From: Desulfobacterales bacterium
GTDB lineage: Bacteria > Desulfobacterota > Desulfobacteria > Desulfobacterales > JAFDDL01
Assembly: GCA_963678885.2 (NCBI GenBank)
Contig: CAXXFG010000005.1
Location: forward strand, 211,512 to 275,511
Reading direction: 5' to 3'
Length of the DNA: 64,000 bases
Below are positions 1 through 64,000 of the stretch, piece after piece. Each line of letters begins with the position of its first letter. Positions within the stretch are counted from its first letter, which is position 1. Below the pieces are notes generated by a model. The model had not been told where the DNA came from. It made no database searches and saw nothing but the letters and a program-made list of their open reading frames with translations. Made by a program: the position numbers and the translations under genes.

Positions 1-2
1 GC

Positions 3-335
3 CTGGCCCTTGGCGATGTGTCCGATGCCCGGCGGGTGCTTGAACGACTTGTGGCGGATTATCCGGAGTACGCCCGGACGTATTACGTCTTGGGCGAGGC
101 GTGGGACAAGAGCGGCCGCCCGGCGGAAGCACATTATTACCTGGGCCGCTATTACATGAAAACCGGTGATTACCAAAAGGCGATGTTCAATCTGAAACGC
201 GCCGAGAAGGCCGCCGGGGAAGAAGCGTTGAAGAAAAAGATCGCAGCGGCCATCGAAGAGCTGCAGCCCGAAAAAGAGAAAGAGGCGGCGCGGAAAAAAA
301 ACCGCCCGGAAAACGAGTTGTCTTCCGGGCCCTGA
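3..335 (+). CDS. C-terminal part of a TPR-repeat protein (possibly M48/BepA-type metalloprotease); 5' end lies outside the window
   Basis: Frame is open from the window start; TPR-like helices (ARTYYVLGEAWDKSGRPAEAHYYLGRYYMKTGDYQKA). Confidence 0.65.
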   Translation: MALGDVSDARRVLERLVADYPEYARTYYVLGEAWDKSGRPAEAHYYLGRYYMKTGDYQKAMFNLKRAEKAAGEEALKKKIAAAIEELQPEKEKEAARKKNRPENELSSGP

Positions 336-360
336 TGCCCTCCCTTTCGGCACCCGTGTT

Positions 361-2394
361 CTACATTTTGTCGAACCGGGCGAAATGCATGGAAAAGGTG
401 CCGCGTCCCTGGGTGGCGGATCGCAGTGCCGTGGAGTACCCGAACATCTTTGCCAGGGGTGCCATGGCCCGGATGACTTGGACGCCGCTTTTTTGTGAAA
501 TGGATTCCACCTTTCCGTTTCTTGCGTTGAGGTCTCCGATGACTTCTCCCATGAAGGTGTCTGGGACGAAGACCTCCACCGACATGATGGGGTCGAGCAG
601 ATAGGGTGCCCCTTTTCCCATGGCCTCCCGGCATGCCATGGATGCGCTGACCGTGAAGCCAATGTCCGAAGGCATGGATTCCCTGAAGCTGCCGCCTTCC
701 AGCACGGCCTCCACGTCCACCACCGGATAACCCATGAGGGGCCCGCTTTCCAAAGATTCCATCACACCTTTTTCAACGGCGGATACCGCGCTGGGCGGAA
801 GGGCCTCTTCCGGGGCGTTGTTCCGGAAACGGTTGCCCGTGCCCCGGGGCAGGGGGGTGAGGGTGAGGCGCACTTCGGCAAAATGCTGCTGCCCGGCGAT
901 CTCCCGGTCGAATGCCACCCGGGCGGAGGTTTCTTTCCGGATGGTTTCACGGTAGACCACCTGGGGTTTCCCGACGTTGACGTTGGTGTTGAACTCCCGG
1001 CGCATGCGGCTTACAATCACCTCCAGATGCAGTTCGCCCATGCCCGAAAGAATCGTCTGGCCCGTGTCCTGGTCCTCCCGCACCCTGAGGGTCGGGTCTT
1101 CGACGGTGAATTTTTCAAGCACCTGTTCCAGCTTTTCCTGGTCCGCGTGGCTTTTGGGCTCCACCGCCACCGAGATGACCGGCTCGTAAAACTCGATGCG
1201 TTCAAGCACCACCGGTTGGTCCGCCTGGCAAAGGGTTTCTCCGGTGCCGGAATCCTTAAGCCCCACAACGCCCACAATGTGCCCCGCCTCCACATGGTCC
1301 ACCCGCTCGCGCTTGTTGGCATGCATGACGAGGATGCGGGAGATTTTCTCCTTTTTCTTCAGGTAGGGGTTGTAGACATCGCTTCCGGAAGTGAGGCGGC
1401 CGCTGTAGACCCGCACGAAGGAGAGCTTGCGACCCTCGATCATGGAGACCTTGAAGATAAGGGCCGCCAGGGGTGCGGACGTCTTGGCTGGGCAGCTTAT
1501 TTCTTCGTTGGTGTCGGGGTGATGGCCCTTGATGGGAGGAACGTCCGCGGGGCTTGGGAGAAAAGCGCACACGCCATCGAGAAGGGGCTGTACCCCTTTG
1601 TTCTTGAGGGCGCTTCCGCAGAAAACCGGAACGATTTTCAGCGAGATGGTGGCGTTTCGAATGGCCTCCACCAGGGCTTGATTCGTGATTTCGGCCTCGG
1701 ACAGGTATGCTTCCATTATTGCGTCGCTTGATTCGGCCACGGTTTCCAGGAGCTTTTCCCGATAGCGGGTGGCGTCGCCAAGGTGCTCGGGGGCGATGTC
1801 TTGCGTGGAAAAGGATGCCCCCAAGCTGTCATCGTCCCAGACGATCTGTTTCATTTCGATGAGGTCGATGATCCCGGAAAATTTCTCTTCGCTGCCCACG
1901 GGCAGCTGCATGATGAGGGGGGTGGCGTGAAGCTTGTCCACCATTTGTTCCACGGTGCCGTGAAAATCAGCGCCGATGCGATCCAGCTTGTTGATGAAGG
2001 CGATTTTGGGCACCATGTACTTGTCGGCCTGGCGCCAGACCGTTTCACTCTGGGGTTCAACACCTCCCACCGCGCAGAACACACCCACCGCGCCGTCCAA
2101 CACGCGCAGGGAACGTTCCACCTCGATGGTGAAGTCTACGTGGCCGGGGGTGTCAATGATGTGGATTTCCCGGTTTTTCCACTGGCAGGTGGTGACGGCC
2201 GATGTGATGGTGATGCCCCGTTCCTGCTCGTCTGGCATCCAGTCCATGACGGCTTCGCCGTCATGGACCTCGCCGATCTTGTGGGAGCGGCCGGTATAGT
2301 AGAGTATCCGTTCGGTCACCGTGGTCTTGCCCGCGTCGATGTGGGCGATGACGCCGATATTTCGAATTGCCGAGAGGTTTGTTTTTGTCGTCAT
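361..2394 (-). CDS. fusA: Elongation factor G (stand-alone paralogue, outside the str operon)
   Basis: G1 [35 protein letters not shown]; C-terminal LRSATQGRG; 677 aa. Confidence 0.95.
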
Positions 2395-2978
2395 TTTATC
2401 AATAGCATGTTTGCGTTATACGGGGGGCGAAGGTCCACATGACCGGCCAGGGTCAATGCCTCTGCGCCCTCGATGAGAATCTTCACGGCGGAAATGTCCG
2501 CCAGGTTCAAAACCAGGGTGTTGGCCACGGAATAAACACTCAGCACTTCCGCCTGGACGCCACCCGGATGATCGTCGGTTACGGGTCGGCTGAAGTCCAC
2601 GTAAGCAACGCCGTCGGGCGTCAGGTAAACATCGCGGATGCCGGTCGTCCCAGGCAAGGTGCGCGTGCCGCCGTGGCGGGGGCCGTCGATGAGGGCCTGC
2701 ACCAGGGACCTGGCCGCACGCGCCGCGTCCGGGATATCCGGCATCTGCCGGGGTTCCGCCTCTAAATGGCGGCCTGTGGCGTCGGCGAAATAAAGATAAC
2801 GCTCTATCGTGCCGGTTGTTTCCACCGGATATGCGGGTGCGGCTGCTTCGTCGTGTTCCCGGCGCACGCCTTGCGGTCGTTGGCCGTCGGCCAAAAACCA
2901 TATGGCAAGGGCGACGACAAGCGCCGCCAGGACAGCGCCGCACGATAGGACACCAAACCGTTTCGCGTTCATGAGCAT
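2391..2978 (-). CDS. GerMN (sporulation/germination) domain membrane protein
   Basis: N-terminal TM helix; LYFAD...LI.GP...AYVDFS...VYSVANTL...VKILIEG pattern. Start placed at ATG 2978 (2972 is an alternative). ATGA overlap with fusA. Confidence 0.85.
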
Positions 2979-3003
2979 CCTGGTTCCATCTAAAATCCGT
3001 CCA

Positions 3004-3032
3004 TTATTATGCCAAACCCGGTGGGTTGTCAA
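3004..3032 (-). promoter_or_regulatory. Putative sigma-70 promoter of the GerMN-fusA operon
   Basis: Minus strand reads TTGACA-acccaccgggtttggca-TAATAA (CATAAT also possible). Confidence 0.5.
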
Positions 3033-3408
3033 TAAGTGCACCAGCGGCGGGCAGGAGAGGTGCATGGCCTTGTATCAGGGCCGCGGTCCGGGTGGAATGC
3101 CGCGGCTTTCCGGAACCGGCTGGCAATGCCGGGGGGAACGGACACTCTATGCCTTGGGTTCCAAGTCGTGCTTCCGGCATTTTGACGGCAGTGGGGCGCC
3201 AGCGGCTGGAAGGGGATGACTTGTCCTGGAAAACCTTGCGAAAAAGGGGCGGGGGCTCCGATGGGAGAACGCCGGGCCGGTTTAAAAATCGTCACGATTC
3301 CAATTCCAGGGAAAACATTACTGTGACGGCCCCCCCAGCGATATGTTGGAGCGCTTCGGATTCAGCGATGGGGGGCTTTCCGCAAAATGCCCCCATACCA
3401 CCAGGGTT

Positions 3409-4953
3409 CTATTTTAACCCCTTTCGACCGAAAACCACTCCCAGCTTTCTCATGCGACTTCGTAGGGTATTGGCGTGGATGCCGAGAATGGCCGCGGCGC
3501 CGTTTTTGCCTTGTATTTTTCCGTTTGTCGCGTGAAGCGCGGCCACGATGTGCCGGCGCATGGCTTCGTCAAGTGGCAGTATGGGGCCGGGCGCATCATC
3601 CCCCCGGACCCGGGGATGCAACGGTTCCCCGGGCAGATCGTCGAAACGGAGGGTGTGTTTTTCGTCCCGGCTCCGGTATCGGATGAGGGCCCGCTCCACA
3701 ATGTTTTCCAATTCCCGAACATTTCCCGGCCAGGCATATGCCGTCAGCCGTTCCATGGCCCCCGAGGCCAGCACCGGGTGGTCGGTAAGATTGAAGGCCT
3801 TGAGCTTTCTATCGATGAAATGATGTACCATCGCCGGAATGTCGGATTTCCTGTGGCGCAGAGGAGGGATGTGGATGGGAAACACATTGAGCCGGAACCA
3901 CAAGTCTTTCCTGAACCTTCCGTCTGCGACCATTTCGGGAAGATCCCGGTGGGTCGCGGCGACAATCCGCACATCCACCTCAACGGTCTCCCCCCCACCG
4001 ATGCGTTCGATGCGGCCGTCCTGAAGTACCCTCAACAGCCGGATCTGGGCGGCGGCCGGCAGTTCCCCGATTTCGTCCAGGAACAGCGTGCCGCCATGGG
4101 CACGTTCAAACCGTCCCCGTTTGCGCTGGATGGCGCCGGTGAAGGCCCCTTTCTCATGGCCGAACAGTTCACTGTCGATCAGATTCTCGGGTAGGGCTCC
4201 GCAATTGACTTTTACCAGCGGTCCGTCCCTGCGGAGGGAAAAGGTGTGGACGGCGTTGGCGATGAGTTCCTTTCCGACCCCTGTCTCCCCGTTGAGCAGG
4301 ACATGGCTGTTGAGGGGCGCCACCTGTCGAACCATTTCCATGACATTTCGGAGGCCGTAGCGCGCTCCCACGATTTCGTCTCCGGGCACCTGATACAGCT
4401 CCTGTTGCAGACATCTGTTTTCGTCAACCAGCAGCTCTTTGAGCCGCAGCACCTCCCAGTGCTTGAGCACATTGGCCAGGGCGATGGCGAACGGATCGTG
4501 AAGCAGTTTCATCATCCGAACATGCTCTTGGTCGTATACATCTGCTTCCATCGAAAATATCAGTACAACACCGAGCTGTTTAGCGTCCACCGTCAGGTGC
4601 ATGATAATCTGCGAGGCGGGGTCTATTCCCAAAGCCTCTCCAAGGTCGCGGGCGATGGGGTCGGTTTCGGATTTTCGGTACAGAAAGGCACCGTTGCCCA
4701 GTGTCTGAAGGCGGGCGACCGCTTCCGGCGATAATTGGACGGGATGCGCCCACGGCGCGGTCGGCAGGGGCGTGTCCATCGCCAGGATCCGGATCGCCCC
4801 CCTTTCCGGCTCATACGTGCTCAGCATGAGCCCATCCAGGGGCAGCCGCCGTTTCAGGCAGGCAGCGCAATCCTGAATCGCCTTGGCGATATCCAGGGTG
4901 CCGCAAATTTTAATGGTCGCCTGGTGAAAAAAATCCGTATCATTCGAAATCAT
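3409..4953 (-). CDS. Sigma-54-dependent transcriptional activator (GAF + AAA+ + Fis HTH)
   Basis: GETGVGKE Walker A, ELFGHEKGAFTGA, LFLDEIGE, WPGNVRELEN, C-terminal AAAILGIHANTL HTH. Confidence 0.95.
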   Translation of the reverse strand: MISNDTDFFHQATIKICGTLDIAKAIQDCAACLKRRLPLDGLMLSTYEPERGAIRILAMDTPLPTAPWAHPVQLSPEAVARLQTLGNGAFLYRKSETDPIARDLGEALGIDPASQIIMHLTVDAKQLGVVLIFSMEADVYDQEHVRMMKLLHDPFAIALANVLKHWEVLRLKELLVDENRCLQQELYQVPGDEIVGARYGLRNVMEMVRQVAPLNSHVLLNGETGVGKELIANAVHTFSLRRDGPLVKVNCGALPENLIDSELFGHEKGAFTGAIQRKRGRFERAHGGTLFLDEIGELPAAAQIRLLRVLQDGRIERIGGGETVEVDVRIVAATHRDLPEMVADGRFRKDLWFRLNVFPIHIPPLRHRKSDIPAMVHHFIDRKLKAFNLTDHPVLASGAMERLTAYAWPGNVRELENIVERALIRYRSRDEKHTLRFDDLPGEPLHPRVRGDDAPGPILPLDEAMRRHIVAALHATNGKIQGKNGAAAILGIHANTLRSRMRKLGVVFGRKGLK

Positions 4954-4972
4954 GGCTCACCATAAATTTGAT

Positions 4973-5095
4973 ATTTCGTACTTTTCGTTACAAATACCAT
5001 ATTTCGAACATATATGCACGAAATCCCGCATGCAACCCTGGGGGGAACGCTATCCGCTCGTATTTCTACATTTTTTTTCTGGCACGGGATTTGTA
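4973..5095 (+). promoter_or_regulatory. Sigma-54 promoter with upstream activator sites for the MFS gene
   Basis: TGGCACGGGATTTGTA at 5080-5095 (GG-N10-GT, one mismatch at -12); ATTTCG-N12-CGAAAT at 5001-5024 with a degenerate copy at 4973-4995. Confidence 0.65.
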
Positions 5096-5145
5096 GACGG
5101 TGAGCCGATCGGATCATTCATTTCAAAACTGAGAAGGCTTTAACC

Positions 5146-6582
5146 ATGACGCAAACCGCCAGAGACCGAATGCCATTGCCGGGCTTTAGAAGAAGGCCCA
5201 TTATGATCGCCTTGATGTTGGGGAGTTTTCTTGCACTGCTCAACGAAACTATTTTGAATGTCGCCTTTTCAACACTGATGACCGACATGGACATATCGGC
5301 GGGAACGGTGCAGTGGTTCACCACCGGCTACATGCTGATTATCGGCATTTCGATACCGGTCACCGCGTTTCTTATCCACACATTTCCCATCCGAAGTCTT
5401 TATCTTGCCGCGATGGGTCTGTTTTTTTCCGGGACCGTCATTGCCGGGCTTTCATCCACATTCCCCGGATTGCTGGCAGCCCGGATTATACAGGGAGGCG
5501 GCACCGGCATGCTGGTGCCCATTATGACCCATGTCATCCTGCTGATCTATCCCCCCGGAAAGCAGGGGGCCGCCATGGGGAAGGCGATTTTCGTCATCCT
5601 GTTCGCCCCGGCGGTGGGGCCGACGTTTTCAGGGGTCATCCTGGAATATTTCAAATGGAACTGGCTGTTCTTCAGCCTGTTGCCCTTTTCTGTTCTTTCC
5701 ATTTTCCTGGGCTCGGTTTTCCTTAAAATCGACTCACCGATCACCCGGCCCAAATTCGATATCGTTTCAGTTCTGTTATCAACCGTCGGGTTCGGGGGCA
5801 TTATTCTCGGCATCAGTTTTTCCGAAAGCAGGGGGTTTGGAGACAGGCAGGTGTTGGTGACCATCGCAGCCGGAATCCTTGCCCTGGTGCTCTACGCCAA
5901 GCGACAGCTGTCGCTGGCCCATCCCATGCTGGATATCCGTGTATTTAAATGCCCGATGTTTTCACTGGGAACCGTGCTGGTGATGATTAACCTGATGATG
6001 CTGTTTTCAATCAATATTCTGTTGCCGCTGTTCCTGCAAAAGGCCCTCTTGCTCTCCTCGTTTGCAGCCGGCCTGCTTCTTTTGCCCGGTGGTCTGCTCA
6101 ACGGCTTTGTTTCACTGTTTTCAGGCCGCATTTATGATCGGGCAGGCGCTTTGGTTCTGGCGATGCCAGGCTTCTTGATCATGGCGGTGTCCGTGGGGCT
6201 TCTGGCCAAATCCACTGTAGATACCAGCCTTGCACGGATTGTGGCGTTGCAATGCTGTGTCAGTATCGCTTCGGCACTCATCATGACCCCCGTGCAGATG
6301 AACAGCCTGAGCCATTTGCCCTTCAGGCAGTCGGCTCATGGCGTTGCCATTTTAAGTACGCTGCAGCAAATCGCCTGTGCCATTGGCTCATCCCTATTCC
6401 TTGGATTACTTGGTGCGGGGCAACGAGTATATATACACGGAAACCTCCATCCGGATCGGTTGGCGGAACAAAAAGGGGTTGCTTTCGGCCTCCACCATTC
6501 TTTAACGGTTGCGACGATCATTGTCATTTCCGCGTTGATGCTTTCCTTTTTTTTAAAACGCCGGAAGCCGGTGGCTGGCTAG
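5146..6582 (+). CDS. DHA2-family (14-TM, LmrB-like) MFS efflux transporter
   Basis: LNETILNVA, QWFTTGYML, ARIIQGGG, APAVGPTFSG motifs; many TM segments. Confidence 0.92.
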   Translation: MTQTARDRMPLPGFRRRPIMIALMLGSFLALLNETILNVAFSTLMTDMDISAGTVQWFTTGYMLIIGISIPVTAFLIHTFPIRSLYLAAMGLFFSGTVIAGLSSTFPGLLAARIIQGGGTGMLVPIMTHVILLIYPPGKQGAAMGKAIFVILFAPAVGPTFSGVILEYFKWNWLFFSLLPFSVLSIFLGSVFLKIDSPITRPKFDIVSVLLSTVGFGGIILGISFSESRGFGDRQVLVTIAAGILALVLYAKRQLSLAHPMLDIRVFKCPMFSLGTVLVMINLMMLFSINILLPLFLQKALLLSSFAAGLLLLPGGLLNGFVSLFSGRIYDRAGALVLAMPGFLIMAVSVGLLAKSTVDTSLARIVALQCCVSIASALIMTPVQMNSLSHLPFRQSAHGVAILSTLQQIACAIGSSLFLGLLGAGQRVYIHGNLHPDRLAEQKGVAFGLHHSLTVATIIVISALMLSFFLKRRKPVAG

Positions 6583-6662
6583 CATCAGGGGAAGGACGGG
6601 GGCACGTGGTGTCGGCACATGCCGCAGCCCGGGGCGTTGCTGTCAGGTACGTGGTCGGAACA

Positions 6663-6752
6663 GAACTTCGATCAGAGTATCCCGTTTTCCAGCTTTGCCA
6701 TCGGCTGGGGGCTTCTCCGGGTGGTTATTACGCATGGCTGAAGGCCGGCTAA
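6663..6752 (+). mobile_element. Short IS3-family transposase (OrfB N-terminus) remnant
   Basis: Translates ELRSEYPVFQLCHRLGASPGGYYAWLK, matching the IS3 OrfB pattern YPV..LC..LGVSRSGYYAW; stop follows immediately. Confidence 0.6.
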
Positions 6753-6904
6753 GGTGCTGCGGGCAACCCGAAATCACCTATTCCACCGGCCAGGTCATCA
6801 GCCATCAGCACAATGCTCTCGGTCCGCCCCTGGTCGTCGCCGTGGCGCTCAATACCAGTCAGGCCCCGGGCGCTATCCTGGAATACCTGTCCGAGAGGGC
6901 GCGC

Positions 6905-6938
6905 AAAAAAACAGGGGGGATGCAACAGGTCTCCCCTG
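6905..6938 (-). terminator. Intrinsic terminator after the flavodoxin-family gene
   Basis: Minus strand CAGGGG...CCCCTG stem followed by T7. Confidence 0.6.
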
Positions 6939-6939
6939 C

Positions 6940-7875
6940 CTATTTATCCTGCTCTTTGATCAGCTCCGGCAGGTCGGCGACCCTATCGTAAGCCGCATAT
7001 TTTTTCATTTTTTCCTTGATGATATCCTTTCCGTCGATGGCCTTCTGGTGTCCTTTGCGGATATTGTTGTTATGAAGCTCCTGGCCCCACGGACTCCAGC
7101 GGTTCTTGGCCATCTCTTCATCGGTGAATTCCACGGAAAGCGCATTGTCGCAGATGCTCACGTTCGCCTTCGTGAGGCATTGCGGGCAATAAATACCATC
7201 TTCCCGTATTTCCAGGAGATTCCCGTGGCAGTCGGGGCAGACCCCTTCCGTTCCGAGATAGTCGTAGGACGCGCCCTTCTGCTTGGCCAGCATGGCATCG
7301 GCGACGTTTTGGCCGAGCTTCCTCATGCGGGCCAGCACATGGTCTTCAAGCAGTACGGCGCCTTTTGCGGGGATGAAGTCGTAATGAACCGCATCCACCA
7401 GGGCCTTATAGGATCCTGCAAGTTCCATGGCGGTCATCTTGCAGACGTTCAGGGTGAAATTGGTCCAGTCCGTCCCGCCGATGGAAAAGGCGGCACCGAC
7501 CTTGTTGTTTTCAGAGACAACATGGCGATAGTCCCCGCTTGCATGGAGTTTGTTGAGGAACTGGATCATGGCGCCTGTCGGCAGGAGGTTGTAAGCAGGG
7601 CTCGAAACGATGATGGCGTCGGCTTCTCGCATCAGCTGTTCGATGAAATAGAAATGATCAGAACCGGTCTTGTGGACGCACCGGAACTCCCAGTTGCCTT
7701 TCAGATGGTTGATCATGCAGGACTCGCATCCGATGCAATTACGGATGGTAACATCCTGAATGCGGACGAATTTACATTCAGCGCCGCATTTTTCTTCAAT
7801 GGCCATGAAGGCCTCTTTCATCATGATTTCCGTGTTGCCGTTCTTTCTGCCGCTGACAATGCCGAGCACCTTCAT
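6940..7875 (-). CDS. Flavodoxin-fold NAD(P)H-dependent FMN reductase / iron-sulfur flavoprotein-like protein with C-terminal Zn-ribbon-like motif
   Basis: MKVLGIVSGRKNGNTE start after AAGGAGG; CIGCESC; ADAIIVSSPAY; CPDC...CPQC. Confidence 0.85.
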   Translation of the reverse strand: MKVLGIVSGRKNGNTEIMMKEAFMAIEEKCGAECKFVRIQDVTIRNCIGCESCMINHLKGNWEFRCVHKTGSDHFYFIEQLMREADAIIVSSPAYNLLPTGAMIQFLNKLHASGDYRHVVSENNKVGAAFSIGGTDWTNFTLNVCKMTAMELAGSYKALVDAVHYDFIPAKGAVLLEDHVLARMRKLGQNVADAMLAKQKGASYDYLGTEGVCPDCHGNLLEIREDGIYCPQCLTKANVSICDNALSVEFTDEEMAKNRWSPWGQELHNNNIRKGHQKAIDGKDIIKEKMKKYAAYDRVADLPELIKEQDK

Positions 7876-8239
7876 GCTGTCCTCCTTGATTGACGGTTCA
7901 GTTGTTCGGTTCGATTCACCTATCAGGCGGTTCAAAGGTTTTCAACAGACCTTTTTCTTTGGAATCTCCATATTCTGTCGATTACCTGGCCGTTGTCCTG
8001 GCCTGTTTCAACTTCATACCCTTTTGTCGTCTGAACAAACAACAATTTTCTAATGTTTGAAAAACACCTGCCGCATGATTTGATCGAGAACCCAACGGGA
8101 TCACCGTTTGCAGAAGTGCCACAGCCCTGGTGGCTATTTTATGGCACCGTTAAGGGAGGAATTGCCATGTTCCACACCAATGGGGTCTATCCTATTTGAA
8201 GCAGACGGCATTCGCTGCGCCGGCCCTTTGCCCGTCCGC

Positions 8240-8375
8240 CCACACAAAAATGTGGAAAAGCGCATAAATATGTGGGGTCTCTGAAAAAATATTCCGTCAT
8301 GATTTTAATATATAGCAATGAAAACATTAAGATAACGCGATGTGTCAAAAATAGAAAGGTGGCATGCTATTTGCG
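8240..8375 (+). promoter_or_regulatory. Sigma-54 promoter with tandem palindromic activator sites and no intact downstream gene
   Basis: TGGCATGCTATTTGCG at 8360-8375 (exact GG-N10-GC); CCACA-N6-TGTGG at 8240-8255 and GCGCA-N6-TGTGG at 8260-8275; AT-rich spacer. Confidence 0.65.
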
Positions 8376-9117
8376 CATTAATTGAATCTGACTCTGTGCC
8401 GGTGAAGTGACTGTTCAACTGATGTTGATTTGGCTTTGGATAAACGAAAAAAAGGCCAACCCAACAATCTTTTTTAGGGGCATTTTCCACGTTACCCTGG
8501 CACTGACCGAGAATTATTGATGGATCTAAACGGTTCGTAACGGCTATTTCACTGGCCGCCCAACGCTGGGGTGGTGTTTTTGACAAGCTGAGCCGAACCA
8601 CCGAATTCCTCGGAGGGTTTTATATGTGCATGTCCGAAGAAACGGACGTCATGGATCCCCCAGCACATCCCTTCCTCTTATCTTTGTTCAACCGCCTTCC
8701 ACTTTTTCGAATTTTCCCCCCATTTGGCGCCATTGTTTTTAGTCGACACCCGGGGGCGACCCAATATCCCACCTGCCGTCTCATGGCTTGCGGCACAATT
8801 TTATTCTGTTGTTTATGCGCCATGCCCCTTTGACGCTCACCGTTCACCTCGGAACTTTTTTATGCGCCTGTGATGAATTTCAACGAATTAAAAGAGGCTT
8901 TCTTGCGGAAGAAGAACCATGTGCCCATTTATGCAGAAATAAAACATAGTGACGAAAACGTACTTGCCGATTCGGAAAGGAGGTGAGGAAATAGAATCAA
9001 TATAAAGTGGTTATCTTCATTGAGGGCTGTTTTGTCGCAAGCAGGCGTTAGGTGTTGTTTTATAACTACTTACTTGATGTTTATTAGAATGAGGGGCGCA
9101 TACATGAAAAAGAGTAG

Positions 9118-9555
9118 CTTCGCTATATCACTTTTCGTTCCTGGAAGGCGGTTGTGGTTGCCGTTTTCCCGCTGGTTTTGACGTCAATTCTCTGCGAAGT
9201 GCTGATGGTCTGGATGGGAATCGGTGTAAAGGTTGCGACCCTTCCGGTGATTGCGCTTGGCGTCGGTATCGGCGTTGATTACGCGCTTTATGTATTGAGT
9301 GTTACCATCGATGGGCTACGCATGGGCAAAACACTTTCCGAAGCCTATTACGAGGCGTTGCAGTTTACGGGGAAAGTGGTTGTCCTAATAGGGTTTACAT
9401 TGGCCATCGGGGTGGCTACAGGGACATTTTCAGCCATCAAGTTTCAGGCGGACATGGGGATACTTCTTGCTTTTATGTTCCTCTGGAACATGGTTGGCGC
9501 TTTGGTCTTGATTCCGTCACTGGGATATTTTCTATTGAGAACAGAGACGGCCTAA
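9118..9555 (+). pseudogene. 3'-terminal fragment of an RND/MMPL-family transporter
   Basis: YITFRSWKAVVVAVFPLVLTSILCE...VATLPVIALGVGIGVDYALY...FQADMGILLAFMFLWNM; in-frame TAG at 9115-9117, so most of the gene is missing. Confidence 0.85.
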
Positions 9556-9573
9556 ATCGGGCAAAGGGAGAAA

Positions 9574-9617
9574 CGCTGCAAATTTGAGTGCTTGACTTGT
9601 TTGCAGCGATCTTTCTT
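9574..9617 (+). terminator. Hairpin terminator after the RND fragment
   Basis: CGCTGCAAA...TTTGCAGCG 9-bp inverted repeat followed by ATCTTTCTT. Confidence 0.5.
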
Positions 9618-9621
9618 CCGA

Positions 9622-9654
9622 GTGGGATTAAGGGGATGTGGGATTAGGGGATGT
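9622..9654 (+). repeat. Two-copy tandem repeat upstream of the RAYT-like transposase
   Basis: GTGGGATTAAGGGGAT followed by GTGGGATTAGGGGAT, then GTCC. Confidence 0.7.
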
Positions 9655-9704
9655 CCATTGGAAAATAGTATACGAAATTTTAATGTGCTGTGATATGAGG
9701 TGTT

Positions 9705-10757
9705 ATGCCGCGAAAAGCCCGCATAGATGCGCCCGGTGCGTTGCACCACATCATCGCCAGGGGAATGGAGCGCAGAAAGATATTTTACGATGATGCGGAT
9801 CGGGATAATTTTTTGGGACGGCTGGGAGCCGTGCTATCGAACACACAAACCCAATGTTTTGCCTGGGCACTGCTGCCAAATCACTTCCATTTGCTGCTGA
9901 GAACGGGCCTTGTGCCCATTGCCACGGTCATGCAAAAGCTGTTGACCGGTTATGCGATCAGCTTCAACCGGCGGCATCGGCGACATGGCCAGCTTTTCCA
10001 GAACCGCTATAAATCCATTTTGTGCGAGGAAGACGCCTATTTGCTGGAGCTGGTACGCTATATCCATCTGAATCCACTGCGGTCAAAGCGCGTGGATGGG
10101 ATGGGGGCGTTGGGCACGTACCCTTACAGCGGCCATGATGTCCTGATGGGAACGGAAAAGCGTGCCTGGCAGGATGATGCGTATGTATTGCGGCGTTTCG
10201 GGGGGAAACAGCCCATTGCCAGGAAGAATTACCGTGCGTATGTGAAGGCGGGGATCGCCGATGGCCGCAGGAATGATTTGATCGGCGGCGGTTTATTGCG
10301 CAGTGTCGGCGGTTGGGGGCCGGTAAAGGCCATGCGCCGCAGTGGAAATCGCATCAAAGGCGATGAACGTATACTAGGTGATGCGGGGTTCGTGGCGCGT
10401 GTTCTGGAGGCGGCGCAGGAGCAGCTTGAAAGGAAATGTAGGCTCAGCGCTTCCGGATACAGCTTTGAACACTTGCTCTCCCGTGTGGCGGAGCTGATGG
10501 ATATGTCCACCGAAGAAGTGCTGTCCGGGAGGCGTTGTCCTAAAACGGTTCAAGCCCGCCGTCTCATTTGTTACTGGGGGTATCGTGCGCTGAGAATGCG
10601 TATCGTCGATTTGGCGAAAAGGCTGAACATATCCCAGCCCACGGCAAGCCAGAGCGTGACAAAGGGCGAAACAATCGTCCGGGAGCGCAACTTGAGTTTG
10701 TCCATCCACTCATCGCAATGCGCCAAAGAATGTTCCCGAAAGCCCCTCCATGGATGA
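9705..10757 (+). mobile_element. REP-associated tyrosine (Y1/HUH, RAYT-like) transposase with C-terminal DnaA-like HTH
   Basis: MPRKARIDAPGALHHIIARG, LLPNHFHLL (HUH), GQLFQNRYKS, RYIHLNPLR, YPYSGH; C-terminal HTH (ARRLICYW...LAKRLNISQPTAS). Confidence 0.9.
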
Positions 10758-10914
10758 AAGCGAGAAACGTATGCGCCCTTTGAGCCATGAACCGTCAAAG
10801 CCCACAGCCTGCGCTGCCGGACCTACATCAGGAGGGGCCCCGCATCCTCCTATGCACCTTTCCCCAACCGCCGCCCCCCCCGCGGGCGAGACGGCTGCCA
10901 GGGGGCTTTCAGCC

Positions 10915-12711
10915 ATGCAGGACTTCTTCCGTTGGCTGATGCCGAAACCCGTTTGGCTGGAACTGTCCTTTGAGGAAACGCGAAAACGCAAAGTATATGC
11001 CGCCACGGTCGTGCCGGGGGTTGCCATTATGCTTTCGTTCGGGTTGTACCACCTGTTTTGCGCTAATCTTCTGGAAGGCTTCCTTGATGTGATGGGCGGG
11101 TTGTGGATGCTTGGCAGTATTTTCTTGCTGCGCATTACCAAAAAAGGGCTGCCTATCTTCCGGGCCAATGCGCTTTTGCTGGGATTGGTCTTCCTTTTCC
11201 TGGCGGCAAAGGGCGGCCCTGGGGGTAACAAGCTGTTATGGATGTTCAGTTTTCCGTTGGTCGCATTGTATACCCTGGGGTTGCCTGAAGGCCTGTTGTG
11301 GATCGGGGCCGTGTTGGCAGTCAATTTGATGATTCTCTTCCTGCCGTTGGACACCCCGTGGATACACGCCTATGGGAAGGATTATAAGATCCGATTTTGC
11401 GCGGCCTATCTTCTGGTTGTGGCCATGACTTTTGTCTATGAGAACGAACGTCGAAAATCCCAAGCAAACCTCGAAAATGAACGCAATGATCTGGAGCGTG
11501 AAAAAAAGGAGCGGAAAGAGCTGGAGGCCCGGCTTGTCCGTTCCCAGAAAATGGAGGCTCTGGGCTTATTGGCCGGCGGTGTGGCTCATGATCTGAACAA
11601 TGTGCTTTCAGCCATTGTCGGCTACCCGGATATTTTACTGATGCGCCTGCCAGAGGACAGCGATTTGAGGCGGCCGCTGAACGTCATGCGGGCTTCGGGA
11701 CTAAAAGCCGCGGCCATCGTACAGGACTTGTTGACCTTGGCCAGGCGAGGCGTCACCAACTTCGATGTCCTCGATCTCAATGCGCTGGTCGGGGAATACC
11801 TCCACTCCCCTGAATTGGAGAAGCTCAAGGCTTGTCATCCGAAGGTGGAGATTCGTACCGACCTCCAGGCGGATCTGCGCAACATCAAGGGGTCTGCCAT
11901 CCATCTGAAAAAATCATTGATGAACCTTGTCTCAAACGCGGCCGAAGCGTTGCCGGATGGCGGCTTGGTTGAGATTAAAACCCAAAACATGACCGTTGAC
12001 CGGCAATGCGAGAAACATAGGGACATGGCCGAGGGTGACTATGTGGTCTTGCACGTTGCCGATAACGGCATCAGTATCGACAAGGAGGACTTGGAGAAGA
12101 TCTTTGAACCCTTCTATACCAAGAAGAAAATGGGGCATAGCGGTACCGGCCTTGGGCTGGCGGTGGTTTGGGGTACGGTTCAAGATCATCAAGGCTATAT
12201 CCACGTGAATAGCGAGATCACCCAGGGGACCCTGATGACGCTCTACTTTCCGGCAACCGAAGACTGCCTCGGGCTTTCGGACGAAAACATTTCCCTGAAC
12301 GACTATCGCGGAAACGGCGAGCGGATTCTGGTGGTGGATGATATGCTTGCCCAACGCGAGATCACCTCGGAGATGCTGACGGCGCTTGGGTATCGGGTCG
12401 CGTCGTTGGCCAGCGGTGAGGAGGCCGTCGCCTTTATGCGGGAAAACAAGGCGGACATCGTGATCTTGGACATGATCATGGACCCGGGAATCGACGGTTT
12501 GGAAACCTATGCCCGGCTGCGGGCCGTTCAGCCTGACATCAAAACCTTGCTGGTCAGCGGATATTCGGAAACCGGGCGGGTTAAAAATGCCCAACGGCTT
12601 GGCGCCGGCGGCTATGTAAAAAAACCATTCAGTATCGAAACAATCGGGCTGGCCGTGCAAAAAGAATTGAAACGGACCGTGTCGTCATCTGGTGAACCGG
12701 GGTGTTATTGA
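10915..12711 (+). CDS. Membrane-bound hybrid sensor histidine kinase (TM sensor-HisKA-HATPase-REC)
   Basis: Several TM helices; LAGGVAHDLNN H-box; GTGLGL; REC LVVDD...ILDMIM...KP. Start uncertain (10750 possible). Confidence 0.92.
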   Translation: MQDFFRWLMPKPVWLELSFEETRKRKVYAATVVPGVAIMLSFGLYHLFCANLLEGFLDVMGGLWMLGSIFLLRITKKGLPIFRANALLLGLVFLFLAAKGGPGGNKLLWMFSFPLVALYTLGLPEGLLWIGAVLAVNLMILFLPLDTPWIHAYGKDYKIRFCAAYLLVVAMTFVYENERRKSQANLENERNDLEREKKERKELEARLVRSQKMEALGLLAGGVAHDLNNVLSAIVGYPDILLMRLPEDSDLRRPLNVMRASGLKAAAIVQDLLTLARRGVTNFDVLDLNALVGEYLHSPELEKLKACHPKVEIRTDLQADLRNIKGSAIHLKKSLMNLVSNAAEALPDGGLVEIKTQNMTVDRQCEKHRDMAEGDYVVLHVADNGISIDKEDLEKIFEPFYTKKKMGHSGTGLGLAVVWGTVQDHQGYIHVNSEITQGTLMTLYFPATEDCLGLSDENISLNDYRGNGERILVVDDMLAQREITSEMLTALGYRVASLASGEEAVAFMRENKADIVILDMIMDPGIDGLETYARLRAVQPDIKTLLVSGYSETGRVKNAQRLGAGGYVKKPFSIETIGLAVQKELKRTVSSSGEPGCY

Positions 12712-12935
12712 CCTTTTTCAGCTTTTCGGTGTATTATCCTTCCATTTATTTCTTCCAGCGCCGCTCAGCAACTGAAGCGTGAGGGCCCGACTTTTTGTGC
12801 TCCGCAACACCGCCTGTACTCCGGTTTTTCATGAACCGCTTCATCTTTGCCCGTGGCCGGAAAGCGATGGGCGGCCGTTTCCCGGAGACCGAAATATCCG
12901 AACACGATATCGGTCTGCCGTAATCTGGAGAAACC

Positions 12936-14993
12936 ATGGACAAGCCCCATGTGCCGGGTACCAAATGCATTGCGGAATTTTCCCATTCCGTGGCGCGCCT
13001 GAAGCGAAGGATCGCCGAACTGGAGCAATCCCTGTGTGCCCGGGACCGGGAAGCGGCGGCGATGCGCATGTCCATGGCGGAACTGCAGCAAGACAACGAC
13101 ATGCTCCGGACGATGATTGATGCGGCCCCGACAGCCATCATCGGTTTGGATCTGGAGGGGCGTGTGCACTCGGTCTGGAATAAGGCCGCCGAAAAAATGT
13201 TTGGCTGGTGCGCTTCGGAGGTGATGGGCCGTATGCTTCCGACCGTTCCGGCGGAGGAACTGGCGGTATTTGAGGCTCTCCTTGAACGGCTCCACAAGGG
13301 GGAGGCCATAGAGGGCGAGGAGGTGCATCGGCAGCGACGCGACGGAAGTCCGATCACTTACAGTGTCCATGCATCGCCATTGCGGGACCGTGATGGAAAG
13401 ATTATCGGCAATATCGCCATCATAGTGGATGTCACCGAACGCATCCAGGCCAATGCGGCCCTCTGCATCAGTGAGGCGCGTTTCCGAACCCTGGTTGACA
13501 ATGCGCCGGACGGTATTTGTGTGCAGGCCGAAGGGCGGTTTTTGTTCCTCAATCCCGCCATGGTAGCCCTGTTCGGTGCCAAAAGTGCCGAGGACCTTTT
13601 GGGAACCGATGTAATGGCGCGTGTCGCCCCTGGGCACATCCAGTCTGTCCGTGATCGTATCCGTTTGCAGTCAGAGACGAAATGCATCCTTCCACCCGCA
13701 GAACGCGAATACCTTCGTCTTGACGGCGTGAAGGTTCCCGTGGAGGTCGCGGCGGTGCCTTTCAGCTTTCAGGGGCGTGATGCGGTCCTGATTTTCGCAC
13801 GCAACATCAGCGCCCGGCGAAAGGTCGAGGCGGAACAGGAACGGCTCCGGGAGCAGCTCCAGAAGTCCCAGAAGATGGAATCTGTGGGAAGACTGGCCGG
13901 CGGGGTGGCCCATGATTACAACAACATGCTCAGCGTCATCATGGGGTACGCGGACCTGGCCCTGGAAAAGATCGGCCTTGAAGACCCGCTTCATGGCGAC
14001 CTTGTGGAAATCATGAATGCGGCGGAAAGATCCAAGAACATCACCCGGCAGCTCCTTGCCTTTGCCCGGCAGCAGCCCATTGCGCCCCTGGTGCTTGATC
14101 TGAACAAAACCGTGGAGAGCATGCTCAACATGTTGCGCCGGCTGATCGGGGAGGACATCGACCTCATCTGGCTTCCGGGGGAGGGGCTCTGGCCGGTGAA
14201 AATGGATTCTTCCCAGATCGACCAGATTTTGGCCAACCTGGTGGTCAACGCCCGGGATGCCATCGGGGGCGTCGGAAAAATTACCATCGAAACGCACACG
14301 GCGACCTTTGGCAAGGCCTATTGCAGTGACCACGCGGAGCATCTCCCGGGGGATTTTGTGATGCTGGCCGTCAGCGACACCGGTTGCGGCATGGATGAGA
14401 AGACCGTGGCGAAGTTGTTCGAGCCGTTTTTCACCACCAAGGCGGTGGGACGGGGCACCGGCCTTGGCATGGCCACGGTTTACGGAATTCTAAAGCAAAA
14501 CAAAGGGTTCATAGACGTTTACAGTGAACCGGGGGTCGGTACCACCTTTAAGATCTATCTGCCCCGGCATAATAGGCCGGCCGATGGCGGGCCGTGGATG
14601 ACGGAGGAAAAGATACCGGAGAGTTGGGGGGAAACGATCCTGGTGGTGGAGGATGAGCCGGTGACACGCAAGCTGATAGAACGAATTCTCACGACCTTGG
14701 GCTACAAAACGCTCGTGGCCGGCAGTCCCTCCGAAGCCATTCGGCTGGTGGCGGCACGCAAAGAGAGCATCGCGTTGCTGCTGACCGATGTGATCATGCC
14801 GGAGATGAACGGTCGGCAACTGTCCCAGCGGTTGTGTTCCCTTTGCCCGGATATGAAAATCTTGTTCATGTCCGGCTATACGGCAGACGTGATTGCGCAC
14901 CACGGAGTGCTGGACGCGGGGCTGTGTTTTATCCAGAAGCCGTTTTCCCGGCAGGAACTCAAATCCAAGGTGCGAGAAGCGCTGGGAGGGTAG
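12936..14993 (+). CDS. Cytoplasmic PAS-PAS hybrid sensor histidine kinase
   Basis: Two PAS/PAC domains (WNKAAEKMFG...DVTER; LNPAMVALFG...NISAR); AGGVAHDYNN; GTGLGM; REC LLTDVIMP. Confidence 0.93.
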   Translation: MDKPHVPGTKCIAEFSHSVARLKRRIAELEQSLCARDREAAAMRMSMAELQQDNDMLRTMIDAAPTAIIGLDLEGRVHSVWNKAAEKMFGWCASEVMGRMLPTVPAEELAVFEALLERLHKGEAIEGEEVHRQRRDGSPITYSVHASPLRDRDGKIIGNIAIIVDVTERIQANAALCISEARFRTLVDNAPDGICVQAEGRFLFLNPAMVALFGAKSAEDLLGTDVMARVAPGHIQSVRDRIRLQSETKCILPPAEREYLRLDGVKVPVEVAAVPFSFQGRDAVLIFARNISARRKVEAEQERLREQLQKSQKMESVGRLAGGVAHDYNNMLSVIMGYADLALEKIGLEDPLHGDLVEIMNAAERSKNITRQLLAFARQQPIAPLVLDLNKTVESMLNMLRRLIGEDIDLIWLPGEGLWPVKMDSSQIDQILANLVVNARDAIGGVGKITIETHTATFGKAYCSDHAEHLPGDFVMLAVSDTGCGMDEKTVAKLFEPFFTTKAVGRGTGLGMATVYGILKQNKGFIDVYSEPGVGTTFKIYLPRHNRPADGGPWMTEEKIPESWGETILVVEDEPVTRKLIERILTTLGYKTLVAGSPSEAIRLVAARKESIALLLTDVIMPEMNGRQLSQRLCSLCPDMKILFMSGYTADVIAHHGVLDAGLCFIQKPFSRQELKSKVREALGG

Positions 14994-15251
14994 GGGGCGG
15001 CCATGGCCCGGTATTTTTCGTCAATGGGCACGTGCACCCAGTGCCGCCTTTGCGGTGGTGACATGCGCGGCCCTGAGATCCCAGCGCCGTTCTGTTCTCG
15101 ACAACTCTCCGGTTGTGGTATGATATTCATTCTGAGGCGCTTCTTCTGCTGGGTAAACAACCCGAATAGAATCGACAGGTGCTTTCCCCGTTGCACTTGT
15201 CCGCCTCCGACCGGGTGCTTGATCTGGGGCGAAATACATGGACATGGCCCA

Positions 15252-17492
15252 TCAACCACATTTGGTATAGCCACATGAATGGCAGGTCTTGCAGCCCTCT
15301 TCAAAGGCGATGACCTGGCCACATTCCGGGCATAAATCGGATTTCAGGCTGTTTTCATACTGCTTTTTCCTGTTTCCGGTTTTGCCGGACACATATCTTT
15401 TTTCCAGTACCTTGGCGATGGCGTCCGGAATCGAGTGGACAAGCCCGCCGTCCTGAAAGACGGCATGCTCACCGCGGATCCCACTAATTTGTTCTATTAT
15501 TTCTGGCACTTCAATTCCGGATCGCAGGGCAAGTGAAATCAGTCTTCCGATGGCTTCCCTTTTTGCCTGGGTCGATTTTCCGGATTTGCCAATTGTCGCA
15601 AAAAGCTCAAAAGGCCTGCCTTTAAACTCCGAAACGGTGATGTAAAGACTGCCCATTCCCGTTTTGATTCTCTCCGTAAAGCCTTCAAGGGTTTGAGGCC
15701 TTTCCCGCCCGGCCAGAAGAAATTCATCCTCCGCCTGTTTTTCTCCACCTCTGGCAATCGAAAGCACCTGGTTGTCTTTGCTTCCGTCCCGGTAAATGGT
15801 CACCCCCTTACACTTGAGCGTGTGGGCAAGGTCATAGATGTATCTGACATCCGATTCCGTGGCATTGTGCGGCAGGTTCACCGTTTTTGAAACCGCGTTG
15901 TCCGTGTACTTTTGAAAGGCGGCTTGCATTTTAATATGGTGCTCGGGTTTGATGTCGTGGGCTGTTACAAAAACCCTTCTGAGGTCGGACGGCACGTTGT
16001 GGTTCCCCTGAACCGTACCGTTTTCGGCGATTTCCTCCATTAACGTCTCACTGTGGAAATCATTTTCAAGGGCGACCCGTTTAAAAACCGGGTTTACTTC
16101 AATCAGGCGGTCATTGTCCATCACCGTCCTCACATAACTCAACGCAAACGCCGGTTCGATACCACTGGAACAACCGGCAATGATGCTCAGGGTTCCGGTG
16201 GGCGCAATGGTCGTGGTGGTGGCGTTGCGCATTTGGCGATCTTTTTGATCTTTAAAGATGCTTCGGTCAATATTCGGGAACGTCCCCCTCTTTTTCGCCA
16301 GATTACAGGAGGCGGTGTGGGATTCCTTTTGGATAAAAGACATGATCTCTTCGGCAAGCATCAGCGCCTCTTCCGAGCCATAAGGAATACGGAGCATAAA
16401 AAGCAAATCGGCGAACCCCATGACACCCAATCCGATCTTCCGGTTCCCCTTGACCATATGATCTATCTCTTCAAGGGGATACCTGGACATATCGATGGTG
16501 TTGTCCAGGAACCGGACCGAAAGATGGACGGTTTCCCGAAGCTTTTCAAAATCTATTTCCGGTTTCCCCTTATTATCCGTGACAAATCGGGTCAGGTTGA
16601 TGGAGCCGAGGTTGCACGCCTCCATGGGCAACAGCGGTTGTTCCCCGCAGGGATTGGTTGACTCAATTTCGCCGACACCCGGTGTCGTATTGAAGCGGTT
16701 GATCTCGTCGAGAAAAATAATTCCCGGATCTCCTGTGGCCCATGCCTGTTTGACCAATGCGTCGTAGACTGCATCCGCGCTGAGACGGCCCGCCACCTTT
16801 CCTGAGCGCGGATCAATCAGGTCATAGTTTTCCTTCTGCGCCAAAGCCGTCATGAAGCGATCTGTTACGCCAACGGAGATGTTAAAGTTGTTCAGGTCCT
16901 TTTTGTTATTTTTGCACGTGATAAAGGTCATGATATCCGGGTGGTCTACCCGGAGGACCGCCATATTGGCCCCCCTTCGCGTGCCGCCCTGCTTGACCTG
17001 TTCGGTTGCCGTATTGAAAATTCTCATAAAGGAGACAGGCCCGGATGCCACCCCGCCGGTGGAGCCGACCGTCGCGTTTTCGGGGCGCAGCCTGGAAAAT
17101 GAAAAGCCGGTGCCGCCCCCTGATTTATGAATGGTGGCGGCATTCTTGACCGCATCAAAGATACCGTCAATGCTGTCTTCCACGGGAAGGACAAAACAGG
17201 CTGCCAGTTGTCCCAAGGATCTGCCTGCGTTCATCAAGGTCGGGGAATTGGGCAAGAATCTGAACTCGGCCATTAGGCCGTAGAACAAATCTTCTATTTC
17301 CTGGTGATCGGCGGTTGGATCGTACTTCTTTTCCGCTTGGGCGATATGGCAAGCCACACGCCGGAACATATGCTCCGGCGATTCACATATCTTCCCGGTT
17401 TCATCTTTTTTCAGATACCGTCGTTCCAGAACGATTCTGGCATTTTCCGTTAAGAAATCGACCTGGAACGCTTTTTTTTCTCCGCCATTCAT
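15252..17492 (-). CDS. nrdJ: Adenosylcobalamin-dependent (class II) ribonucleotide reductase with C-terminal TSCPD/Zn-ribbon region
   Basis: PNSPTLMNAG, LAACFV, GGTRRGANM, TNPCGEQPL, TIAPTGT; C-terminal CPECG...EEGCKTCHSCGYTKCG. Start placed at ATG 17492. Confidence 0.95.
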   Translation of the reverse strand: MNGGEKKAFQVDFLTENARIVLERRYLKKDETGKICESPEHMFRRVACHIAQAEKKYDPTADHQEIEDLFYGLMAEFRFLPNSPTLMNAGRSLGQLAACFVLPVEDSIDGIFDAVKNAATIHKSGGGTGFSFSRLRPENATVGSTGGVASGPVSFMRIFNTATEQVKQGGTRRGANMAVLRVDHPDIMTFITCKNNKKDLNNFNISVGVTDRFMTALAQKENYDLIDPRSGKVAGRLSADAVYDALVKQAWATGDPGIIFLDEINRFNTTPGVGEIESTNPCGEQPLLPMEACNLGSINLTRFVTDNKGKPEIDFEKLRETVHLSVRFLDNTIDMSRYPLEEIDHMVKGNRKIGLGVMGFADLLFMLRIPYGSEEALMLAEEIMSFIQKESHTASCNLAKKRGTFPNIDRSIFKDQKDRQMRNATTTTIAPTGTLSIIAGCSSGIEPAFALSYVRTVMDNDRLIEVNPVFKRVALENDFHSETLMEEIAENGTVQGNHNVPSDLRRVFVTAHDIKPEHHIKMQAAFQKYTDNAVSKTVNLPHNATESDVRYIYDLAHTLKCKGVTIYRDGSKDNQVLSIARGGEKQAEDEFLLAGRERPQTLEGFTERIKTGMGSLYITVSEFKGRPFELFATIGKSGKSTQAKREAIGRLISLALRSGIEVPEIIEQISGIRGEHAVFQDGGLVHSIPDAIAKVLEKRYVSGKTGNRKKQYENSLKSDLCPECGQVIAFEEGCKTCHSCGYTKCG

Positions 17493-17554
17493 TTGTGCTA
17501 TACCTTTGCCCTTTTTTTGGGATTCAGAATGCGCGGCGGATGATTGCCGCAGCA

Positions 17555-17601
17555 ATACTGTATATAGTTATCAATAAAATATCAACCACAATATGCGGTG
17601 C
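17555..17601. promoter_or_regulatory. Tandem NrdR boxes upstream of nrdJ
   Basis: ATACTGTATATAGTTA (17555-17570) and CCACAATATGCGGTGC (17586-17601) resemble the consensus acaCwAtATaTwGtgt; 31-bp start-to-start spacing is typical of NrdR box pairs. Confidence 0.8.
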
Positions 17602-17744
17602 ATAGTAAAAAAGAAGGCTGTGGCGCAACCGTGAGCTGCGACAGAGGCTGCAGTTGAAGCGTATCTGTCAGGAATTTATTGCGGCGCTGTTGCCATGAAA
17701 AAAGGAGAGGGGAGAAGTTGTCGTTGGAAAAATTCCATCGGAAC

Positions 17745-17786
17745 CATAACAGAAACGGCGGTTGATTTCTCAGCCGCCGCCTCTGT
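17745..17786 (-). terminator. Intrinsic terminator of the CocE/NonD gene
   Basis: Minus strand CGGCGGCTGA-GAAA-TCAACCGCCG followed by TTTCTGTT. Confidence 0.65.
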
Positions 17787-17839
17787 CGGTTTTATTTACT
17801 AGGTGCCTGCCCTTGGGCAGGCATCCTTACAGTCCTGTG

Positions 17840-19654
17840 TTACCGGTAAACATAATCTCCGTCCGTATACTTCGGCGGAATTACCGGAATCTGCAGGTAG
17901 GAGTCATACTGCCCTCCGGTGTGGATGGTATGCTTCCCTTTATTGTCCAGATCCCAGAAGAACGGTTCGAACCATCCTTCCCGCACGTAATGCCCGGCCA
18001 GTTGGATGCGGATATACTGACCTTTTTGCCAGATACGGCTGGTGGGGTAGATTTCGATGTCCACCGGCACGATCTCCCCTGGTTTCAGCTTCTCGTCCTT
18101 GGTATGGGCCTGGACCGGCTGGTAATGGGTGGAGAGCTTTTCGTCGAGCGCCCGGCGGGAGACCCGCATTTTGCCCCATGCGCCGGGGTGCGGCTCGCCG
18201 AGAACGCTGGTGGGAAGCCACTCGCCGGTGGTGCTCAGTTTCTGGATATTGACGAAAATGTCCATATCATCATGATCCGCACAGGACACCCACAGCCGCA
18301 GCTTCATATAACCGGTGATTTCGGTCTGCTCGTTGAACTGGAAGTCGAAGTTGAGGATGCCCTTCTCGGATTCGTAGCTGACCTTCGCCTCTTTTTCCAG
18401 GGGGTTGTAGCTCATGCCCTTCTTTTTGGCATCGAGGAAGAGTTTCCGGTACTCGGTCCGTTTCAACGGAAACTCCTTTTCGGGGCGGTTGACCTGGTAG
18501 TCGCAGTCAAAGGCGTCCATCACCTCCAGGCGGACCCGCGGGGTCAACTCCCACCCGTTGTAGATGTCTTTCATGTATCGGTCGTAGAACCGCTTGAGAT
18601 CCTCCAGGTAAAACGGGTTGTAGGCATCGGGCCATTCGAACTCGCGGTGGGCACGGAGCCATTTTTTCGTGGAGCGGATCTTGCGGAAGCAGTCCATGGA
18701 GCCCCGTAGATGCATGTGCTGCCAGCAGGCAGTCAAGTAGGTGGGAACTTTGATCTTATGCCACTGGGGGATTCGATCCTCCCAGAATTCGCACATGAAC
18801 GGGTGTTTACGGGCCATGGCCACGTTGTCACCGATATAGCCCTTGCCCACCAGGGAGCCTTCAATGAAATCCTCGAAGCTGAGGGATGGAATGCCGCCTG
18901 CGAACAGCGACTCCCGGTACAAATCGCCGGTACCTTCCCAGGGGGCGATACAGGCGAGGCTGGGCGGCTGTTCGGCCGCAATCCGGTATTGGGTCATGGC
19001 AACCCCGGAATTGCCGTTCATGCCGACCTTTCCGTTACACCACTCCTGCTTGGCCACCCACTCGATGAAATCGTAGCCGTCTTTGGCATCCTGGGTACCG
19101 AACATGATGAGGTCGCCCTCGGAATGTCCGCAGCCCCGCGGATCCACGTTGGCCACGGCGTATCCTTGGCGGCACCAATAAGACGGATCGCAGGATTCGA
19201 ATTTGGCCAGGTTGGACACCGTTCCCGGCGGCACCCCGATCAACTGCCACTCGTCCATCCCGTCCCCTGGGCGCTTGCCGAAATAAGACCAGGAAACAAT
19301 CACCGGAATTTTTTCGGTGATGTTGGTGGGACGATAGATATCGCAGTAAATCTTGGTCCCGTCCCGCATGACCACTTCGATGTCCTGTTCCCGGATGATG
19401 TGCTCGTTGATTTTGACCGTGCGCGGATCGAAATCCGGACAAAATCCCATGGCCGCTCCAAGCAGCTTGAAGTCGTTTGCCTTGTCCTCGGTTCCGTCAA
19501 CCTTGTCTTCCTCGGCGACCTCGGAGTCCGCCATGATTTTTCGAAGCAGGTCCTTTGGTGCGGGAATTCTGGCTTTCCGATACGCGTGCTCGTATTCGAC
19601 GCCGCCGTGTTCCTCTTTGATCGTTTTCCGATCGACTTTGATTTCGTCTGACAT
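17840..19654 (-). CDS. CocE/NonD family (peptidase S15-like) alpha/beta hydrolase
   Basis: MRDGTKIYCDIYRP, DPRGCGHSEG, nucleophile region GKVGMNGNSG, PepX_C-like C-terminus (EITGYMKLRLWVS...LKPGEIVPVDIEIYPTS). Confidence 0.92.
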   Translation of the reverse strand: MSDEIKVDRKTIKEEHGGVEYEHAYRKARIPAPKDLLRKIMADSEVAEEDKVDGTEDKANDFKLLGAAMGFCPDFDPRTVKINEHIIREQDIEVVMRDGTKIYCDIYRPTNITEKIPVIVSWSYFGKRPGDGMDEWQLIGVPPGTVSNLAKFESCDPSYWCRQGYAVANVDPRGCGHSEGDLIMFGTQDAKDGYDFIEWVAKQEWCNGKVGMNGNSGVAMTQYRIAAEQPPSLACIAPWEGTGDLYRESLFAGGIPSLSFEDFIEGSLVGKGYIGDNVAMARKHPFMCEFWEDRIPQWHKIKVPTYLTACWQHMHLRGSMDCFRKIRSTKKWLRAHREFEWPDAYNPFYLEDLKRFYDRYMKDIYNGWELTPRVRLEVMDAFDCDYQVNRPEKEFPLKRTEYRKLFLDAKKKGMSYNPLEKEAKVSYESEKGILNFDFQFNEQTEITGYMKLRLWVSCADHDDMDIFVNIQKLSTTGEWLPTSVLGEPHPGAWGKMRVSRRALDEKLSTHYQPVQAHTKDEKLKPGEIVPVDIEIYPTSRIWQKGQYIRIQLAGHYVREGWFEPFFWDLDNKGKHTIHTGGQYDSYLQIPVIPPKYTDGDYVYR

Positions 19655-20261
19655 AATTCGCCTCCATTACCAATACTGGCAAATCTATTTCCGGCCGTGC
19701 CGGAAAGTATACAGGAAGGGGTGCCATCTGTTTTGAAACCGCCTTCCCCCCCAAACCTTTCAACCCGTCGGGAAGACCCCCTGACGGCCTGACCGGATAT
19801 TTCTGTACAAAGAAATCCCTCTCTTTTTTCAACCGGGCCATAAAACCACACATATTCTGAAATTGCAAGCTTTCAGAAGCTTACATGACAGAAAGCCACC
19901 GGGCCGGTGGGGGGGGCACTTTGGGTATTGCACCCCGAAAGAAGGGCGGAAAGGCCGGGTGCCGCTGTATGTCAAACCAACGGAGAACGACACGTCCATG
20001 CGCAGCCGGGGTGCGGTGGATGGCGCCCGTGACGGGGTCGCGGACGCCTGCCTTGGTCCCGGTACATGCCGCGATACAGATGCAGGGCGCTGGACAGCTC
20101 CACTGTGCCAGGGGATGCCCTACACGTAGAAAGACTGTGTATCAAATGCGCGCGTGCGCGCGACAGGGAAACCGGCGCGAGGGGGGCGCCAAAAAAGCAC
20201 CAGGCTGGTGAGTGTTCCGAAAGACCAGCGTGGGATGCTATCTTCGCGGATTGGTTTGGCT

Positions 20262-20337
20262 TGGTGATCCCACGGGGAATCGAACCCCGGTTTCCGGCGT
20301 GAGAGGCCGGCGTCCTGGACCGCTAGACGATGGGACC
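20262..20337 (-). tRNA. tRNA-Glu (anticodon CTC)
   Basis: Reverse complement GGTCCCATCGTCTAGCGGTCCAGGACGCCGGCCT-CTC-ACGCCGGAAACCGGGGTTCGATTCCCCGTGGGATCACCA; cloverleaf with encoded CCA. Confidence 0.97.
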
Positions 20338-20388
20338 ACGGATGCAGATTGAAAACAGGCTGTTGAATATAGAAGCCGGCAGCGTTTG

Positions 20389-20619
20389 TCAAATATTTTT
20401 TTTGTTGCCGGCTTGCCCGGGCAGGGATGCCGCCCGTTTTCTTCCGAAAAACAGATAGATGACAACCCCAAGAAAGGGGAGTGCCGCGACAAGGATCCAA
20501 ACGGCTTTTTTTTCGACGCCGCCGAACTCCTTTCCCGCCGCGTCCAGAACCGCCCAGAAGGTAAGGGCCACAAAGGGCAGGCACAGCCCGCAGACAACCA
20601 TCAATACCTTCAGCTCCAT
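20389..20619 (-). CDS. Small PLDc N-terminal-domain (two-TM) membrane protein
   Basis: FWAVLDAAGKEF...KKAVWILVAALPFLGVVIYLFFGRKR is the PLDc_N pattern; 76 aa. Confidence 0.8.
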   Translation of the reverse strand: MELKVLMVVCGLCLPFVALTFWAVLDAAGKEFGGVEKKAVWILVAALPFLGVVIYLFFGRKRAASLPGQAGNKKNI

Positions 20620-20621
20620 GT

Positions 20622-21500
20622 TTACTTTTCTTTCAGACGGTCGGCGATGTCCAGCACCGTGTCCACGTAGTAGCGGCTGCGATTGTAATGCCAGATGACC
20701 TTCTGTGCTTTTTGCCGGTCGATGCCCTGGCGCCACCCGTAATGAGCGAGGTATCCGGCGACGCTGGCAATGGCGTCAGGGTGTGTGTACAGATCGATGC
20801 GGCCGTCCCCGTCCCCGTCCCGGGCGAACAGCAGGACATTGCTGGGCATGAACTGTGCAATGCCTAATGCGCCGGCGTAAGAGCCGACCAGGTCGTGGGC
20901 CGGCATGCCTTCCTGTCCGGTGTAGATGATGAACGCTTTGAGCTCATCGTAGGCCCATGCGGCCTTGGCGGCCGACTTTTTTTCGAAAGCCGGTCGTGAA
21001 ATGCGGGCATCGGCGGCCATTTGTTTCCAGAAGGCCTCCCGTGTCCCGGGCGTGTCCAGGGCGGCCATGGTGCTGAGTGTGTTTAAAATTTTCCGGTTTC
21101 CCAGGTATTGTCCCAGCCGGGTTTCCACCAGAAGTACGGCCGTGATCACCTCCGCGGCGACCCCCGTTTCGGCTTCGGCCGCTTTCAGGTGGCGGGCGTG
21201 GGCCGCCATATAGGTTCGCGCTTTTTGAAGTTGGGGCTCCGAAAGAAATTGCCGGTAGTTGAGGGTGGCTTCCCGGTGCATGAAGAAGCGCGAGACACCT
21301 TCGAAATCAAAGGCGACCCGCCCGTCTGCGTACAGGGCCGCGACGCGTTGGGGGGCAATGCCGTCGGACACCAGCCGTTTGGCCAGGGCGTCGAATTTAT
21401 CCGGCGTGGCCGCCGGGGCCATCACCGCTATTGCCAGAACCACGAATGCGGTGGTCAGGAAGCACGGCAATGGAAGGATATGTGATTTAAAAAGGCGCAT
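20622..21500 (-). CDS. Lytic murein transglycosylase (MltB family)
   Basis: Signal peptide; VLLVETRLG catalytic Glu; GSYAGALGIAQFMPS; EF-hand-like DGDGDGRID; DAIASVAGYL. Confidence 0.92.
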   Translation of the reverse strand: MRLFKSHILPLPCFLTTAFVVLAIAVMAPAATPDKFDALAKRLVSDGIAPQRVAALYADGRVAFDFEGVSRFFMHREATLNYRQFLSEPQLQKARTYMAAHARHLKAAEAETGVAAEVITAVLLVETRLGQYLGNRKILNTLSTMAALDTPGTREAFWKQMAADARISRPAFEKKSAAKAAWAYDELKAFIIYTGQEGMPAHDLVGSYAGALGIAQFMPSNVLLFARDGDGDGRIDLYTHPDAIASVAGYLAHYGWRQGIDRQKAQKVIWHYNRSRYYVDTVLDIADRLKEK

Positions 21501-21693
21501 GGGAATGTCGAAGAAAAAGGTGAAGGGATTTTTTTCCAGGGCGCCGGGTTGGATCCAGCCGGCGCAGGCGGACGGTTTGGGTTTTCTTGATAGTGGTACC
21601 ATGGCATGGTATGGTCCGGATTGTCAATCGGTGCCGTAAAATTCATGGGATCGTACGTTATGATGCCGGAATGCATTCCGGTGGGAGAGGACC

Positions 21694-23070
21694 ATGTCCG
21701 CCAACACCAAAAAGAAAGCGAAAACCGTGTATGCCTGCCAGCATTGCGGGTACCAGAGCGCCAAGTGGATGGGGCGGTGTCCGGATTGCGGGCAATGGGA
21801 GTCGTTGGTGGAGGAACAAACCGTTGTGCGGCGGTCCTTTGGTGGCGGGGAGGGCAATGTCCAGGCCGGGCCGGTGCTTATCGACGCGGCTGTCGAAGAC
21901 GTGGAAAAGCGGCTTCAAACCGGTCTGGCAGAGTTCGACCGGGTGCTGGGTGGAGGGGTTGTGCCCGGATCCATGGTCCTGATCGGGGGGGATCCGGGCA
22001 TCGGCAAATCGACCCTGATGCTCCAGGTGCTGGCCCGCATGGCGGGCAGCGGACTCAAGGCGCTGTATGTGTCGGGGGAGGAATCGGTGCGTCAGTTGAT
22101 GCTGCGCAGCCGCCGGTTGGGCAACATGCCCAGGGCCAATCTATGGGTGGTGTCCGAAACCGATGTCGCATCGATTCTCGCCATGGTGGAAAAGGAAACC
22201 CCGGACGTGGTGGTGATCGATTCCATCCAGACCCTGTTCAGTCCGGAGATCTCTTCGACCCCCGGCAGCGTAAGCCAGGTGCGGGATTCGGCCATGCGGC
22301 TGATGCATGTTGTAAAGAACGTCCATGTGCCGGTTTTGCTGGTGGGACATGTCACCAAGGACGGCGCCATCGCCGGCCCCCGTCTGCTGGAGCATATGGT
22401 GGACACGGTGCTGTACTTCGAGGGGGACCGCAACCATGTGTTCCGGATTCTGAGGGCCGTCAAGAACCGGTTCGGGTCCACCAACGAAATCGGCGTGTTT
22501 GAAATGAAGGAGGGGGGGCTCGAACAGGTGGCCAATCCCTCGGCGGTTTTCATCGCTGAACGGCCCGCCCAGGCGCCCGGGTCGGTGGTCACGGCCAGCA
22601 TGGAAGGTACCCGCCCCATCCTGGTGGAACTTCAGGCCCTGGCCAGCGCCACCAGTTTCGGCACGCCCCGCCGGACCATCTTAGGCATTGACAGCAATCG
22701 GGTGGCCTTGTTGGCGGCGGTGATGGAAAAGAAATTGGGGATGCACCTGATGGCCCACGACATTTTCGTGAACGTGGCCGGCGGGGTCAAGATCGATGAG
22801 CCAGCGGTGGACATGGGGGTGGTGGCGGCCATTGCATCGAGCTTCCTGGACCGTCCCCTCCAGGAAGGGGCGGTGGTGCTGGGAGAAGTGGGGCTCACCG
22901 GCGAGGTGCGGGCCATCAGCCGGGTGGAGATGCGGGTGGCGGAAATCAAGAAGATGGGATTTACAAGCTGCCTGTTACCGGCGGGCAATTTGCGCCGCAT
23001 GGCCGCCGTTCCCGGCATGCGTCTGGTGGGCATCAAGACCGTGGCAGATGCCGTGGAGGCGCTGTTTTAG
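21694..23070 (+). CDS. radA: DNA repair protein RadA/Sms
   Basis: CQHCG...CPDCG zinc finger, GGDPGIGKST, KNRFG motif, Lon-like C-terminus. Confidence 0.97.
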   Translation: MSANTKKKAKTVYACQHCGYQSAKWMGRCPDCGQWESLVEEQTVVRRSFGGGEGNVQAGPVLIDAAVEDVEKRLQTGLAEFDRVLGGGVVPGSMVLIGGDPGIGKSTLMLQVLARMAGSGLKALYVSGEESVRQLMLRSRRLGNMPRANLWVVSETDVASILAMVEKETPDVVVIDSIQTLFSPEISSTPGSVSQVRDSAMRLMHVVKNVHVPVLLVGHVTKDGAIAGPRLLEHMVDTVLYFEGDRNHVFRILRAVKNRFGSTNEIGVFEMKEGGLEQVANPSAVFIAERPAQAPGSVVTASMEGTRPILVELQALASATSFGTPRRTILGIDSNRVALLAAVMEKKLGMHLMAHDIFVNVAGGVKIDEPAVDMGVVAAIASSFLDRPLQEGAVVLGEVGLTGEVRAISRVEMRVAEIKKMGFTSCLLPAGNLRRMAAVPGMRLVGIKTVADAVEALF

Positions 23071-23184
23071 CCGGCGGCTGACAGCGACGAGACAGAAACC
23101 GATGATTCCGAGAGGCACCGGCAAAGGGGGCGGCGTCGCCGCTTTTTTACCCATGGTGCCTTTTCAAATGAACGGGCTATTTGC

Positions 23185-23799
23185 GTGACCAAGAAAAAAC
23201 GTTCTGGCAACAATACCTGGCAGGACCATTATACCCGCCAGGCGAAGAAGGAAAAATACCCGGCCCGTTCCGTGTACAAACTCGAAGAGATCCAGTCGAA
23301 ATTCAGGATTCTGCGACCGGGCCAGCGGGTACTCGACCTGGGGTGTGCCCCGGGCAGCTGGCTGCTCTATGCCGCGAAGGCAGTGGGAGCGTCGGGCCTT
23401 GTGGTGGGGGTGGACCTCGCCCCGGTAACGGAAGCGCTGCCAGGCAACGCCCGGGCGCTCACCGGGGATGTGTTCGATGCCGACGCGGAATTCTGGCCTG
23501 CGGTGGGAGGCGCTTTTGATGTGGTGATGAGTGATATGGCGCCGAGCACCACCGGCAGCGCCGGTGTGGACGCGGCCCGATCTTTTCAACTGTGCGAGGC
23601 CGCCCTGGCAGTGGCCCGGCAGCGGCTTTCCGTGGGGGGGTGTTTCGTGTGCAAAATTTTTCAGGGGGAAGACTTTCAGCTGATGATGTCACAGGTCCGG
23701 GACTTGTTCGCCGTCCAGAAAAATTTCAAGCCCCAGAGTTGCCGAAAGGCCAGCAAAGAGATATATATCGTCGGAATTAACCGAAAACAGGAGGCATGA
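23185..23799 (+). CDS. rlmE: 23S rRNA Um2552 methyltransferase (RlmE/FtsJ)
   Basis: ARSVYKLEEI, DLGCAPGSW, SDMAP, KPQSCRKASKEIY. Confidence 0.95.
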   Translation: MTKKKRSGNNTWQDHYTRQAKKEKYPARSVYKLEEIQSKFRILRPGQRVLDLGCAPGSWLLYAAKAVGASGLVVGVDLAPVTEALPGNARALTGDVFDADAEFWPAVGGAFDVVMSDMAPSTTGSAGVDAARSFQLCEAALAVARQRLSVGGCFVCKIFQGEDFQLMMSQVRDLFAVQKNFKPQSCRKASKEIYIVGINRKQEA

Positions 23800-23802
23800 T
23801 AC

Positions 23803-24540
23803 ATGGCAGGACATAGTAAGTGGGCGAATATAAAGCACCGCAAAGGTGCCGCCGACGCCCGCCGGGGAAAGATCTTCACCAAGCTGATCAAGGAGATTAC
23901 CGTTTCGGCCAGGATGGGCGGCGGTGATATCAACGCAAACCCCAGGTTGCGTTCGGCGGTGCTGGCCGCCAAGACGGAGAACATGCCCAAGGACAATATC
24001 GAGCGTGCCATCAAGAAGGGCACCGGCGAGCTCGAAGGGGTCAGCTACGAGGAAATCGTATACGAGGGATACGGGCCGGGCGGCACCGCGGTGATGGTGG
24101 AATCCCTCACCGACAACAGGGTGCGGGCGGTGGCCGATATCCGTCATATTTTCAGCAAATGCGGCGGGAACCTCGGTGAAAACGGATGCGTCGCCTACCT
24201 GTTCGACAAAAAGGGCTATCTGGCCGTGGCCGGTGACGCCGTGGAAGAGGACCGGCTGATGGAAGTGGCCCTGGAGGCTGGTGCCGAAGATGTTCGGGGA
24301 GAGGACGGCGCCTTCGAGGTGATTACCGACCCAAAGGATTTCGAAGTGGTCAAGTCGGCAGTGGAAGCGGCCGGGATCGCTTGCACATCGGCGGAGGTGA
24401 CCATGTTGCCCCAGACATACGCGCGCGTGGAGGGCAAGCAGGCCGAGCAGATGCTCCGGTTGATGGAGATGCTGGAGGACTGTGATGATGTCCAGAACGT
24501 TCACACCAATGCGGACATTCCCGATGCGTTGATGGAATGA
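23803..24540 (+). CDS. yebC: YebC/PmpR family protein
   Basis: [32 protein letters not shown]. Confidence 0.96.
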
Positions 24541-24659
24541 AGCACACTTGACGACTGCGGCATCGACGCGGGCGGCAGGCGAATGGCGGCGTTGTCCGAT
24601 ACGGACGCGCCGTTTTTTGTCTTGCGTAAAGGGGGGACGGTGGGGGCGGTCGGGCGGTG

Positions 24660-25313
24660 TTATTCGTCCAGGGACAGTACTTCCGCTTCCGGGGGGGGCG
24701 TGAAGGAAAACAGCCGGTCATTCAATTCCAGGTCAAACCGTGTGTCCGTGAACGTAAGCCGGGTTTCGTCGCCGTAGATGTTCCGGGTGGTCACTTCCAG
24801 GATGGCATGCCGGTCACGGGACACCGTCAGCAGCACGGCTTGCAGATCGTCCATGGGGGTGCGGGGGACGAGCTTGAGGTGGACGCAAGTGTCCGTTCCC
24901 CCATTCGCCAGGGAGATGTCAAAATGCGCACGGATAGCCTTGATGTCCGACAGAAAGGCGGCGCCTTTGCCTTCCCCGAAAAAATCCGTCGCCTTTCCTG
25001 TCATCACCTGGTTGTCTTCGGGGCGATAAATCCACAGGGTGACACCGTCGGTGACGATCACCTGGGGGCTTGGCTTGTCATATTCCCACCGCATGCGTCC
25101 GGGACGTTTGATGAAAATGCGTCCGGTCGCCGTATCGGTCACCTCCAGGGCCTTGAGGGTCGATTCCTGGTGGAAGTCGGCGCACACGCCCGGTGTGTTG
25201 TAACGGGCTTCGAGCCGCGTCATGATTGCGTCGAGGCTCTGGTCGCCTGCGATACCCATGCCGGGAAAAAGGAGCAGGACACCTGCCAGGACACCTGCCA
25301 ATATGCTTTTCAT
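24660..25313 (-). CDS. lolA: Outer-membrane lipoprotein carrier LolA
   Basis: Signal peptide; KRPGRMRWEY, DGVTLWIYRP..NQV, FSFTPPPEAEV. Confidence 0.9.
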   Translation of the reverse strand: MKSILAGVLAGVLLLFPGMGIAGDQSLDAIMTRLEARYNTPGVCADFHQESTLKALEVTDTATGRIFIKRPGRMRWEYDKPSPQVIVTDGVTLWIYRPEDNQVMTGKATDFFGEGKGAAFLSDIKAIRAHFDISLANGGTDTCVHLKLVPRTPMDDLQAVLLTVSRDRHAILEVTTRNIYGDETRLTFTDTRFDLELNDRLFSFTPPPEAEVLSLDE

Positions 25314-25461
25314 CTGGAGAACTCCACGGTTCATGCCGACCTTTGATGCCCGGCGCCATACCCTGGGCACCGTTCCTCGACCTTTAAACCAAAGTCCGGG
25401 GATTGTAAAGCGGGAAGGGCGCTGCGGAACGGCACGGCGTCCGTTCCGCAGCGAATGTATG

Positions 25462-26874
25462 TTACAGGTCGTAGTACAGGAAAAACTCGTGGGGATGCGG
25501 TCGGAGGCGAACCGGATTCACTTCGTTTTCCATTTTGTACTCAATCCATTTGGAAATCACATCTTCGGTAAATACGTCGCCCTTGAGCAGGAAGGCGTGA
25601 TCTTCTTTAAGCGCGTTGAGGGCTTCCTCAAGGGAGCCGGGCGCTGATGGAATCCCGGCCAGTTCTTCGGGGGGAAGATCGTAGATGTTCTTGTCCAGGG
25701 GTTCCCCGGGCTCGATCTTGTTCTGGATGCCGTCGAGGACCGCCATCAGGATGGCGGAAAAGGCCAGATAGCCGTTGCAGGACGGGTCCGGGGTTCTGAA
25801 TTCGATGCGCTTGGCTTTGGGGGAGGACGAATACATGGGAATGCGCACCGAGGCACTGCGGTTTCGGCTGGAGTAAGCAAGGTTCACCGGGGCTTCGAAT
25901 CCGGGGACCAGGCGTTTGTAGGAGTTGGTGGTCGGGTTTGTAAAGGCGCATACGGCCTTGCAATGCTTCAGGATGCCGCCGATGGCCCACAGGGCCTCCT
26001 GGCTGACCCCGGCGTACTTGTCGCCGGCGAACAAGGGGGTGCCGTCTTTCCAGATGCTGATGTGGGTGTGCATGCCCGATCCGTTGTCCTCAAACAGGGG
26101 TTTGGGCATGAAGGTCACGGTGCGGTTGTCCCGGTTGGCCACGTTTTTCAGCACATATTTGAACCAGACCAACTGGTCGCCCATCTGCAGAAGGGGCTTG
26201 AAACGCATATCGATTTCCGCCTGGCCGCCGCTGGCCACCTCGTGGTGCTGGCATTCCACATCGATGCCAAGCTGTTCGAGGGTCAGCATCATTTCGGTGC
26301 GCAAATCCTGGAATTTATCCATGGGCGGCACCGGAAAATATCCCTCCTTGTGGCGGGGCTTGTACCCCAGGTTTGGACATTCGTCCCGGCCGCTGTTCCA
26401 GATGCCTTCCACCGAGTCAAGTTCGTAAAAAGCCCGGTTCCGGCCCGACTCGAACCGCACGTCGTCGAAGATGAAAAACTCCGCTTCGGGGCCGATGAAA
26501 GCGGTGTCTCCGATGCCGGTGCTTTTCAGATAGTTCTCCGCCTTGGCGGCGATGTTGCGCGGATCCCGGGTATAAGGTTCCCGGGTCATGGGATCCACGA
26601 TATTGCCGATGAGCACCAGGGTGGGCACCTCGAAAAACGGATCCATCTTGGCCGTGGCGGGATCGGGGATCACCAGCATGTCGCTGGCGTTGATGGGCTG
26701 CCAGCCCCGGATGGAGGAGCCGTCGAATCCGTAGCCGTCTTCAAAGCTCGATTCGTCCAGTTCGCTGACGGGCACGGTAAAATGCTGCCACACGCCGGGG
26801 AAGTCCATGAAACGAATGTCCACCACCCGTGCGCCGTTTTCCTTCGCCATGGCCAATACCTTTTTGCTGTCCAT
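25462..26874 (-). CDS. glnA: Glutamine synthetase type I (adenylylatable)
   Basis: [38 protein letters not shown], adenylylation motif NIYDLP. Confidence 0.98.
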
Positions 26875-26943
26875 AATCCATTACCTCCTACTGTCTGTTT
26901 GTTGATGAAACATGTCTTTTTTCCGGGTTGACGGGGCCTGTTG

Positions 26944-27351
<408 letters not shown>

Positions 27352-27417
27352 TTATCCTACGGTGGAACCGTCGCGGCGCACAACGCTTTTTTTCAGCATG
27401 GGTGCACGGGGAAAGCG

Positions 27418-28707
27418 TCAGAATTCAAAAGCCCGCTCGCCGTGCAGCGAGTTGTCGAGCCCCTTGACTTCTTCTTCGTTGGTAACCCGGAGGCCGCCGG
27501 TAACGAGCCGGGTCACCCAAACGACCACAACCGTGGCCACCGCGGTGTAGGCGGCTGTGGCCATGATGGAGACGAACTGTATCCACAGCTGTTTCGGGTT
27601 GCCGTAAAACAGGCCGGCAGCGCCTTCGGTGATGGCCGGGTCGGCGAATAGGCCTGTGGCGAGGGCGCCCCAGATGCCGCACATGCCGTGGACGCCGAAG
27701 GCATCGAGGGAGTCGTCGTAGCCCATGCGGGGTTTTAGCTTGGCCACACAGTAGAACCCCAGAACGCCTGCGACGAGCCCGATGACCAGGGAGGCACTCA
27801 GCCCCACAAAACCTGCTGCCGGGGTGATGGCCACCAGGCCCGCCACGATGCCCGAAGCGATGCCCAGAAGGGTCGGCTTTCCGGTGGCCATCCATTCCGC
27901 CGCCATCCACGCCAGGGCCGCCGTGGCTGCCGAGGTGTTGGTGACCAGAAAGGCGGAACCTGCCACGCCGTCGGCGGCCAGCTGGCTGCCGGCATTGAAC
28001 CCGAACCAGCCGAACCACAAAAGGGCGGCGCCGAGACTGGTCAGGGTGACGCTGGAGGGAAACATGGCCTCACGTCCGTAGCCCAGGCGCTTTCCAAGCA
28101 TCACGGCCACTACAAGGCCGGCCACGCCAGCGTTGATGTGTACCACGTTGCCGCCGGCGAAATCCAGGGCTCCCATGGCATGCATCCAACCGCCGCCCCA
28201 GACCCAATGGGCGATGGGCGCGTACACCACCGTCAGCCACAGGACGGTGAAGACGAGCCATGCGGAAAATTTGAGCCGGTCCACGATGGCGCCCACCACC
28301 AGGGCCGCGGTGATGCCTGCGAAGGTCATCTGGAACAAAACGAACACAAAGGTGGGAATGGAGCCCGTAAGGCTGTCCGGTCCGATGCCGCCGAGCATCA
28401 GCTGGTCAAGCCCGCCGATCAAGCCGCCGTGATCCGGGCCGAAGGCCAGGGTGTAACCCCATACCACCCAGATGACGCTGGCCAGGCAATACGAGACGAC
28501 GGTCATGGCCAGGGTGTTGAGCAGGTTTTTGTAACGGCTCATGCCGCCGTAGAACAGGGCCAGGCCTGCCGGGGTCATCATCATGACCAGGGCCGTGGAG
28601 ACAATCACCCAAGCGGTGTCGCCGGAGTTGATCTGATCGGCGGCCACGGCCGAGGACCAGGGCCACAGAAGAAAAGTGAAAAATAAGAGGGTCGCCATGC
28701 GTTTCAT
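27418..28707 (-). CDS. amtB: Ammonium transporter
   Basis: GLALFYGG, FQMTFA, AHWVWGGGW, DFAGGNVVH, WFGWFGFNAGS, DDSLDAFGVHG. Confidence 0.97.
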   Translation of the reverse strand: MKRMATLLFFTFLLWPWSSAVAADQINSGDTAWVIVSTALVMMMTPAGLALFYGGMSRYKNLLNTLAMTVVSYCLASVIWVVWGYTLAFGPDHGGLIGGLDQLMLGGIGPDSLTGSIPTFVFVLFQMTFAGITAALVVGAIVDRLKFSAWLVFTVLWLTVVYAPIAHWVWGGGWMHAMGALDFAGGNVVHINAGVAGLVVAVMLGKRLGYGREAMFPSSVTLTSLGAALLWFGWFGFNAGSQLAADGVAGSAFLVTNTSAATAALAWMAAEWMATGKPTLLGIASGIVAGLVAITPAAGFVGLSASLVIGLVAGVLGFYCVAKLKPRMGYDDSLDAFGVHGMCGIWGALATGLFADPAITEGAAGLFYGNPKQLWIQFVSIMATAAYTAVATVVVVWVTRLVTGGLRVTNEEEVKGLDNSLHGERAFEF

Positions 28708-28725
28708 GCAAAATCTCCTTGGTGG

Positions 28726-31362
28726 TTATTGGTCGTTCGCAGGTGTCTCCGCTCCTTCGAGAACGCCGAGGATGGAGGTTTTCAAGTGGTCCACCTGTTC
28801 CGTTGTGTCGACCTTCTGGCCGTCCACGTCCCGTATGTAAAAAACGTCCACCACCTGGTCCGCTTTGGTGGCGATCTTTGCCACCCAAACATCCATGCGG
28901 CATCGGAAGAGGGCGTCGGTGATCAGGAAGAGAAGTCCCGGGAAGTCATATGTGTGGACTTCCAGAATGGTCAGGAAGTCCGAGTCGCTGTTGTTGACCA
29001 CCACCTGGTGGGGCCTGGTTTTGGGTTGGGCCTTGGCGGGCCGGTAGGCGTCGATACGCCTGTGGATTTCCAGGCCCAGGTCGATTTCTCCGCTCAGGGC
29101 GGCTTTCAAGGTCCGGGCCGCTTTGTCCCAGCGGCCCTGTTCCCGGTCCCGGTCGACGGGGGCCGCCACTTCGAAGATGTCCAGGGCCGTGTGGTTCTGC
29201 CATGTGAAAATCCGGGCGTCGAGGATGTCGAAGCCACTGAGGGTCAAGGCGCCGGCCATTTTGGAAAAGAGACCCGGCATGTCCTTTGCGCAGACGGTAA
29301 CGGTGCGGTTGGTCGCCACGTTTCCGGTCTCCACCTGCCACACGAAACGCTCGTCTTTCAGGGAATCGAAAAGGGTCATATGGGCGCGGATGTCCTCCGG
29401 CGCGACGTTGAGCATGTAGCGCGGCGGCATGGCCGACAGCAGCGCGGCGGTGTGGCGCCGCAGATCCCGGTTCGGGGCCAAGCGGATCAGCGCCGCCTTT
29501 TTGGCTTCGATTCCCTCCAGGACCTTGGGGCTGGCCAGCTCACCCTTGCGCAGAATGTTGAGGGTTTTTAAGGTCAGGTCCCGCAGCAGGGCCAGGGTCC
29601 AACTGCTCCAGGCCTTGGGGCCGGTGGAAAGGGAGTCGGCGACGGTGAGAAGATAGAGCATCTTAAGCCGGTTCTCGTCTTTGATGCGCCGGGCGCACAT
29701 GAGGGCCGTGGCTTCCTCGTTTATGTCGCGTCGGGTGGCCGTTTTGATGAGAAACAGGTGTTCTTTGACCAAAAAGGCAACCGTGTCGATTTGGCCGGGC
29801 TCGTAGCCGAAACGTTGGAGGATATCCCGGGTCATGCCCGCGCCCCTGCCTGCATGGTCACTGCCTGGCCGCCCTTTACCGATATCGTGGAGAAGCGCGG
29901 CCCAAAGCAGCAACTTCCTGTTTTTCAGCTCGTTGTAGAAATCCCCGCACAGGGGGTCCCGGCTGATGTCCTCATCGGTACCGAAGGTCTTGATGGTCTG
30001 TACCGTACGCAGGGAGTGCCGGTCCACCGGGTACAGATGGTATTCGTCGTACTGGATGCGATGGGTGATGTCCTTGAACTCCGGAATGCACCGGGCCAAA
30101 AAACCCGTGGACAACATGTCGTCCAGGACATTGAAATCGTAGGTGGTGAGGGTCAGGCACCGCTCGAACGCCCTGACCGCCAGCCGGTCCGCCAGCACCG
30201 ATTGGCCGCCCAGGTGGGAAAATTCCCTGACCAGTCGGCGGCCCGCGGCGCTCAGGGGGATTTTCAGGCGTCCGCTTTCTTCGAAGATGCGCACCAGCAA
30301 CACCGGATTGCTGACAATGGCCTCGGCGCTGGCAAAGCTGAGCATGTCCTTGTCGATGGACAGGCCTTCCACCTGGGGGGGCGCTGCTTTCCGGGTTTTC
30401 GGCAGGAATTTTCGCCGATGGCCCTGCTCGAAGATGTACAGCATGAACAATTGTTTGATGGTCTCCATGTTTTCATGGAGGCGGCAGAGAAACCGTTCCA
30501 CCGCCGACTGGCCGTTGTGGGGGCGGATGCCGATGGCGGGGGGCAGGGTCACCTGGTGCTCGAAGTGCAGCTGGTCGCATTTGCGGCCTGTCAGATGGTG
30601 CAGGTGGTTGCGTACCTGCCAGACGAACTCTACGGACTTCATCAACGCCTGGTGTTCGTCGGGGGCGAGCAGCCCTTGGTGTTCCAGGTCCCGGGCGCTC
30701 TTGATGCCGTACTTGATGTTCGAGAGCCACAAGAGGGTATGGTAATCCCTGAGGCCGCCCTGTCCCTCCTTGAGATTGGGCTCCAGCAGGTAGGAGGAGT
30801 CGCCGAAGTGGTGATGGCGGGCCATGACCCCCTGGAGCAGCTGATGGACAAGTTTTTCGGTTTGCCGGGCAGAGAGCAGCTTGCTGCGCACCCGCTCCAG
30901 CAGGATGGAGTAAAGGGGGCTCATGCCGCAAACCAGCCGGGCGTCCAACAAGGGGGTGAGCACTTCGATGTCGTTTCTGGCAAGGGCGATGCATTCGGAA
31001 ATCGAGCGGATGGCGTAGCCGACGTCAAAGCCCATGTCCCAGAGGGGATAGACCATTTCACGGATCAGGTCGCCGGCTTCCTTGGGCACCTTTTTTTCGA
31101 ACAGGATCAGAAGGTCGATGTCCGAATGCAGGCACTGCTCCTGGCGCCCATAGCCGCCCTGGGCGATCATGGCCCAGGGGGTCCGGTTGCCCAGCAGATG
31201 CCGGCCCGCGGCGCTGATTTCGAAACTTTCCCGGAAATAACGGTCGATCAGCGCCGAATGGTCCTGTAAAAGCGAGGCGGCCTTGCCACGGGTGAACTGG
31301 TCGATCAATTTCCGCCGGTGGGTGTCCAGGGAAATCTGCGGTGTCGGTCTGGTCTGTGTCAT
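28726..31362 (-). CDS. glnD: [Protein-PII] uridylyltransferase/uridylyl-removing enzyme
   Basis: GGYGR...SDIDLL, EPNLKEGQGGLRD, HD domain (LLHDIGKG), two C-terminal ACT domains. Start uncertain (31362 or 31419). Confidence 0.95.
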   Translation of the reverse strand: MTQTRPTPQISLDTHRRKLIDQFTRGKAASLLQDHSALIDRYFRESFEISAAGRHLLGNRTPWAMIAQGGYGRQEQCLHSDIDLLILFEKKVPKEAGDLIREMVYPLWDMGFDVGYAIRSISECIALARNDIEVLTPLLDARLVCGMSPLYSILLERVRSKLLSARQTEKLVHQLLQGVMARHHHFGDSSYLLEPNLKEGQGGLRDYHTLLWLSNIKYGIKSARDLEHQGLLAPDEHQALMKSVEFVWQVRNHLHHLTGRKCDQLHFEHQVTLPPAIGIRPHNGQSAVERFLCRLHENMETIKQLFMLYIFEQGHRRKFLPKTRKAAPPQVEGLSIDKDMLSFASAEAIVSNPVLLVRIFEESGRLKIPLSAAGRRLVREFSHLGGQSVLADRLAVRAFERCLTLTTYDFNVLDDMLSTGFLARCIPEFKDITHRIQYDEYHLYPVDRHSLRTVQTIKTFGTDEDISRDPLCGDFYNELKNRKLLLWAALLHDIGKGRPGSDHAGRGAGMTRDILQRFGYEPGQIDTVAFLVKEHLFLIKTATRRDINEEATALMCARRIKDENRLKMLYLLTVADSLSTGPKAWSSWTLALLRDLTLKTLNILRKGELASPKVLEGIEAKKAALIRLAPNRDLRRHTAALLSAMPPRYMLNVAPEDIRAHMTLFDSLKDERFVWQVETGNVATNRTVTVCAKDMPGLFSKMAGALTLSGFDILDARIFTWQNHTALDIFEVAAPVDRDREQGRWDKAARTLKAALSGEIDLGLEIHRRIDAYRPAKAQPKTRPHQVVVNNSDSDFLTILEVHTYDFPGLLFLITDALFRCRMDVWVAKIATKADQVVDVFYIRDVDGQKVDTTEQVDHLKTSILGVLEGAETPANDQ

Positions 31363-31477
31363 TGCTTGTTGTCTGGTGCTCCGTGATGCGCGTTCCGTGT
31401 TTTGTTGGGGGGCGGTCATGCCGCGTCTCCGCCCGCGTTGGCACCCCACTGGAGCGCGTGTCGTCTAAGGTATATGC

Positions 31478-31626
31478 AGCAATAGGCGTGCCAGGTGCCC
31501 CGGTGTTCGTTTTGCCTGTGTTAATAGAGGCTTGAAAATTGTTTGATTGAAAAAGAAATGCATTAGGCGACAATATTGTAAAAATTGTATCTCAAAAACA
31601 ACAAAAATGAAATAAAACAATTTTGC
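31478..31626 (-). promoter_or_regulatory. Sigma-54 promoter and AT-rich enhancer region for glnD-amtB-PII-glnA
   Basis: Minus strand TGGCACGCCTATTGCT at 31493-31478 (exact -24/-12); IHF-like AATCAAACAATTT at 31548-31536; ACAATATTGT and ACAATTTTGC boxes at 31570 and 31617. Confidence 0.85.
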
Positions 31627-31628
31627 GG

Positions 31629-34559
31629 TCAGGCCGGCCCGAAAAGGCGGTGCCACAAGGCAACGATGCGGTCCCGAAGTGCCTGAAAGGTGTGTTCCGC
31701 TACCACAGCGGGCTTTTCCCTTAGACTGAGCCGATGTGCCATGGCCCGGTAGGCCAGGTAGGCGGTGCGCAGCAGGTGTGCGGTATGGTCGTCGATCAGG
31801 CCGGTTTGGGCCAGGCTCTGGATCAGCCGAACATTGTCGGTCCAGGTGAGCAGACCCGGATGCCGGTGGGCCATCAGCAGGACGACGTATTGCACCATGA
31901 ATTCGATGTCCACCATGGCGCCTGGGTCGTGTTTGAGGTCGAACAGGCCGGGTGCTTGGTTGGTGTGTGTCTGGCGCATGCGCCGGCGCATTTCGGCGAC
32001 TTCCCCGCGCAAGGTTGCGCGATTTCTGGGTTGCGCGAGGGCCCGTTCCCGGATGGCGGCGAAGCGCCGGCGGATTTCAGAATCCCCCCAGATGGCCCGC
32101 GCCCGTACCAGCGCCTGGTGCTCCCAGGTCCAGGCGTCGTTGACCAGATAAGCTTCGAAGGCGTCGATGTGGCTGACGATCAAGCCGGCGTCTCCGCTCG
32201 GCCGCAGGCGCATGTCGGTGTTGTAGAGTACGCCCGCCGGTGTATGGGCGGTGAGCAGATGGATGACCCGTTGCCCCAGGCGGGAATAGAACTGGGCGTT
32301 GTCGATGGGCCGGGGACCGCCGGCGGTGGTGCCGCTGCTGCCGGCATGCAGAAAGACCAGGTCCAGGTCCGATGTGTAGCTAAGTTCGAATCCGCCGAGC
32401 TTGCCGTAGGCAATGACGGCAAAGCCCCGTGCCAGATGCGGATCGGACAGATCGTGGCAGGGGGTGCCGTGTTTGGCCACCAGGTGACGCCACGCCAAGT
32501 CCAGTACCTTGTTTACAGCGGTTTCCGCGATACCGGACAGGTAGTCGCTCACCTTCATGAGGGGCAGGACACCGAAAATATCCGCCGCCGCCACGCGCAG
32601 GGTATTGACCTGTTTAAAAATCCGGAGGGCCTCCATCTGATATTCCAGGTCATCCGGGTCCATGAGCCGGAACCGCCGCTGGAGATCTTCAGCCAGCGCC
32701 GACTGGCCGGAGGGTGTGTACAGGGTGCGCGGATCGAGCAATTCATCGAGAAGCACCGGGTGCCTGGACAGATAGGTGATCAGCCAGGGACTCGCGGCGG
32801 AGAACGCCATCAGCCGTACCAGGGCGTCCGGGTTTTCCACCAGCAGGGACAGGTAGGTGGTGCGCCGCTGAACGATGCGCACCAGATCCAGGGTGCCCCG
32901 GAGGGCATGGATGGGGTGGGCGTTGGCGTGAAACCGGCTGAGCACCATGGGAACCAGACGGTCGAGGCGCCGACGGCCTTCCGGTCCGATGGCGCGGGTT
33001 GCCGGATCCTGGGCGAGCAACTGGAGGGCCGCCATTACGTCCCCGGGCGCGGCAAAGCCGAGATCCGCAAGGGTGTCCACCGCTGCCTGGTCCCTGTCCC
33101 CCCGCAGTGCATCAAGCCATAGCGTGGAGAGCTGTGCTTCCAGGTCCGCCAGCGGCGTGTCCGCTTTCGTTTCCGTCTCCGGCGTATCCATGGCCAGCAG
33201 ATGGCTGAATTGCCGGTGCACAAAGGTCCGGTGGTGGTCGATGGCCGTTTTGAAGGTCGGCCAGTTGGAAAAATCCATGGATGCGGCCAGGCGGTTGCGT
33301 TCTTGATCGGCGGCCGGAAGCACATGGGTTTGACGATCCGCTGCTTCCTGGAGGCGGTTTTCGGTGCGCCTGAGAAACCTGTAGGCCTCTTTTAGTTTAC
33401 GGGCGGTGGGTGTGTCGATGATGCTGTCGGCGGCCAGCTGATCGAGCACCGCCATAATGGAGCGCAGCTGCAGAACCGGCATGACCCCGCCCCGGAGGAG
33501 TTGAAAGATCTGGCCGAAGAATTCAATCTCCCGGATGCCGCCGGGACCGTTCTTGATGTTTTCCCGGATGCCTTTCTTTTTCAATTCATGTTCGATGCTG
33601 CGTTTCATTTCCCGGAAGCTGTCGAACATCGTGTAGTCGATGTACCGTCTGTAGATGAACGGGTTGAGCCGTGCCAGCAGATCCCGGCCCGCCGTCCGGT
33701 CTCCGGCGACGGTGCGCGCCTTGATCCACGCGTAGCGCTCCCACTCCCGCCCCTGGTGCTGGTAATAGTTTTCCATGGCATCGACGCTCATGACCAGGGG
33801 GCCGTTTTCACCATAGGGACGCAGCCGAGGGTCCACTCGGTAGAGGGGGCCATCGGGGGAGGTGCTCCCAAGGATTTTGACATAACGGCGGCACAGGCGG
33901 GTGAAAAATTCCTCCCCGGTCACGTGCTTTTCGCCCCACTGGATGCGGCCCGGCTCTGCGTAAGTGAAGACCAGGTCGATGTCAGATGAAAAATTGAGCT
34001 CGCCGGCGCCCAGTTTTCCCATGCCGATGACCACCAGTTGCGGCAGGCACCCCTCCGCGGTGCGGGGAGGGGTGCCGGTGTCCGTCAATTGGCGTTCCAG
34101 AGCGGACAGAGCCTCCTGGAGGCAGGCATCCGCGAAGGCCGACAGATCCTCCAGGGTTTCGTCCAGGTCGGCCGCACCGGCCAGATCCCGCCAGGCGATG
34201 CGCAGCATTTCCCGGCGCCGGATGCGACAAAGGCAATGGCCGAGGGTCGTGTCGTCCCGGGCCTGGGCAATGCCGTTTCGCACCCGGGTGGGCCATGCGC
34301 TCCGGCTGTAGGCGCGGGCAAGGTCTCCGCTCTGGACCAGATCCGTCAGCAGAGCGGGGGTGCGGATGCAGTTGTCGGCGACAAAGTCACTGAAGGCGAA
34401 TACCCGGCAGGCGGTGGCGGGAATTTTGGCGGATTCCAGGATGCGCAGGTCCCGGGGCGTGGCGGCCCGGCGGAAGGCTGCCCATTTTTCCGCTGCCGCT
34501 TCGGCCAGTTCGGGGGGAAGTCCGGGCGTGGATATCGGGTCAACAGCAGGGTCACTCAT
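31629..34559 (-). CDS. glnE: Glutamine synthetase adenylyltransferase/deadenylase
   Basis: Two nucleotidyltransferase domains (GMGKLGAGELNFSSDIDL; AYGKLGGFELSYTSDLDL), WERYAWIKAR, WEHQALVRAR. Confidence 0.97.
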   Translation of the reverse strand: MSDPAVDPISTPGLPPELAEAAAEKWAAFRRAATPRDLRILESAKIPATACRVFAFSDFVADNCIRTPALLTDLVQSGDLARAYSRSAWPTRVRNGIAQARDDTTLGHCLCRIRRREMLRIAWRDLAGAADLDETLEDLSAFADACLQEALSALERQLTDTGTPPRTAEGCLPQLVVIGMGKLGAGELNFSSDIDLVFTYAEPGRIQWGEKHVTGEEFFTRLCRRYVKILGSTSPDGPLYRVDPRLRPYGENGPLVMSVDAMENYYQHQGREWERYAWIKARTVAGDRTAGRDLLARLNPFIYRRYIDYTMFDSFREMKRSIEHELKKKGIRENIKNGPGGIREIEFFGQIFQLLRGGVMPVLQLRSIMAVLDQLAADSIIDTPTARKLKEAYRFLRRTENRLQEAADRQTHVLPAADQERNRLAASMDFSNWPTFKTAIDHHRTFVHRQFSHLLAMDTPETETKADTPLADLEAQLSTLWLDALRGDRDQAAVDTLADLGFAAPGDVMAALQLLAQDPATRAIGPEGRRRLDRLVPMVLSRFHANAHPIHALRGTLDLVRIVQRRTTYLSLLVENPDALVRLMAFSAASPWLITYLSRHPVLLDELLDPRTLYTPSGQSALAEDLQRRFRLMDPDDLEYQMEALRIFKQVNTLRVAAADIFGVLPLMKVSDYLSGIAETAVNKVLDLAWRHLVAKHGTPCHDLSDPHLARGFAVIAYGKLGGFELSYTSDLDLVFLHAGSSGTTAGGPRPIDNAQFYSRLGQRVIHLLTAHTPAGVLYNTDMRLRPSGDAGLIVSHIDAFEAYLVNDAWTWEHQALVRARAIWGDSEIRRRFAAIRERALAQPRNRATLRGEVAEMRRRMRQTHTNQAPGLFDLKHDPGAMVDIEFMVQYVVLLMAHRHPGLLTWTDNVRLIQSLAQTGLIDDHTAHLLRTAYLAYRAMAHRLSLREKPAVVAEHTFQALRDRIVALWHRLFGPA

Positions 34560-34766
34560 GAAAGCCTTGCAAGGGTGTGGCGCGCCCCTGGGCGCCGGTC
34601 AATATGGAAGTCGGATTGACAATGAAACAGCTTTGATGCTACTAACTCGACCTGCTCTTGTAAAGGAGAACTTTGAGCGCTTCCGGTTGTGGACGGCCCC
34701 CTGGCACGTGTCAAGAGGCGCCGGCCTTAATATCCATTTCTTCAAAGGTTGACCAGCATATTCGCC

Positions 34767-36176
34767 ATGAACATTTGTGACCGACCCAAAGAGGCTTGTG
34801 GGCTTTTTGCCATTCACGACCATCCGGAATCCGCCAAGATGACCTATTTTGGACTCTATGCCCTGCAGCATCGGGGGCAGGAAAGTGCCGGAATTGCCGT
34901 GTTTGACGGCAAGAGCATCGACCAGCACAAGGGCATGGGACTTGTTCCCGATGTGTTCAATCTGGAAGATCTCGATCGCCTGGGCGGCGGCAGTGCCATC
35001 GGCCACGTCCGTTACTCCACCACCGGCAGCTCGGTGCTGCTAAATGCCCAGCCCTTCGTGGTGCAGCACCGGAACAAATCCTACGCCGTGGCCCATAACG
35101 GCAACCTTGTCAACGCCCACCATTTGAAAGAGGAGTTGGAGGAAACCGGCTCCATCTTCCAGACCACCATCGACAGTGAGGTTTTTCTGCACCTGTTTGT
35201 GAAGCGTCTTCACCTTGGCCTCGAAAAGGCATTGGTGGAAACGGCCGCCAAGATGAAGGGGGCCTTCTCCTTTGTTCTGCTGACCAGCCGGGGAGAGGTG
35301 GTGGGCATGAAGGATCCAAACGGGTTTCGCCCCCTTTGTCTGGGCAGGCTCAACGGCAGCTATGTGCTGGCGTCCGAGACCTGTGCCCTTGACCTGGTGC
35401 AGGCGGAATTCATCCGGGAACTTGAACCCGGAGAGATTGTCATCATCAACGGTGACGGCATCAAGAGCGTCATGCCGGAGACCGCGGCGTCCAAAACCTT
35501 CTGCATCTTCGAGTTTATTTATTTTGCCCGGCCCGACAGCACTTTTTTCGGCCGGAACGTCTATCTGGCCAGAAAGGACCACGGCCGGCAACTCGCCCTG
35601 GAAGCGCCGGTGGATGCGGATCTGGTCATGCCCTTTCCGGACTCCGGCACCTACGCGGCGTTGGGGTATTCCGAAGTTTCCGGTATTCCCTTTGAAATGG
35701 GGATGATCCGTAACCACTATGTGGGCCGCACCTTCATTCAGCCCACCCAGAGCATGCGCGATTTCGGGGTTCGCATCAAACTCAATCCCGTCAAGGAACT
35801 GCTTCGGGGCAAGGATATCATCATCATCGAGGATTCCATTATCCGGGGCACCACCATCAAGACCCGGGTCAAGGCCCTGCGGGAGCTTGGTGTCAAGCGG
35901 GTGCATTTGCGGGTTAGCGGCCCGCCCCACCGGTATCCTTGCCATTACGGGATAGATTTTTCCACCAAGGGCGAGCTGATTGCGGCCAGAATGTCTGAGA
36001 AAGAACTGGCCGCTTATCTGGGAGCGGACTCCCTGCATTACCTGTCGTTGCCCGGCCTATTGGCCTCCACCGGCGTGCCCGTGACGGACATGACCTTCTG
36101 CAAGGCATGCTTCGACGGTTGCTATGAGGTGGCGTTCGATGCGGACTTGTCCAAAGATTGCCTTGAAATGAGGTAG
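34767..36176 (+). CDS. purF: Amidophosphoribosyltransferase ([4Fe-4S], propeptide type)
   Basis: Propeptide then EACG, LQHRGQESAG, GHVRYST, EDSIIRGTT; Fe-S cysteines in CIFE, CHYG and CKAC. Confidence 0.96.
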   Translation: MNICDRPKEACGLFAIHDHPESAKMTYFGLYALQHRGQESAGIAVFDGKSIDQHKGMGLVPDVFNLEDLDRLGGGSAIGHVRYSTTGSSVLLNAQPFVVQHRNKSYAVAHNGNLVNAHHLKEELEETGSIFQTTIDSEVFLHLFVKRLHLGLEKALVETAAKMKGAFSFVLLTSRGEVVGMKDPNGFRPLCLGRLNGSYVLASETCALDLVQAEFIRELEPGEIVIINGDGIKSVMPETAASKTFCIFEFIYFARPDSTFFGRNVYLARKDHGRQLALEAPVDADLVMPFPDSGTYAALGYSEVSGIPFEMGMIRNHYVGRTFIQPTQSMRDFGVRIKLNPVKELLRGKDIIIIEDSIIRGTTIKTRVKALRELGVKRVHLRVSGPPHRYPCHYGIDFSTKGELIAARMSEKELAAYLGADSLHYLSLPGLLASTGVPVTDMTFCKACFDGCYEVAFDADLSKDCLEMR

Positions 36177-36181
36177 GCGTC

Positions 36182-36673
36182 ATGCTGGAAACGAAATTCC
36201 TCAAGGACAATATCCAGAACATCCAGAAGTTGATGGCGCTGCCGCCGTTGCAGCATTTCGAGACCTCCAGTCTCCGCCAGTTATTGCGGCTCAGCAAAAT
36301 TCGTGAGTTTTCTCCCGGCGAGCGCATCATTGCGGAAGGCGGCCAGGATCCCTGGCTTTATTTTCTGCTGTCCGGCGCTGTGCGGGTGGAAAAAGAGGGG
36401 GTGCGCATCACCACCATTGATCAGGTGGGGGAGATTATCGGCGAGCTGCGCATGCTGGACGGCAAGGAACGGTCCGCATCGGTGTTTGCAGCGGCCAAAA
36501 CCGTGTGCCTCGCGGTCAAGACGGATGCCCGAGACCGTCTGGCCAGTGAGGAGGAAAAGGCGAATTTCCTGCTGACCCTCTACCGTATGTTCACAGAGTT
36601 TGTAACCCTGCGTCTCCGGCTGCTCAACGAAGAGTTGATCCGGGTCAAAGGCAGACAGAACGACGGAACATGA
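36182..36673 (+). CDS. Stand-alone cyclic nucleotide-binding domain protein
   Basis: GERIIAEG...LYFLLSGAVRV...GEIIGEL....RSASV cNMP-binding signature; no HTH. Confidence 0.88.
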   Translation: MLETKFLKDNIQNIQKLMALPPLQHFETSSLRQLLRLSKIREFSPGERIIAEGGQDPWLYFLLSGAVRVEKEGVRITTIDQVGEIIGELRMLDGKERSASVFAAAKTVCLAVKTDARDRLASEEEKANFLLTLYRMFTEFVTLRLRLLNEELIRVKGRQNDGT

Positions 36674-37692
36674 ACAAAACGGTGGCTTTTTCCAAACATG
36701 CCGTCAATGTCTTCTTTCACATCCTGACCCGCTGCAACCTGTCCTGCCGGCATTGCTACATCGATCCCGCACAGCATGGCCGGGAAACACTCCCTTTTTC
36801 CGTCATCGCGCAGTGGCTCAAGGCCTTTTCCCATCCGGACCGAAGGGCCAATGTCATTTTCCTGGGTGGAGAGCCGACCCTCCACCCGCAGCTACCCCAA
36901 GCGGTCGCGGCGGCCAGGGACATGGGATACCGCTCGGTGACCATCGACACCAACGGCTTTCTGTTCCATGACATTCTCCAACGGGTCACGCCCCGGGACG
37001 TCGATTTTTTCAGTTTCAGCCTGGACGGTGCCACGGCCGGCACCAATGACCGGTTGCGGGGAAAGGGCAGCTATGTCCGGTGTGCCGACGGCATCCGGCA
37101 GGCGGTGGCGGCCGGTTTTAATACCAGTGTCATCTATACGGTCAACGGTGACAACCTCAGCGAACTGGATCAGATGCCGGCGTTGTTGGCGGACCTGGGA
37201 GTGGATCGGTTTTTCATTCAGGTGATCGGCCTGCGGGGGCGGGCCGGGAAGCAGGTTTTTGCGGGAACGGCTGCCGGTCTCCAGGTGCCCTGGGAGGGCT
37301 GGTTGCAGATGATTCCAGGGGTGGCGGCGGATGCGGCCCGGCGGGGGATCCCAACGGTGTATCCCCGGGTGTATCTCGCCGCCGGAGAGCTTTTCGAATG
37401 TGCCGGACTGGCGGCGGAAAATTATTTTGTATTTCCCAACGGGCGGGTTTACCGTTGCCCCCTGTGCGAGGATTATCCCTTGCACAGCCTTGAATTCTGC
37501 GGGGGCAGTCTCGTGGAGACCGGAAAGGTCAACGAGCGGGATTTGTTTTCGCTGACCATTCCGGAGGGATGTGTCATGAACAAGCTGCTGCAGCCCGGCA
37601 ACCTGCGCTACGGCCCCGATGGGCGGCCCCTGCACCGCATTGCCTGCTGCATGTTGAAGGAAGAGGCGGTGGCGGCCGGCACCGGGCAATAA
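36670..37692 (+). CDS. Radical SAM protein of unknown function with Cys-rich C-terminus
   Basis: [23 protein letters not shown]; C-terminal C...CPLC...C...CC. Confidence 0.9.
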
Positions 37693-37753
37693 AAGCCGCC
37701 ACGGCGCGGCGGAACGGCGGATGGGCATCCGCGGCGACAGTTCAGAAAGGAGC

Positions 37754-38620
37754 ATGGGGGTGAGACAACAGGTAGGGCTGGTGGTAAAACCCGACTGTCA
37801 GGCGGAGAAACGGGCGGATGAATTCGCCCGATGGTTGGAGAAGCGCGGGGTGCAGGTGGTGCGGCGGTGCAACACCCCTCCGGTGCCCCGGGTGCCCCGG
37901 GGCACCACGGCGGACCGCGCTCCCAAGGAATTGCGCTGCGTTTTCGTGCTGGGAGGCGACGGCACCTTCCTCAGTGCCGTGCGGTGGGTCGGCACCGAGC
38001 CCATTCCCATCATCGGCGTTAAATTCGGGGAGGTGGGGTTCCTGGCGGAAACCGCCGCCGACAACCTGCTGCCCGCCGCCGAGCGGATTCTCGCCGGTGC
38101 GTTCACCACCGAATTGCGCATGCGCCTTGCGGTCACCATTGTGCGCAACGGGAAACAGAGGGCCCACGAGCTGGTGCTCAATGACGTGGTCATCAACAAG
38201 GGGGCCCTGGCACGGCTGGCGGCCATCAAGACCTTCATTAACGATCATTACCTGACCACATTCCGAGCCGACGGCCTGATCGTGGCCACGCCCACCGGCT
38301 CCACCGCCTATTCCCTGGCAGCCGGCGGGCCGGTGATGCATCCCCAGGTGCCGGGTATCCTGATGACACCCATCTGCCCCTTTACGCTCACCAACCGGCC
38401 GCTGGTCCTTCCCGGCAGCGCCGCCATTCGTATCGCGCTGTTGCCCGGCGCCGCGGATATCCTGCTGACCCTGGACGGCCAGGCAGGACTCGAAATTGAT
38501 GAGCGGGACACGATCATCGTCCAGGAAGGGGCGCATCCGATCCGCATGATCACCTTGCCGGGGCAGAATTATTTCGATGTGCTCAAAGCCAAACTCCGGT
38601 GGAGCGGTGGGAGGGCGTAG
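37754..38620 (+). CDS. nadK: NAD(+) kinase
   Basis: [35 protein letters not shown]. Confidence 0.96.
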
Positions 38621-38625
38621 CGTTA

Positions 38626-40143
38626 ATGATAAAAAGCCTTGGACGCACATGGATTGCCCTGATGCTTGCCTGTGGGGTATGCCGGGCCCAGGGGGCCGAA
38701 GACAACTTTGATGCGGCATCCCGTTTCATGGCGGCCCGGCGGTATGCGGCGGCGTTTGGCGTGTATGAAAGGCTTGCCGCCGGGGCCGGCAGCGGTGAAG
38801 CGCGGGCCCAAGCCCTGCTGTTGGGCGGCAGTGTCCTGGGCTTCGGCCTGGCGCGTCCGGCAGCGGCGCTGGAATGGTTTGAGCAAGTGCTGAGCCGGTA
38901 TCCCGATACCCGTGCCGCCGCCGATGCCTTGTTCCAATGCGGCGTGCTGCACCATGGCCAGGGGCGGATGGAACATGCGGCCGCCGCGTTTTCCGGATGC
39001 GTCGAACGGTATCCCGGTGCCTTGCGCAGCATGTCGGCGGCCCGATGGCTTTCCCGTCTGCGCGCCATGTCGGACAGCCGTGTTATGCGGGTGTTGGTGG
39101 CAGAAGGAAAAACGAGGTTGTCGATCCGCGCCCGTAAAGACATTCGGGTGCTGGATCGTGCCACGGGCATGATGGTTTGCCCTCCGACGCCGGAAGTGGA
39201 TGTCACGGCTGGCGGCGGGCGGCTGCATGTCAACGGGCAAGCGGTTTCCGCCCGGGCGTTGGAACTGATATCGGATGCCGCCGTCATGTCGTTGGACGGA
39301 TGGTCCAGTCGGGGCCGGTACCGGGTTTTTCTGGACCGGACGGGATTGCGGGTGGTCAACTGCCTGCCGTTGGAGTCCTATTTGTATGGCATCGTTGCCC
39401 GTGAGATGCCCCATACCTGGTCCGAACAGGCATTGCGTGCCCAGGCGGTGGCGTCCCGGACCTATGCCTTGTACCTGCGGGCCCGCAACCGTCACATGCC
39501 CTTTGACGTGGATGCCTCCATTGTCTCCCAGGTATACGGGGGATGTGAAGCGGAAACGCCGGCCACCACCCGTGCCGTGGATGCCACCCGGGGGCAGGTG
39601 CTGACCTTCGGCGGGCGGATTGCCGCGGCGTATTTTCACGCTGACAGCGGCGGACACACCGAGGATCCGCGTTATGTATGGGAGATAGACGCGCCCTATT
39701 TAAAGGGCGTGCCGGACAGGTTCAGCGACCGGCATCCCAAAAGACGGTGGCAGTGCCGGCTCACCTACGCGGAGCTGGCCCGGATTCTGGGGGAGGCCGG
39801 GGTTGCCCGGGGCGCGGTGCATTCCATCAGGATTGCCGCCATCTCTCCCACCGGCCGGGTCCGGGAACTCCAGGTGGAGAGCGACGCGGGGCTCCGGCGG
39901 CTCAGTGGAAACCATTTCCGGATCAATGTCGGCGGCACTCGGGTGCGCAGCACCTTTTTCACCCTCACCCCCCTGAAGGACGCTGTCCTCATCAGTGGGA
40001 AGGGATACGGGCACGGGGTGGGCATGAGCCAATGGGGTGCATGCCGCATGGCCGAACTTGGATACGGGTACGCGCAGATATTGGCTTATTATTACCCCGG
40101 AACGTGTCTTGCGGATGCGGCCCGGCTTGCCGACGGTGTCTGA
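38626..40143 (+). CDS. TPR + SpoIID/LytB-domain protein (putative lytic transglycosylase)
   Basis: Signal peptide, TPR helices (YPDT..A.DALF), LESYLYGIVAREMP, AQAVASRTYA, GYGHGVGMSQWGA, ILAYYYPG. Confidence 0.9.
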   Translation: MIKSLGRTWIALMLACGVCRAQGAEDNFDAASRFMAARRYAAAFGVYERLAAGAGSGEARAQALLLGGSVLGFGLARPAAALEWFEQVLSRYPDTRAAADALFQCGVLHHGQGRMEHAAAAFSGCVERYPGALRSMSAARWLSRLRAMSDSRVMRVLVAEGKTRLSIRARKDIRVLDRATGMMVCPPTPEVDVTAGGGRLHVNGQAVSARALELISDAAVMSLDGWSSRGRYRVFLDRTGLRVVNCLPLESYLYGIVAREMPHTWSEQALRAQAVASRTYALYLRARNRHMPFDVDASIVSQVYGGCEAETPATTRAVDATRGQVLTFGGRIAAAYFHADSGGHTEDPRYVWEIDAPYLKGVPDRFSDRHPKRRWQCRLTYAELARILGEAGVARGAVHSIRIAAISPTGRVRELQVESDAGLRRLSGNHFRINVGGTRVRSTFFTLTPLKDAVLISGKGYGHGVGMSQWGACRMAELGYGYAQILAYYYPGTCLADAARLADGV

Positions 40144-40198
40144 CACGTTGCGGCAGTGGTTGGACGGGGGGGGGACGACCGTGCAGGAGAGGAAGAAC

Positions 40199-41107
40199 AT
40201 GGTGACCATCTGTTGCTTGCTGTTGGGGGTTTTTTTTGCGGCGGAGAGCCGGGGCCAGGCCCTGCCGAACGATGCGGTTTCTTGCAGCGCCTTGGTGGAG
40301 CAGGTTCCGCCGGGTTTTGTCAACTGGAGCGAAGGGGTGCTCACCGCAACGGGCAAGGGGATGCCGCCGGAGCAAACACGGGGCAGTGCACAGGAGCGGG
40401 AGCAGGCCCTTGCGCGCGCCGTTGACAATGCCAGGGCGGCATTGTTCGCGGCGGCCGGGCAGATCCGTATCGAAGCCCACAGCCGGGTGCGGGATTTACT
40501 GGAAGAAAACGCGCCGGTGCGCCAAGAACTTCAGGACATGGTACAAAAGGCCCAGGTGGTGCATCAGGAGTATTCCACTGACGGCACCGTGACCGTCCGG
40601 GTTCACATGCGCTTGGCGGGGGCTTTTTTACAATTGGTGCTGCCGCCCCGGGTCCAGCAGATCGAATCCGTCCGTTCGGTGGGAGCGCCGGTGGATGCCT
40701 CCGGCGGGCAGGACGATCAGCAAGTGATGGACAGTTCCGCCGCCGCCTACACCGGGCTGGTGGTTGATGCCCGCGGCATTTACGTCTCCCCTCGGTTGGT
40801 TCCCCGGATCTGTGATGAGAAGGGGCAGGAGGTGTTCGGCGCGGCTTTCGCCAGCCGTGAATTCGCCGTTCAGAACGGCATGAGCGGATACCTGGCGGAC
40901 CTGGAGGGGGCGGCTCGTCATTCCCGGGTTGCGGATCACCCCCTGGTGGTCAAGGGCCTGCGCACCGGCGGCGAAAAGGGTACGGCCATTGTGATCAGCA
41001 ATACCGATGCGGCCAGACTACGCGGCGGGGTGGAGAATTTGTCCTTCCTGCGCCGTTGCCGGGTGCTGATCGTGATGGACGCCGCGTCGGGAGGAGAGGA
41101 AACGTGA
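40199..41107 (+). CDS. Exported LPP20-like domain protein
   Basis: Signal peptide; VNWSEGVLTATGKG, YTGLVVDARG, PRICDEKGQEVF, IVISNTDA patterns typical of this family. Confidence 0.7.
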   Translation: MVTICCLLLGVFFAAESRGQALPNDAVSCSALVEQVPPGFVNWSEGVLTATGKGMPPEQTRGSAQEREQALARAVDNARAALFAAAGQIRIEAHSRVRDLLEENAPVRQELQDMVQKAQVVHQEYSTDGTVTVRVHMRLAGAFLQLVLPPRVQQIESVRSVGAPVDASGGQDDQQVMDSSAAAYTGLVVDARGIYVSPRLVPRICDEKGQEVFGAAFASREFAVQNGMSGYLADLEGAARHSRVADHPLVVKGLRTGGEKGTAIVISNTDAARLRGGVENLSFLRRCRVLIVMDAASGGEET

Positions 41108-41847
41108 CAAAATCCAAAAGGTTCCCCCTCTGCTGGTTGATGACCGTGATGGGTCTGCTGGCCGGTTTTCAGGCAACCGCCCGGGCGGATACCGCTTGCG
41201 CGACGGTCACCTTTTGTTCGGGGCCGGTGTTCTGGCATCCGGCATCCGGAGCAGCCCCGGTGGAGATGGCTGTGGGCACCGTTTTTGCGGCGCCCGGCGT
41301 GCTGCATACCGATGATCAGGCGCGCCTGGAAGTGGGTCTGGCCGCCGGGGCGACGGTACGTCTGGGCCCCCGGACATCCCTGGCGTTCACCCCGGGAGCC
41401 TGTGCCGCTGTACCGGCTGCGAATGGGCCCGCACACATGATTCTTGAGAAAGGGTCCCTCTGGGTTCACCGGGTACAGACCAGGGAAACGGTGCCGGCCA
41501 TGCGGTTCATTGTCGACGGTGCCCTGGTGGAAATGGGGTGCGGCCGTTGTGGCCTGACCCTCTATGACAGCGGGGCCGTTGCCGTTTCAACCTATGCGGG
41601 AGAGGCGACGGTCAGCGGGCCCTACGTCCTGTCTCCGGTTTCCGGGCGCATTCAACTGCCGCTGTCCCCAGAAGCGCAGGAAGCGGTAACGCCCTGGCGC
41701 CATCGGGTTTCCGCGTACCGGAAACTCATCGTCCGTTCCGATGGCACGGCCACGGCGCCCTTTCGCTTTCCGGCGCCGGCGGAAGTTTCACCCTGGGTGG
41801 AGTGGAACCACCAGCGGGACGCGCTCCTGGCGCCGAACACGCCTTAG
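41104..41847 (+). CDS. Exported FecR-like domain protein
   Basis: Signal peptide; LHTDDQARLEV.L..GATVRLGPRTSL; C-terminal WVEWNHQRD. Confidence 0.7.
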   Translation: MTKSKRFPLCWLMTVMGLLAGFQATARADTACATVTFCSGPVFWHPASGAAPVEMAVGTVFAAPGVLHTDDQARLEVGLAAGATVRLGPRTSLAFTPGACAAVPAANGPAHMILEKGSLWVHRVQTRETVPAMRFIVDGALVEMGCGRCGLTLYDSGAVAVSTYAGEATVSGPYVLSPVSGRIQLPLSPEAQEAVTPWRHRVSAYRKLIVRSDGTATAPFRFPAPAEVSPWVEWNHQRDALLAPNTP

Positions 41848-41866
41848 CGGCGCCGGGGTGTGCCGC

Positions 41867-43039
41867 CTATTTTAACCCAAGATGGCTTTTCAGAGCCGCC
41901 GCCTGGTTTGTCTGCTCCCAGGTGAATTCTCTGTCGTTGCGTCCAAAATGGCCGTAAGCGGCGGTTTTTCTGTAGATGGGGCGCAGCAGATCCAGGTAAT
42001 CGATAATGGCCGCGGGACGGAGGTCGAAAATGTCCCGCACCGCCTGTTGCACCTTTTCCTTGTCCACTTTGCCCGTTCCCATCAGGTCCACCATCACCGA
42101 TACCGGTTCCGCAACGCCGATGGCATAGGCCATCTGCACCTCGCATTTGCTGGCGATGCCGGCGGCAACGATGTTTTTTGCGATGTGCCGGGCCATGTAG
42201 GAGGCCGAGCGGTCCACCTTTGAGGGGTCCTTCCCGGAAAAGCAACCGCCGCCGTGACTGCCCTGTCCCCCATAGGTGTCCACGATGATTTTACGACCCG
42301 TAAGGCCGCAGTCACCCATGGGGCCGCCCACGACGAATTTGCCGGTGGCGTTGATGAAATACTTGGTGTCCCCGTCGGTCATGTCCGAAGGGATGACCTT
42401 TTTGATCACCTCTTCAATGATGGCTTCCCGAAGGTCCTCGTAGGAGATGTCCGGCTTGTGCTGGGCGGCGATGACCACGGCGTCCACGCGTTTGGGGGTG
42501 CCGTTCTCATAGGCGATGGTTACCTGGGCCTTGCCGTCTGGCCGCAGAAAGTCCAGGGCACCGTTTTTCCTGCAGGTGGCCAGTCGCTTGGTGAGCTTAT
42601 GGGCGTACATGATGGGCATGGGCATCAGCTCCGGGGTCTCGTCGGTGGCAAACCCGAACATCAGCCCCTGGTCCCCGGCCCCCTGATCCTTGAACAGCCC
42701 CTCGCCCGTGTTGACCCCCTGGGCGATGTCCGGGGATTGTCGGCCGATGCTGGTGATGACCGAGCAGGTCTGGTAATCGAAGCCCATGCGGGAGGAGGAA
42801 TACCCGATGTCCTGGATGGTTTCCCGGACGATTTGGGGGATGTCCACGTAGCAATCGGTGGTGATTTCTCCGGAGATAAAGGCCAGCCCGGTGGTCACCA
42901 GGGTTTCACAGGCGACCCGGGCATACTTGTCGTTGGCAATGATGGCGTCCAGGATGGAGTCGGAGATGGCGTCCGCCACCTTGTCGGGATGTCCCTCGGT
43001 GACCGATTCAGAAGTAAATAGAAAAGATTCTTTGCGCAT
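41867..43039 (-). CDS. metK: S-adenosylmethionine synthetase
   Basis: [39 protein letters not shown]. Confidence 0.98.
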
Positions 43040-43279
43040 GAAATTTTCCTTTGCACGATTGGGTGTCCATGGACCGGTGGGCTTGTTTGCCGGCAGTCGA
43101 GGCGAATGTCTTGATCCCTAATCCAATCTGTGGGGGATGTCAACCGTCCGGCGGCGGTGGGTCAGGAGCGCCTTGGCCCCCTTCGTGCCAGGGGGGCGGC
43201 GCGGATGCGAGCCCGTTGACCAAAAAAAGAAAAGTGATCCGGCGCATCGTCGGCAAAGGGGAAAGGGGTTTTCCGTGGG

Positions 43280-44587
43280 TTACGGAAGCACGATGCGGGC
43301 ATAGAAAACGCTGCAGGCGATGACGGCGAAGACGAGTCCGGCCAGGTCCGCCGTGAGGGCCGCCAGAAGGGCGTGGCGCATCCGCTTGACCTGGACGGCG
43401 CCAAAATAGACGGCCAGGACATAGAAGGTGGTTTCGGTGGAGCCTTGGAGGGTGCTGACCAGGTAGCCTGTATAGCTGTCGGGTCCGATGGCGGAATCGT
43501 TGATGAGGGCGGCCAGGATGCCGTAAGCTCCGGAACCGGACAAGGGGCGCATGAGGGCCATGGGGAGCGCCTCGGCGGGCAGACCAACCTTTCCGGTCCA
43601 CCGGCCCAGGAAATCCACGGCGGCCCCCATAAGCCCGCTGGCGCGCAGCATTCCAACCGACACCAGGATGGCCACCAGGTAGGGAATGATTTTGACGGCC
43701 ACCTGAAAGCCTTCCCTGGCACCCTCAACGAACACATCGTATATGCGCACGCGCATCAGCAGGCCGAAAACGAGAAAACCCACCATCAAGCCGGGCAGGA
43801 TCCAGGGGGCCATGACGTTTCCATAGACCACGGTCAAGGGGATCAGGAGGGCCAGAATGCCCATGGCCAGGAAACTGACCCAGGCCGGATACGCGGTATC
43901 GGTGTCGGTGGGCTGGTCGGTGGCGGATGGGGGAGGATCCATGGCTTCTTTGCGCGGCACCGGGTTTTTTTCCGTGGAAACGAAGAACCGTTGGAACAGT
44001 TTTGCCGCTGCAATGGCCACCAGGGTGGAACCCAGGGTGGCGGCCAGCGTGGTGGGTAAAATACCCGCGGGGTTGGAAGATCCGGCCGCGGCCCGCAGCG
44101 CAATGACGCCGGTGGGCAGAAGGGTGACGCTGGAAGTGTTGATGGCCAGGAACAGCACCATGGCGTTGGAGGCCGTTCCCGGTGAAGGGTTGAGCGTTTC
44201 GAGGGCCTGCATGGCGCGGATGCCGAAGGGGGTTGCGGCATTGCCAAGCCCCAGGGCGTTGGCGGACATGTTCAGGATCATGGCGCCCATGGCCGGATGA
44301 TCCGGTGGCACCTCCGGGAACAGGCGCACCATCAGCGGGCGGATCAGGCGGGAGAGGATCGTGAGCAGCCCCCCCGCCTCGGCGACCTTGACAAGGCCCA
44401 GAAACAGGGTCATGACGCCCACCAGCCCGATGGCAAGTTCAACGGATCCTGCGGCGGATTCCACCATGGCTTGGGATACCCGCGCGATGGGGGCAACGGC
44501 TTCCGCAGAGGTGGGGTGCCAGCTGATCTGCATCCATCCGGCGTAACAAAAGGCGCCGAGGACAAGGGCTGCAAACACCAAGTTCAT
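43280..44587 (-). CDS. Fused SpmA-SpmB (nucleoside-recognition gate) membrane protein
   Basis: SpmA half (ANALGLGNAATPFGI, LAINTSSVTLLP) and SpmB half (FVEGAREG, LMRPLSGSGA, GSTETTFYVLAVYFG). Confidence 0.9.
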   Translation of the reverse strand: MNLVFAALVLGAFCYAGWMQISWHPTSAEAVAPIARVSQAMVESAAGSVELAIGLVGVMTLFLGLVKVAEAGGLLTILSRLIRPLMVRLFPEVPPDHPAMGAMILNMSANALGLGNAATPFGIRAMQALETLNPSPGTASNAMVLFLAINTSSVTLLPTGVIALRAAAGSSNPAGILPTTLAATLGSTLVAIAAAKLFQRFFVSTEKNPVPRKEAMDPPPSATDQPTDTDTAYPAWVSFLAMGILALLIPLTVVYGNVMAPWILPGLMVGFLVFGLLMRVRIYDVFVEGAREGFQVAVKIIPYLVAILVSVGMLRASGLMGAAVDFLGRWTGKVGLPAEALPMALMRPLSGSGAYGILAALINDSAIGPDSYTGYLVSTLQGSTETTFYVLAVYFGAVQVKRMRHALLAALTADLAGLVFAVIACSVFYARIVLP

Positions 44588-44596
44588 GGGAATGCG

Positions 44597-45532
44597 TCAG
44601 CGGCCCAACAGCAGGTAGAGCAAGGCCATTCGTACGTAGAGTCCGTTTTTGGCCTGCTGAAAATACCGTGCCCGTGGATCCGCGTCCACTGCCTGTGGGA
44701 TTTCATTGACCCGCGGCAAAGGGTGCATGATGATGGCCTCGGGCTTCATGCGGGATACCCTTTCGGGGGTCAGGATGTACTTCCCCGCAGCTTCCTGGTA
44801 ATCTTCGGGATTTTGGAAACGTTCTTTCTGCACCCGCGTCATATAGACGCAGTCAGCCATGGGCAACACCTTTTCGAGATCTTCCTCTTCTGCCCAGGGA
44901 ATGCCCATGCGGTCCAGAAATTCTTTGATGTCGTCTTCCATCCGGCATACAGACGGCGAGACGAAGTGCAGGCAAATGTCCTTGTACTTGGTCAGCAGGT
45001 AGGTGAGGGAGCGCACTGTGCGTCCGTATTTAAGATCCCCCACCATCACGATGTCCAGGCCGTCGAAGCGATGAAACGCGTCCTTGATGGTGTATAGATC
45101 CAGCAAGGCCTGGGTGGGGTGTTGCCCTGCTCCGTCCCCGGCGTTGATGACGGGGATCTGGGATGCTTCGGCTGCTTTTTTCGCGCTGCCCGATTCGTGG
45201 TGGCGCATCACGATGACATCGGCGTAGCCGTTCATGATGCGGATGGTGTCGTAGAGGCTCTCCCCCTTGGCTGCGCTGGAAAACTCCCTTGCGTTCTCTG
45301 TGGTGATGATTTTTCCCCCCAGGCGGCACATGGCGCTCTCAAAGGAGAAGCGGGTACGCGTGGACGGCTCGTAGAAGAGGGAGGCCATGATCTTGTGCCG
45401 GAGAGCGTCGGCGTAGGTGTTGGCGCCGGCCAGGGCGGCCCTCATGTCGTCCGCGACGGAAAATACCTTATCGAGAAGATCTCGGTCGAACTGCTGGGCT
45501 TCGTATATGTGTTTCAGATCAAATGCCGCCAC
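44597..45532 (-). CDS. pyrB: Aspartate carbamoyltransferase catalytic subunit
   Basis: FYEPSTRTRFSF, HPTQALLD, GDLKYGRTVRS, HPLPR; GTG start. Confidence 0.97.
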   Translation of the reverse strand: MAAFDLKHIYEAQQFDRDLLDKVFSVADDMRAALAGANTYADALRHKIMASLFYEPSTRTRFSFESAMCRLGGKIITTENAREFSSAAKGESLYDTIRIMNGYADVIVMRHHESGSAKKAAEASQIPVINAGDGAGQHPTQALLDLYTIKDAFHRFDGLDIVMVGDLKYGRTVRSLTYLLTKYKDICLHFVSPSVCRMEDDIKEFLDRMGIPWAEEEDLEKVLPMADCVYMTRVQKERFQNPEDYQEAAGKYILTPERVSRMKPEAIIMHPLPRVNEIPQAVDADPRARYFQQAKNGLYVRMALLYLLLGR

Positions 45533-45573
45533 GCAGGTGTCTCCTTGGCTTTGCCCGCGGTTAACCGCGCGCG

Positions 45574-46107
45574 TCAGGGCCGGCTGTCTTCAACGGTGGA
45601 GATGAAGTCAAGATTGATAACCGCCGCCGCAAGCCCTTTCCCCTTATAATTGACGTCGTACACGGTCAGCCATTTTTTCCCCGCAATATTCAGCAGATCA
45701 CTGACCCGGTCCACGGGTTGGGTTTCGCCCCAGAGATTGACCTTGCCCGCCAGGTGCCCGAGGCCGTATTTCAGTTTGACCAGAAGCCGGGCGTCTTTTC
45801 GCAATTCCGGCTGGGAAACGGGCAGGCTGTCGTGGGGCAGGACAACGGCGATGTCCTTGGTGTTGATGAGGATCTCCTTGCCGCGGTTTCCCTTGACGGT
45901 GGCGTTGTAGAGGGGCAAGAAAGCAATATCCGCCTTGATGAACAGGTCGCTGACACGGTGAATCGGGACGCTGGCGAAGTTGAGATTGATCATGCCCTGA
46001 TAGTCGCCGCTTGTGCTGACAATGGTGACCGGTCGGTCATTGGTGGCCAGCTTTTTTTCCGATGCCGCGTCCGGTGTGTCGGTGTTGTCTGCTTGCGCCT
46101 TGGGCAT
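45574..46107 (-). CDS. Hypothetical protein with an internally duplicated small domain (DUF6812-like)
   Basis: RBS AAGGAGG; two repeats of G.(I/V)NL......(H/D)RVSDL......L..Y.....G......IN...I..V. Confidence 0.7.
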   Translation of the reverse strand: MPKAQADNTDTPDAASEKKLATNDRPVTIVSTSGDYQGMINLNFASVPIHRVSDLFIKADIAFLPLYNATVKGNRGKEILINTKDIAVVLPHDSLPVSQPELRKDARLLVKLKYGLGHLAGKVNLWGETQPVDRVSDLLNIAGKKWLTVYDVNYKGKGLAAAVINLDFISTVEDSRP

Positions 46108-46203
46108 GCCGTCCTCCTTGGAAAACAATTCCTGGATGCGCCCTAAGTAACAATGAAAGGCGGGGCCCTGTCAATAGAAAACAATCCGGTTGTCCGGGCG
46201 AGT

Positions 46204-47841
46204 TCAAAGATGGCTGAGGTGGCGCCGGTAAATTTCTTCCTGCTCGTCGAGGATTTCCAGAAGGGTGGGCAGGCTCGTCATGGGGTTCATGATCACCACC
46301 CGCAGCACCACCATTTCATCCGTTTCCGAGGGGCCCTTCCGCAGTGTTGTTCTCGAAACAAAACTTTTTCCCGCCTCACGTTGCAACCGCTGCAGGCGCT
46401 GGTTGATTTCGTTGAGCCGCCGGTGGATCATCTTTTTTTCCGCCAAGGTGCCGTTGTCGTAGGCACGCTTGAGATGGACCGGGACCAGCCGGTAGAGCAG
46501 GATGTTCAATTCCGGTGGCGATACCAGGGAAAACCACTCCCGGGATGCGATCTGATCTGCAAAGGCCCTGGCCGTCTCAATGCCGTGCTCGATGAGCAGG
46601 GCATAGCCCTCGGTGCCCATGATGTCCAGAGCGCTGGAGAGGATCAGGGAACTCGCTTCTCTGGAGCCGGACAGCGACCGTATGCCGAGGTCCACCGAAC
46701 CGGGTCGGACAATGTAATTGGCATGATAGGAGACGCCGTCCATGGCCCAGGGATCCCTGAAATAGACCATGCCGCAGCTCATGGGCATATAAAACTGTTT
46801 GTGTCCGTCGATGGTGACGGCGTCCGCCCGTTCGATGCCCTTGAGCAGGTGCCGGTACCGGTCGCTCATCAAGGTCGGCCCCCCCCACGCTGCATCCACA
46901 TGAAAAAAGATGTTATGTTCTGCGCAGATATCGGCGATGGCGGGCAGCGGGTCCACTGTGCCGGTTTCGGTGGTGCCGGCGATACCCACCACCGCCAGCA
47001 CCCGGGTGCGGGGATGATGGAGCGCCAAACCGGTGATGGTGTCACGCAGCTTATTGACGTCCAGGCGCTGGTGCGCGTCCACATCCAATGCCATGACATT
47101 TTCATGCCCGATGCCCAGCACCCCGGCGGCTTTCCGGATGGAATAATGCCCGCGCCGGGAGACCAGGATGACGCATCGCTCTATATTATGGGCGGCGTAT
47201 GCGGCGGCGATGCCATGAGCCTCTATTCCGGCGAAGTCGCCGACGGGTCCCAACAATTTGCTTCGGGCCACCCACAGGGCCGTCAGGTTCGCCAGGGTGC
47301 CGTTTTCGGTGAAACATCCCAGGGCCGTGTCGGTGTGTTGGACATAGGTGTCGTAAAACGCTTGGGGAAAACCGAATATCAGGCGGTGAACCTTTGCCAG
47401 CACCTGTTTTTCGAGAATGGAAAACACCTTGGATGTCTCTATCTTCACCACGTTCTGGTTAAGGGCCGCGGTGATGGTCTTCAGGTGCACCATGAAGAAC
47501 GGAATGGCGGCGGTCATGTGGCCGACGAAATAGGGAGACGCCACGTTGACCGCATGGGGGGCGATGTTCCGGATCAGGTCATCGATGACTTGGGTCAATT
47601 TTTTTTGGGGCGTTTTGTGGATGTGGGTATCGGTGAACCGCCGGGACAATTCCTTGAGGGAAATTTCTTCGGTGATGCCCACATGGTCCTTCAGAAAGGT
47701 ATGCAGACCGAACAGAATCTGCTCCATGTATTTGATGAGCGCTGTTTTAGCCTCTTCGTTTTCCGGCTGGATGAAGACCTTGGCAAGCGTTTCCCGGTTG
47801 GCCACAAGGGGCTTTTTGGGGGCGGCGTCGGGGGTGTGCAT
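46204..47841 (-). CDS. panP: Group II PLP-dependent decarboxylase, PanP (aspartate 1-decarboxylase) type
   Basis: FVGHMT, ALNQNVVKIETSK, GTLANLTALWVAR, HVDAAWGG, TIDGHKQ (PLP Lys), QREAGKSFVSRT. Confidence 0.88.
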   Translation of the reverse strand: MHTPDAAPKKPLVANRETLAKVFIQPENEEAKTALIKYMEQILFGLHTFLKDHVGITEEISLKELSRRFTDTHIHKTPQKKLTQVIDDLIRNIAPHAVNVASPYFVGHMTAAIPFFMVHLKTITAALNQNVVKIETSKVFSILEKQVLAKVHRLIFGFPQAFYDTYVQHTDTALGCFTENGTLANLTALWVARSKLLGPVGDFAGIEAHGIAAAYAAHNIERCVILVSRRGHYSIRKAAGVLGIGHENVMALDVDAHQRLDVNKLRDTITGLALHHPRTRVLAVVGIAGTTETGTVDPLPAIADICAEHNIFFHVDAAWGGPTLMSDRYRHLLKGIERADAVTIDGHKQFYMPMSCGMVYFRDPWAMDGVSYHANYIVRPGSVDLGIRSLSGSREASSLILSSALDIMGTEGYALLIEHGIETARAFADQIASREWFSLVSPPELNILLYRLVPVHLKRAYDNGTLAEKKMIHRRLNEINQRLQRLQREAGKSFVSRTTLRKGPSETDEMVVLRVVIMNPMTSLPTLLEILDEQEEIYRRHLSHL

Positions 47842-48042
47842 GATGCGGCTGTTCCTTCCATCGCGCCCGCTACGGCACCTGTTCGGGGGCGCGACTATGG
47901 GTAATGGCGTCCCCCCCCCGGACGGCACTGTCCGAATCCGGCTGCCGGTTTGAACCATTGTTTGCCGAGATGGGGAGGATGTGATACACAGGCGAGGTGT
48001 GCTATAAATCGTTTTCGGTCTACAATCAAGGGTGTTGTATTG

Positions 48043-48255
48043 ATGTCCGGTCGTTTGAAAATATCCTACCTCTTTACCGGCGTGCTGTTTCTGGTGGTTG
48101 CCTATGCGGGGTGCCGTTACCGCCAATGGGGATTTGAGGAGCTGGCCTTCCTTTTGCTGGTGTACCTGGTCGTGGCCATCGGCATCCGCATCGACGCGCT
48201 GCACGCGCAGCTGGTTGAAATTCAGGAGCAGATCGCCAGCTTCCGGGATCGCTGA
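48043..48255 (+). CDS. Small two-TM hypothetical membrane protein
   Basis: 70 aa; two hydrophobic helices plus a coiled-coil tail; fills the gap between panP and the KamA-family gene. Confidence 0.6.
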   Translation: MSGRLKISYLFTGVLFLVVAYAGCRYRQWGFEELAFLLLVYLVVAIGIRIDALHAQLVEIQEQIASFRDR

Positions 48256-48263
48256 GGGCCATC

Positions 48264-50063
48264 TCAGTAATAATACCAGATCGTGCGGTAATCCGACAAA
48301 TTTTCACCGGCGGCCTTGAGCCGTTGCAGGTAGCCGTGAATGGACACGTCCGTGTACACATAGGTGTCCACAAGGGAAAGTTTCTTTTCCCACGGGTGGA
48401 ACTCGTAAACGCGTCTGCCGTTGGGAAGGACGGAGATGACGTCGTGATGTTGTTCCGCGCGCAGGTAATTCTTACCCAACCCCGGAACATTGAAAACGAT
48501 TTCGTCTGTCCGGACGGAACCGGGCTGCAGGCGGGCTTCTTCCTGTTGTTCCTGCAGCAGCCTTGCGATGGGCACCCGGTAGTCGTCTGTTTCTTCCTTG
48601 CCTTTTGTGTTGAAGGTGTAATAGGGCGTGACGCCGATCATGCGCAGGTTGTGGCGCAGCGCGGCGGTTTCGAATTTGCGGGAGTTGTAGAAGGTGTAGA
48701 CCAGCTGATTGTAAACGGACATGCCGTAACTTCTGAACTTTTGCACGGCTGCCATTGCCTGGGGGGTGATTTCATAGGGGTGCTCGAAATGGGTTACCAC
48801 CAGAATTTCGCGCTTGCCGGGGTTGTGAAAGTGGTTGATGTCCCGCACCAAAGCGTCGGTGATGCGCTGGGGAAGCGTCACCGGGGTGCGGGTGCCGATG
48901 CGAATGCGCTCGACGTGTCCAATGCGCGACAGGCGGAACAGCAGGTTTTCTAACTTGTTGTTGGACAGTAGCAGGGGGTCGCCGCCTGTTACCAGAACTT
49001 CATTGATTTCGGGCGTGTCCCGGATCCAGTCGATCGCGTTGTTGAGTTTTTCCCGGGACAAAACAGCTGTCTGAGAATAGACATCCTCAATCTGCCAGTT
49101 GCGCTGGCAGTAGACGCAGATCTGGGGGCAGGTGAGCACGGGCTTGAGAATGACGATTTTTGGATATCTGCGCGTGATGCCCTCCACCGGGGAGGTGTTG
49201 CGCTCCAGCATGAAGTCCAATAAGCTTGCTTCCTCCCGTTTTTGGGACGCCACGGTTTTTACATAATGCATGGAGGGAATGACCTGGGCACGGACGGCGG
49301 TATCCCGTCCCTGGCCGGCCGGACTGTCCATCAGAGACGCGTAGTAGGGGGTGACGCCGAAGGGGATGCCGTGGGCCTTGGCCTGCTGAATTGCTTCGTA
49401 TTCTTCACTTGTCAAATCCACCACGGCGGCCAAGGTGTCCGCGTCACGGATGATGTGCCGGGTGTGCCAGGTCCATTTTTCCCATTCGAGATCGGTGGCG
49501 CCGAAATGCTTCATGATTCTTGTCTTGGTTTCACTGCGGCGTCGCACCACCTCGTTGTCGAGGCCGCAGGTGTAGCGGTCCATGAACTTCTGGGAAGTTC
49601 TCGCCATGCGGGAAAGATCGATGCTCCTCAATTTCGCTGCCCGCGGGCCTTCATGTTTCAGGTAAGCGGGGATGGTGTCTGAATAGACACCTGTTTGGCC
49701 GGTGATGCCTTTCAGTAGGTGTTCGAGTTCGGCCAAAAAATCCGGACTGGGGAGCGGTAGCCCCTTCTTGTCGGGATGGTGCAGCATGTCGTCCAGATAG
49801 CCGATGAAGCTGAAATCCACGAGCCGCTCATTCCGGTTGGAAAGAACATTCCTGAAGACCGTGATCGCTTTGCGCGTGAGTACCCATTCGAGCGGGGGGA
49901 TGGTCGGATCGTCGTCAAAGGTGGCGATCAGCATGTGGGATAGAAAATTGCGGATGTTTTTCCGCTTTGCTTCCAACGGATCCTCTGACAGCAGGATCTG
50001 TTTCAGCTCGGGAGCCAGGTTGAGTATCTTGAGAATTTTTTGCCTTGTTTTTTCGCAGATCAT
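48264..50063 (-). CDS. Long-form KamA-family radical SAM/PLP aminomutase
   Basis: TPYYASL, ITRRYP, CPQICVYC, TGGDPL, RIGTRTPV, PLP-Lys loop PGLGK; RBS AGGAGG; N-terminal extension. Confidence 0.92.
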   Translation of the reverse strand: MICEKTRQKILKILNLAPELKQILLSEDPLEAKRKNIRNFLSHMLIATFDDDPTIPPLEWVLTRKAITVFRNVLSNRNERLVDFSFIGYLDDMLHHPDKKGLPLPSPDFLAELEHLLKGITGQTGVYSDTIPAYLKHEGPRAAKLRSIDLSRMARTSQKFMDRYTCGLDNEVVRRRSETKTRIMKHFGATDLEWEKWTWHTRHIIRDADTLAAVVDLTSEEYEAIQQAKAHGIPFGVTPYYASLMDSPAGQGRDTAVRAQVIPSMHYVKTVASQKREEASLLDFMLERNTSPVEGITRRYPKIVILKPVLTCPQICVYCQRNWQIEDVYSQTAVLSREKLNNAIDWIRDTPEINEVLVTGGDPLLLSNNKLENLLFRLSRIGHVERIRIGTRTPVTLPQRITDALVRDINHFHNPGKREILVVTHFEHPYEITPQAMAAVQKFRSYGMSVYNQLVYTFYNSRKFETAALRHNLRMIGVTPYYTFNTKGKEETDDYRVPIARLLQEQQEEARLQPGSVRTDEIVFNVPGLGKNYLRAEQHHDVISVLPNGRRVYEFHPWEKKLSLVDTYVYTDVSIHGYLQRLKAAGENLSDYRTIWYYY

Positions 50064-51042
50064 AGTGCCTCCTGTTCGTCAAGAAACCTTGTCGTGCCAA
50101 AGCAATAGAAGGCCCGCCGGCATGGAAAAACATTCCCGGAGGGGGGGTAAATGATCATGCCGGGGAAATGGTGGCGGCGGCAACGGGATTTCTCGACAAT
50201 TGTTGAACCAAAATTATATACATGGTTTTCATTAAAGAATCAAACCGTGCTTTCTTGCGATGCCCGTTCATTTTCCGGCGGTGGTCCCGCCATGCGGGTC
50301 GGGGGGATGCGTTTGGGCTTGGGATATGGGCGGGGCGCAGGGCAATCGCAAGCAGGTTTCAGATTGATTTTGTAACCGTAGCGACATGTGTGGTGGGAAG
50401 TCATGGGCTTCATGTGGAGAACCACTCGCTGTTCGGAGCGCCTGAAAGTGTTTTTCGAGAAATCAGCGCCCTGTGTGAATTTGAAAACCCATCGGAAGTA
50501 CAGCTGATGATGTGAACGGATTGCATGTGGAAGGGGTGCAAAAGAAGCGTTGTTTTCGCCTCCCGGGGCGAGACTTTCCCCCGGCTTGGTCGCTCTTGCG
50601 GGTAGGTGAACGAAAAGAAAAACAGCGCTGGGAAGGCCAAGATCCTGTCGTGAAAGATGCGTGCCGGATGCATGGCCCCGCCGCAGATGTCTATTTGGAA
50701 GCTGTTGTCCGCGAAGTTCGATCCGCCTTTTGAAGGATTGTCGGTCCGGCGCAGCGGGGGCCTTCCCCTCTCCTGTCCGGTGGTGACCGCTTGAAGCGCC
50801 CGGCAGGATTGTACGACAGGCACCGGACGCCGGCAGGTATGTTATCGCACGCCGCCCCATCGGCAAGTTCCGTACCATGACGACATGCAATCGCCTTGGG
50901 GTGGCGGCGGAAACCAGGTGCTTCTCCATCGAACGGCCGCTTCGGGGGCGCGGGAGAAAAGCATGCACGGGATTCTGTCGGAAGCAATTCGGTAACACGT
51001 TTGAACTAAAAGATTTTTTCCTCCTCCAGCCGATGGAAGTTG

Positions 51043-51070
51043 TTGACTTTTAAAAATGGGGATATATAAT
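51043..51070 (+). promoter_or_regulatory. Strong sigma-70 promoter
   Basis: TTGACT-N16-TATAAT, followed by RBS AGGAGG before ATG 51116. Confidence 0.75.
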
Positions 51071-51115
51071 TGGTTTAACTTGGGGCATTTTATTTAAAAA
51101 CAGGAGGGATACGAA

Positions 51116-51562
51116 ATGAAGAAATTGCAAGCGCAACTGAAGACAGTTGCAAAGACACTTGCGACGTTGATGCAGAAAGTGGAAAGCGTGGCCCAGCAGT
51201 TAGAGGAGGGAAAAGCGGTTCCGGCCAAAGCCAAACCGGCCAAAGCAAAAGCGAAGACGGCCAAGGCCAAACCGGCCAAAGCCAAGCCCGCAAAAGCCAA
51301 AACCGCCAAGGCGAAAACCGTAAAGACGCCTGCCGCCGCCGTGAAGAAGCCTGCCGCCAAGGCGGATGCCGCCGCCGGTCAGGGGGCCACCGTGTTGGAT
51401 TCGGTGTACGACGTGATCAAGAAGGCAAAGAACGGCGCCAACATTGACACCCTCAAAAAGAGAACAGCCCTTCAGCCGCGGCAACTGAGCAATGCGCTGT
51501 ACAAGCTGACGAAAAAGGGACTTGTCGAAGCGCGTTCACGCGGCGTTTATTTCAAGAAGTAG
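51116..51562 (+). CDS. Basic histone H1-like protein: coiled coil + PAKAK repeats + winged helix
   Basis: Heptad N-terminus, Lys/Ala/Pro repeat linker, C-terminal wHTH (VYDVIKK...IDTLKKRT.LQPRQLSNALYKL.KKGLVEARSRGVY). Confidence 0.85.
   Translation: MKKLQAQLKTVAKTLATLMQKVESVAQQLEEGKAVPAKAKPAKAKAKTAKAKPAKAKPAKAKTAKAKTVKTPAAAVKKPAAKADAAAGQGATVLDSVYDVIKKAKNGANIDTLKKRTALQPRQLSNALYKLTKKGLVEARSRGVYFKK
51221..51319 (+). repeat. Degenerate 15-bp coding tandem repeat, (P/T)AKAK
   Basis: About six imperfect copies of CCGGCCAAAGCCAAA. Confidence 0.85.
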
Positions 51563-51697
51563 CGCTTCCGGATCGCCGATTTCGATCCGGAAGCGGGTTT
51601 CTCCGTTCGGGAAGCGCCCCAACAAGAATACAATGGCAATTGTGTTTCAAGCCTTCAGCCTGTCGTCCTTCTGGGACTTCGGGCTGAAGGCTTTTTT
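51563..51697 (+). terminator. Double hairpin / intrinsic terminator after the histone-like gene
   Basis: Perfect 13-bp stem CGCTTCCGGATCG/CGATCCGGAAGCG (51563-51595); AAGCCTTCAGCC...GGCTGAAGGCTT plus T-run (51649-51697). Confidence 0.8.
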
Positions 51698-51801
51698 ATC
51701 CCCATTGCCAAGGATCGAAAGCTGTTTTAGTGTAGACGTGGATGGCGGGCGCAAACCGTTGCGTTTTTCGCACCCGAATAAAACGAATATGGAGTTTAGC
51801 C

Positions 51802-54720
51802 ATGGTGTCAACCAAAAGCGCTATGCGACCCAAAGGGCTTTTTCGAAAAAATGCCGTCGGGAGATTTGCCGCGACGCTGGTATGGGTTCTTGCTTTTCTT
51901 TTTTTGCCGATGGCGGGCCCGTGGGCGTCCGGTTTGCCGGACGCACCTGTTGCCGCTGCGGCAAAGGAGAACGGGGCCGTAAAACTACTGCCGGATCCGG
52001 CGGTACGGTTCGGGCGGTTGCCAAACGGGATCGGTTATGCGCTGATGCAAAACACGGAGCCAAAGGAACGGGTCAGCATGCATTTGGTGGTGCAGGCCGG
52101 TTCGTTTCATGAGCGGCCGGAAGAGAGGGGGCTGGCGCATTTTCTCGAGCACATGATGTTCAATGGATCGGTGCATTTTCCTCCGGGGGAACTGGTGCGG
52201 TATTTTCAGCGCATCGGGATGCAGTTCGGGCCGGATGCCAATGCCCGCACAGGGTTTATGGAGACGGTATATGATGTTCTTCTGCCCGATGGAAAGCGGG
52301 AAGATCTGGCGGGCGGTCTTTTGGTGCTCAAGGATTATGCCAGGGGGGCTCTGTTGCTGCCCGAGGAGATCGAACGGGAGCGTGGCGTCATTCTATCCGA
52401 AAAGCGCAGCAGGGATTCGGCGGATTATCGCACCTTTGTTTCCACTTTGAAGTTCGCGTTTCCGGAGGCACGGTTTTCCGGGCGTCTGCCCATCGGGACG
52501 GAAGAGGTGATCCGGGCTGCAGACCGTGAGGTGATGAAGGGCTTTTATGACGCATGGTACCGGCCCGAAAAGATGTTTCTGGTGTTGGTGGGCACGTTTG
52601 ACATGTCCGTGGCAACGGAGCTGATCGGGGAAATGTTTGGGGGTGTTTCCGCCGCTGCTCCGCCCCGGCCCGAACCGGATTTCGGAACTGTTTCCCATCA
52701 GGGCGTCAAGACGTTCTATCATTACGAGGCCGAGGCGGGCCTCACCTCGGTAAGCCTGGAGGTTGCCCGAAAGGTCGACAGGCAGCCTGATTCGGTGGCG
52801 CTCCGACGTGAAAATCTTCTGCTGGACATGGCCAACCGGATCGTGCAGCACCGTCTCGATGCGATGGTCGGTGACGCTTCGGCCCCGTTCACCGATGCCT
52901 CCGCCGCCGGTGGGTGGTTCCTGGAAAAAATCCGTTACGCCGAACTCAGGGCGGACTGCAATGCAGAAAACTGGGAAAAGACCCTTTGCACCCTGGAAAA
53001 AGTTCTCCGGAGTGTATTGGCCCATGGTGTGACGGAGTTGGAGGTGGCGCGGGTGAAGAAGGAAATTCTTTCCGAGTTGCAAAGCGCCGTGGAACAAGCC
53101 CCGACGCGTCATAGCGACGCTCTGGCCCGGGAGATTATCCGGCATGTCAACCGCGAGCGGATTTTTCTATCCCCGTCTGCGGAGCAGCGGCTGCTTGCCC
53201 CCATGGTTCAAACGGCCTCCGTCCAACAGATCCATGGGGCGCTGAAGCGCGCGTGGGGGGAAGACCACCGCTTGGTGTTGGTGACGGGCGATGTCGATTT
53301 GTCTTCGCAAAAATCTGCACCGCAAGACAGAATCAGGGCCGTGTTTGAGAAAAGCCGCCTCCAAGCGCTGCCACCCCTTTCCGAGAAGGCGGCGTTTTCC
53401 TTTCCATACCTTCCGGTGCCAACGCCTGGCGGTATCGACAAGAAGAGGGAAGTGGCCGATCTGGGCATTTTTCAGGTGGATTTCGAGAACAATGTCCGCC
53501 TGAACATCAAACGTACCTTGTTTGAGGCGGGCAAAATCCGGGTGAATGTCGCCTTCGGTGCCGGTCGCAGTGCGGAACCGGTGGAGACACCCGGGCTTTC
53601 CCTGTTTGCCGCGGAGGTGGCGGATGAAAGCGGGTTGGGGCAGTGGACGAAGACCGCGTTGGACGGCGCTTTGGCCGGCACCGATGTGGACAGCCGGTTG
53701 GATGTGGAAGAGGACCAGTTTTTGCTGCGCGGTGCGGGGTCGGCGCGGGAGGCCACGCTGCTGTTTCAGCTTCTTCATGCCCGGTTGGTGGATCCCGGCT
53801 TCCGGAAGGAGGCTGCAGAACTTGTTTGCGCGCGCTACCGGCAGCGTTACCAAGCCCTTTCCCGGGACATTGACGGTGCCATGGCGCTTTTCGGCCGCCA
53901 ATTTCTCGCCGGGGGTGATCATCGCTTCGGCATGCCCACTCCCGGGGCAATGGAAGCATATACGCTCGCTCAGGCCCGTCGGTTCCTCATGACGCCTTTT
54001 TCCAAAGGTCCTATCGAGGTAAGCGTGGTGGGAGACATCGAACCGGCCGAGGTCGTTCGGCTGGCGGCGCTCTATTTTGGCTCCCTGCCGCCGGTAAAGG
54101 CCTGTGCGCCCCTTCCTCCGGCAAAACCCCCCGTTGCATTCCCTGCGGGCCGGGCGGTGGAACTCCCCGTGGACACGAAGATTCCCAAGGGGCTCGTGGT
54201 GGTGGCCTTCGGAACCGATGACTTTTGGAATATCGGCCGGACACGCCGGTTGTCGGTGCTGGCGGATATTTTTTCCGAGTTGTTGCGGGAGAAAATTCGT
54301 GAACAGTTGGGGGCGTCCTATTCGCCTTTTGCTTACAACCGGTCCAGTCGTGCGTATCCGGGATACGGGGTTTTTGAGGCGGACATTTACGTATCGCCCG
54401 TCCAGGCGGCCCTGGTGACCGATGCCGTGAAGGATATTGCCGGCCGGCTGGCGGCGGCGCCGGTGGCGCCGAACCTTCTGGCGCGCTGCCTGGAGCCGAT
54501 GCTGACAAGCATCAAGGACTACCGGCGCACCAACGGGTACTGGCTCGACCGGGTACTGACCGGATCTTGCCGGCATCCCCGGCAATTGGCGTGGAGCCGT
54601 AGTTTCGCCGAGGACTACGCTGCGGTGACGGCGGAGGAGTTGCATGCGCTGGCCGCCGCCTATTTGCGGGCGGACCGGGCGGCGGTTCTCACCATCGTGC
54701 CCGGATCGGCTGCAAAATGA
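51802..54720 (+). CDS. M16 family zinc peptidase (PqqL-like, exported)
   Basis: GLAHFLEHMMFNGS (HxxEH), NARTGFMETVY, ERERGVILSE, second lobe REQLGASYSP; signal peptide. Confidence 0.93.
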   Translation: MVSTKSAMRPKGLFRKNAVGRFAATLVWVLAFLFLPMAGPWASGLPDAPVAAAAKENGAVKLLPDPAVRFGRLPNGIGYALMQNTEPKERVSMHLVVQAGSFHERPEERGLAHFLEHMMFNGSVHFPPGELVRYFQRIGMQFGPDANARTGFMETVYDVLLPDGKREDLAGGLLVLKDYARGALLLPEEIERERGVILSEKRSRDSADYRTFVSTLKFAFPEARFSGRLPIGTEEVIRAADREVMKGFYDAWYRPEKMFLVLVGTFDMSVATELIGEMFGGVSAAAPPRPEPDFGTVSHQGVKTFYHYEAEAGLTSVSLEVARKVDRQPDSVALRRENLLLDMANRIVQHRLDAMVGDASAPFTDASAAGGWFLEKIRYAELRADCNAENWEKTLCTLEKVLRSVLAHGVTELEVARVKKEILSELQSAVEQAPTRHSDALAREIIRHVNRERIFLSPSAEQRLLAPMVQTASVQQIHGALKRAWGEDHRLVLVTGDVDLSSQKSAPQDRIRAVFEKSRLQALPPLSEKAAFSFPYLPVPTPGGIDKKREVADLGIFQVDFENNVRLNIKRTLFEAGKIRVNVAFGAGRSAEPVETPGLSLFAAEVADESGLGQWTKTALDGALAGTDVDSRLDVEEDQFLLRGAGSAREATLLFQLLHARLVDPGFRKEAAELVCARYRQRYQALSRDIDGAMALFGRQFLAGGDHRFGMPTPGAMEAYTLAQARRFLMTPFSKGPIEVSVVGDIEPAEVVRLAALYFGSLPPVKACAPLPPAKPPVAFPAGRAVELPVDTKIPKGLVVVAFGTDDFWNIGRTRRLSVLADIFSELLREKIREQLGASYSPFAYNRSSRAYPGYGVFEADIYVSPVQAALVTDAVKDIAGRLAAAPVAPNLLARCLEPMLTSIKDYRRTNGYWLDRVLTGSCRHPRQLAWSRSFAEDYAAVTAEELHALAAAYLRADRAAVLTIVPGSAAK

Positions 54721-54776
54721 TTGCATCTGCAGGAGCGCTTTGATAATGGTCATATTTTTCGACTGACAATGAAGGA

Positions 54777-55880
54777 ATGTTCATGAATCAGGATACCACC
54801 GGCCGTCGTTGGTTGGACGCGCTCTGGGCATTTTGCACGTCGGTCCGCCTGACCGTGGTGCTGCTGCTTTCGTTGGCGGTGTCATCTGTGTTCGGCACCC
54901 TGATCCCCCAGAACCTCGATCCTGCACTGTATGTCCGGCAATTCGGTCTTCCCCTCTACAGGATATTCGTCGTTCTCGATCTTGTGGACATGTACCATGC
55001 CGGCTGGTTCCGATTTCTGCTGTGCCTGCTGGCGGTAAACGTGGTGGCTTGCTCCCTTGATCGGCTTCCGGGGACGTTGCGGATATTGTCGGGGCGTACG
55101 GCGGTGAAGGAGATCGGGCGACGCCGGCCCCGTCGTGGAGAGCAGACCTTTTCCAGCGCACTTTCGGTGACGGACCTGTGCGAGCGGTTTTTGCCGGTGG
55201 TGAAAAAGCGTTTCGGCGCCCCCACGACAACGACAACACCCCAGGCAATGATGCTGGTGGCCGAACGGGGGCGGTGGACCCGGATCGGTTTCTATCTGGT
55301 GCACCTGAGCATCGTGCTGTTGCTGATGGGCGGGTTGATGGGTTCCCTGTTCGGTTTCGACGGATCGGTCCAGATTCCGGAAGGCGAAACGGCGCACATG
55401 GTTCGATTGAGCAATGGCGGAATGGTGGATCTTGGTTTCGCCGTCCGTTGCGACGATTTTTCAGTGACGTTTTATGCGGGCGGCCGGCCCAAGGAATTCC
55501 GTTCCCGTCTGACCATCCTGGAAAACGGGCAAGCGGTCCTTTCCCGGGATATCGTCGTCAACGATCCCCTCCGCTACCGGGGTGTCAACATCTTTCAGTC
55601 CAGTTACGGCATGCTGGGGCCGGATCGTTACTATACCGGGCTGCAGGTGACCAGAGACCCGGGGGTCTGGGTGGTATATCTCGGGTTCGGATTCCTGATC
55701 GCCGGTTGTTATGTGACTTTTTTTACATCCCACCAACGGTTGGTGGTGGAAATTGTTCCCCAGGCATCCGAAAGCCTGGTGCGGGTGTCGGGCTCGGCCA
55801 ACAAGAACCGGACCGGCATGCAATTGCGTGTACAGCAGATGGCGGATGCGCTGTCCGCCTCCTGCAGATCGCGAACCTGA
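54777..55880 (+). CDS. resB: System II cytochrome c biogenesis protein ResB/Ccs1
   Basis: GTLIPQ, DMYHAGWF, HLSIVLLLMG, VNDPLRYRG..IFQSSYG, YTGLQVTRDPG. Confidence 0.9.
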   Translation: MFMNQDTTGRRWLDALWAFCTSVRLTVVLLLSLAVSSVFGTLIPQNLDPALYVRQFGLPLYRIFVVLDLVDMYHAGWFRFLLCLLAVNVVACSLDRLPGTLRILSGRTAVKEIGRRRPRRGEQTFSSALSVTDLCERFLPVVKKRFGAPTTTTTPQAMMLVAERGRWTRIGFYLVHLSIVLLLMGGLMGSLFGFDGSVQIPEGETAHMVRLSNGGMVDLGFAVRCDDFSVTFYAGGRPKEFRSRLTILENGQAVLSRDIVVNDPLRYRGVNIFQSSYGMLGPDRYYTGLQVTRDPGVWVVYLGFGFLIAGCYVTFFTSHQRLVVEIVPQASESLVRVSGSANKNRTGMQLRVQQMADALSASCRSRT

Positions 55881-55939
55881 TGACTTCCGGGCGGTTCTGA
55901 AATCTTGACCCGCCCGGTATTGCCGGTGTTGAGGAGCAT

Positions 55940-56788
55940 ATGAACAGTTCGCTGATGTTGGCCATCACCACATTGTTGTTTGGTGCCGCCGCCGTGGGAT
56001 ACCTGGCGGCGTGGATTTTCAGGAAGGACGCACTGGGCAGGATTTCCTCCGGGGCATTGTCGCTGGGGGTGGTGGCCAGTACCGGCGGCATCGTTCTGCG
56101 ATGGATTGAGTCCTACCAAATCGGATACGGTCACGCGCCCCTTTCCAACCTTTACGAATCCTTGGTTTTTTTCGCCTGGTCCATCGCCGTGTTATACCTC
56201 GTCGTGGAATGGCGCACCCGAAACCGGGTGATCGGCGCTTTCGTGGCGCCCATTGCCTTGCTCGCCATGGCTTATGCATCCCTGTCCCCCAACATCAGCG
56301 ACCGCATTCAGCCACTGATCCCCGCCCTGAAGAGCAACTGGCTGATTGCCCACGTGGTATCCTGCTTTATCGGATACGCCGCTTTCGCCATCGCCTTCGG
56401 CCTGGGGATCATGTACCTGCTCAAGGGAAAAGGAAAAGATGTGCGGCGACCCCATTCCTTTCTTGCCCGCCTGCCGTCGCCGGACAGCCTGGACGACACC
56501 ATTTTGCAGATGGTGAAATTCGGTTTTTTGTTTTTAACCATTGGCATCATCACCGGCGCGGTTTGGGCCAATTCCGCCTGGGGGCGCTATTGGGGGTGGG
56601 ATCCCAAGGAAACCTGGTCCCTGATCACATGGCTGGTCTATGCGGCCATGCTCCACCTGAGGGTTTTTCTCAGCTGGCGGGGCAAAATGTTTGCCTGCTT
56701 TGCCATCCTCGGGTTCATGGCGGTGCTGTTTACCTATTTCGGCGTCAATCTGCTGCCGGGACTGCACAGCTACGGCAGCATGGAGTGA
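55940..56788 (+). CDS. ccsA: System II cytochrome c biogenesis protein CcsA/ResC
   Basis: HAPLSNLYES, PALKSNWLIAHV, WWD motif WANSAWGRYWGWDPKETW, GLHSY. Confidence 0.95.
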   Translation: MNSSLMLAITTLLFGAAAVGYLAAWIFRKDALGRISSGALSLGVVASTGGIVLRWIESYQIGYGHAPLSNLYESLVFFAWSIAVLYLVVEWRTRNRVIGAFVAPIALLAMAYASLSPNISDRIQPLIPALKSNWLIAHVVSCFIGYAAFAIAFGLGIMYLLKGKGKDVRRPHSFLARLPSPDSLDDTILQMVKFGFLFLTIGIITGAVWANSAWGRYWGWDPKETWSLITWLVYAAMLHLRVFLSWRGKMFACFAILGFMAVLFTYFGVNLLPGLHSYGSME

Positions 56789-57202
56789 ACCCGGGGCGAC
56801 CCCAAGTAGGTGCCACACGTATCTCAAAGAAATGATTCCATGCACGGACAAGATGCGCAGCGGTGAACAAGCGGAGGACATGGGAAACAGGGGCGCCGCC
56901 TTTCGGAGGATTGCCGGTTCGGTTCGGCGGGCTCTTTGCGCTGCCTTGTCCAGTGCTGACCACATATAATGCCCAGCAGGATTGAACGGTGGACATTGTA
57001 GTCCGCAACCACCCACGCCGTAAATTCTGTATTCGGATGCCATACCGTCACCCTGGGGACAAACGGGTTTTTTCTTGACAAAAGAACCGCTTGAATATAC
57101 GGATAGTCCTTCTGATGCTAACAGGTAAAAGATGTCGGCATTCTAGCGGTGGGGGTGCATTTCGGGGTCCTGAAAATTGTTAACACGGAAAACGGAGTTC
57201 CC

Positions 57203-57901
57203 ATGAGCACGAAAGACGGCAAGGTGCTGGAGACGTCATCAGATGCAGTCGATCGGGAAAGCAACGGCGATTCCAGGTCCGGTGGCAATGGGGGAGGGGG
57301 ATGGATCCTCCTCTTTTTTGTTTTAGGGCTGGTGGCCAGTCTGGTCATCGGCTGGGGTGTTTTCCCCATGCTTCTCTACTCAAAAAAAGAGCAGCCCATC
57401 GCCTTTAACCATCGGATGCATGTACAAGAGGTGGACAACGGCTGCCAAAGTTGCCACTACCTGCGTGCCGACGGTACTTTTTCCGGCATTCCCACCCTCG
57501 CCGACTGCATGACCTGCCACGAAGAGCCCATTGGAGAGTCGGAACAGGAAGCCCTGCTCATGGAGCAGTATGTGTACAAGGGCAGAGAAATTCCCTGGCT
57601 TGTCTATGCCCGGCAGCCCGATTGCGTTTTTTTCAGCCATGCGGCCCATCTTCGCATGGCGCGGCTGGATTGCCAAACCTGCCACGGCGATATCGGCGAA
57701 TCCACCCACCCCAGAGCTTACCAGGAAAACCGAATTACCGGCGTCAGCCGGGATGTTTGGGGTCACAACATCGCCGGATTCAAGAAGAATACCTGGGATC
57801 GCATGAAAATGGACGACTGTACGGACTGCCACGACCGGATGACCGGTCGCAGAACCAGCGTGCAGACCGGCCACGACGCATGCTTCGTGTGCCATAAATA
57901 G
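57203..57901 (+). CDS. qrcA: Quinone reductase complex multiheme cytochrome c subunit
   Basis: N-terminal TM anchor; five CxxCH (CQSCH, CMTCH, CQTCH, CTDCH, CFVCH); QPDCVFFSHAAH, RMKMDDC. Confidence 0.9.
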   Translation: MSTKDGKVLETSSDAVDRESNGDSRSGGNGGGGWILLFFVLGLVASLVIGWGVFPMLLYSKKEQPIAFNHRMHVQEVDNGCQSCHYLRADGTFSGIPTLADCMTCHEEPIGESEQEALLMEQYVYKGREIPWLVYARQPDCVFFSHAAHLRMARLDCQTCHGDIGESTHPRAYQENRITGVSRDVWGHNIAGFKKNTWDRMKMDDCTDCHDRMTGRRTSVQTGHDACFVCHK

Positions 57902-57973
57902 GCATGCGGCAGGCGGCGTTCTGTTGCAGCGGGTTGCTGAAACACGTTTTTCAGGTTTGAGGGGTACCACACC

Positions 57974-60244
57974 ATGAAGATAGACAGACGGCATTTTTTG
58001 TCACTGGGAATCGGCGCGGCCGCCGGTACGGCCCTAACACCACTGCCTTGGAAGCTTACGGACGACATTTCCATCTGGACCCAGAACTGGCCATGGGTGC
58101 CTGTTCCCCGGGAGGGCAAGGTCACCCACACCGATACCACCTGTACGCTGTGCCCGGGTGGATGCGGCATCGTGGTGCGGAAGGTGGGCGGGCGGGCCGT
58201 GAAAATCGAGGGAAAGGCGGGGCATCCGGTCAACGACGGCGGCGTCTGCATGTTGGGGTTGTCCTCGTTGCAACTGTTGTACGGTCCCGGCCGGATCAAA
58301 ACCCCCTTGAAGCGGGTGGGACGGCGTGGTGCAGGCAAGTGGGAAAAGATTTCCTGGTCGGCTGCAATGCGGGACGTGGCTGCACAACTCGGAAACCTGC
58401 GGGAAAAGGGGTTGGCCCACACCGTTGCCGCGATAATGCACACGGACCGGGGTACGGTGCCCCAGTTGATGCAGCGGTTTTTGACCGCTTACGGATCGCC
58501 GAACTTTTTCCGCATGCCGTCTGTTGCCGATGCCTACGAGCAAACGCTTTTCCTGATGCAGGGGGCCCAGGCCATGGCGGGGTTCGACCTGGCGCATACC
58601 GATTTTGTGCTGAGCTTCGGCAGCGGACTTGTCGAGGGATGGGGGGCGCCGGTGCATTTGTTCAAGACCCGCAGCCGATGGCAGACGCGGGGCGTGCCGG
58701 TGGTTCAGATCGAACCGCGATTGTCCAATACGGCGGCAAAGAGCGACCAATGGGTGCCGGTCCGGCCGGGTTCCGAAGCGGCCCTGGCACTGGGGATCGC
58801 CCATGTGTTGATACGGGAGAAGCGCATCAGTTCCTTTGTGACGGATGCCGCGTTCGGGTTTGAAAGTCCAGCCGACGCCGGTCTTGCCTGCCGGGGGTTT
58901 AAGCAGCTGATACTCCAGTCCTATGGTCCCGATACGGTGGCCGATATTACCGGTGTCGACGCGGAGCGCATCGTTTCTCTTGCCCGGGCGTTCGCCGATG
59001 CAAAGTATCCTGTCGCCTTGGCGGGGCGGGGGATGGGCACCACTCCCGGCAGCATGTACGATATGATGGCGGTGCATGCCTTGAACGCCCTTGTGGGGGC
59101 TGTCAACCGGAAGGGGGGGGTGTGGGCCGTCCCCGAGCCCGATTACATCCATTGGCCGGTGCCGGAAATGGACGCCGCCGCGGCAGCGGGGATGCAGAAG
59201 GGGCGTCTGGACCGCGCCGGCGGCCGGCAAAGCCCGGGCACACGCTTTCTCATCAATCGATTTGCCGAAACCGTGCTGGAAGGGGAGGCTACCCCTGTCC
59301 AGGCATTGTTGGTGTCGGGGGCCAATCCCGCCTACAGCCTTCCAGGAGTTCCTGCCTTTGAAAAGGCACTGGAAAAAATCCCCTTTGTGGTCAGTTTCTC
59401 CTCATATATGGACGAGACGACTCTCCAGGCGGACCTGATTCTGCCCAATCACATGTTCCTGGAACGCTACGAGGATGTCCCCGCGCCCGCCGGGTTCGCA
59501 AGACCCCTGATCGGCCTCGTCCGGCCGGCCGTTGCCCCGCTTTACGACACGCGTCATGTGGGGGATGTGCTCATCGCCTTGGCCGGTGCCTTGGGAGGCA
59601 GTGTGGGGAAGGCTTTTCCATGGGGGGATTACCAGACTTGTTTGCGTGCCACCCTGGGCAGCAAGTGGGGCCGGCTTCGGCAGGACGGGTTCTGGTGGAA
59701 CCCGTCGTTCGTGCCGCCGGCGGAGGGGTTTGACACGCCGTCGGGGAAATTCGAATTTTGCGTGACCGCCCTCAAAGAGACGGGATCGCCGCCGGAAGCC
59801 TTGCTGCCCCAATATCTGCCGGTGGTGCCGGAGGGAGATGCGGGGAGCTATCCCCTGCTGCTCATGCCCTATGATTCCATGCGACTGGCCGGTGGATACA
59901 CGGGGTCACCGCCGTTCATGATAAAAACCGTACCGGACACGGTGCTGGAACAAGATGTCGGAGGCGTGGAGATCCACCCGGAAACGGCCGCCGGGATCGG
60001 CATCACCGAGGGCGGCCGGGCGCTTCTAAAAACGCCTCGGGGGGAAGTCCGCGTGCGGGCGCATCTGTCCCATCGGGTGCCCCCCGGCGTTGTGGCCATG
60101 CCCCGGGGATTGGGGCACACCGCTTACGATGATTATTTGGCCGGCAAGGGGGCCAACGTTAATGCCCTGATGGCGCCGGTGGAGGATGTCGTCTCCGGCC
60201 AGGACGCCGCTTGGGGCATTCGTGCCAAGCTGACCGTCGTGTAG
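57974..60244 (+). CDS. qrcB: Quinone reductase complex molybdopterin-oxidoreductase-like subunit
   Basis: Tat signal DRRHFL, PWKLTDDISIWTQNW, Mo-bisPGD family fold; operon position. Confidence 0.9.
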   Translation: MKIDRRHFLSLGIGAAAGTALTPLPWKLTDDISIWTQNWPWVPVPREGKVTHTDTTCTLCPGGCGIVVRKVGGRAVKIEGKAGHPVNDGGVCMLGLSSLQLLYGPGRIKTPLKRVGRRGAGKWEKISWSAAMRDVAAQLGNLREKGLAHTVAAIMHTDRGTVPQLMQRFLTAYGSPNFFRMPSVADAYEQTLFLMQGAQAMAGFDLAHTDFVLSFGSGLVEGWGAPVHLFKTRSRWQTRGVPVVQIEPRLSNTAAKSDQWVPVRPGSEAALALGIAHVLIREKRISSFVTDAAFGFESPADAGLACRGFKQLILQSYGPDTVADITGVDAERIVSLARAFADAKYPVALAGRGMGTTPGSMYDMMAVHALNALVGAVNRKGGVWAVPEPDYIHWPVPEMDAAAAAGMQKGRLDRAGGRQSPGTRFLINRFAETVLEGEATPVQALLVSGANPAYSLPGVPAFEKALEKIPFVVSFSSYMDETTLQADLILPNHMFLERYEDVPAPAGFARPLIGLVRPAVAPLYDTRHVGDVLIALAGALGGSVGKAFPWGDYQTCLRATLGSKWGRLRQDGFWWNPSFVPPAEGFDTPSGKFEFCVTALKETGSPPEALLPQYLPVVPEGDAGSYPLLLMPYDSMRLAGGYTGSPPFMIKTVPDTVLEQDVGGVEIHPETAAGIGITEGGRALLKTPRGEVRVRAHLSHRVPPGVVAMPRGLGHTAYDDYLAGKGANVNALMAPVEDVVSGQDAAWGIRAKLTVV

Positions 60245-60289
60245 CAGCAGGTCGTTTATTCGCAACCGGCGCAACGGGATGAGGTACCG

Positions 60290-61090
60290 ATGAAAAACGA
60301 ACACCATGTCAAAACAAGATACGGAATGGTCATCGATCTGGACAAATGTACCGGCTGTGGGGCCTGCATGGTGGCCTGCATGTCCGAAAACAATGTTCCG
60401 TTCAAGAAGGATGAGACCGACAAGCTCACCAGCATCACCTGGATGCGCGTCTATCAGCTGACCAATGCAGAGCCATACCCCGATGCGCAAGTGTGCTATC
60501 TGCCCAGGCCCTGTATGCACTGCGCCGGAGAGCACGAGGGACATTCCCCCTGCGTGTCGGTGTGCCCGGCCACGGCTACCGATTACAGCTCCGAGACGGG
60601 CATCGTCAGCCAGATCTACACCCGGTGCTTCGGTTGTCGTTACTGCATGGCGGCCTGTCCCTACCATGCCCGGTATTTCAACTGGTGGGATCCGGTATGG
60701 CCAGAGGGAATGGAGCGATATCTGAATCCCGGCGTTTCACCCCGGATGCGGGGGGTGGTGGAAAAATGCAGTTTTTGTTTCCACCGCTACCAACAGGCCA
60801 AGGACAAGGCCTATGCCGAGGGGCGCCGGGAGCTCGAAGAAGCGGCGTATCAGACCGCCTGCGCCCAGGCCTGCCCGGCCGGTGCCATCACCTTCGGGGA
60901 TCTGTGGAACCCCCGCCACAAGGTGAACCGTCTGGTCGATCCCGATCCGGCGCACCACGGCAAGCCGCGCAATCCGAACGCCTTCAGGATTCTGGAACGG
61001 TTGGGTACCAATCCAAAGGTCTACTACCTGTCCAAGCGGCAATGGGTGCGTAACGCCGCGGACAACGACCGGGGCGCGGCGGCCCGGTGA
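60290..61090 (+). CDS. qrcC: Quinone reductase complex Fe-S subunit (NrfC/DmsB family)
   Basis: CTGCGACMVAC, CMHC...CVSVCP, CFGCRYCMAACP, CSFC...CAQACP. Confidence 0.92.
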   Translation: MKNEHHVKTRYGMVIDLDKCTGCGACMVACMSENNVPFKKDETDKLTSITWMRVYQLTNAEPYPDAQVCYLPRPCMHCAGEHEGHSPCVSVCPATATDYSSETGIVSQIYTRCFGCRYCMAACPYHARYFNWWDPVWPEGMERYLNPGVSPRMRGVVEKCSFCFHRYQQAKDKAYAEGRRELEEAAYQTACAQACPAGAITFGDLWNPRHKVNRLVDPDPAHHGKPRNPNAFRILERLGTNPKVYYLSKRQWVRNAADNDRGAAAR

Positions 61091-61170
61091 TGTTTTTCTG
61101 ATGGTGCCTGTGAATTGCCAGATTGCGGGCGTTTTATGAGGAACAACGACATCGGTTAGGAGCAATGATA

Positions 61171-62418
61171 ATGGATTCTGCACTAATACCTGAGGGTGTC
61201 AAACGATGTCCCACCTGGAAATTCCTGCTGGGCCTGTCCGTGGCCGGGCTGGTGCTTCTGTGGGGGGTGGTGGCGATGCTGCTGTGCTGGTTCAAGGGCC
61301 TCAACCAAACCAACATGAACGATTATTACGGTTTCGCCTTGTGGATTTGGGCGGACCTTGCGGTGATCGCCCTGGGAGGCGGCGCTTTTTTCACAGGGTT
61401 TCTCCGTTACGTGGTGGGCAAAAAGGAACTCAAGAACATTATCAACTATGCCGTGCTGATCGGTGTCATCTGTTATTCGTCCGCGTTGTTGATTCTCGGT
61501 ATCGACGTGGGCCAGCCCCTGCGCAGTTGGTTTATTTTCTGGCATGCCAACGTGCATTCAATGTTGACCGAGGTGGCCTTCTGCCTGTCGTGCTATTTTG
61601 CTGTGCTGTGCATCGAATATCTGCCCCTGGCCTTGGAGAACCGCCAGGTGGGCAAGGTGCCTTTTTTTCACAACCTGAGCCATCACCTCCACGAAGCCAT
61701 GGCTGTTTTCGCCGCCACCGGCGCTTTTTTGAGCTTTTTTCACCAGGGCTCCCTGGGGGGCGTGTCCGGGGTTCTCTATGGCCGGCCCTTCGGGTTCCGG
61801 GAGGGGCTTCTCATCTGGCCCTGGACTTTTTTTCTGTTCACCTGGTCTGCGGCGGCCTGCGGCCCCTGTTTTACGATTTTCGTTACCCGATTGACGGAAA
61901 AAGTGACAGGCAAGCGGTTGGTCAAGCCCGACGTGATTCAGTTGCTGGCAAAAATTGCCGGCTGGATGCTGGCCAGCTACATGGTGGCCAAGATTGCCGA
62001 TACCTTGTGGTGGGCCTTTGTGACCGCACCGTCCAAGGGGTTCCACTGGATGGACTTTTATTCCGGCAACGCCTTGTACACACCGCTGATTTTGTTCACT
62101 GAGATTGTGATCTGCGGTGTGCTGCCGGCGCTGGTCCTAACGATCCGCCCCTTGCGGGAGCGCAACGGGCTGCTGTTCTCGGCGGTGACACTGGCGTCCA
62201 TCGGTGTGTGCCTCAACCGGTGGGTGATGGTGCTTCAGGTCATGGCCGCGCCGGTGATGCCGTTCGACCGATGGGTGCTGTACGTGCCCAGCTGGCAGGA
62301 GGTGGCCACCACAATCCTGCCGGTGGCGTATGGGGTGATCTTTATCATGGTTTCATACCGGTATCTGCCGATTTTCCCCCAGGAGCGGGAACTCAACCCG
62401 GTGGATCCGGCGGTGTGA
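61171..62418 (+). CDS. qrcD: Quinone reductase complex NrfD-family membrane subunit
   Basis: MDSALIPEGVKRC, GFALWIWADLAVIALGGGAF, DVGQPLR, HSMLTEV, HQGSLGG, YRYLPIFPQE. Confidence 0.92.
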   Translation: MDSALIPEGVKRCPTWKFLLGLSVAGLVLLWGVVAMLLCWFKGLNQTNMNDYYGFALWIWADLAVIALGGGAFFTGFLRYVVGKKELKNIINYAVLIGVICYSSALLILGIDVGQPLRSWFIFWHANVHSMLTEVAFCLSCYFAVLCIEYLPLALENRQVGKVPFFHNLSHHLHEAMAVFAATGAFLSFFHQGSLGGVSGVLYGRPFGFREGLLIWPWTFFLFTWSAAACGPCFTIFVTRLTEKVTGKRLVKPDVIQLLAKIAGWMLASYMVAKIADTLWWAFVTAPSKGFHWMDFYSGNALYTPLILFTEIVICGVLPALVLTIRPLRERNGLLFSAVTLASIGVCLNRWVMVLQVMAAPVMPFDRWVLYVPSWQEVATTILPVAYGVIFIMVSYRYLPIFPQERELNPVDPAV

Positions 62419-62512
62419 GGGGCACAAGGACGGCGCGGTAAACAAATACGCAACCGTATATCGTGACGGCTGCTGGCGGTTCGCCTCGGCGTGAACCGGG
62501 GAGGAGTAGGTT

Positions 62513-62671
62513 ATGTTCCCTTTTTCTTTCGAGTGGTTGTGGGATATGGGGCACATCGTGTTTCACGGGGGATTGTGGTATGCCCTGTCCATCATTGGGT
62601 TGGGGCTTGCCTATTGCGTCATCAGGGCGGCCATCGACACCGCCCGGGGGAAGGGGGCTTCCCAGCATTGA
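62513..62671 (+). CDS. Small (52 aa) single-TM membrane protein downstream of qrcD, not in the ORF track
   Basis: RBS GAGGAG 7 nt upstream of ATG; MFPFSFEWLWDMGHIVFHGGLWYALSIIGLGLAYCVIRAAIDTARGKGASQH; terminator follows. Confidence 0.8.
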   Translation: MFPFSFEWLWDMGHIVFHGGLWYALSIIGLGLAYCVIRAAIDTARGKGASQH

Positions 62672-62697
62672 TGGGGGCGTCCCGGAATCTACTTTCG

Positions 62698-62734
62698 GCG
62701 CTTCCCGCGATGAGCGGGGGGGCGCTTTTTTTTT
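62698..62734 (+). terminator. Intrinsic terminator of the qrc operon
   Basis: GCGCTTCCCGC-GATGA-GCGGGGGGGCGC hairpin plus T9. Confidence 0.8.
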
Positions 62735-62746
62735 GATCGGAGAGCG

Positions 62747-64000
62747 ATGTATAAAATTCTGATAGACGGCGGGCGGCGGCTCAGCGGAGACGTCACCATC
62801 AGCGGGGCCAAGAATGCGGCCCTGCCCATTTTGGTATCGTCCCTGATGGCGGAGGGAGAGAGTACCTATGCCAATGTTCCCCTGCTGCGGGATATTGAAA
62901 GTGTCAAAGAACTGCTGGGGAGCCTCGGGGCAAAGGTCGGGGGGCGGGATAACACAGTGACCATCGATGCCTCTGGCCTGTGCTGCCCGGAGGCCGAATA
63001 CGAACTGGTGCGGAAGATGCGCGCTTCAATTCTGGTGCTGGGTCCCCTGGTGGCCCGGCTTGGTCGGGCCCGGGTATCTCTTCCCGGCGGGTGCGCCATC
63101 GGTGCCCGGCCCATCGATCTGCACCTGCGGGGGCTTCGCCGCATGGGAGCGGAAATCGAACTCAGCCACGGCTATGTGGAGGCCAGGGCGAAAAAACTGA
63201 TTGGCGCCGAGATCTATCTGGATGTGGCCACGGTCACTGGGACGGAAAACCTGATGATGGCCGCTACCCTGGCCGAGGGCACCACGGTGCTGCGCAATGC
63301 CGCCCGGGAGCCAGAGATTGTCGCCCTGGCTGATGTGCTCAACCGGATGGGGGCGGACATTCAGGGGGCGGGGACCCCCCTGATGACCATTCGGGGTGTT
63401 TCGCATCTCGCGCCGGTGTCGGTGTCCATCATCCCCGACCGGATCGAGGCCGGTACCTTCATGGTGGCCGCAGCCCTCACCCGGGGGGATGTGACGGTTC
63501 GCAACTGCGCCCCGGCGCATCTGGAAGCGGTGATTCACAAGCTTCGTCTGACCGGTGCAACGGTGGCCGTGGAGGCCGATTCGGTGCGGGTGCAAGGGGC
63601 GGACGCCATTACCAGTGTGGATGTGAAGACATTGCCGTATCCGGGTTTCCCCACCGACATGCAGGCCCAGTTTATGGTGCTGATGAGTGTGGCTTCGGGG
63701 CTTAGTTTGATTTCAGAGACAATTTTCGAAAACCGTTTCATGCATGTGAGCGAGCTGCAACGAATGGGGGCCGATATCACCATTTCCGGCAGTGCGGCCA
63801 TGGTCCGGGGGGTGCAGCGGCTTTCCGGGGCGCCCGTGATGGCCAGTGATTTGCGGGCAAGCGCGTGCCTGATTTTGGCGGGGCTGGTGGCCGGCGGCAC
63901 CACCGAAGTGAACAGGGTCTATCACCTCGATCGGGGATATGAGGCCCTGGAAGAAAAATTTGCCGGACTGGGCGCGGCGATCCGGCGTGTCAAGACCTGA
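62747..64000 (+). CDS. murA: UDP-N-acetylglucosamine 1-carboxyvinyltransferase
   Basis: [54 protein letters not shown]; stop at 63998-64000. Confidence 0.98.

Follow-up and report, generated by a model that had tools for sequence, protein, structure and literature searches.

The window, that is, the whole stretch of 64,000 nucleotides of Desulfobacterales DNA analysed here, carries close to its end the four genes qrcA to qrcD, together with a short open reading frame (ORF) behind qrcD that is the subject of this report (Table 1). The four genes were assigned with the NCBIfam QrcA to QrcD models, which are equivalog models with curated cut-offs, and all four cut-offs were exceeded. The translated qrcA contains Pfam cytochrome c3/c7 domains; its start is uncertain, as the QrcA model covers residues 55–250 of the ORF. 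The NCBIfam HmcC model also matches the window's NrfD-type QrcD. For qrcD, the ATG at 61171 is the likely start rather than TTG 61123, with which the ORF begins, since the QrcD model matches from residue 17 of the long ORF, homologues are 412–416 aa long and an AGGAG motif lies about 9 nt before the ATG. The long form of the gene, starting at TTG 61123 instead of at MDSAL..., probably over-extends it by 16 codons.

The cytochrome c biogenesis genes that precede the operon recur in the related loci described below, with resB upstream in 30 of 48 and ccsA in 40 of 54 loci that provide enough DNA. In Desulfococcus multivorans, according to the extracts of the paper used here, qrc adjoins the ccsAB cytochrome biogenesis genes and four Qrc subunits are given (PMC5109826). 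Elsewhere in the window, a nitrogen-regulation cluster occupies 25465–34559 on the minus strand and comprises glnA, an ammonium transporter gene, glnD (PII uridylyltransferase) and glnE (GS adenylyltransferase), all above NCBIfam cut-offs, while the N-terminal 142 residues encoded by an ORF at 9705–10754 (+) resemble a REP-associated tyrosine transposase with 62.8 bits (cut-off 80).

Table 1 Features of the qrc region, with positions counted from the first nucleotide of the window.
Feature	Coordinates	Strand	Basis or remark
resB (ccsB) and ccsA, system II cytochrome c biogenesis	54777-56788		directly upstream of qrcA
qrcA, multiheme cytochrome c subunit	57149..57901	+	NCBIfam NF041781 QrcA, 251.1 bits (cut-off 180)
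qrcB, molybdopterin-oxidoreductase-like subunit	57974..60244	+	NCBIfam NF041783 QrcB, 502.7 bits (cut-off 440)
qrcC, 4Fe-4S subunit	60290..61090	+	NCBIfam NF041782 QrcC, 441.5 bits (cut-off 400)
qrcD, NrfD-type integral membrane subunit	61171..62418	+	NCBIfam NF041784 QrcD, 669.2 bits (cut-off 570)
Spacer between qrcD and small ORF, without terminator	62419..62512	+	94 nt; fold and terminator scan
Shine-Dalgarno sequence GGAGGAG	62500-62506	+	6 nt before the ATG of the small ORF
Small ORF, 52 codons plus stop	62513..62671	+	predicted single-pass membrane protein, N-terminus periplasmic, C-terminus cytoplasmic
Intrinsic terminator	62697..62734	+	GC-rich hairpin 62697-62725, then T9 62726-62734
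murA, not part of the qrc unit	62747..64000	+	Pfam EPSP_synthase, 383 bits

A conserved reading frame behind qrcD

The small ORF starts with ATG, and its translation is identical to the peptide given in an earlier, sequence-only reading of this DNA, which had described an ORF with a strong ribosome-binding site, no obvious terminator between qrcD and the ORF, and a clear terminator behind it. That description proved accurate: ORF and ribosome-binding site are both present, no terminator-like site on the plus strand separates the stop codon of qrcD (62418) from the ATG, and a hairpin followed by a T9 run lies beyond the ORF. Folding of the spacer came out no better than that of shuffled sequences (z 0.76). 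Longer ORFs that overlap the small ORF are frame artefacts of a GC-rich genome.

Related qrc loci were collected by a genome scan with a QrcD alignment, which returned 570 relatives. The best 80 of these 570 were used with one genome per species, which are the loci closest to the window's QrcD (73–87% QrcD identity) and stem from Desulfobacterales-type sulfate reducers. The six-frame ORFs of all 80 loci were searched with a hidden Markov model (HMM) built from the small protein. The small ORF turned up in 79 of the 79 loci that extend past qrcD, once per locus and in every case shortly behind qrcD in the same orientation; the contig of the 80th locus (L061) stops inside qrcD, and that of L064 is cut after codon 19 of the small ORF. 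With the window included, an ATG start and a Shine-Dalgarno-like motif at most 20 nt upstream of it were present in 80 of 80 sequences each. The small ORF follows the qrcD stop at a median distance of 23 nt (range −20 to 195), and in 57 of 80 cases this distance is at most 30 nt. The 94-nt spacer of the window is longer than this median, its extra sequence having no special fold, and in two loci (L022 and L034) the small ORF begins within the computed qrcD, with an overlap of 20 nt.

Wherever a locus provides enough DNA, the other qrc genes lie upstream on the same strand (qrcA 61/61, qrcB 64/64, qrcC 71/71). With a simple hairpin-plus-T-run test, terminator-like sites were found in none of the 24 loci whose gap between qrcD and the small ORF is at least 30 nt, and within 110 nt after the small ORF in 58 of the 76 loci with enough DNA, in agreement with the window.

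The selection statistics were computed on the first 44 codons of 78 sequences, from which the truncated L064 and L015, which has a one-residue insertion, were excluded. Nucleotide diversity at codon positions 1, 2 and 3 was 0.22, 0.13 and 0.51, the third position thus being the most variable. Mean pS was 0.75 and mean pN 0.17, giving a pN/pS of 0.23, and the median dN/dS was 0.12 when taken over unsaturated pairs only (1288 of 3003). Stop codons interrupt the five other frames in 75, 73, 28, 68 and 77 of the 78 sequences. In matched sets of 74 sequences and 600 random pairs, pN/pS was 0.235 for the small ORF vs 0.181 for QrcD. The small ORF is under purifying selection, with a constraint close to that of QrcD, and the conservation pattern lies far beyond chance expectation. 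Synteny and purifying selection downstream of qrcD had been named by the sequence-only reading as a check on its proposal, and both were found. A broad-family HMM detected no second copy in any six-frame ORF of either the window or the 80 loci, the next best hit having an E-value of 0.21.

The gene following the small ORF is less constant. murA comes next in 60 of the 80 sequences, which is frequent but not invariable; 13 of the 20 loci without it are contig ends, and the other seven have more than 4 kb of downstream DNA. In these seven, genes for a TatD-like protein, an AAA ATPase, a HAD hydrolase with RecD2, a GAF protein and unknowns are found instead. As the small ORF is kept whatever gene comes next, its linkage is to qrcD and not to the following gene. 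The frequent presence of murA could be read as a sign that the ORF encodes a leader peptide or acts as a regulatory ORF for murA, a notion whose probability we regard as negligible. A terminator-like site separates the two in the window as well as in the loci counted above, the small ORF and murA are a median of 123.5 nt and up to 1060 nt apart, the seven loci lacking murA over more than 4 kb still have the small ORF, and amino-acid constraint extends over the whole length of the peptide, unlike in leader peptides. No Rfam element was detected in the region either, the only match being a sub-threshold ctRNA hit on the terminator (18.2 bits, gathering score 50). Because qrcABC are upstream wherever the DNA reaches, the downstream genes vary, and terminator-like sites usually follow the ORF but are absent from the gaps tested before it, we conclude that the qrc operon ends with the small ORF as its last cistron and that the ORF is no murA leader. 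That it is a real gene and a member of this operon we consider nearly certain.

Protein features and family breadth

The positive-inside rule governs the orientation of membrane helices. As the hydrophobic maximum of the small protein spans approximately residues 15–43, with a net charge of −2 before and +2 after it, a single transmembrane helix with a periplasmic N-terminus and a cytoplasmic C-terminus is predicted. Sites for tryptic cleavage are scarce in the protein. Among 50 close relatives, the residues M1, P3, E7, W8, D11, H14, F17, G19, L21, W22 and G31 are invariant; among 74 sequences derived from the loci, these are M1, P3, F6, E7, W8, W10, H14, F17 and G19. The conserved core in these alignments is an acidic, aromatic N-terminal segment (consensus MFPFxFEWxWD) that is followed by the helix. 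In a distant alignment of 44 sequences, consisting of the window protein and 43 representatives, the same segment remains recognizable, with E7 kept in 43, F17 in 43, G19 in 44, P3 in 41 and W10 in 40 sequences.

The sequence-only reading had pointed to a pair of histidines (H-x3-H) at the beginning of the helix and suggested that it could contact quinone or heme or join the proton path. The pair is present in the window's protein, but it is not conserved across the family, and the proposed function is contradicted by the alignments. Position 14 is His in 80 of 80 close sequences, and in the 44 distant ones it is H in 32, R in 6, Y in 4, Q in 1 and D in 1. Position 18 (window 62564–62566) is Met in 48 and His in 32 of the 80 close sequences, with no other residue, and in the distant set it is M in 20, F in 18, L in 4, H in 1 and Y in 1. 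The codons for position 18 in the close sequences are ATG vs CAC or CAT, which differ in all three bases, and no intermediate residue was seen. On the best QrcD tree, six changes between H and M are counted; as just one of them is forced by well-supported branches, repeated independent switches are not claimed. A terminal His-His pair is present in 61 of 79 close sequences, while the tail (window 62654–62668) is otherwise variable; in the distant set, a C-terminal H occurs in 18 and HH in 9 of the 44 sequences. Long tails rich in His, Asp and Glu were seen in five loci (L006, L012, L028, L037 and L047).

A word-indexed search of 5.8 billion proteins, restricted to lengths of 28–91 residues, returned 77 relatives at E≤0.01, which are mostly 51–57 aa long and share 57–81% identity. 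Few of the homologues are named, and these few are entered as 'hypothetical protein' from Desulfobacterales metagenome-assembled genomes (MAGs). A profile search of 1.84 billion representatives clustered at 50% identity yielded 79 matches at E≤1e-3 and 20 at E≤1e-10; the named relatives comprise one record from Desulfocarbo indianensis and one from Candidatus Abyssubacteria. Two matches of this representative search were dismissed as spurious, namely P0207, which has 2099 aa and contains PKD repeats, and P0260, which has 206 aa and repeats within its sequence. Three further proteins of 203–284 aa (P0261, P0265 and P0268) share the N-terminal module (here MFPxxxEFxWDxGH) and the helix, behind which a Cys-rich stretch and then a GcvH-like domain are found. 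P0261 and P0265 exceed the cut-off of Pfam GCV_H (22.2), the two scores being 25.5 and 31 bits, with P0268 remaining below it at 17.6 bits. By their domain order, these three look like membrane-tethered H-protein-like carriers. In view of the GcvH-fused forms and of the members in Desulfocarbo and Abyssubacteria, the N-terminal module may not be specific to Qrc.

No Pfam-A or NCBIfam model matched the small protein above its cut-off, and none matched its 43 distant relatives consistently; the best family match below cut-off was DUF6693 (E 0.057, 14.1 bits, cut-off 31). A profile search against PDB chains gave no relative, the best E-value of 0.42 being at chance level, and no chain of alternative complex III (ACIII) was among the 12 matches listed. 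In a plasmid collection, neither the small protein nor QrcD had a match, and the fused P0265 matched ordinary gcvH genes only. A fusion to QrcD was also sought among longer proteins; the search gave three matches of 93–116 aa, none of them fused to QrcD, whose tails look like products of read-through or frameshift. The 423-aa P0349, which seems to resemble MraY, shares a 90% cluster with the 49-aa member P0228 without visible resemblance, probably as a clustering artefact. Overall, the small protein constitutes a new small-protein family of what is probably a known kind, namely small accessory subunits of respiratory complexes, and one that gene callers treat unevenly.

Proposed role of the small protein beside Qrc

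Co-folding with QrcD had been proposed by the sequence-only reading, and we performed it with QrcD and the small protein, each alignment being drawn from the same loci, along with three controls. The score was 0.49 (runs 0.47, 0.49 and 0.54) and the best control reached 0.00; the result was classed as 'weak support', with no interface reported. The runs share at least 73% of their contacts, and the pLDDT of the partner is at least 66. The mark for a pass is reached by 116 of 157 solved complexes and by 2 of 215 mismatched pairs, and scores up to 0.60 comprise 18 of the 157 solved complexes together with both mismatches that pass. According to the prediction tool, passes in this weak band are wrong in the majority of cases, except where contact was already a likely guess. 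Operon linkage makes contact with QrcD a fairly likely guess in advance, and the co-fold still counts as soft evidence. Mutual information between QrcD and the small protein yielded nothing interpretable, the top pairs looking phylogenetic.

Most likely, the small protein acts with Qrc, either as a subunit bound to QrcD or as an assembly factor. We assign a probability of roughly 0.55 to the reading that it is a candidate accessory, and thus fifth, subunit bound to Qrc. Of the original proposal of a co-transcribed Qrc subunit, the placement as a co-oriented last qrc gene and the purifying selection have held up, and the mechanism built on the histidine pair has not. The small protein would be translated from the qrcABCD transcript and act with Qrc, its transmembrane helix packing against QrcD. 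Judging from the topology, the N-terminal MFPFxFEWxWD segment would lie at the periplasmic membrane surface, the face on which QrcD meets QrcC and on which the models of others place the menaquinone site. The C-terminal tail, which is short, basic and in most sequences closed by His-His, would reside in the cytoplasm, on the side of QrcD proton uptake. Its role would be structural, as it may stabilize or seal the QrcCD quinone module or anchor a neighbouring helix, presumably without a redox function.

Observations that count against a fifth subunit include the description of Qrc purified from Desulfovibrio/Nitratidesulfovibrio as four subunits, the weak band of the co-fold score and the reach of the family into GcvH-fused forms. 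As a technical point, 10% SDS-PAGE would not resolve a 6-kDa peptide. In the extracts of the Nitratidesulfovibrio vulgaris study, the Qrc gels are of this 10% SDS-PAGE format, qrcABCD supplied in trans restores growth, and purified recombinant Qrc is active in liposomes (PMC13059093). From the latter two results it follows that no fifth protein would be needed in N. vulgaris, unless one was overlooked or has its gene at another site.

The isolation of N. vulgaris Qrc as an active complex of four subunits (PMC13059093, from extracts) also fits the main rival to the subunit reading, in which the small protein is an assembly or maturation factor that aids membrane insertion or the docking of the QrcABC head onto QrcD and is absent from the mature complex. 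Synteny and selection speak for this rival just as they do for the subunit reading, and the operon adjoins the cytochrome c biogenesis genes resB and ccsA; nevertheless, we deem it unlikely, because the co-fold with QrcD passed its controls, albeit weakly, because a QrcD-like constraint along the whole helix is more typical of a permanent packing partner, and because Pfam and NCBIfam searches showed no resemblance to a known family of assembly factors. Somewhat lower still do we rate the idea of a generic small membrane module that has an independent function, which tethers or regulates another partner and merely happens to sit on the qrc transcript here. The 79 representatives at 50% clustering, with Desulfocarbo and Candidatus Abyssubacteria among them, and the GcvH-like fusions P0261, P0265 and P0268 speak for such a module, but in all 79 loci that extend past qrcD the ORF stays close behind it (median 23 nt) irrespective of the next gene, no second copy occurs in the window or the 80 loci, and the co-fold controls stayed at 0.00.

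That the small protein is a redox-active or ligand-binding subunit, in which the histidine pair or the WxWD-like motif binds heme, metal or quinone, appears very unlikely to us. The invariance of H14 among the close sequences, the restriction of position 18 to His or Met, both of which are able to ligate heme iron or copper, and the frequent terminal His-His would suit such a role. However, positions 14 and 18 both vary among the 44 distant representatives, a change that a ligand pair would not tolerate, and QrcD-type subunits are given as cofactor-free in the extracts of PMC13059093. A bolder extension of the accessory-subunit reading, which we consider a long shot, would make the N-terminal module and its helix a so far undescribed, widely distributed docking unit for NrfD-type quinone-reactive subunits: the Desulfobacterales Qrc would then have five subunits, the His-rich tail would gather protons at the uptake mouth of QrcD, and elsewhere the module would tether a GcvH-like carrier to a redox complex.

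Complete-oxidising Desulfobacterales dominate marine sulfate reduction. Qrc is counted among the three main membrane complexes that transduce energy in sulfate respiration and is described as the only NrfD-type complex experimentally shown to be electrogenic (PMC13059093), and the Qrc papers, as far as their extracts go, rely on homology models and cite no experimental structure (PMC13059093, PMC5109826). If the Desulfobacterales Qrc indeed has a fifth membrane subunit, models of the quinone site and of the proton path should include it, as should heterologous expression constructs and future cryo-EM maps. A fifth subunit could also bear on the abundant, constitutive Qrc reported in extracts on species unable to use H2 or formate (PMC5109826).

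Comparison with known complexes

Comparisons of Qrc are most often made with ACIII, and the statement of the sequence-only reading that related ACIII assemblies carry extra small membrane subunits is borne out by ActD and ActG, small cofactor-free membrane subunits beside the NrfD-type ActC (PMC5928083, cited from extracts here and below). ActD contacts helices of ActC next to the quinol site and consists of two helices with cytoplasmic beta-alpha-beta motifs at both ends, and ActG has one predicted helix, is missing from some act clusters and is unresolved in the structure (PMC5928083). With one hydrophobic stretch in 52 residues, the small protein differs from ActD, which has two helices and a domain.

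In cbb3 oxidase, CcoM is a subunit of 36 aa, according to the extracts of PMC10433244. Oxidase subunits of the CcoM type belong to an unrelated complex, and their membership is proven by structure or biochemistry, whereas the small protein is known from genes and predictions; by description, the two are nonetheless alike, as these subunits likewise have about 35–55 residues, belong to a respiratory membrane complex and were overlooked by annotation.

HmcD of the HmcABCDEF complex is a single-helix membrane protein. Extracts of PMC10920352 list it as DVU_0533 with 5.8 kDa, and its locus tag adjoins that of HmcC (DVU_0534), which we take to be of the NrfD type because the NCBIfam HmcC model matches the window's QrcD. 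HmcD is thus a tiny protein beside an NrfD-type gene of a sulfate-respiration complex, and its likeness to the small protein is one of arrangement, not of kinship. A language-model search placed the HmcD cluster (47-aa proteins) among the nearest named clusters with 0.75, a sub-threshold lead. No HmcD match was obtained for the 44 sequences in NCBIfam and Pfam at E≤10, although these libraries may lack an HmcD model, and there is no hmc gene among 36 of the window's 54 long ORFs, all of which lie upstream of 54720.

The closest reference is the published QrcABCD of Desulfovibrio and Nitratidesulfovibrio, to whose four genes those in the window correspond by the NCBIfam equivalog models. The sequence-only reading had stated that Qrc is described as a complex of four subunits, and this still applies in the extracts of both Qrc papers (PMC13059093, PMC5109826), of which the former, published in 2026 by the group that discovered Qrc, presents four subunits in a homology model. 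A published fifth Qrc subunit or QrcE was not found in the openly accessible literature covered. In contrast to the four subunits described there, a fifth conserved gene follows qrcD in all 79 Desulfobacterales-type loci that extend past it.
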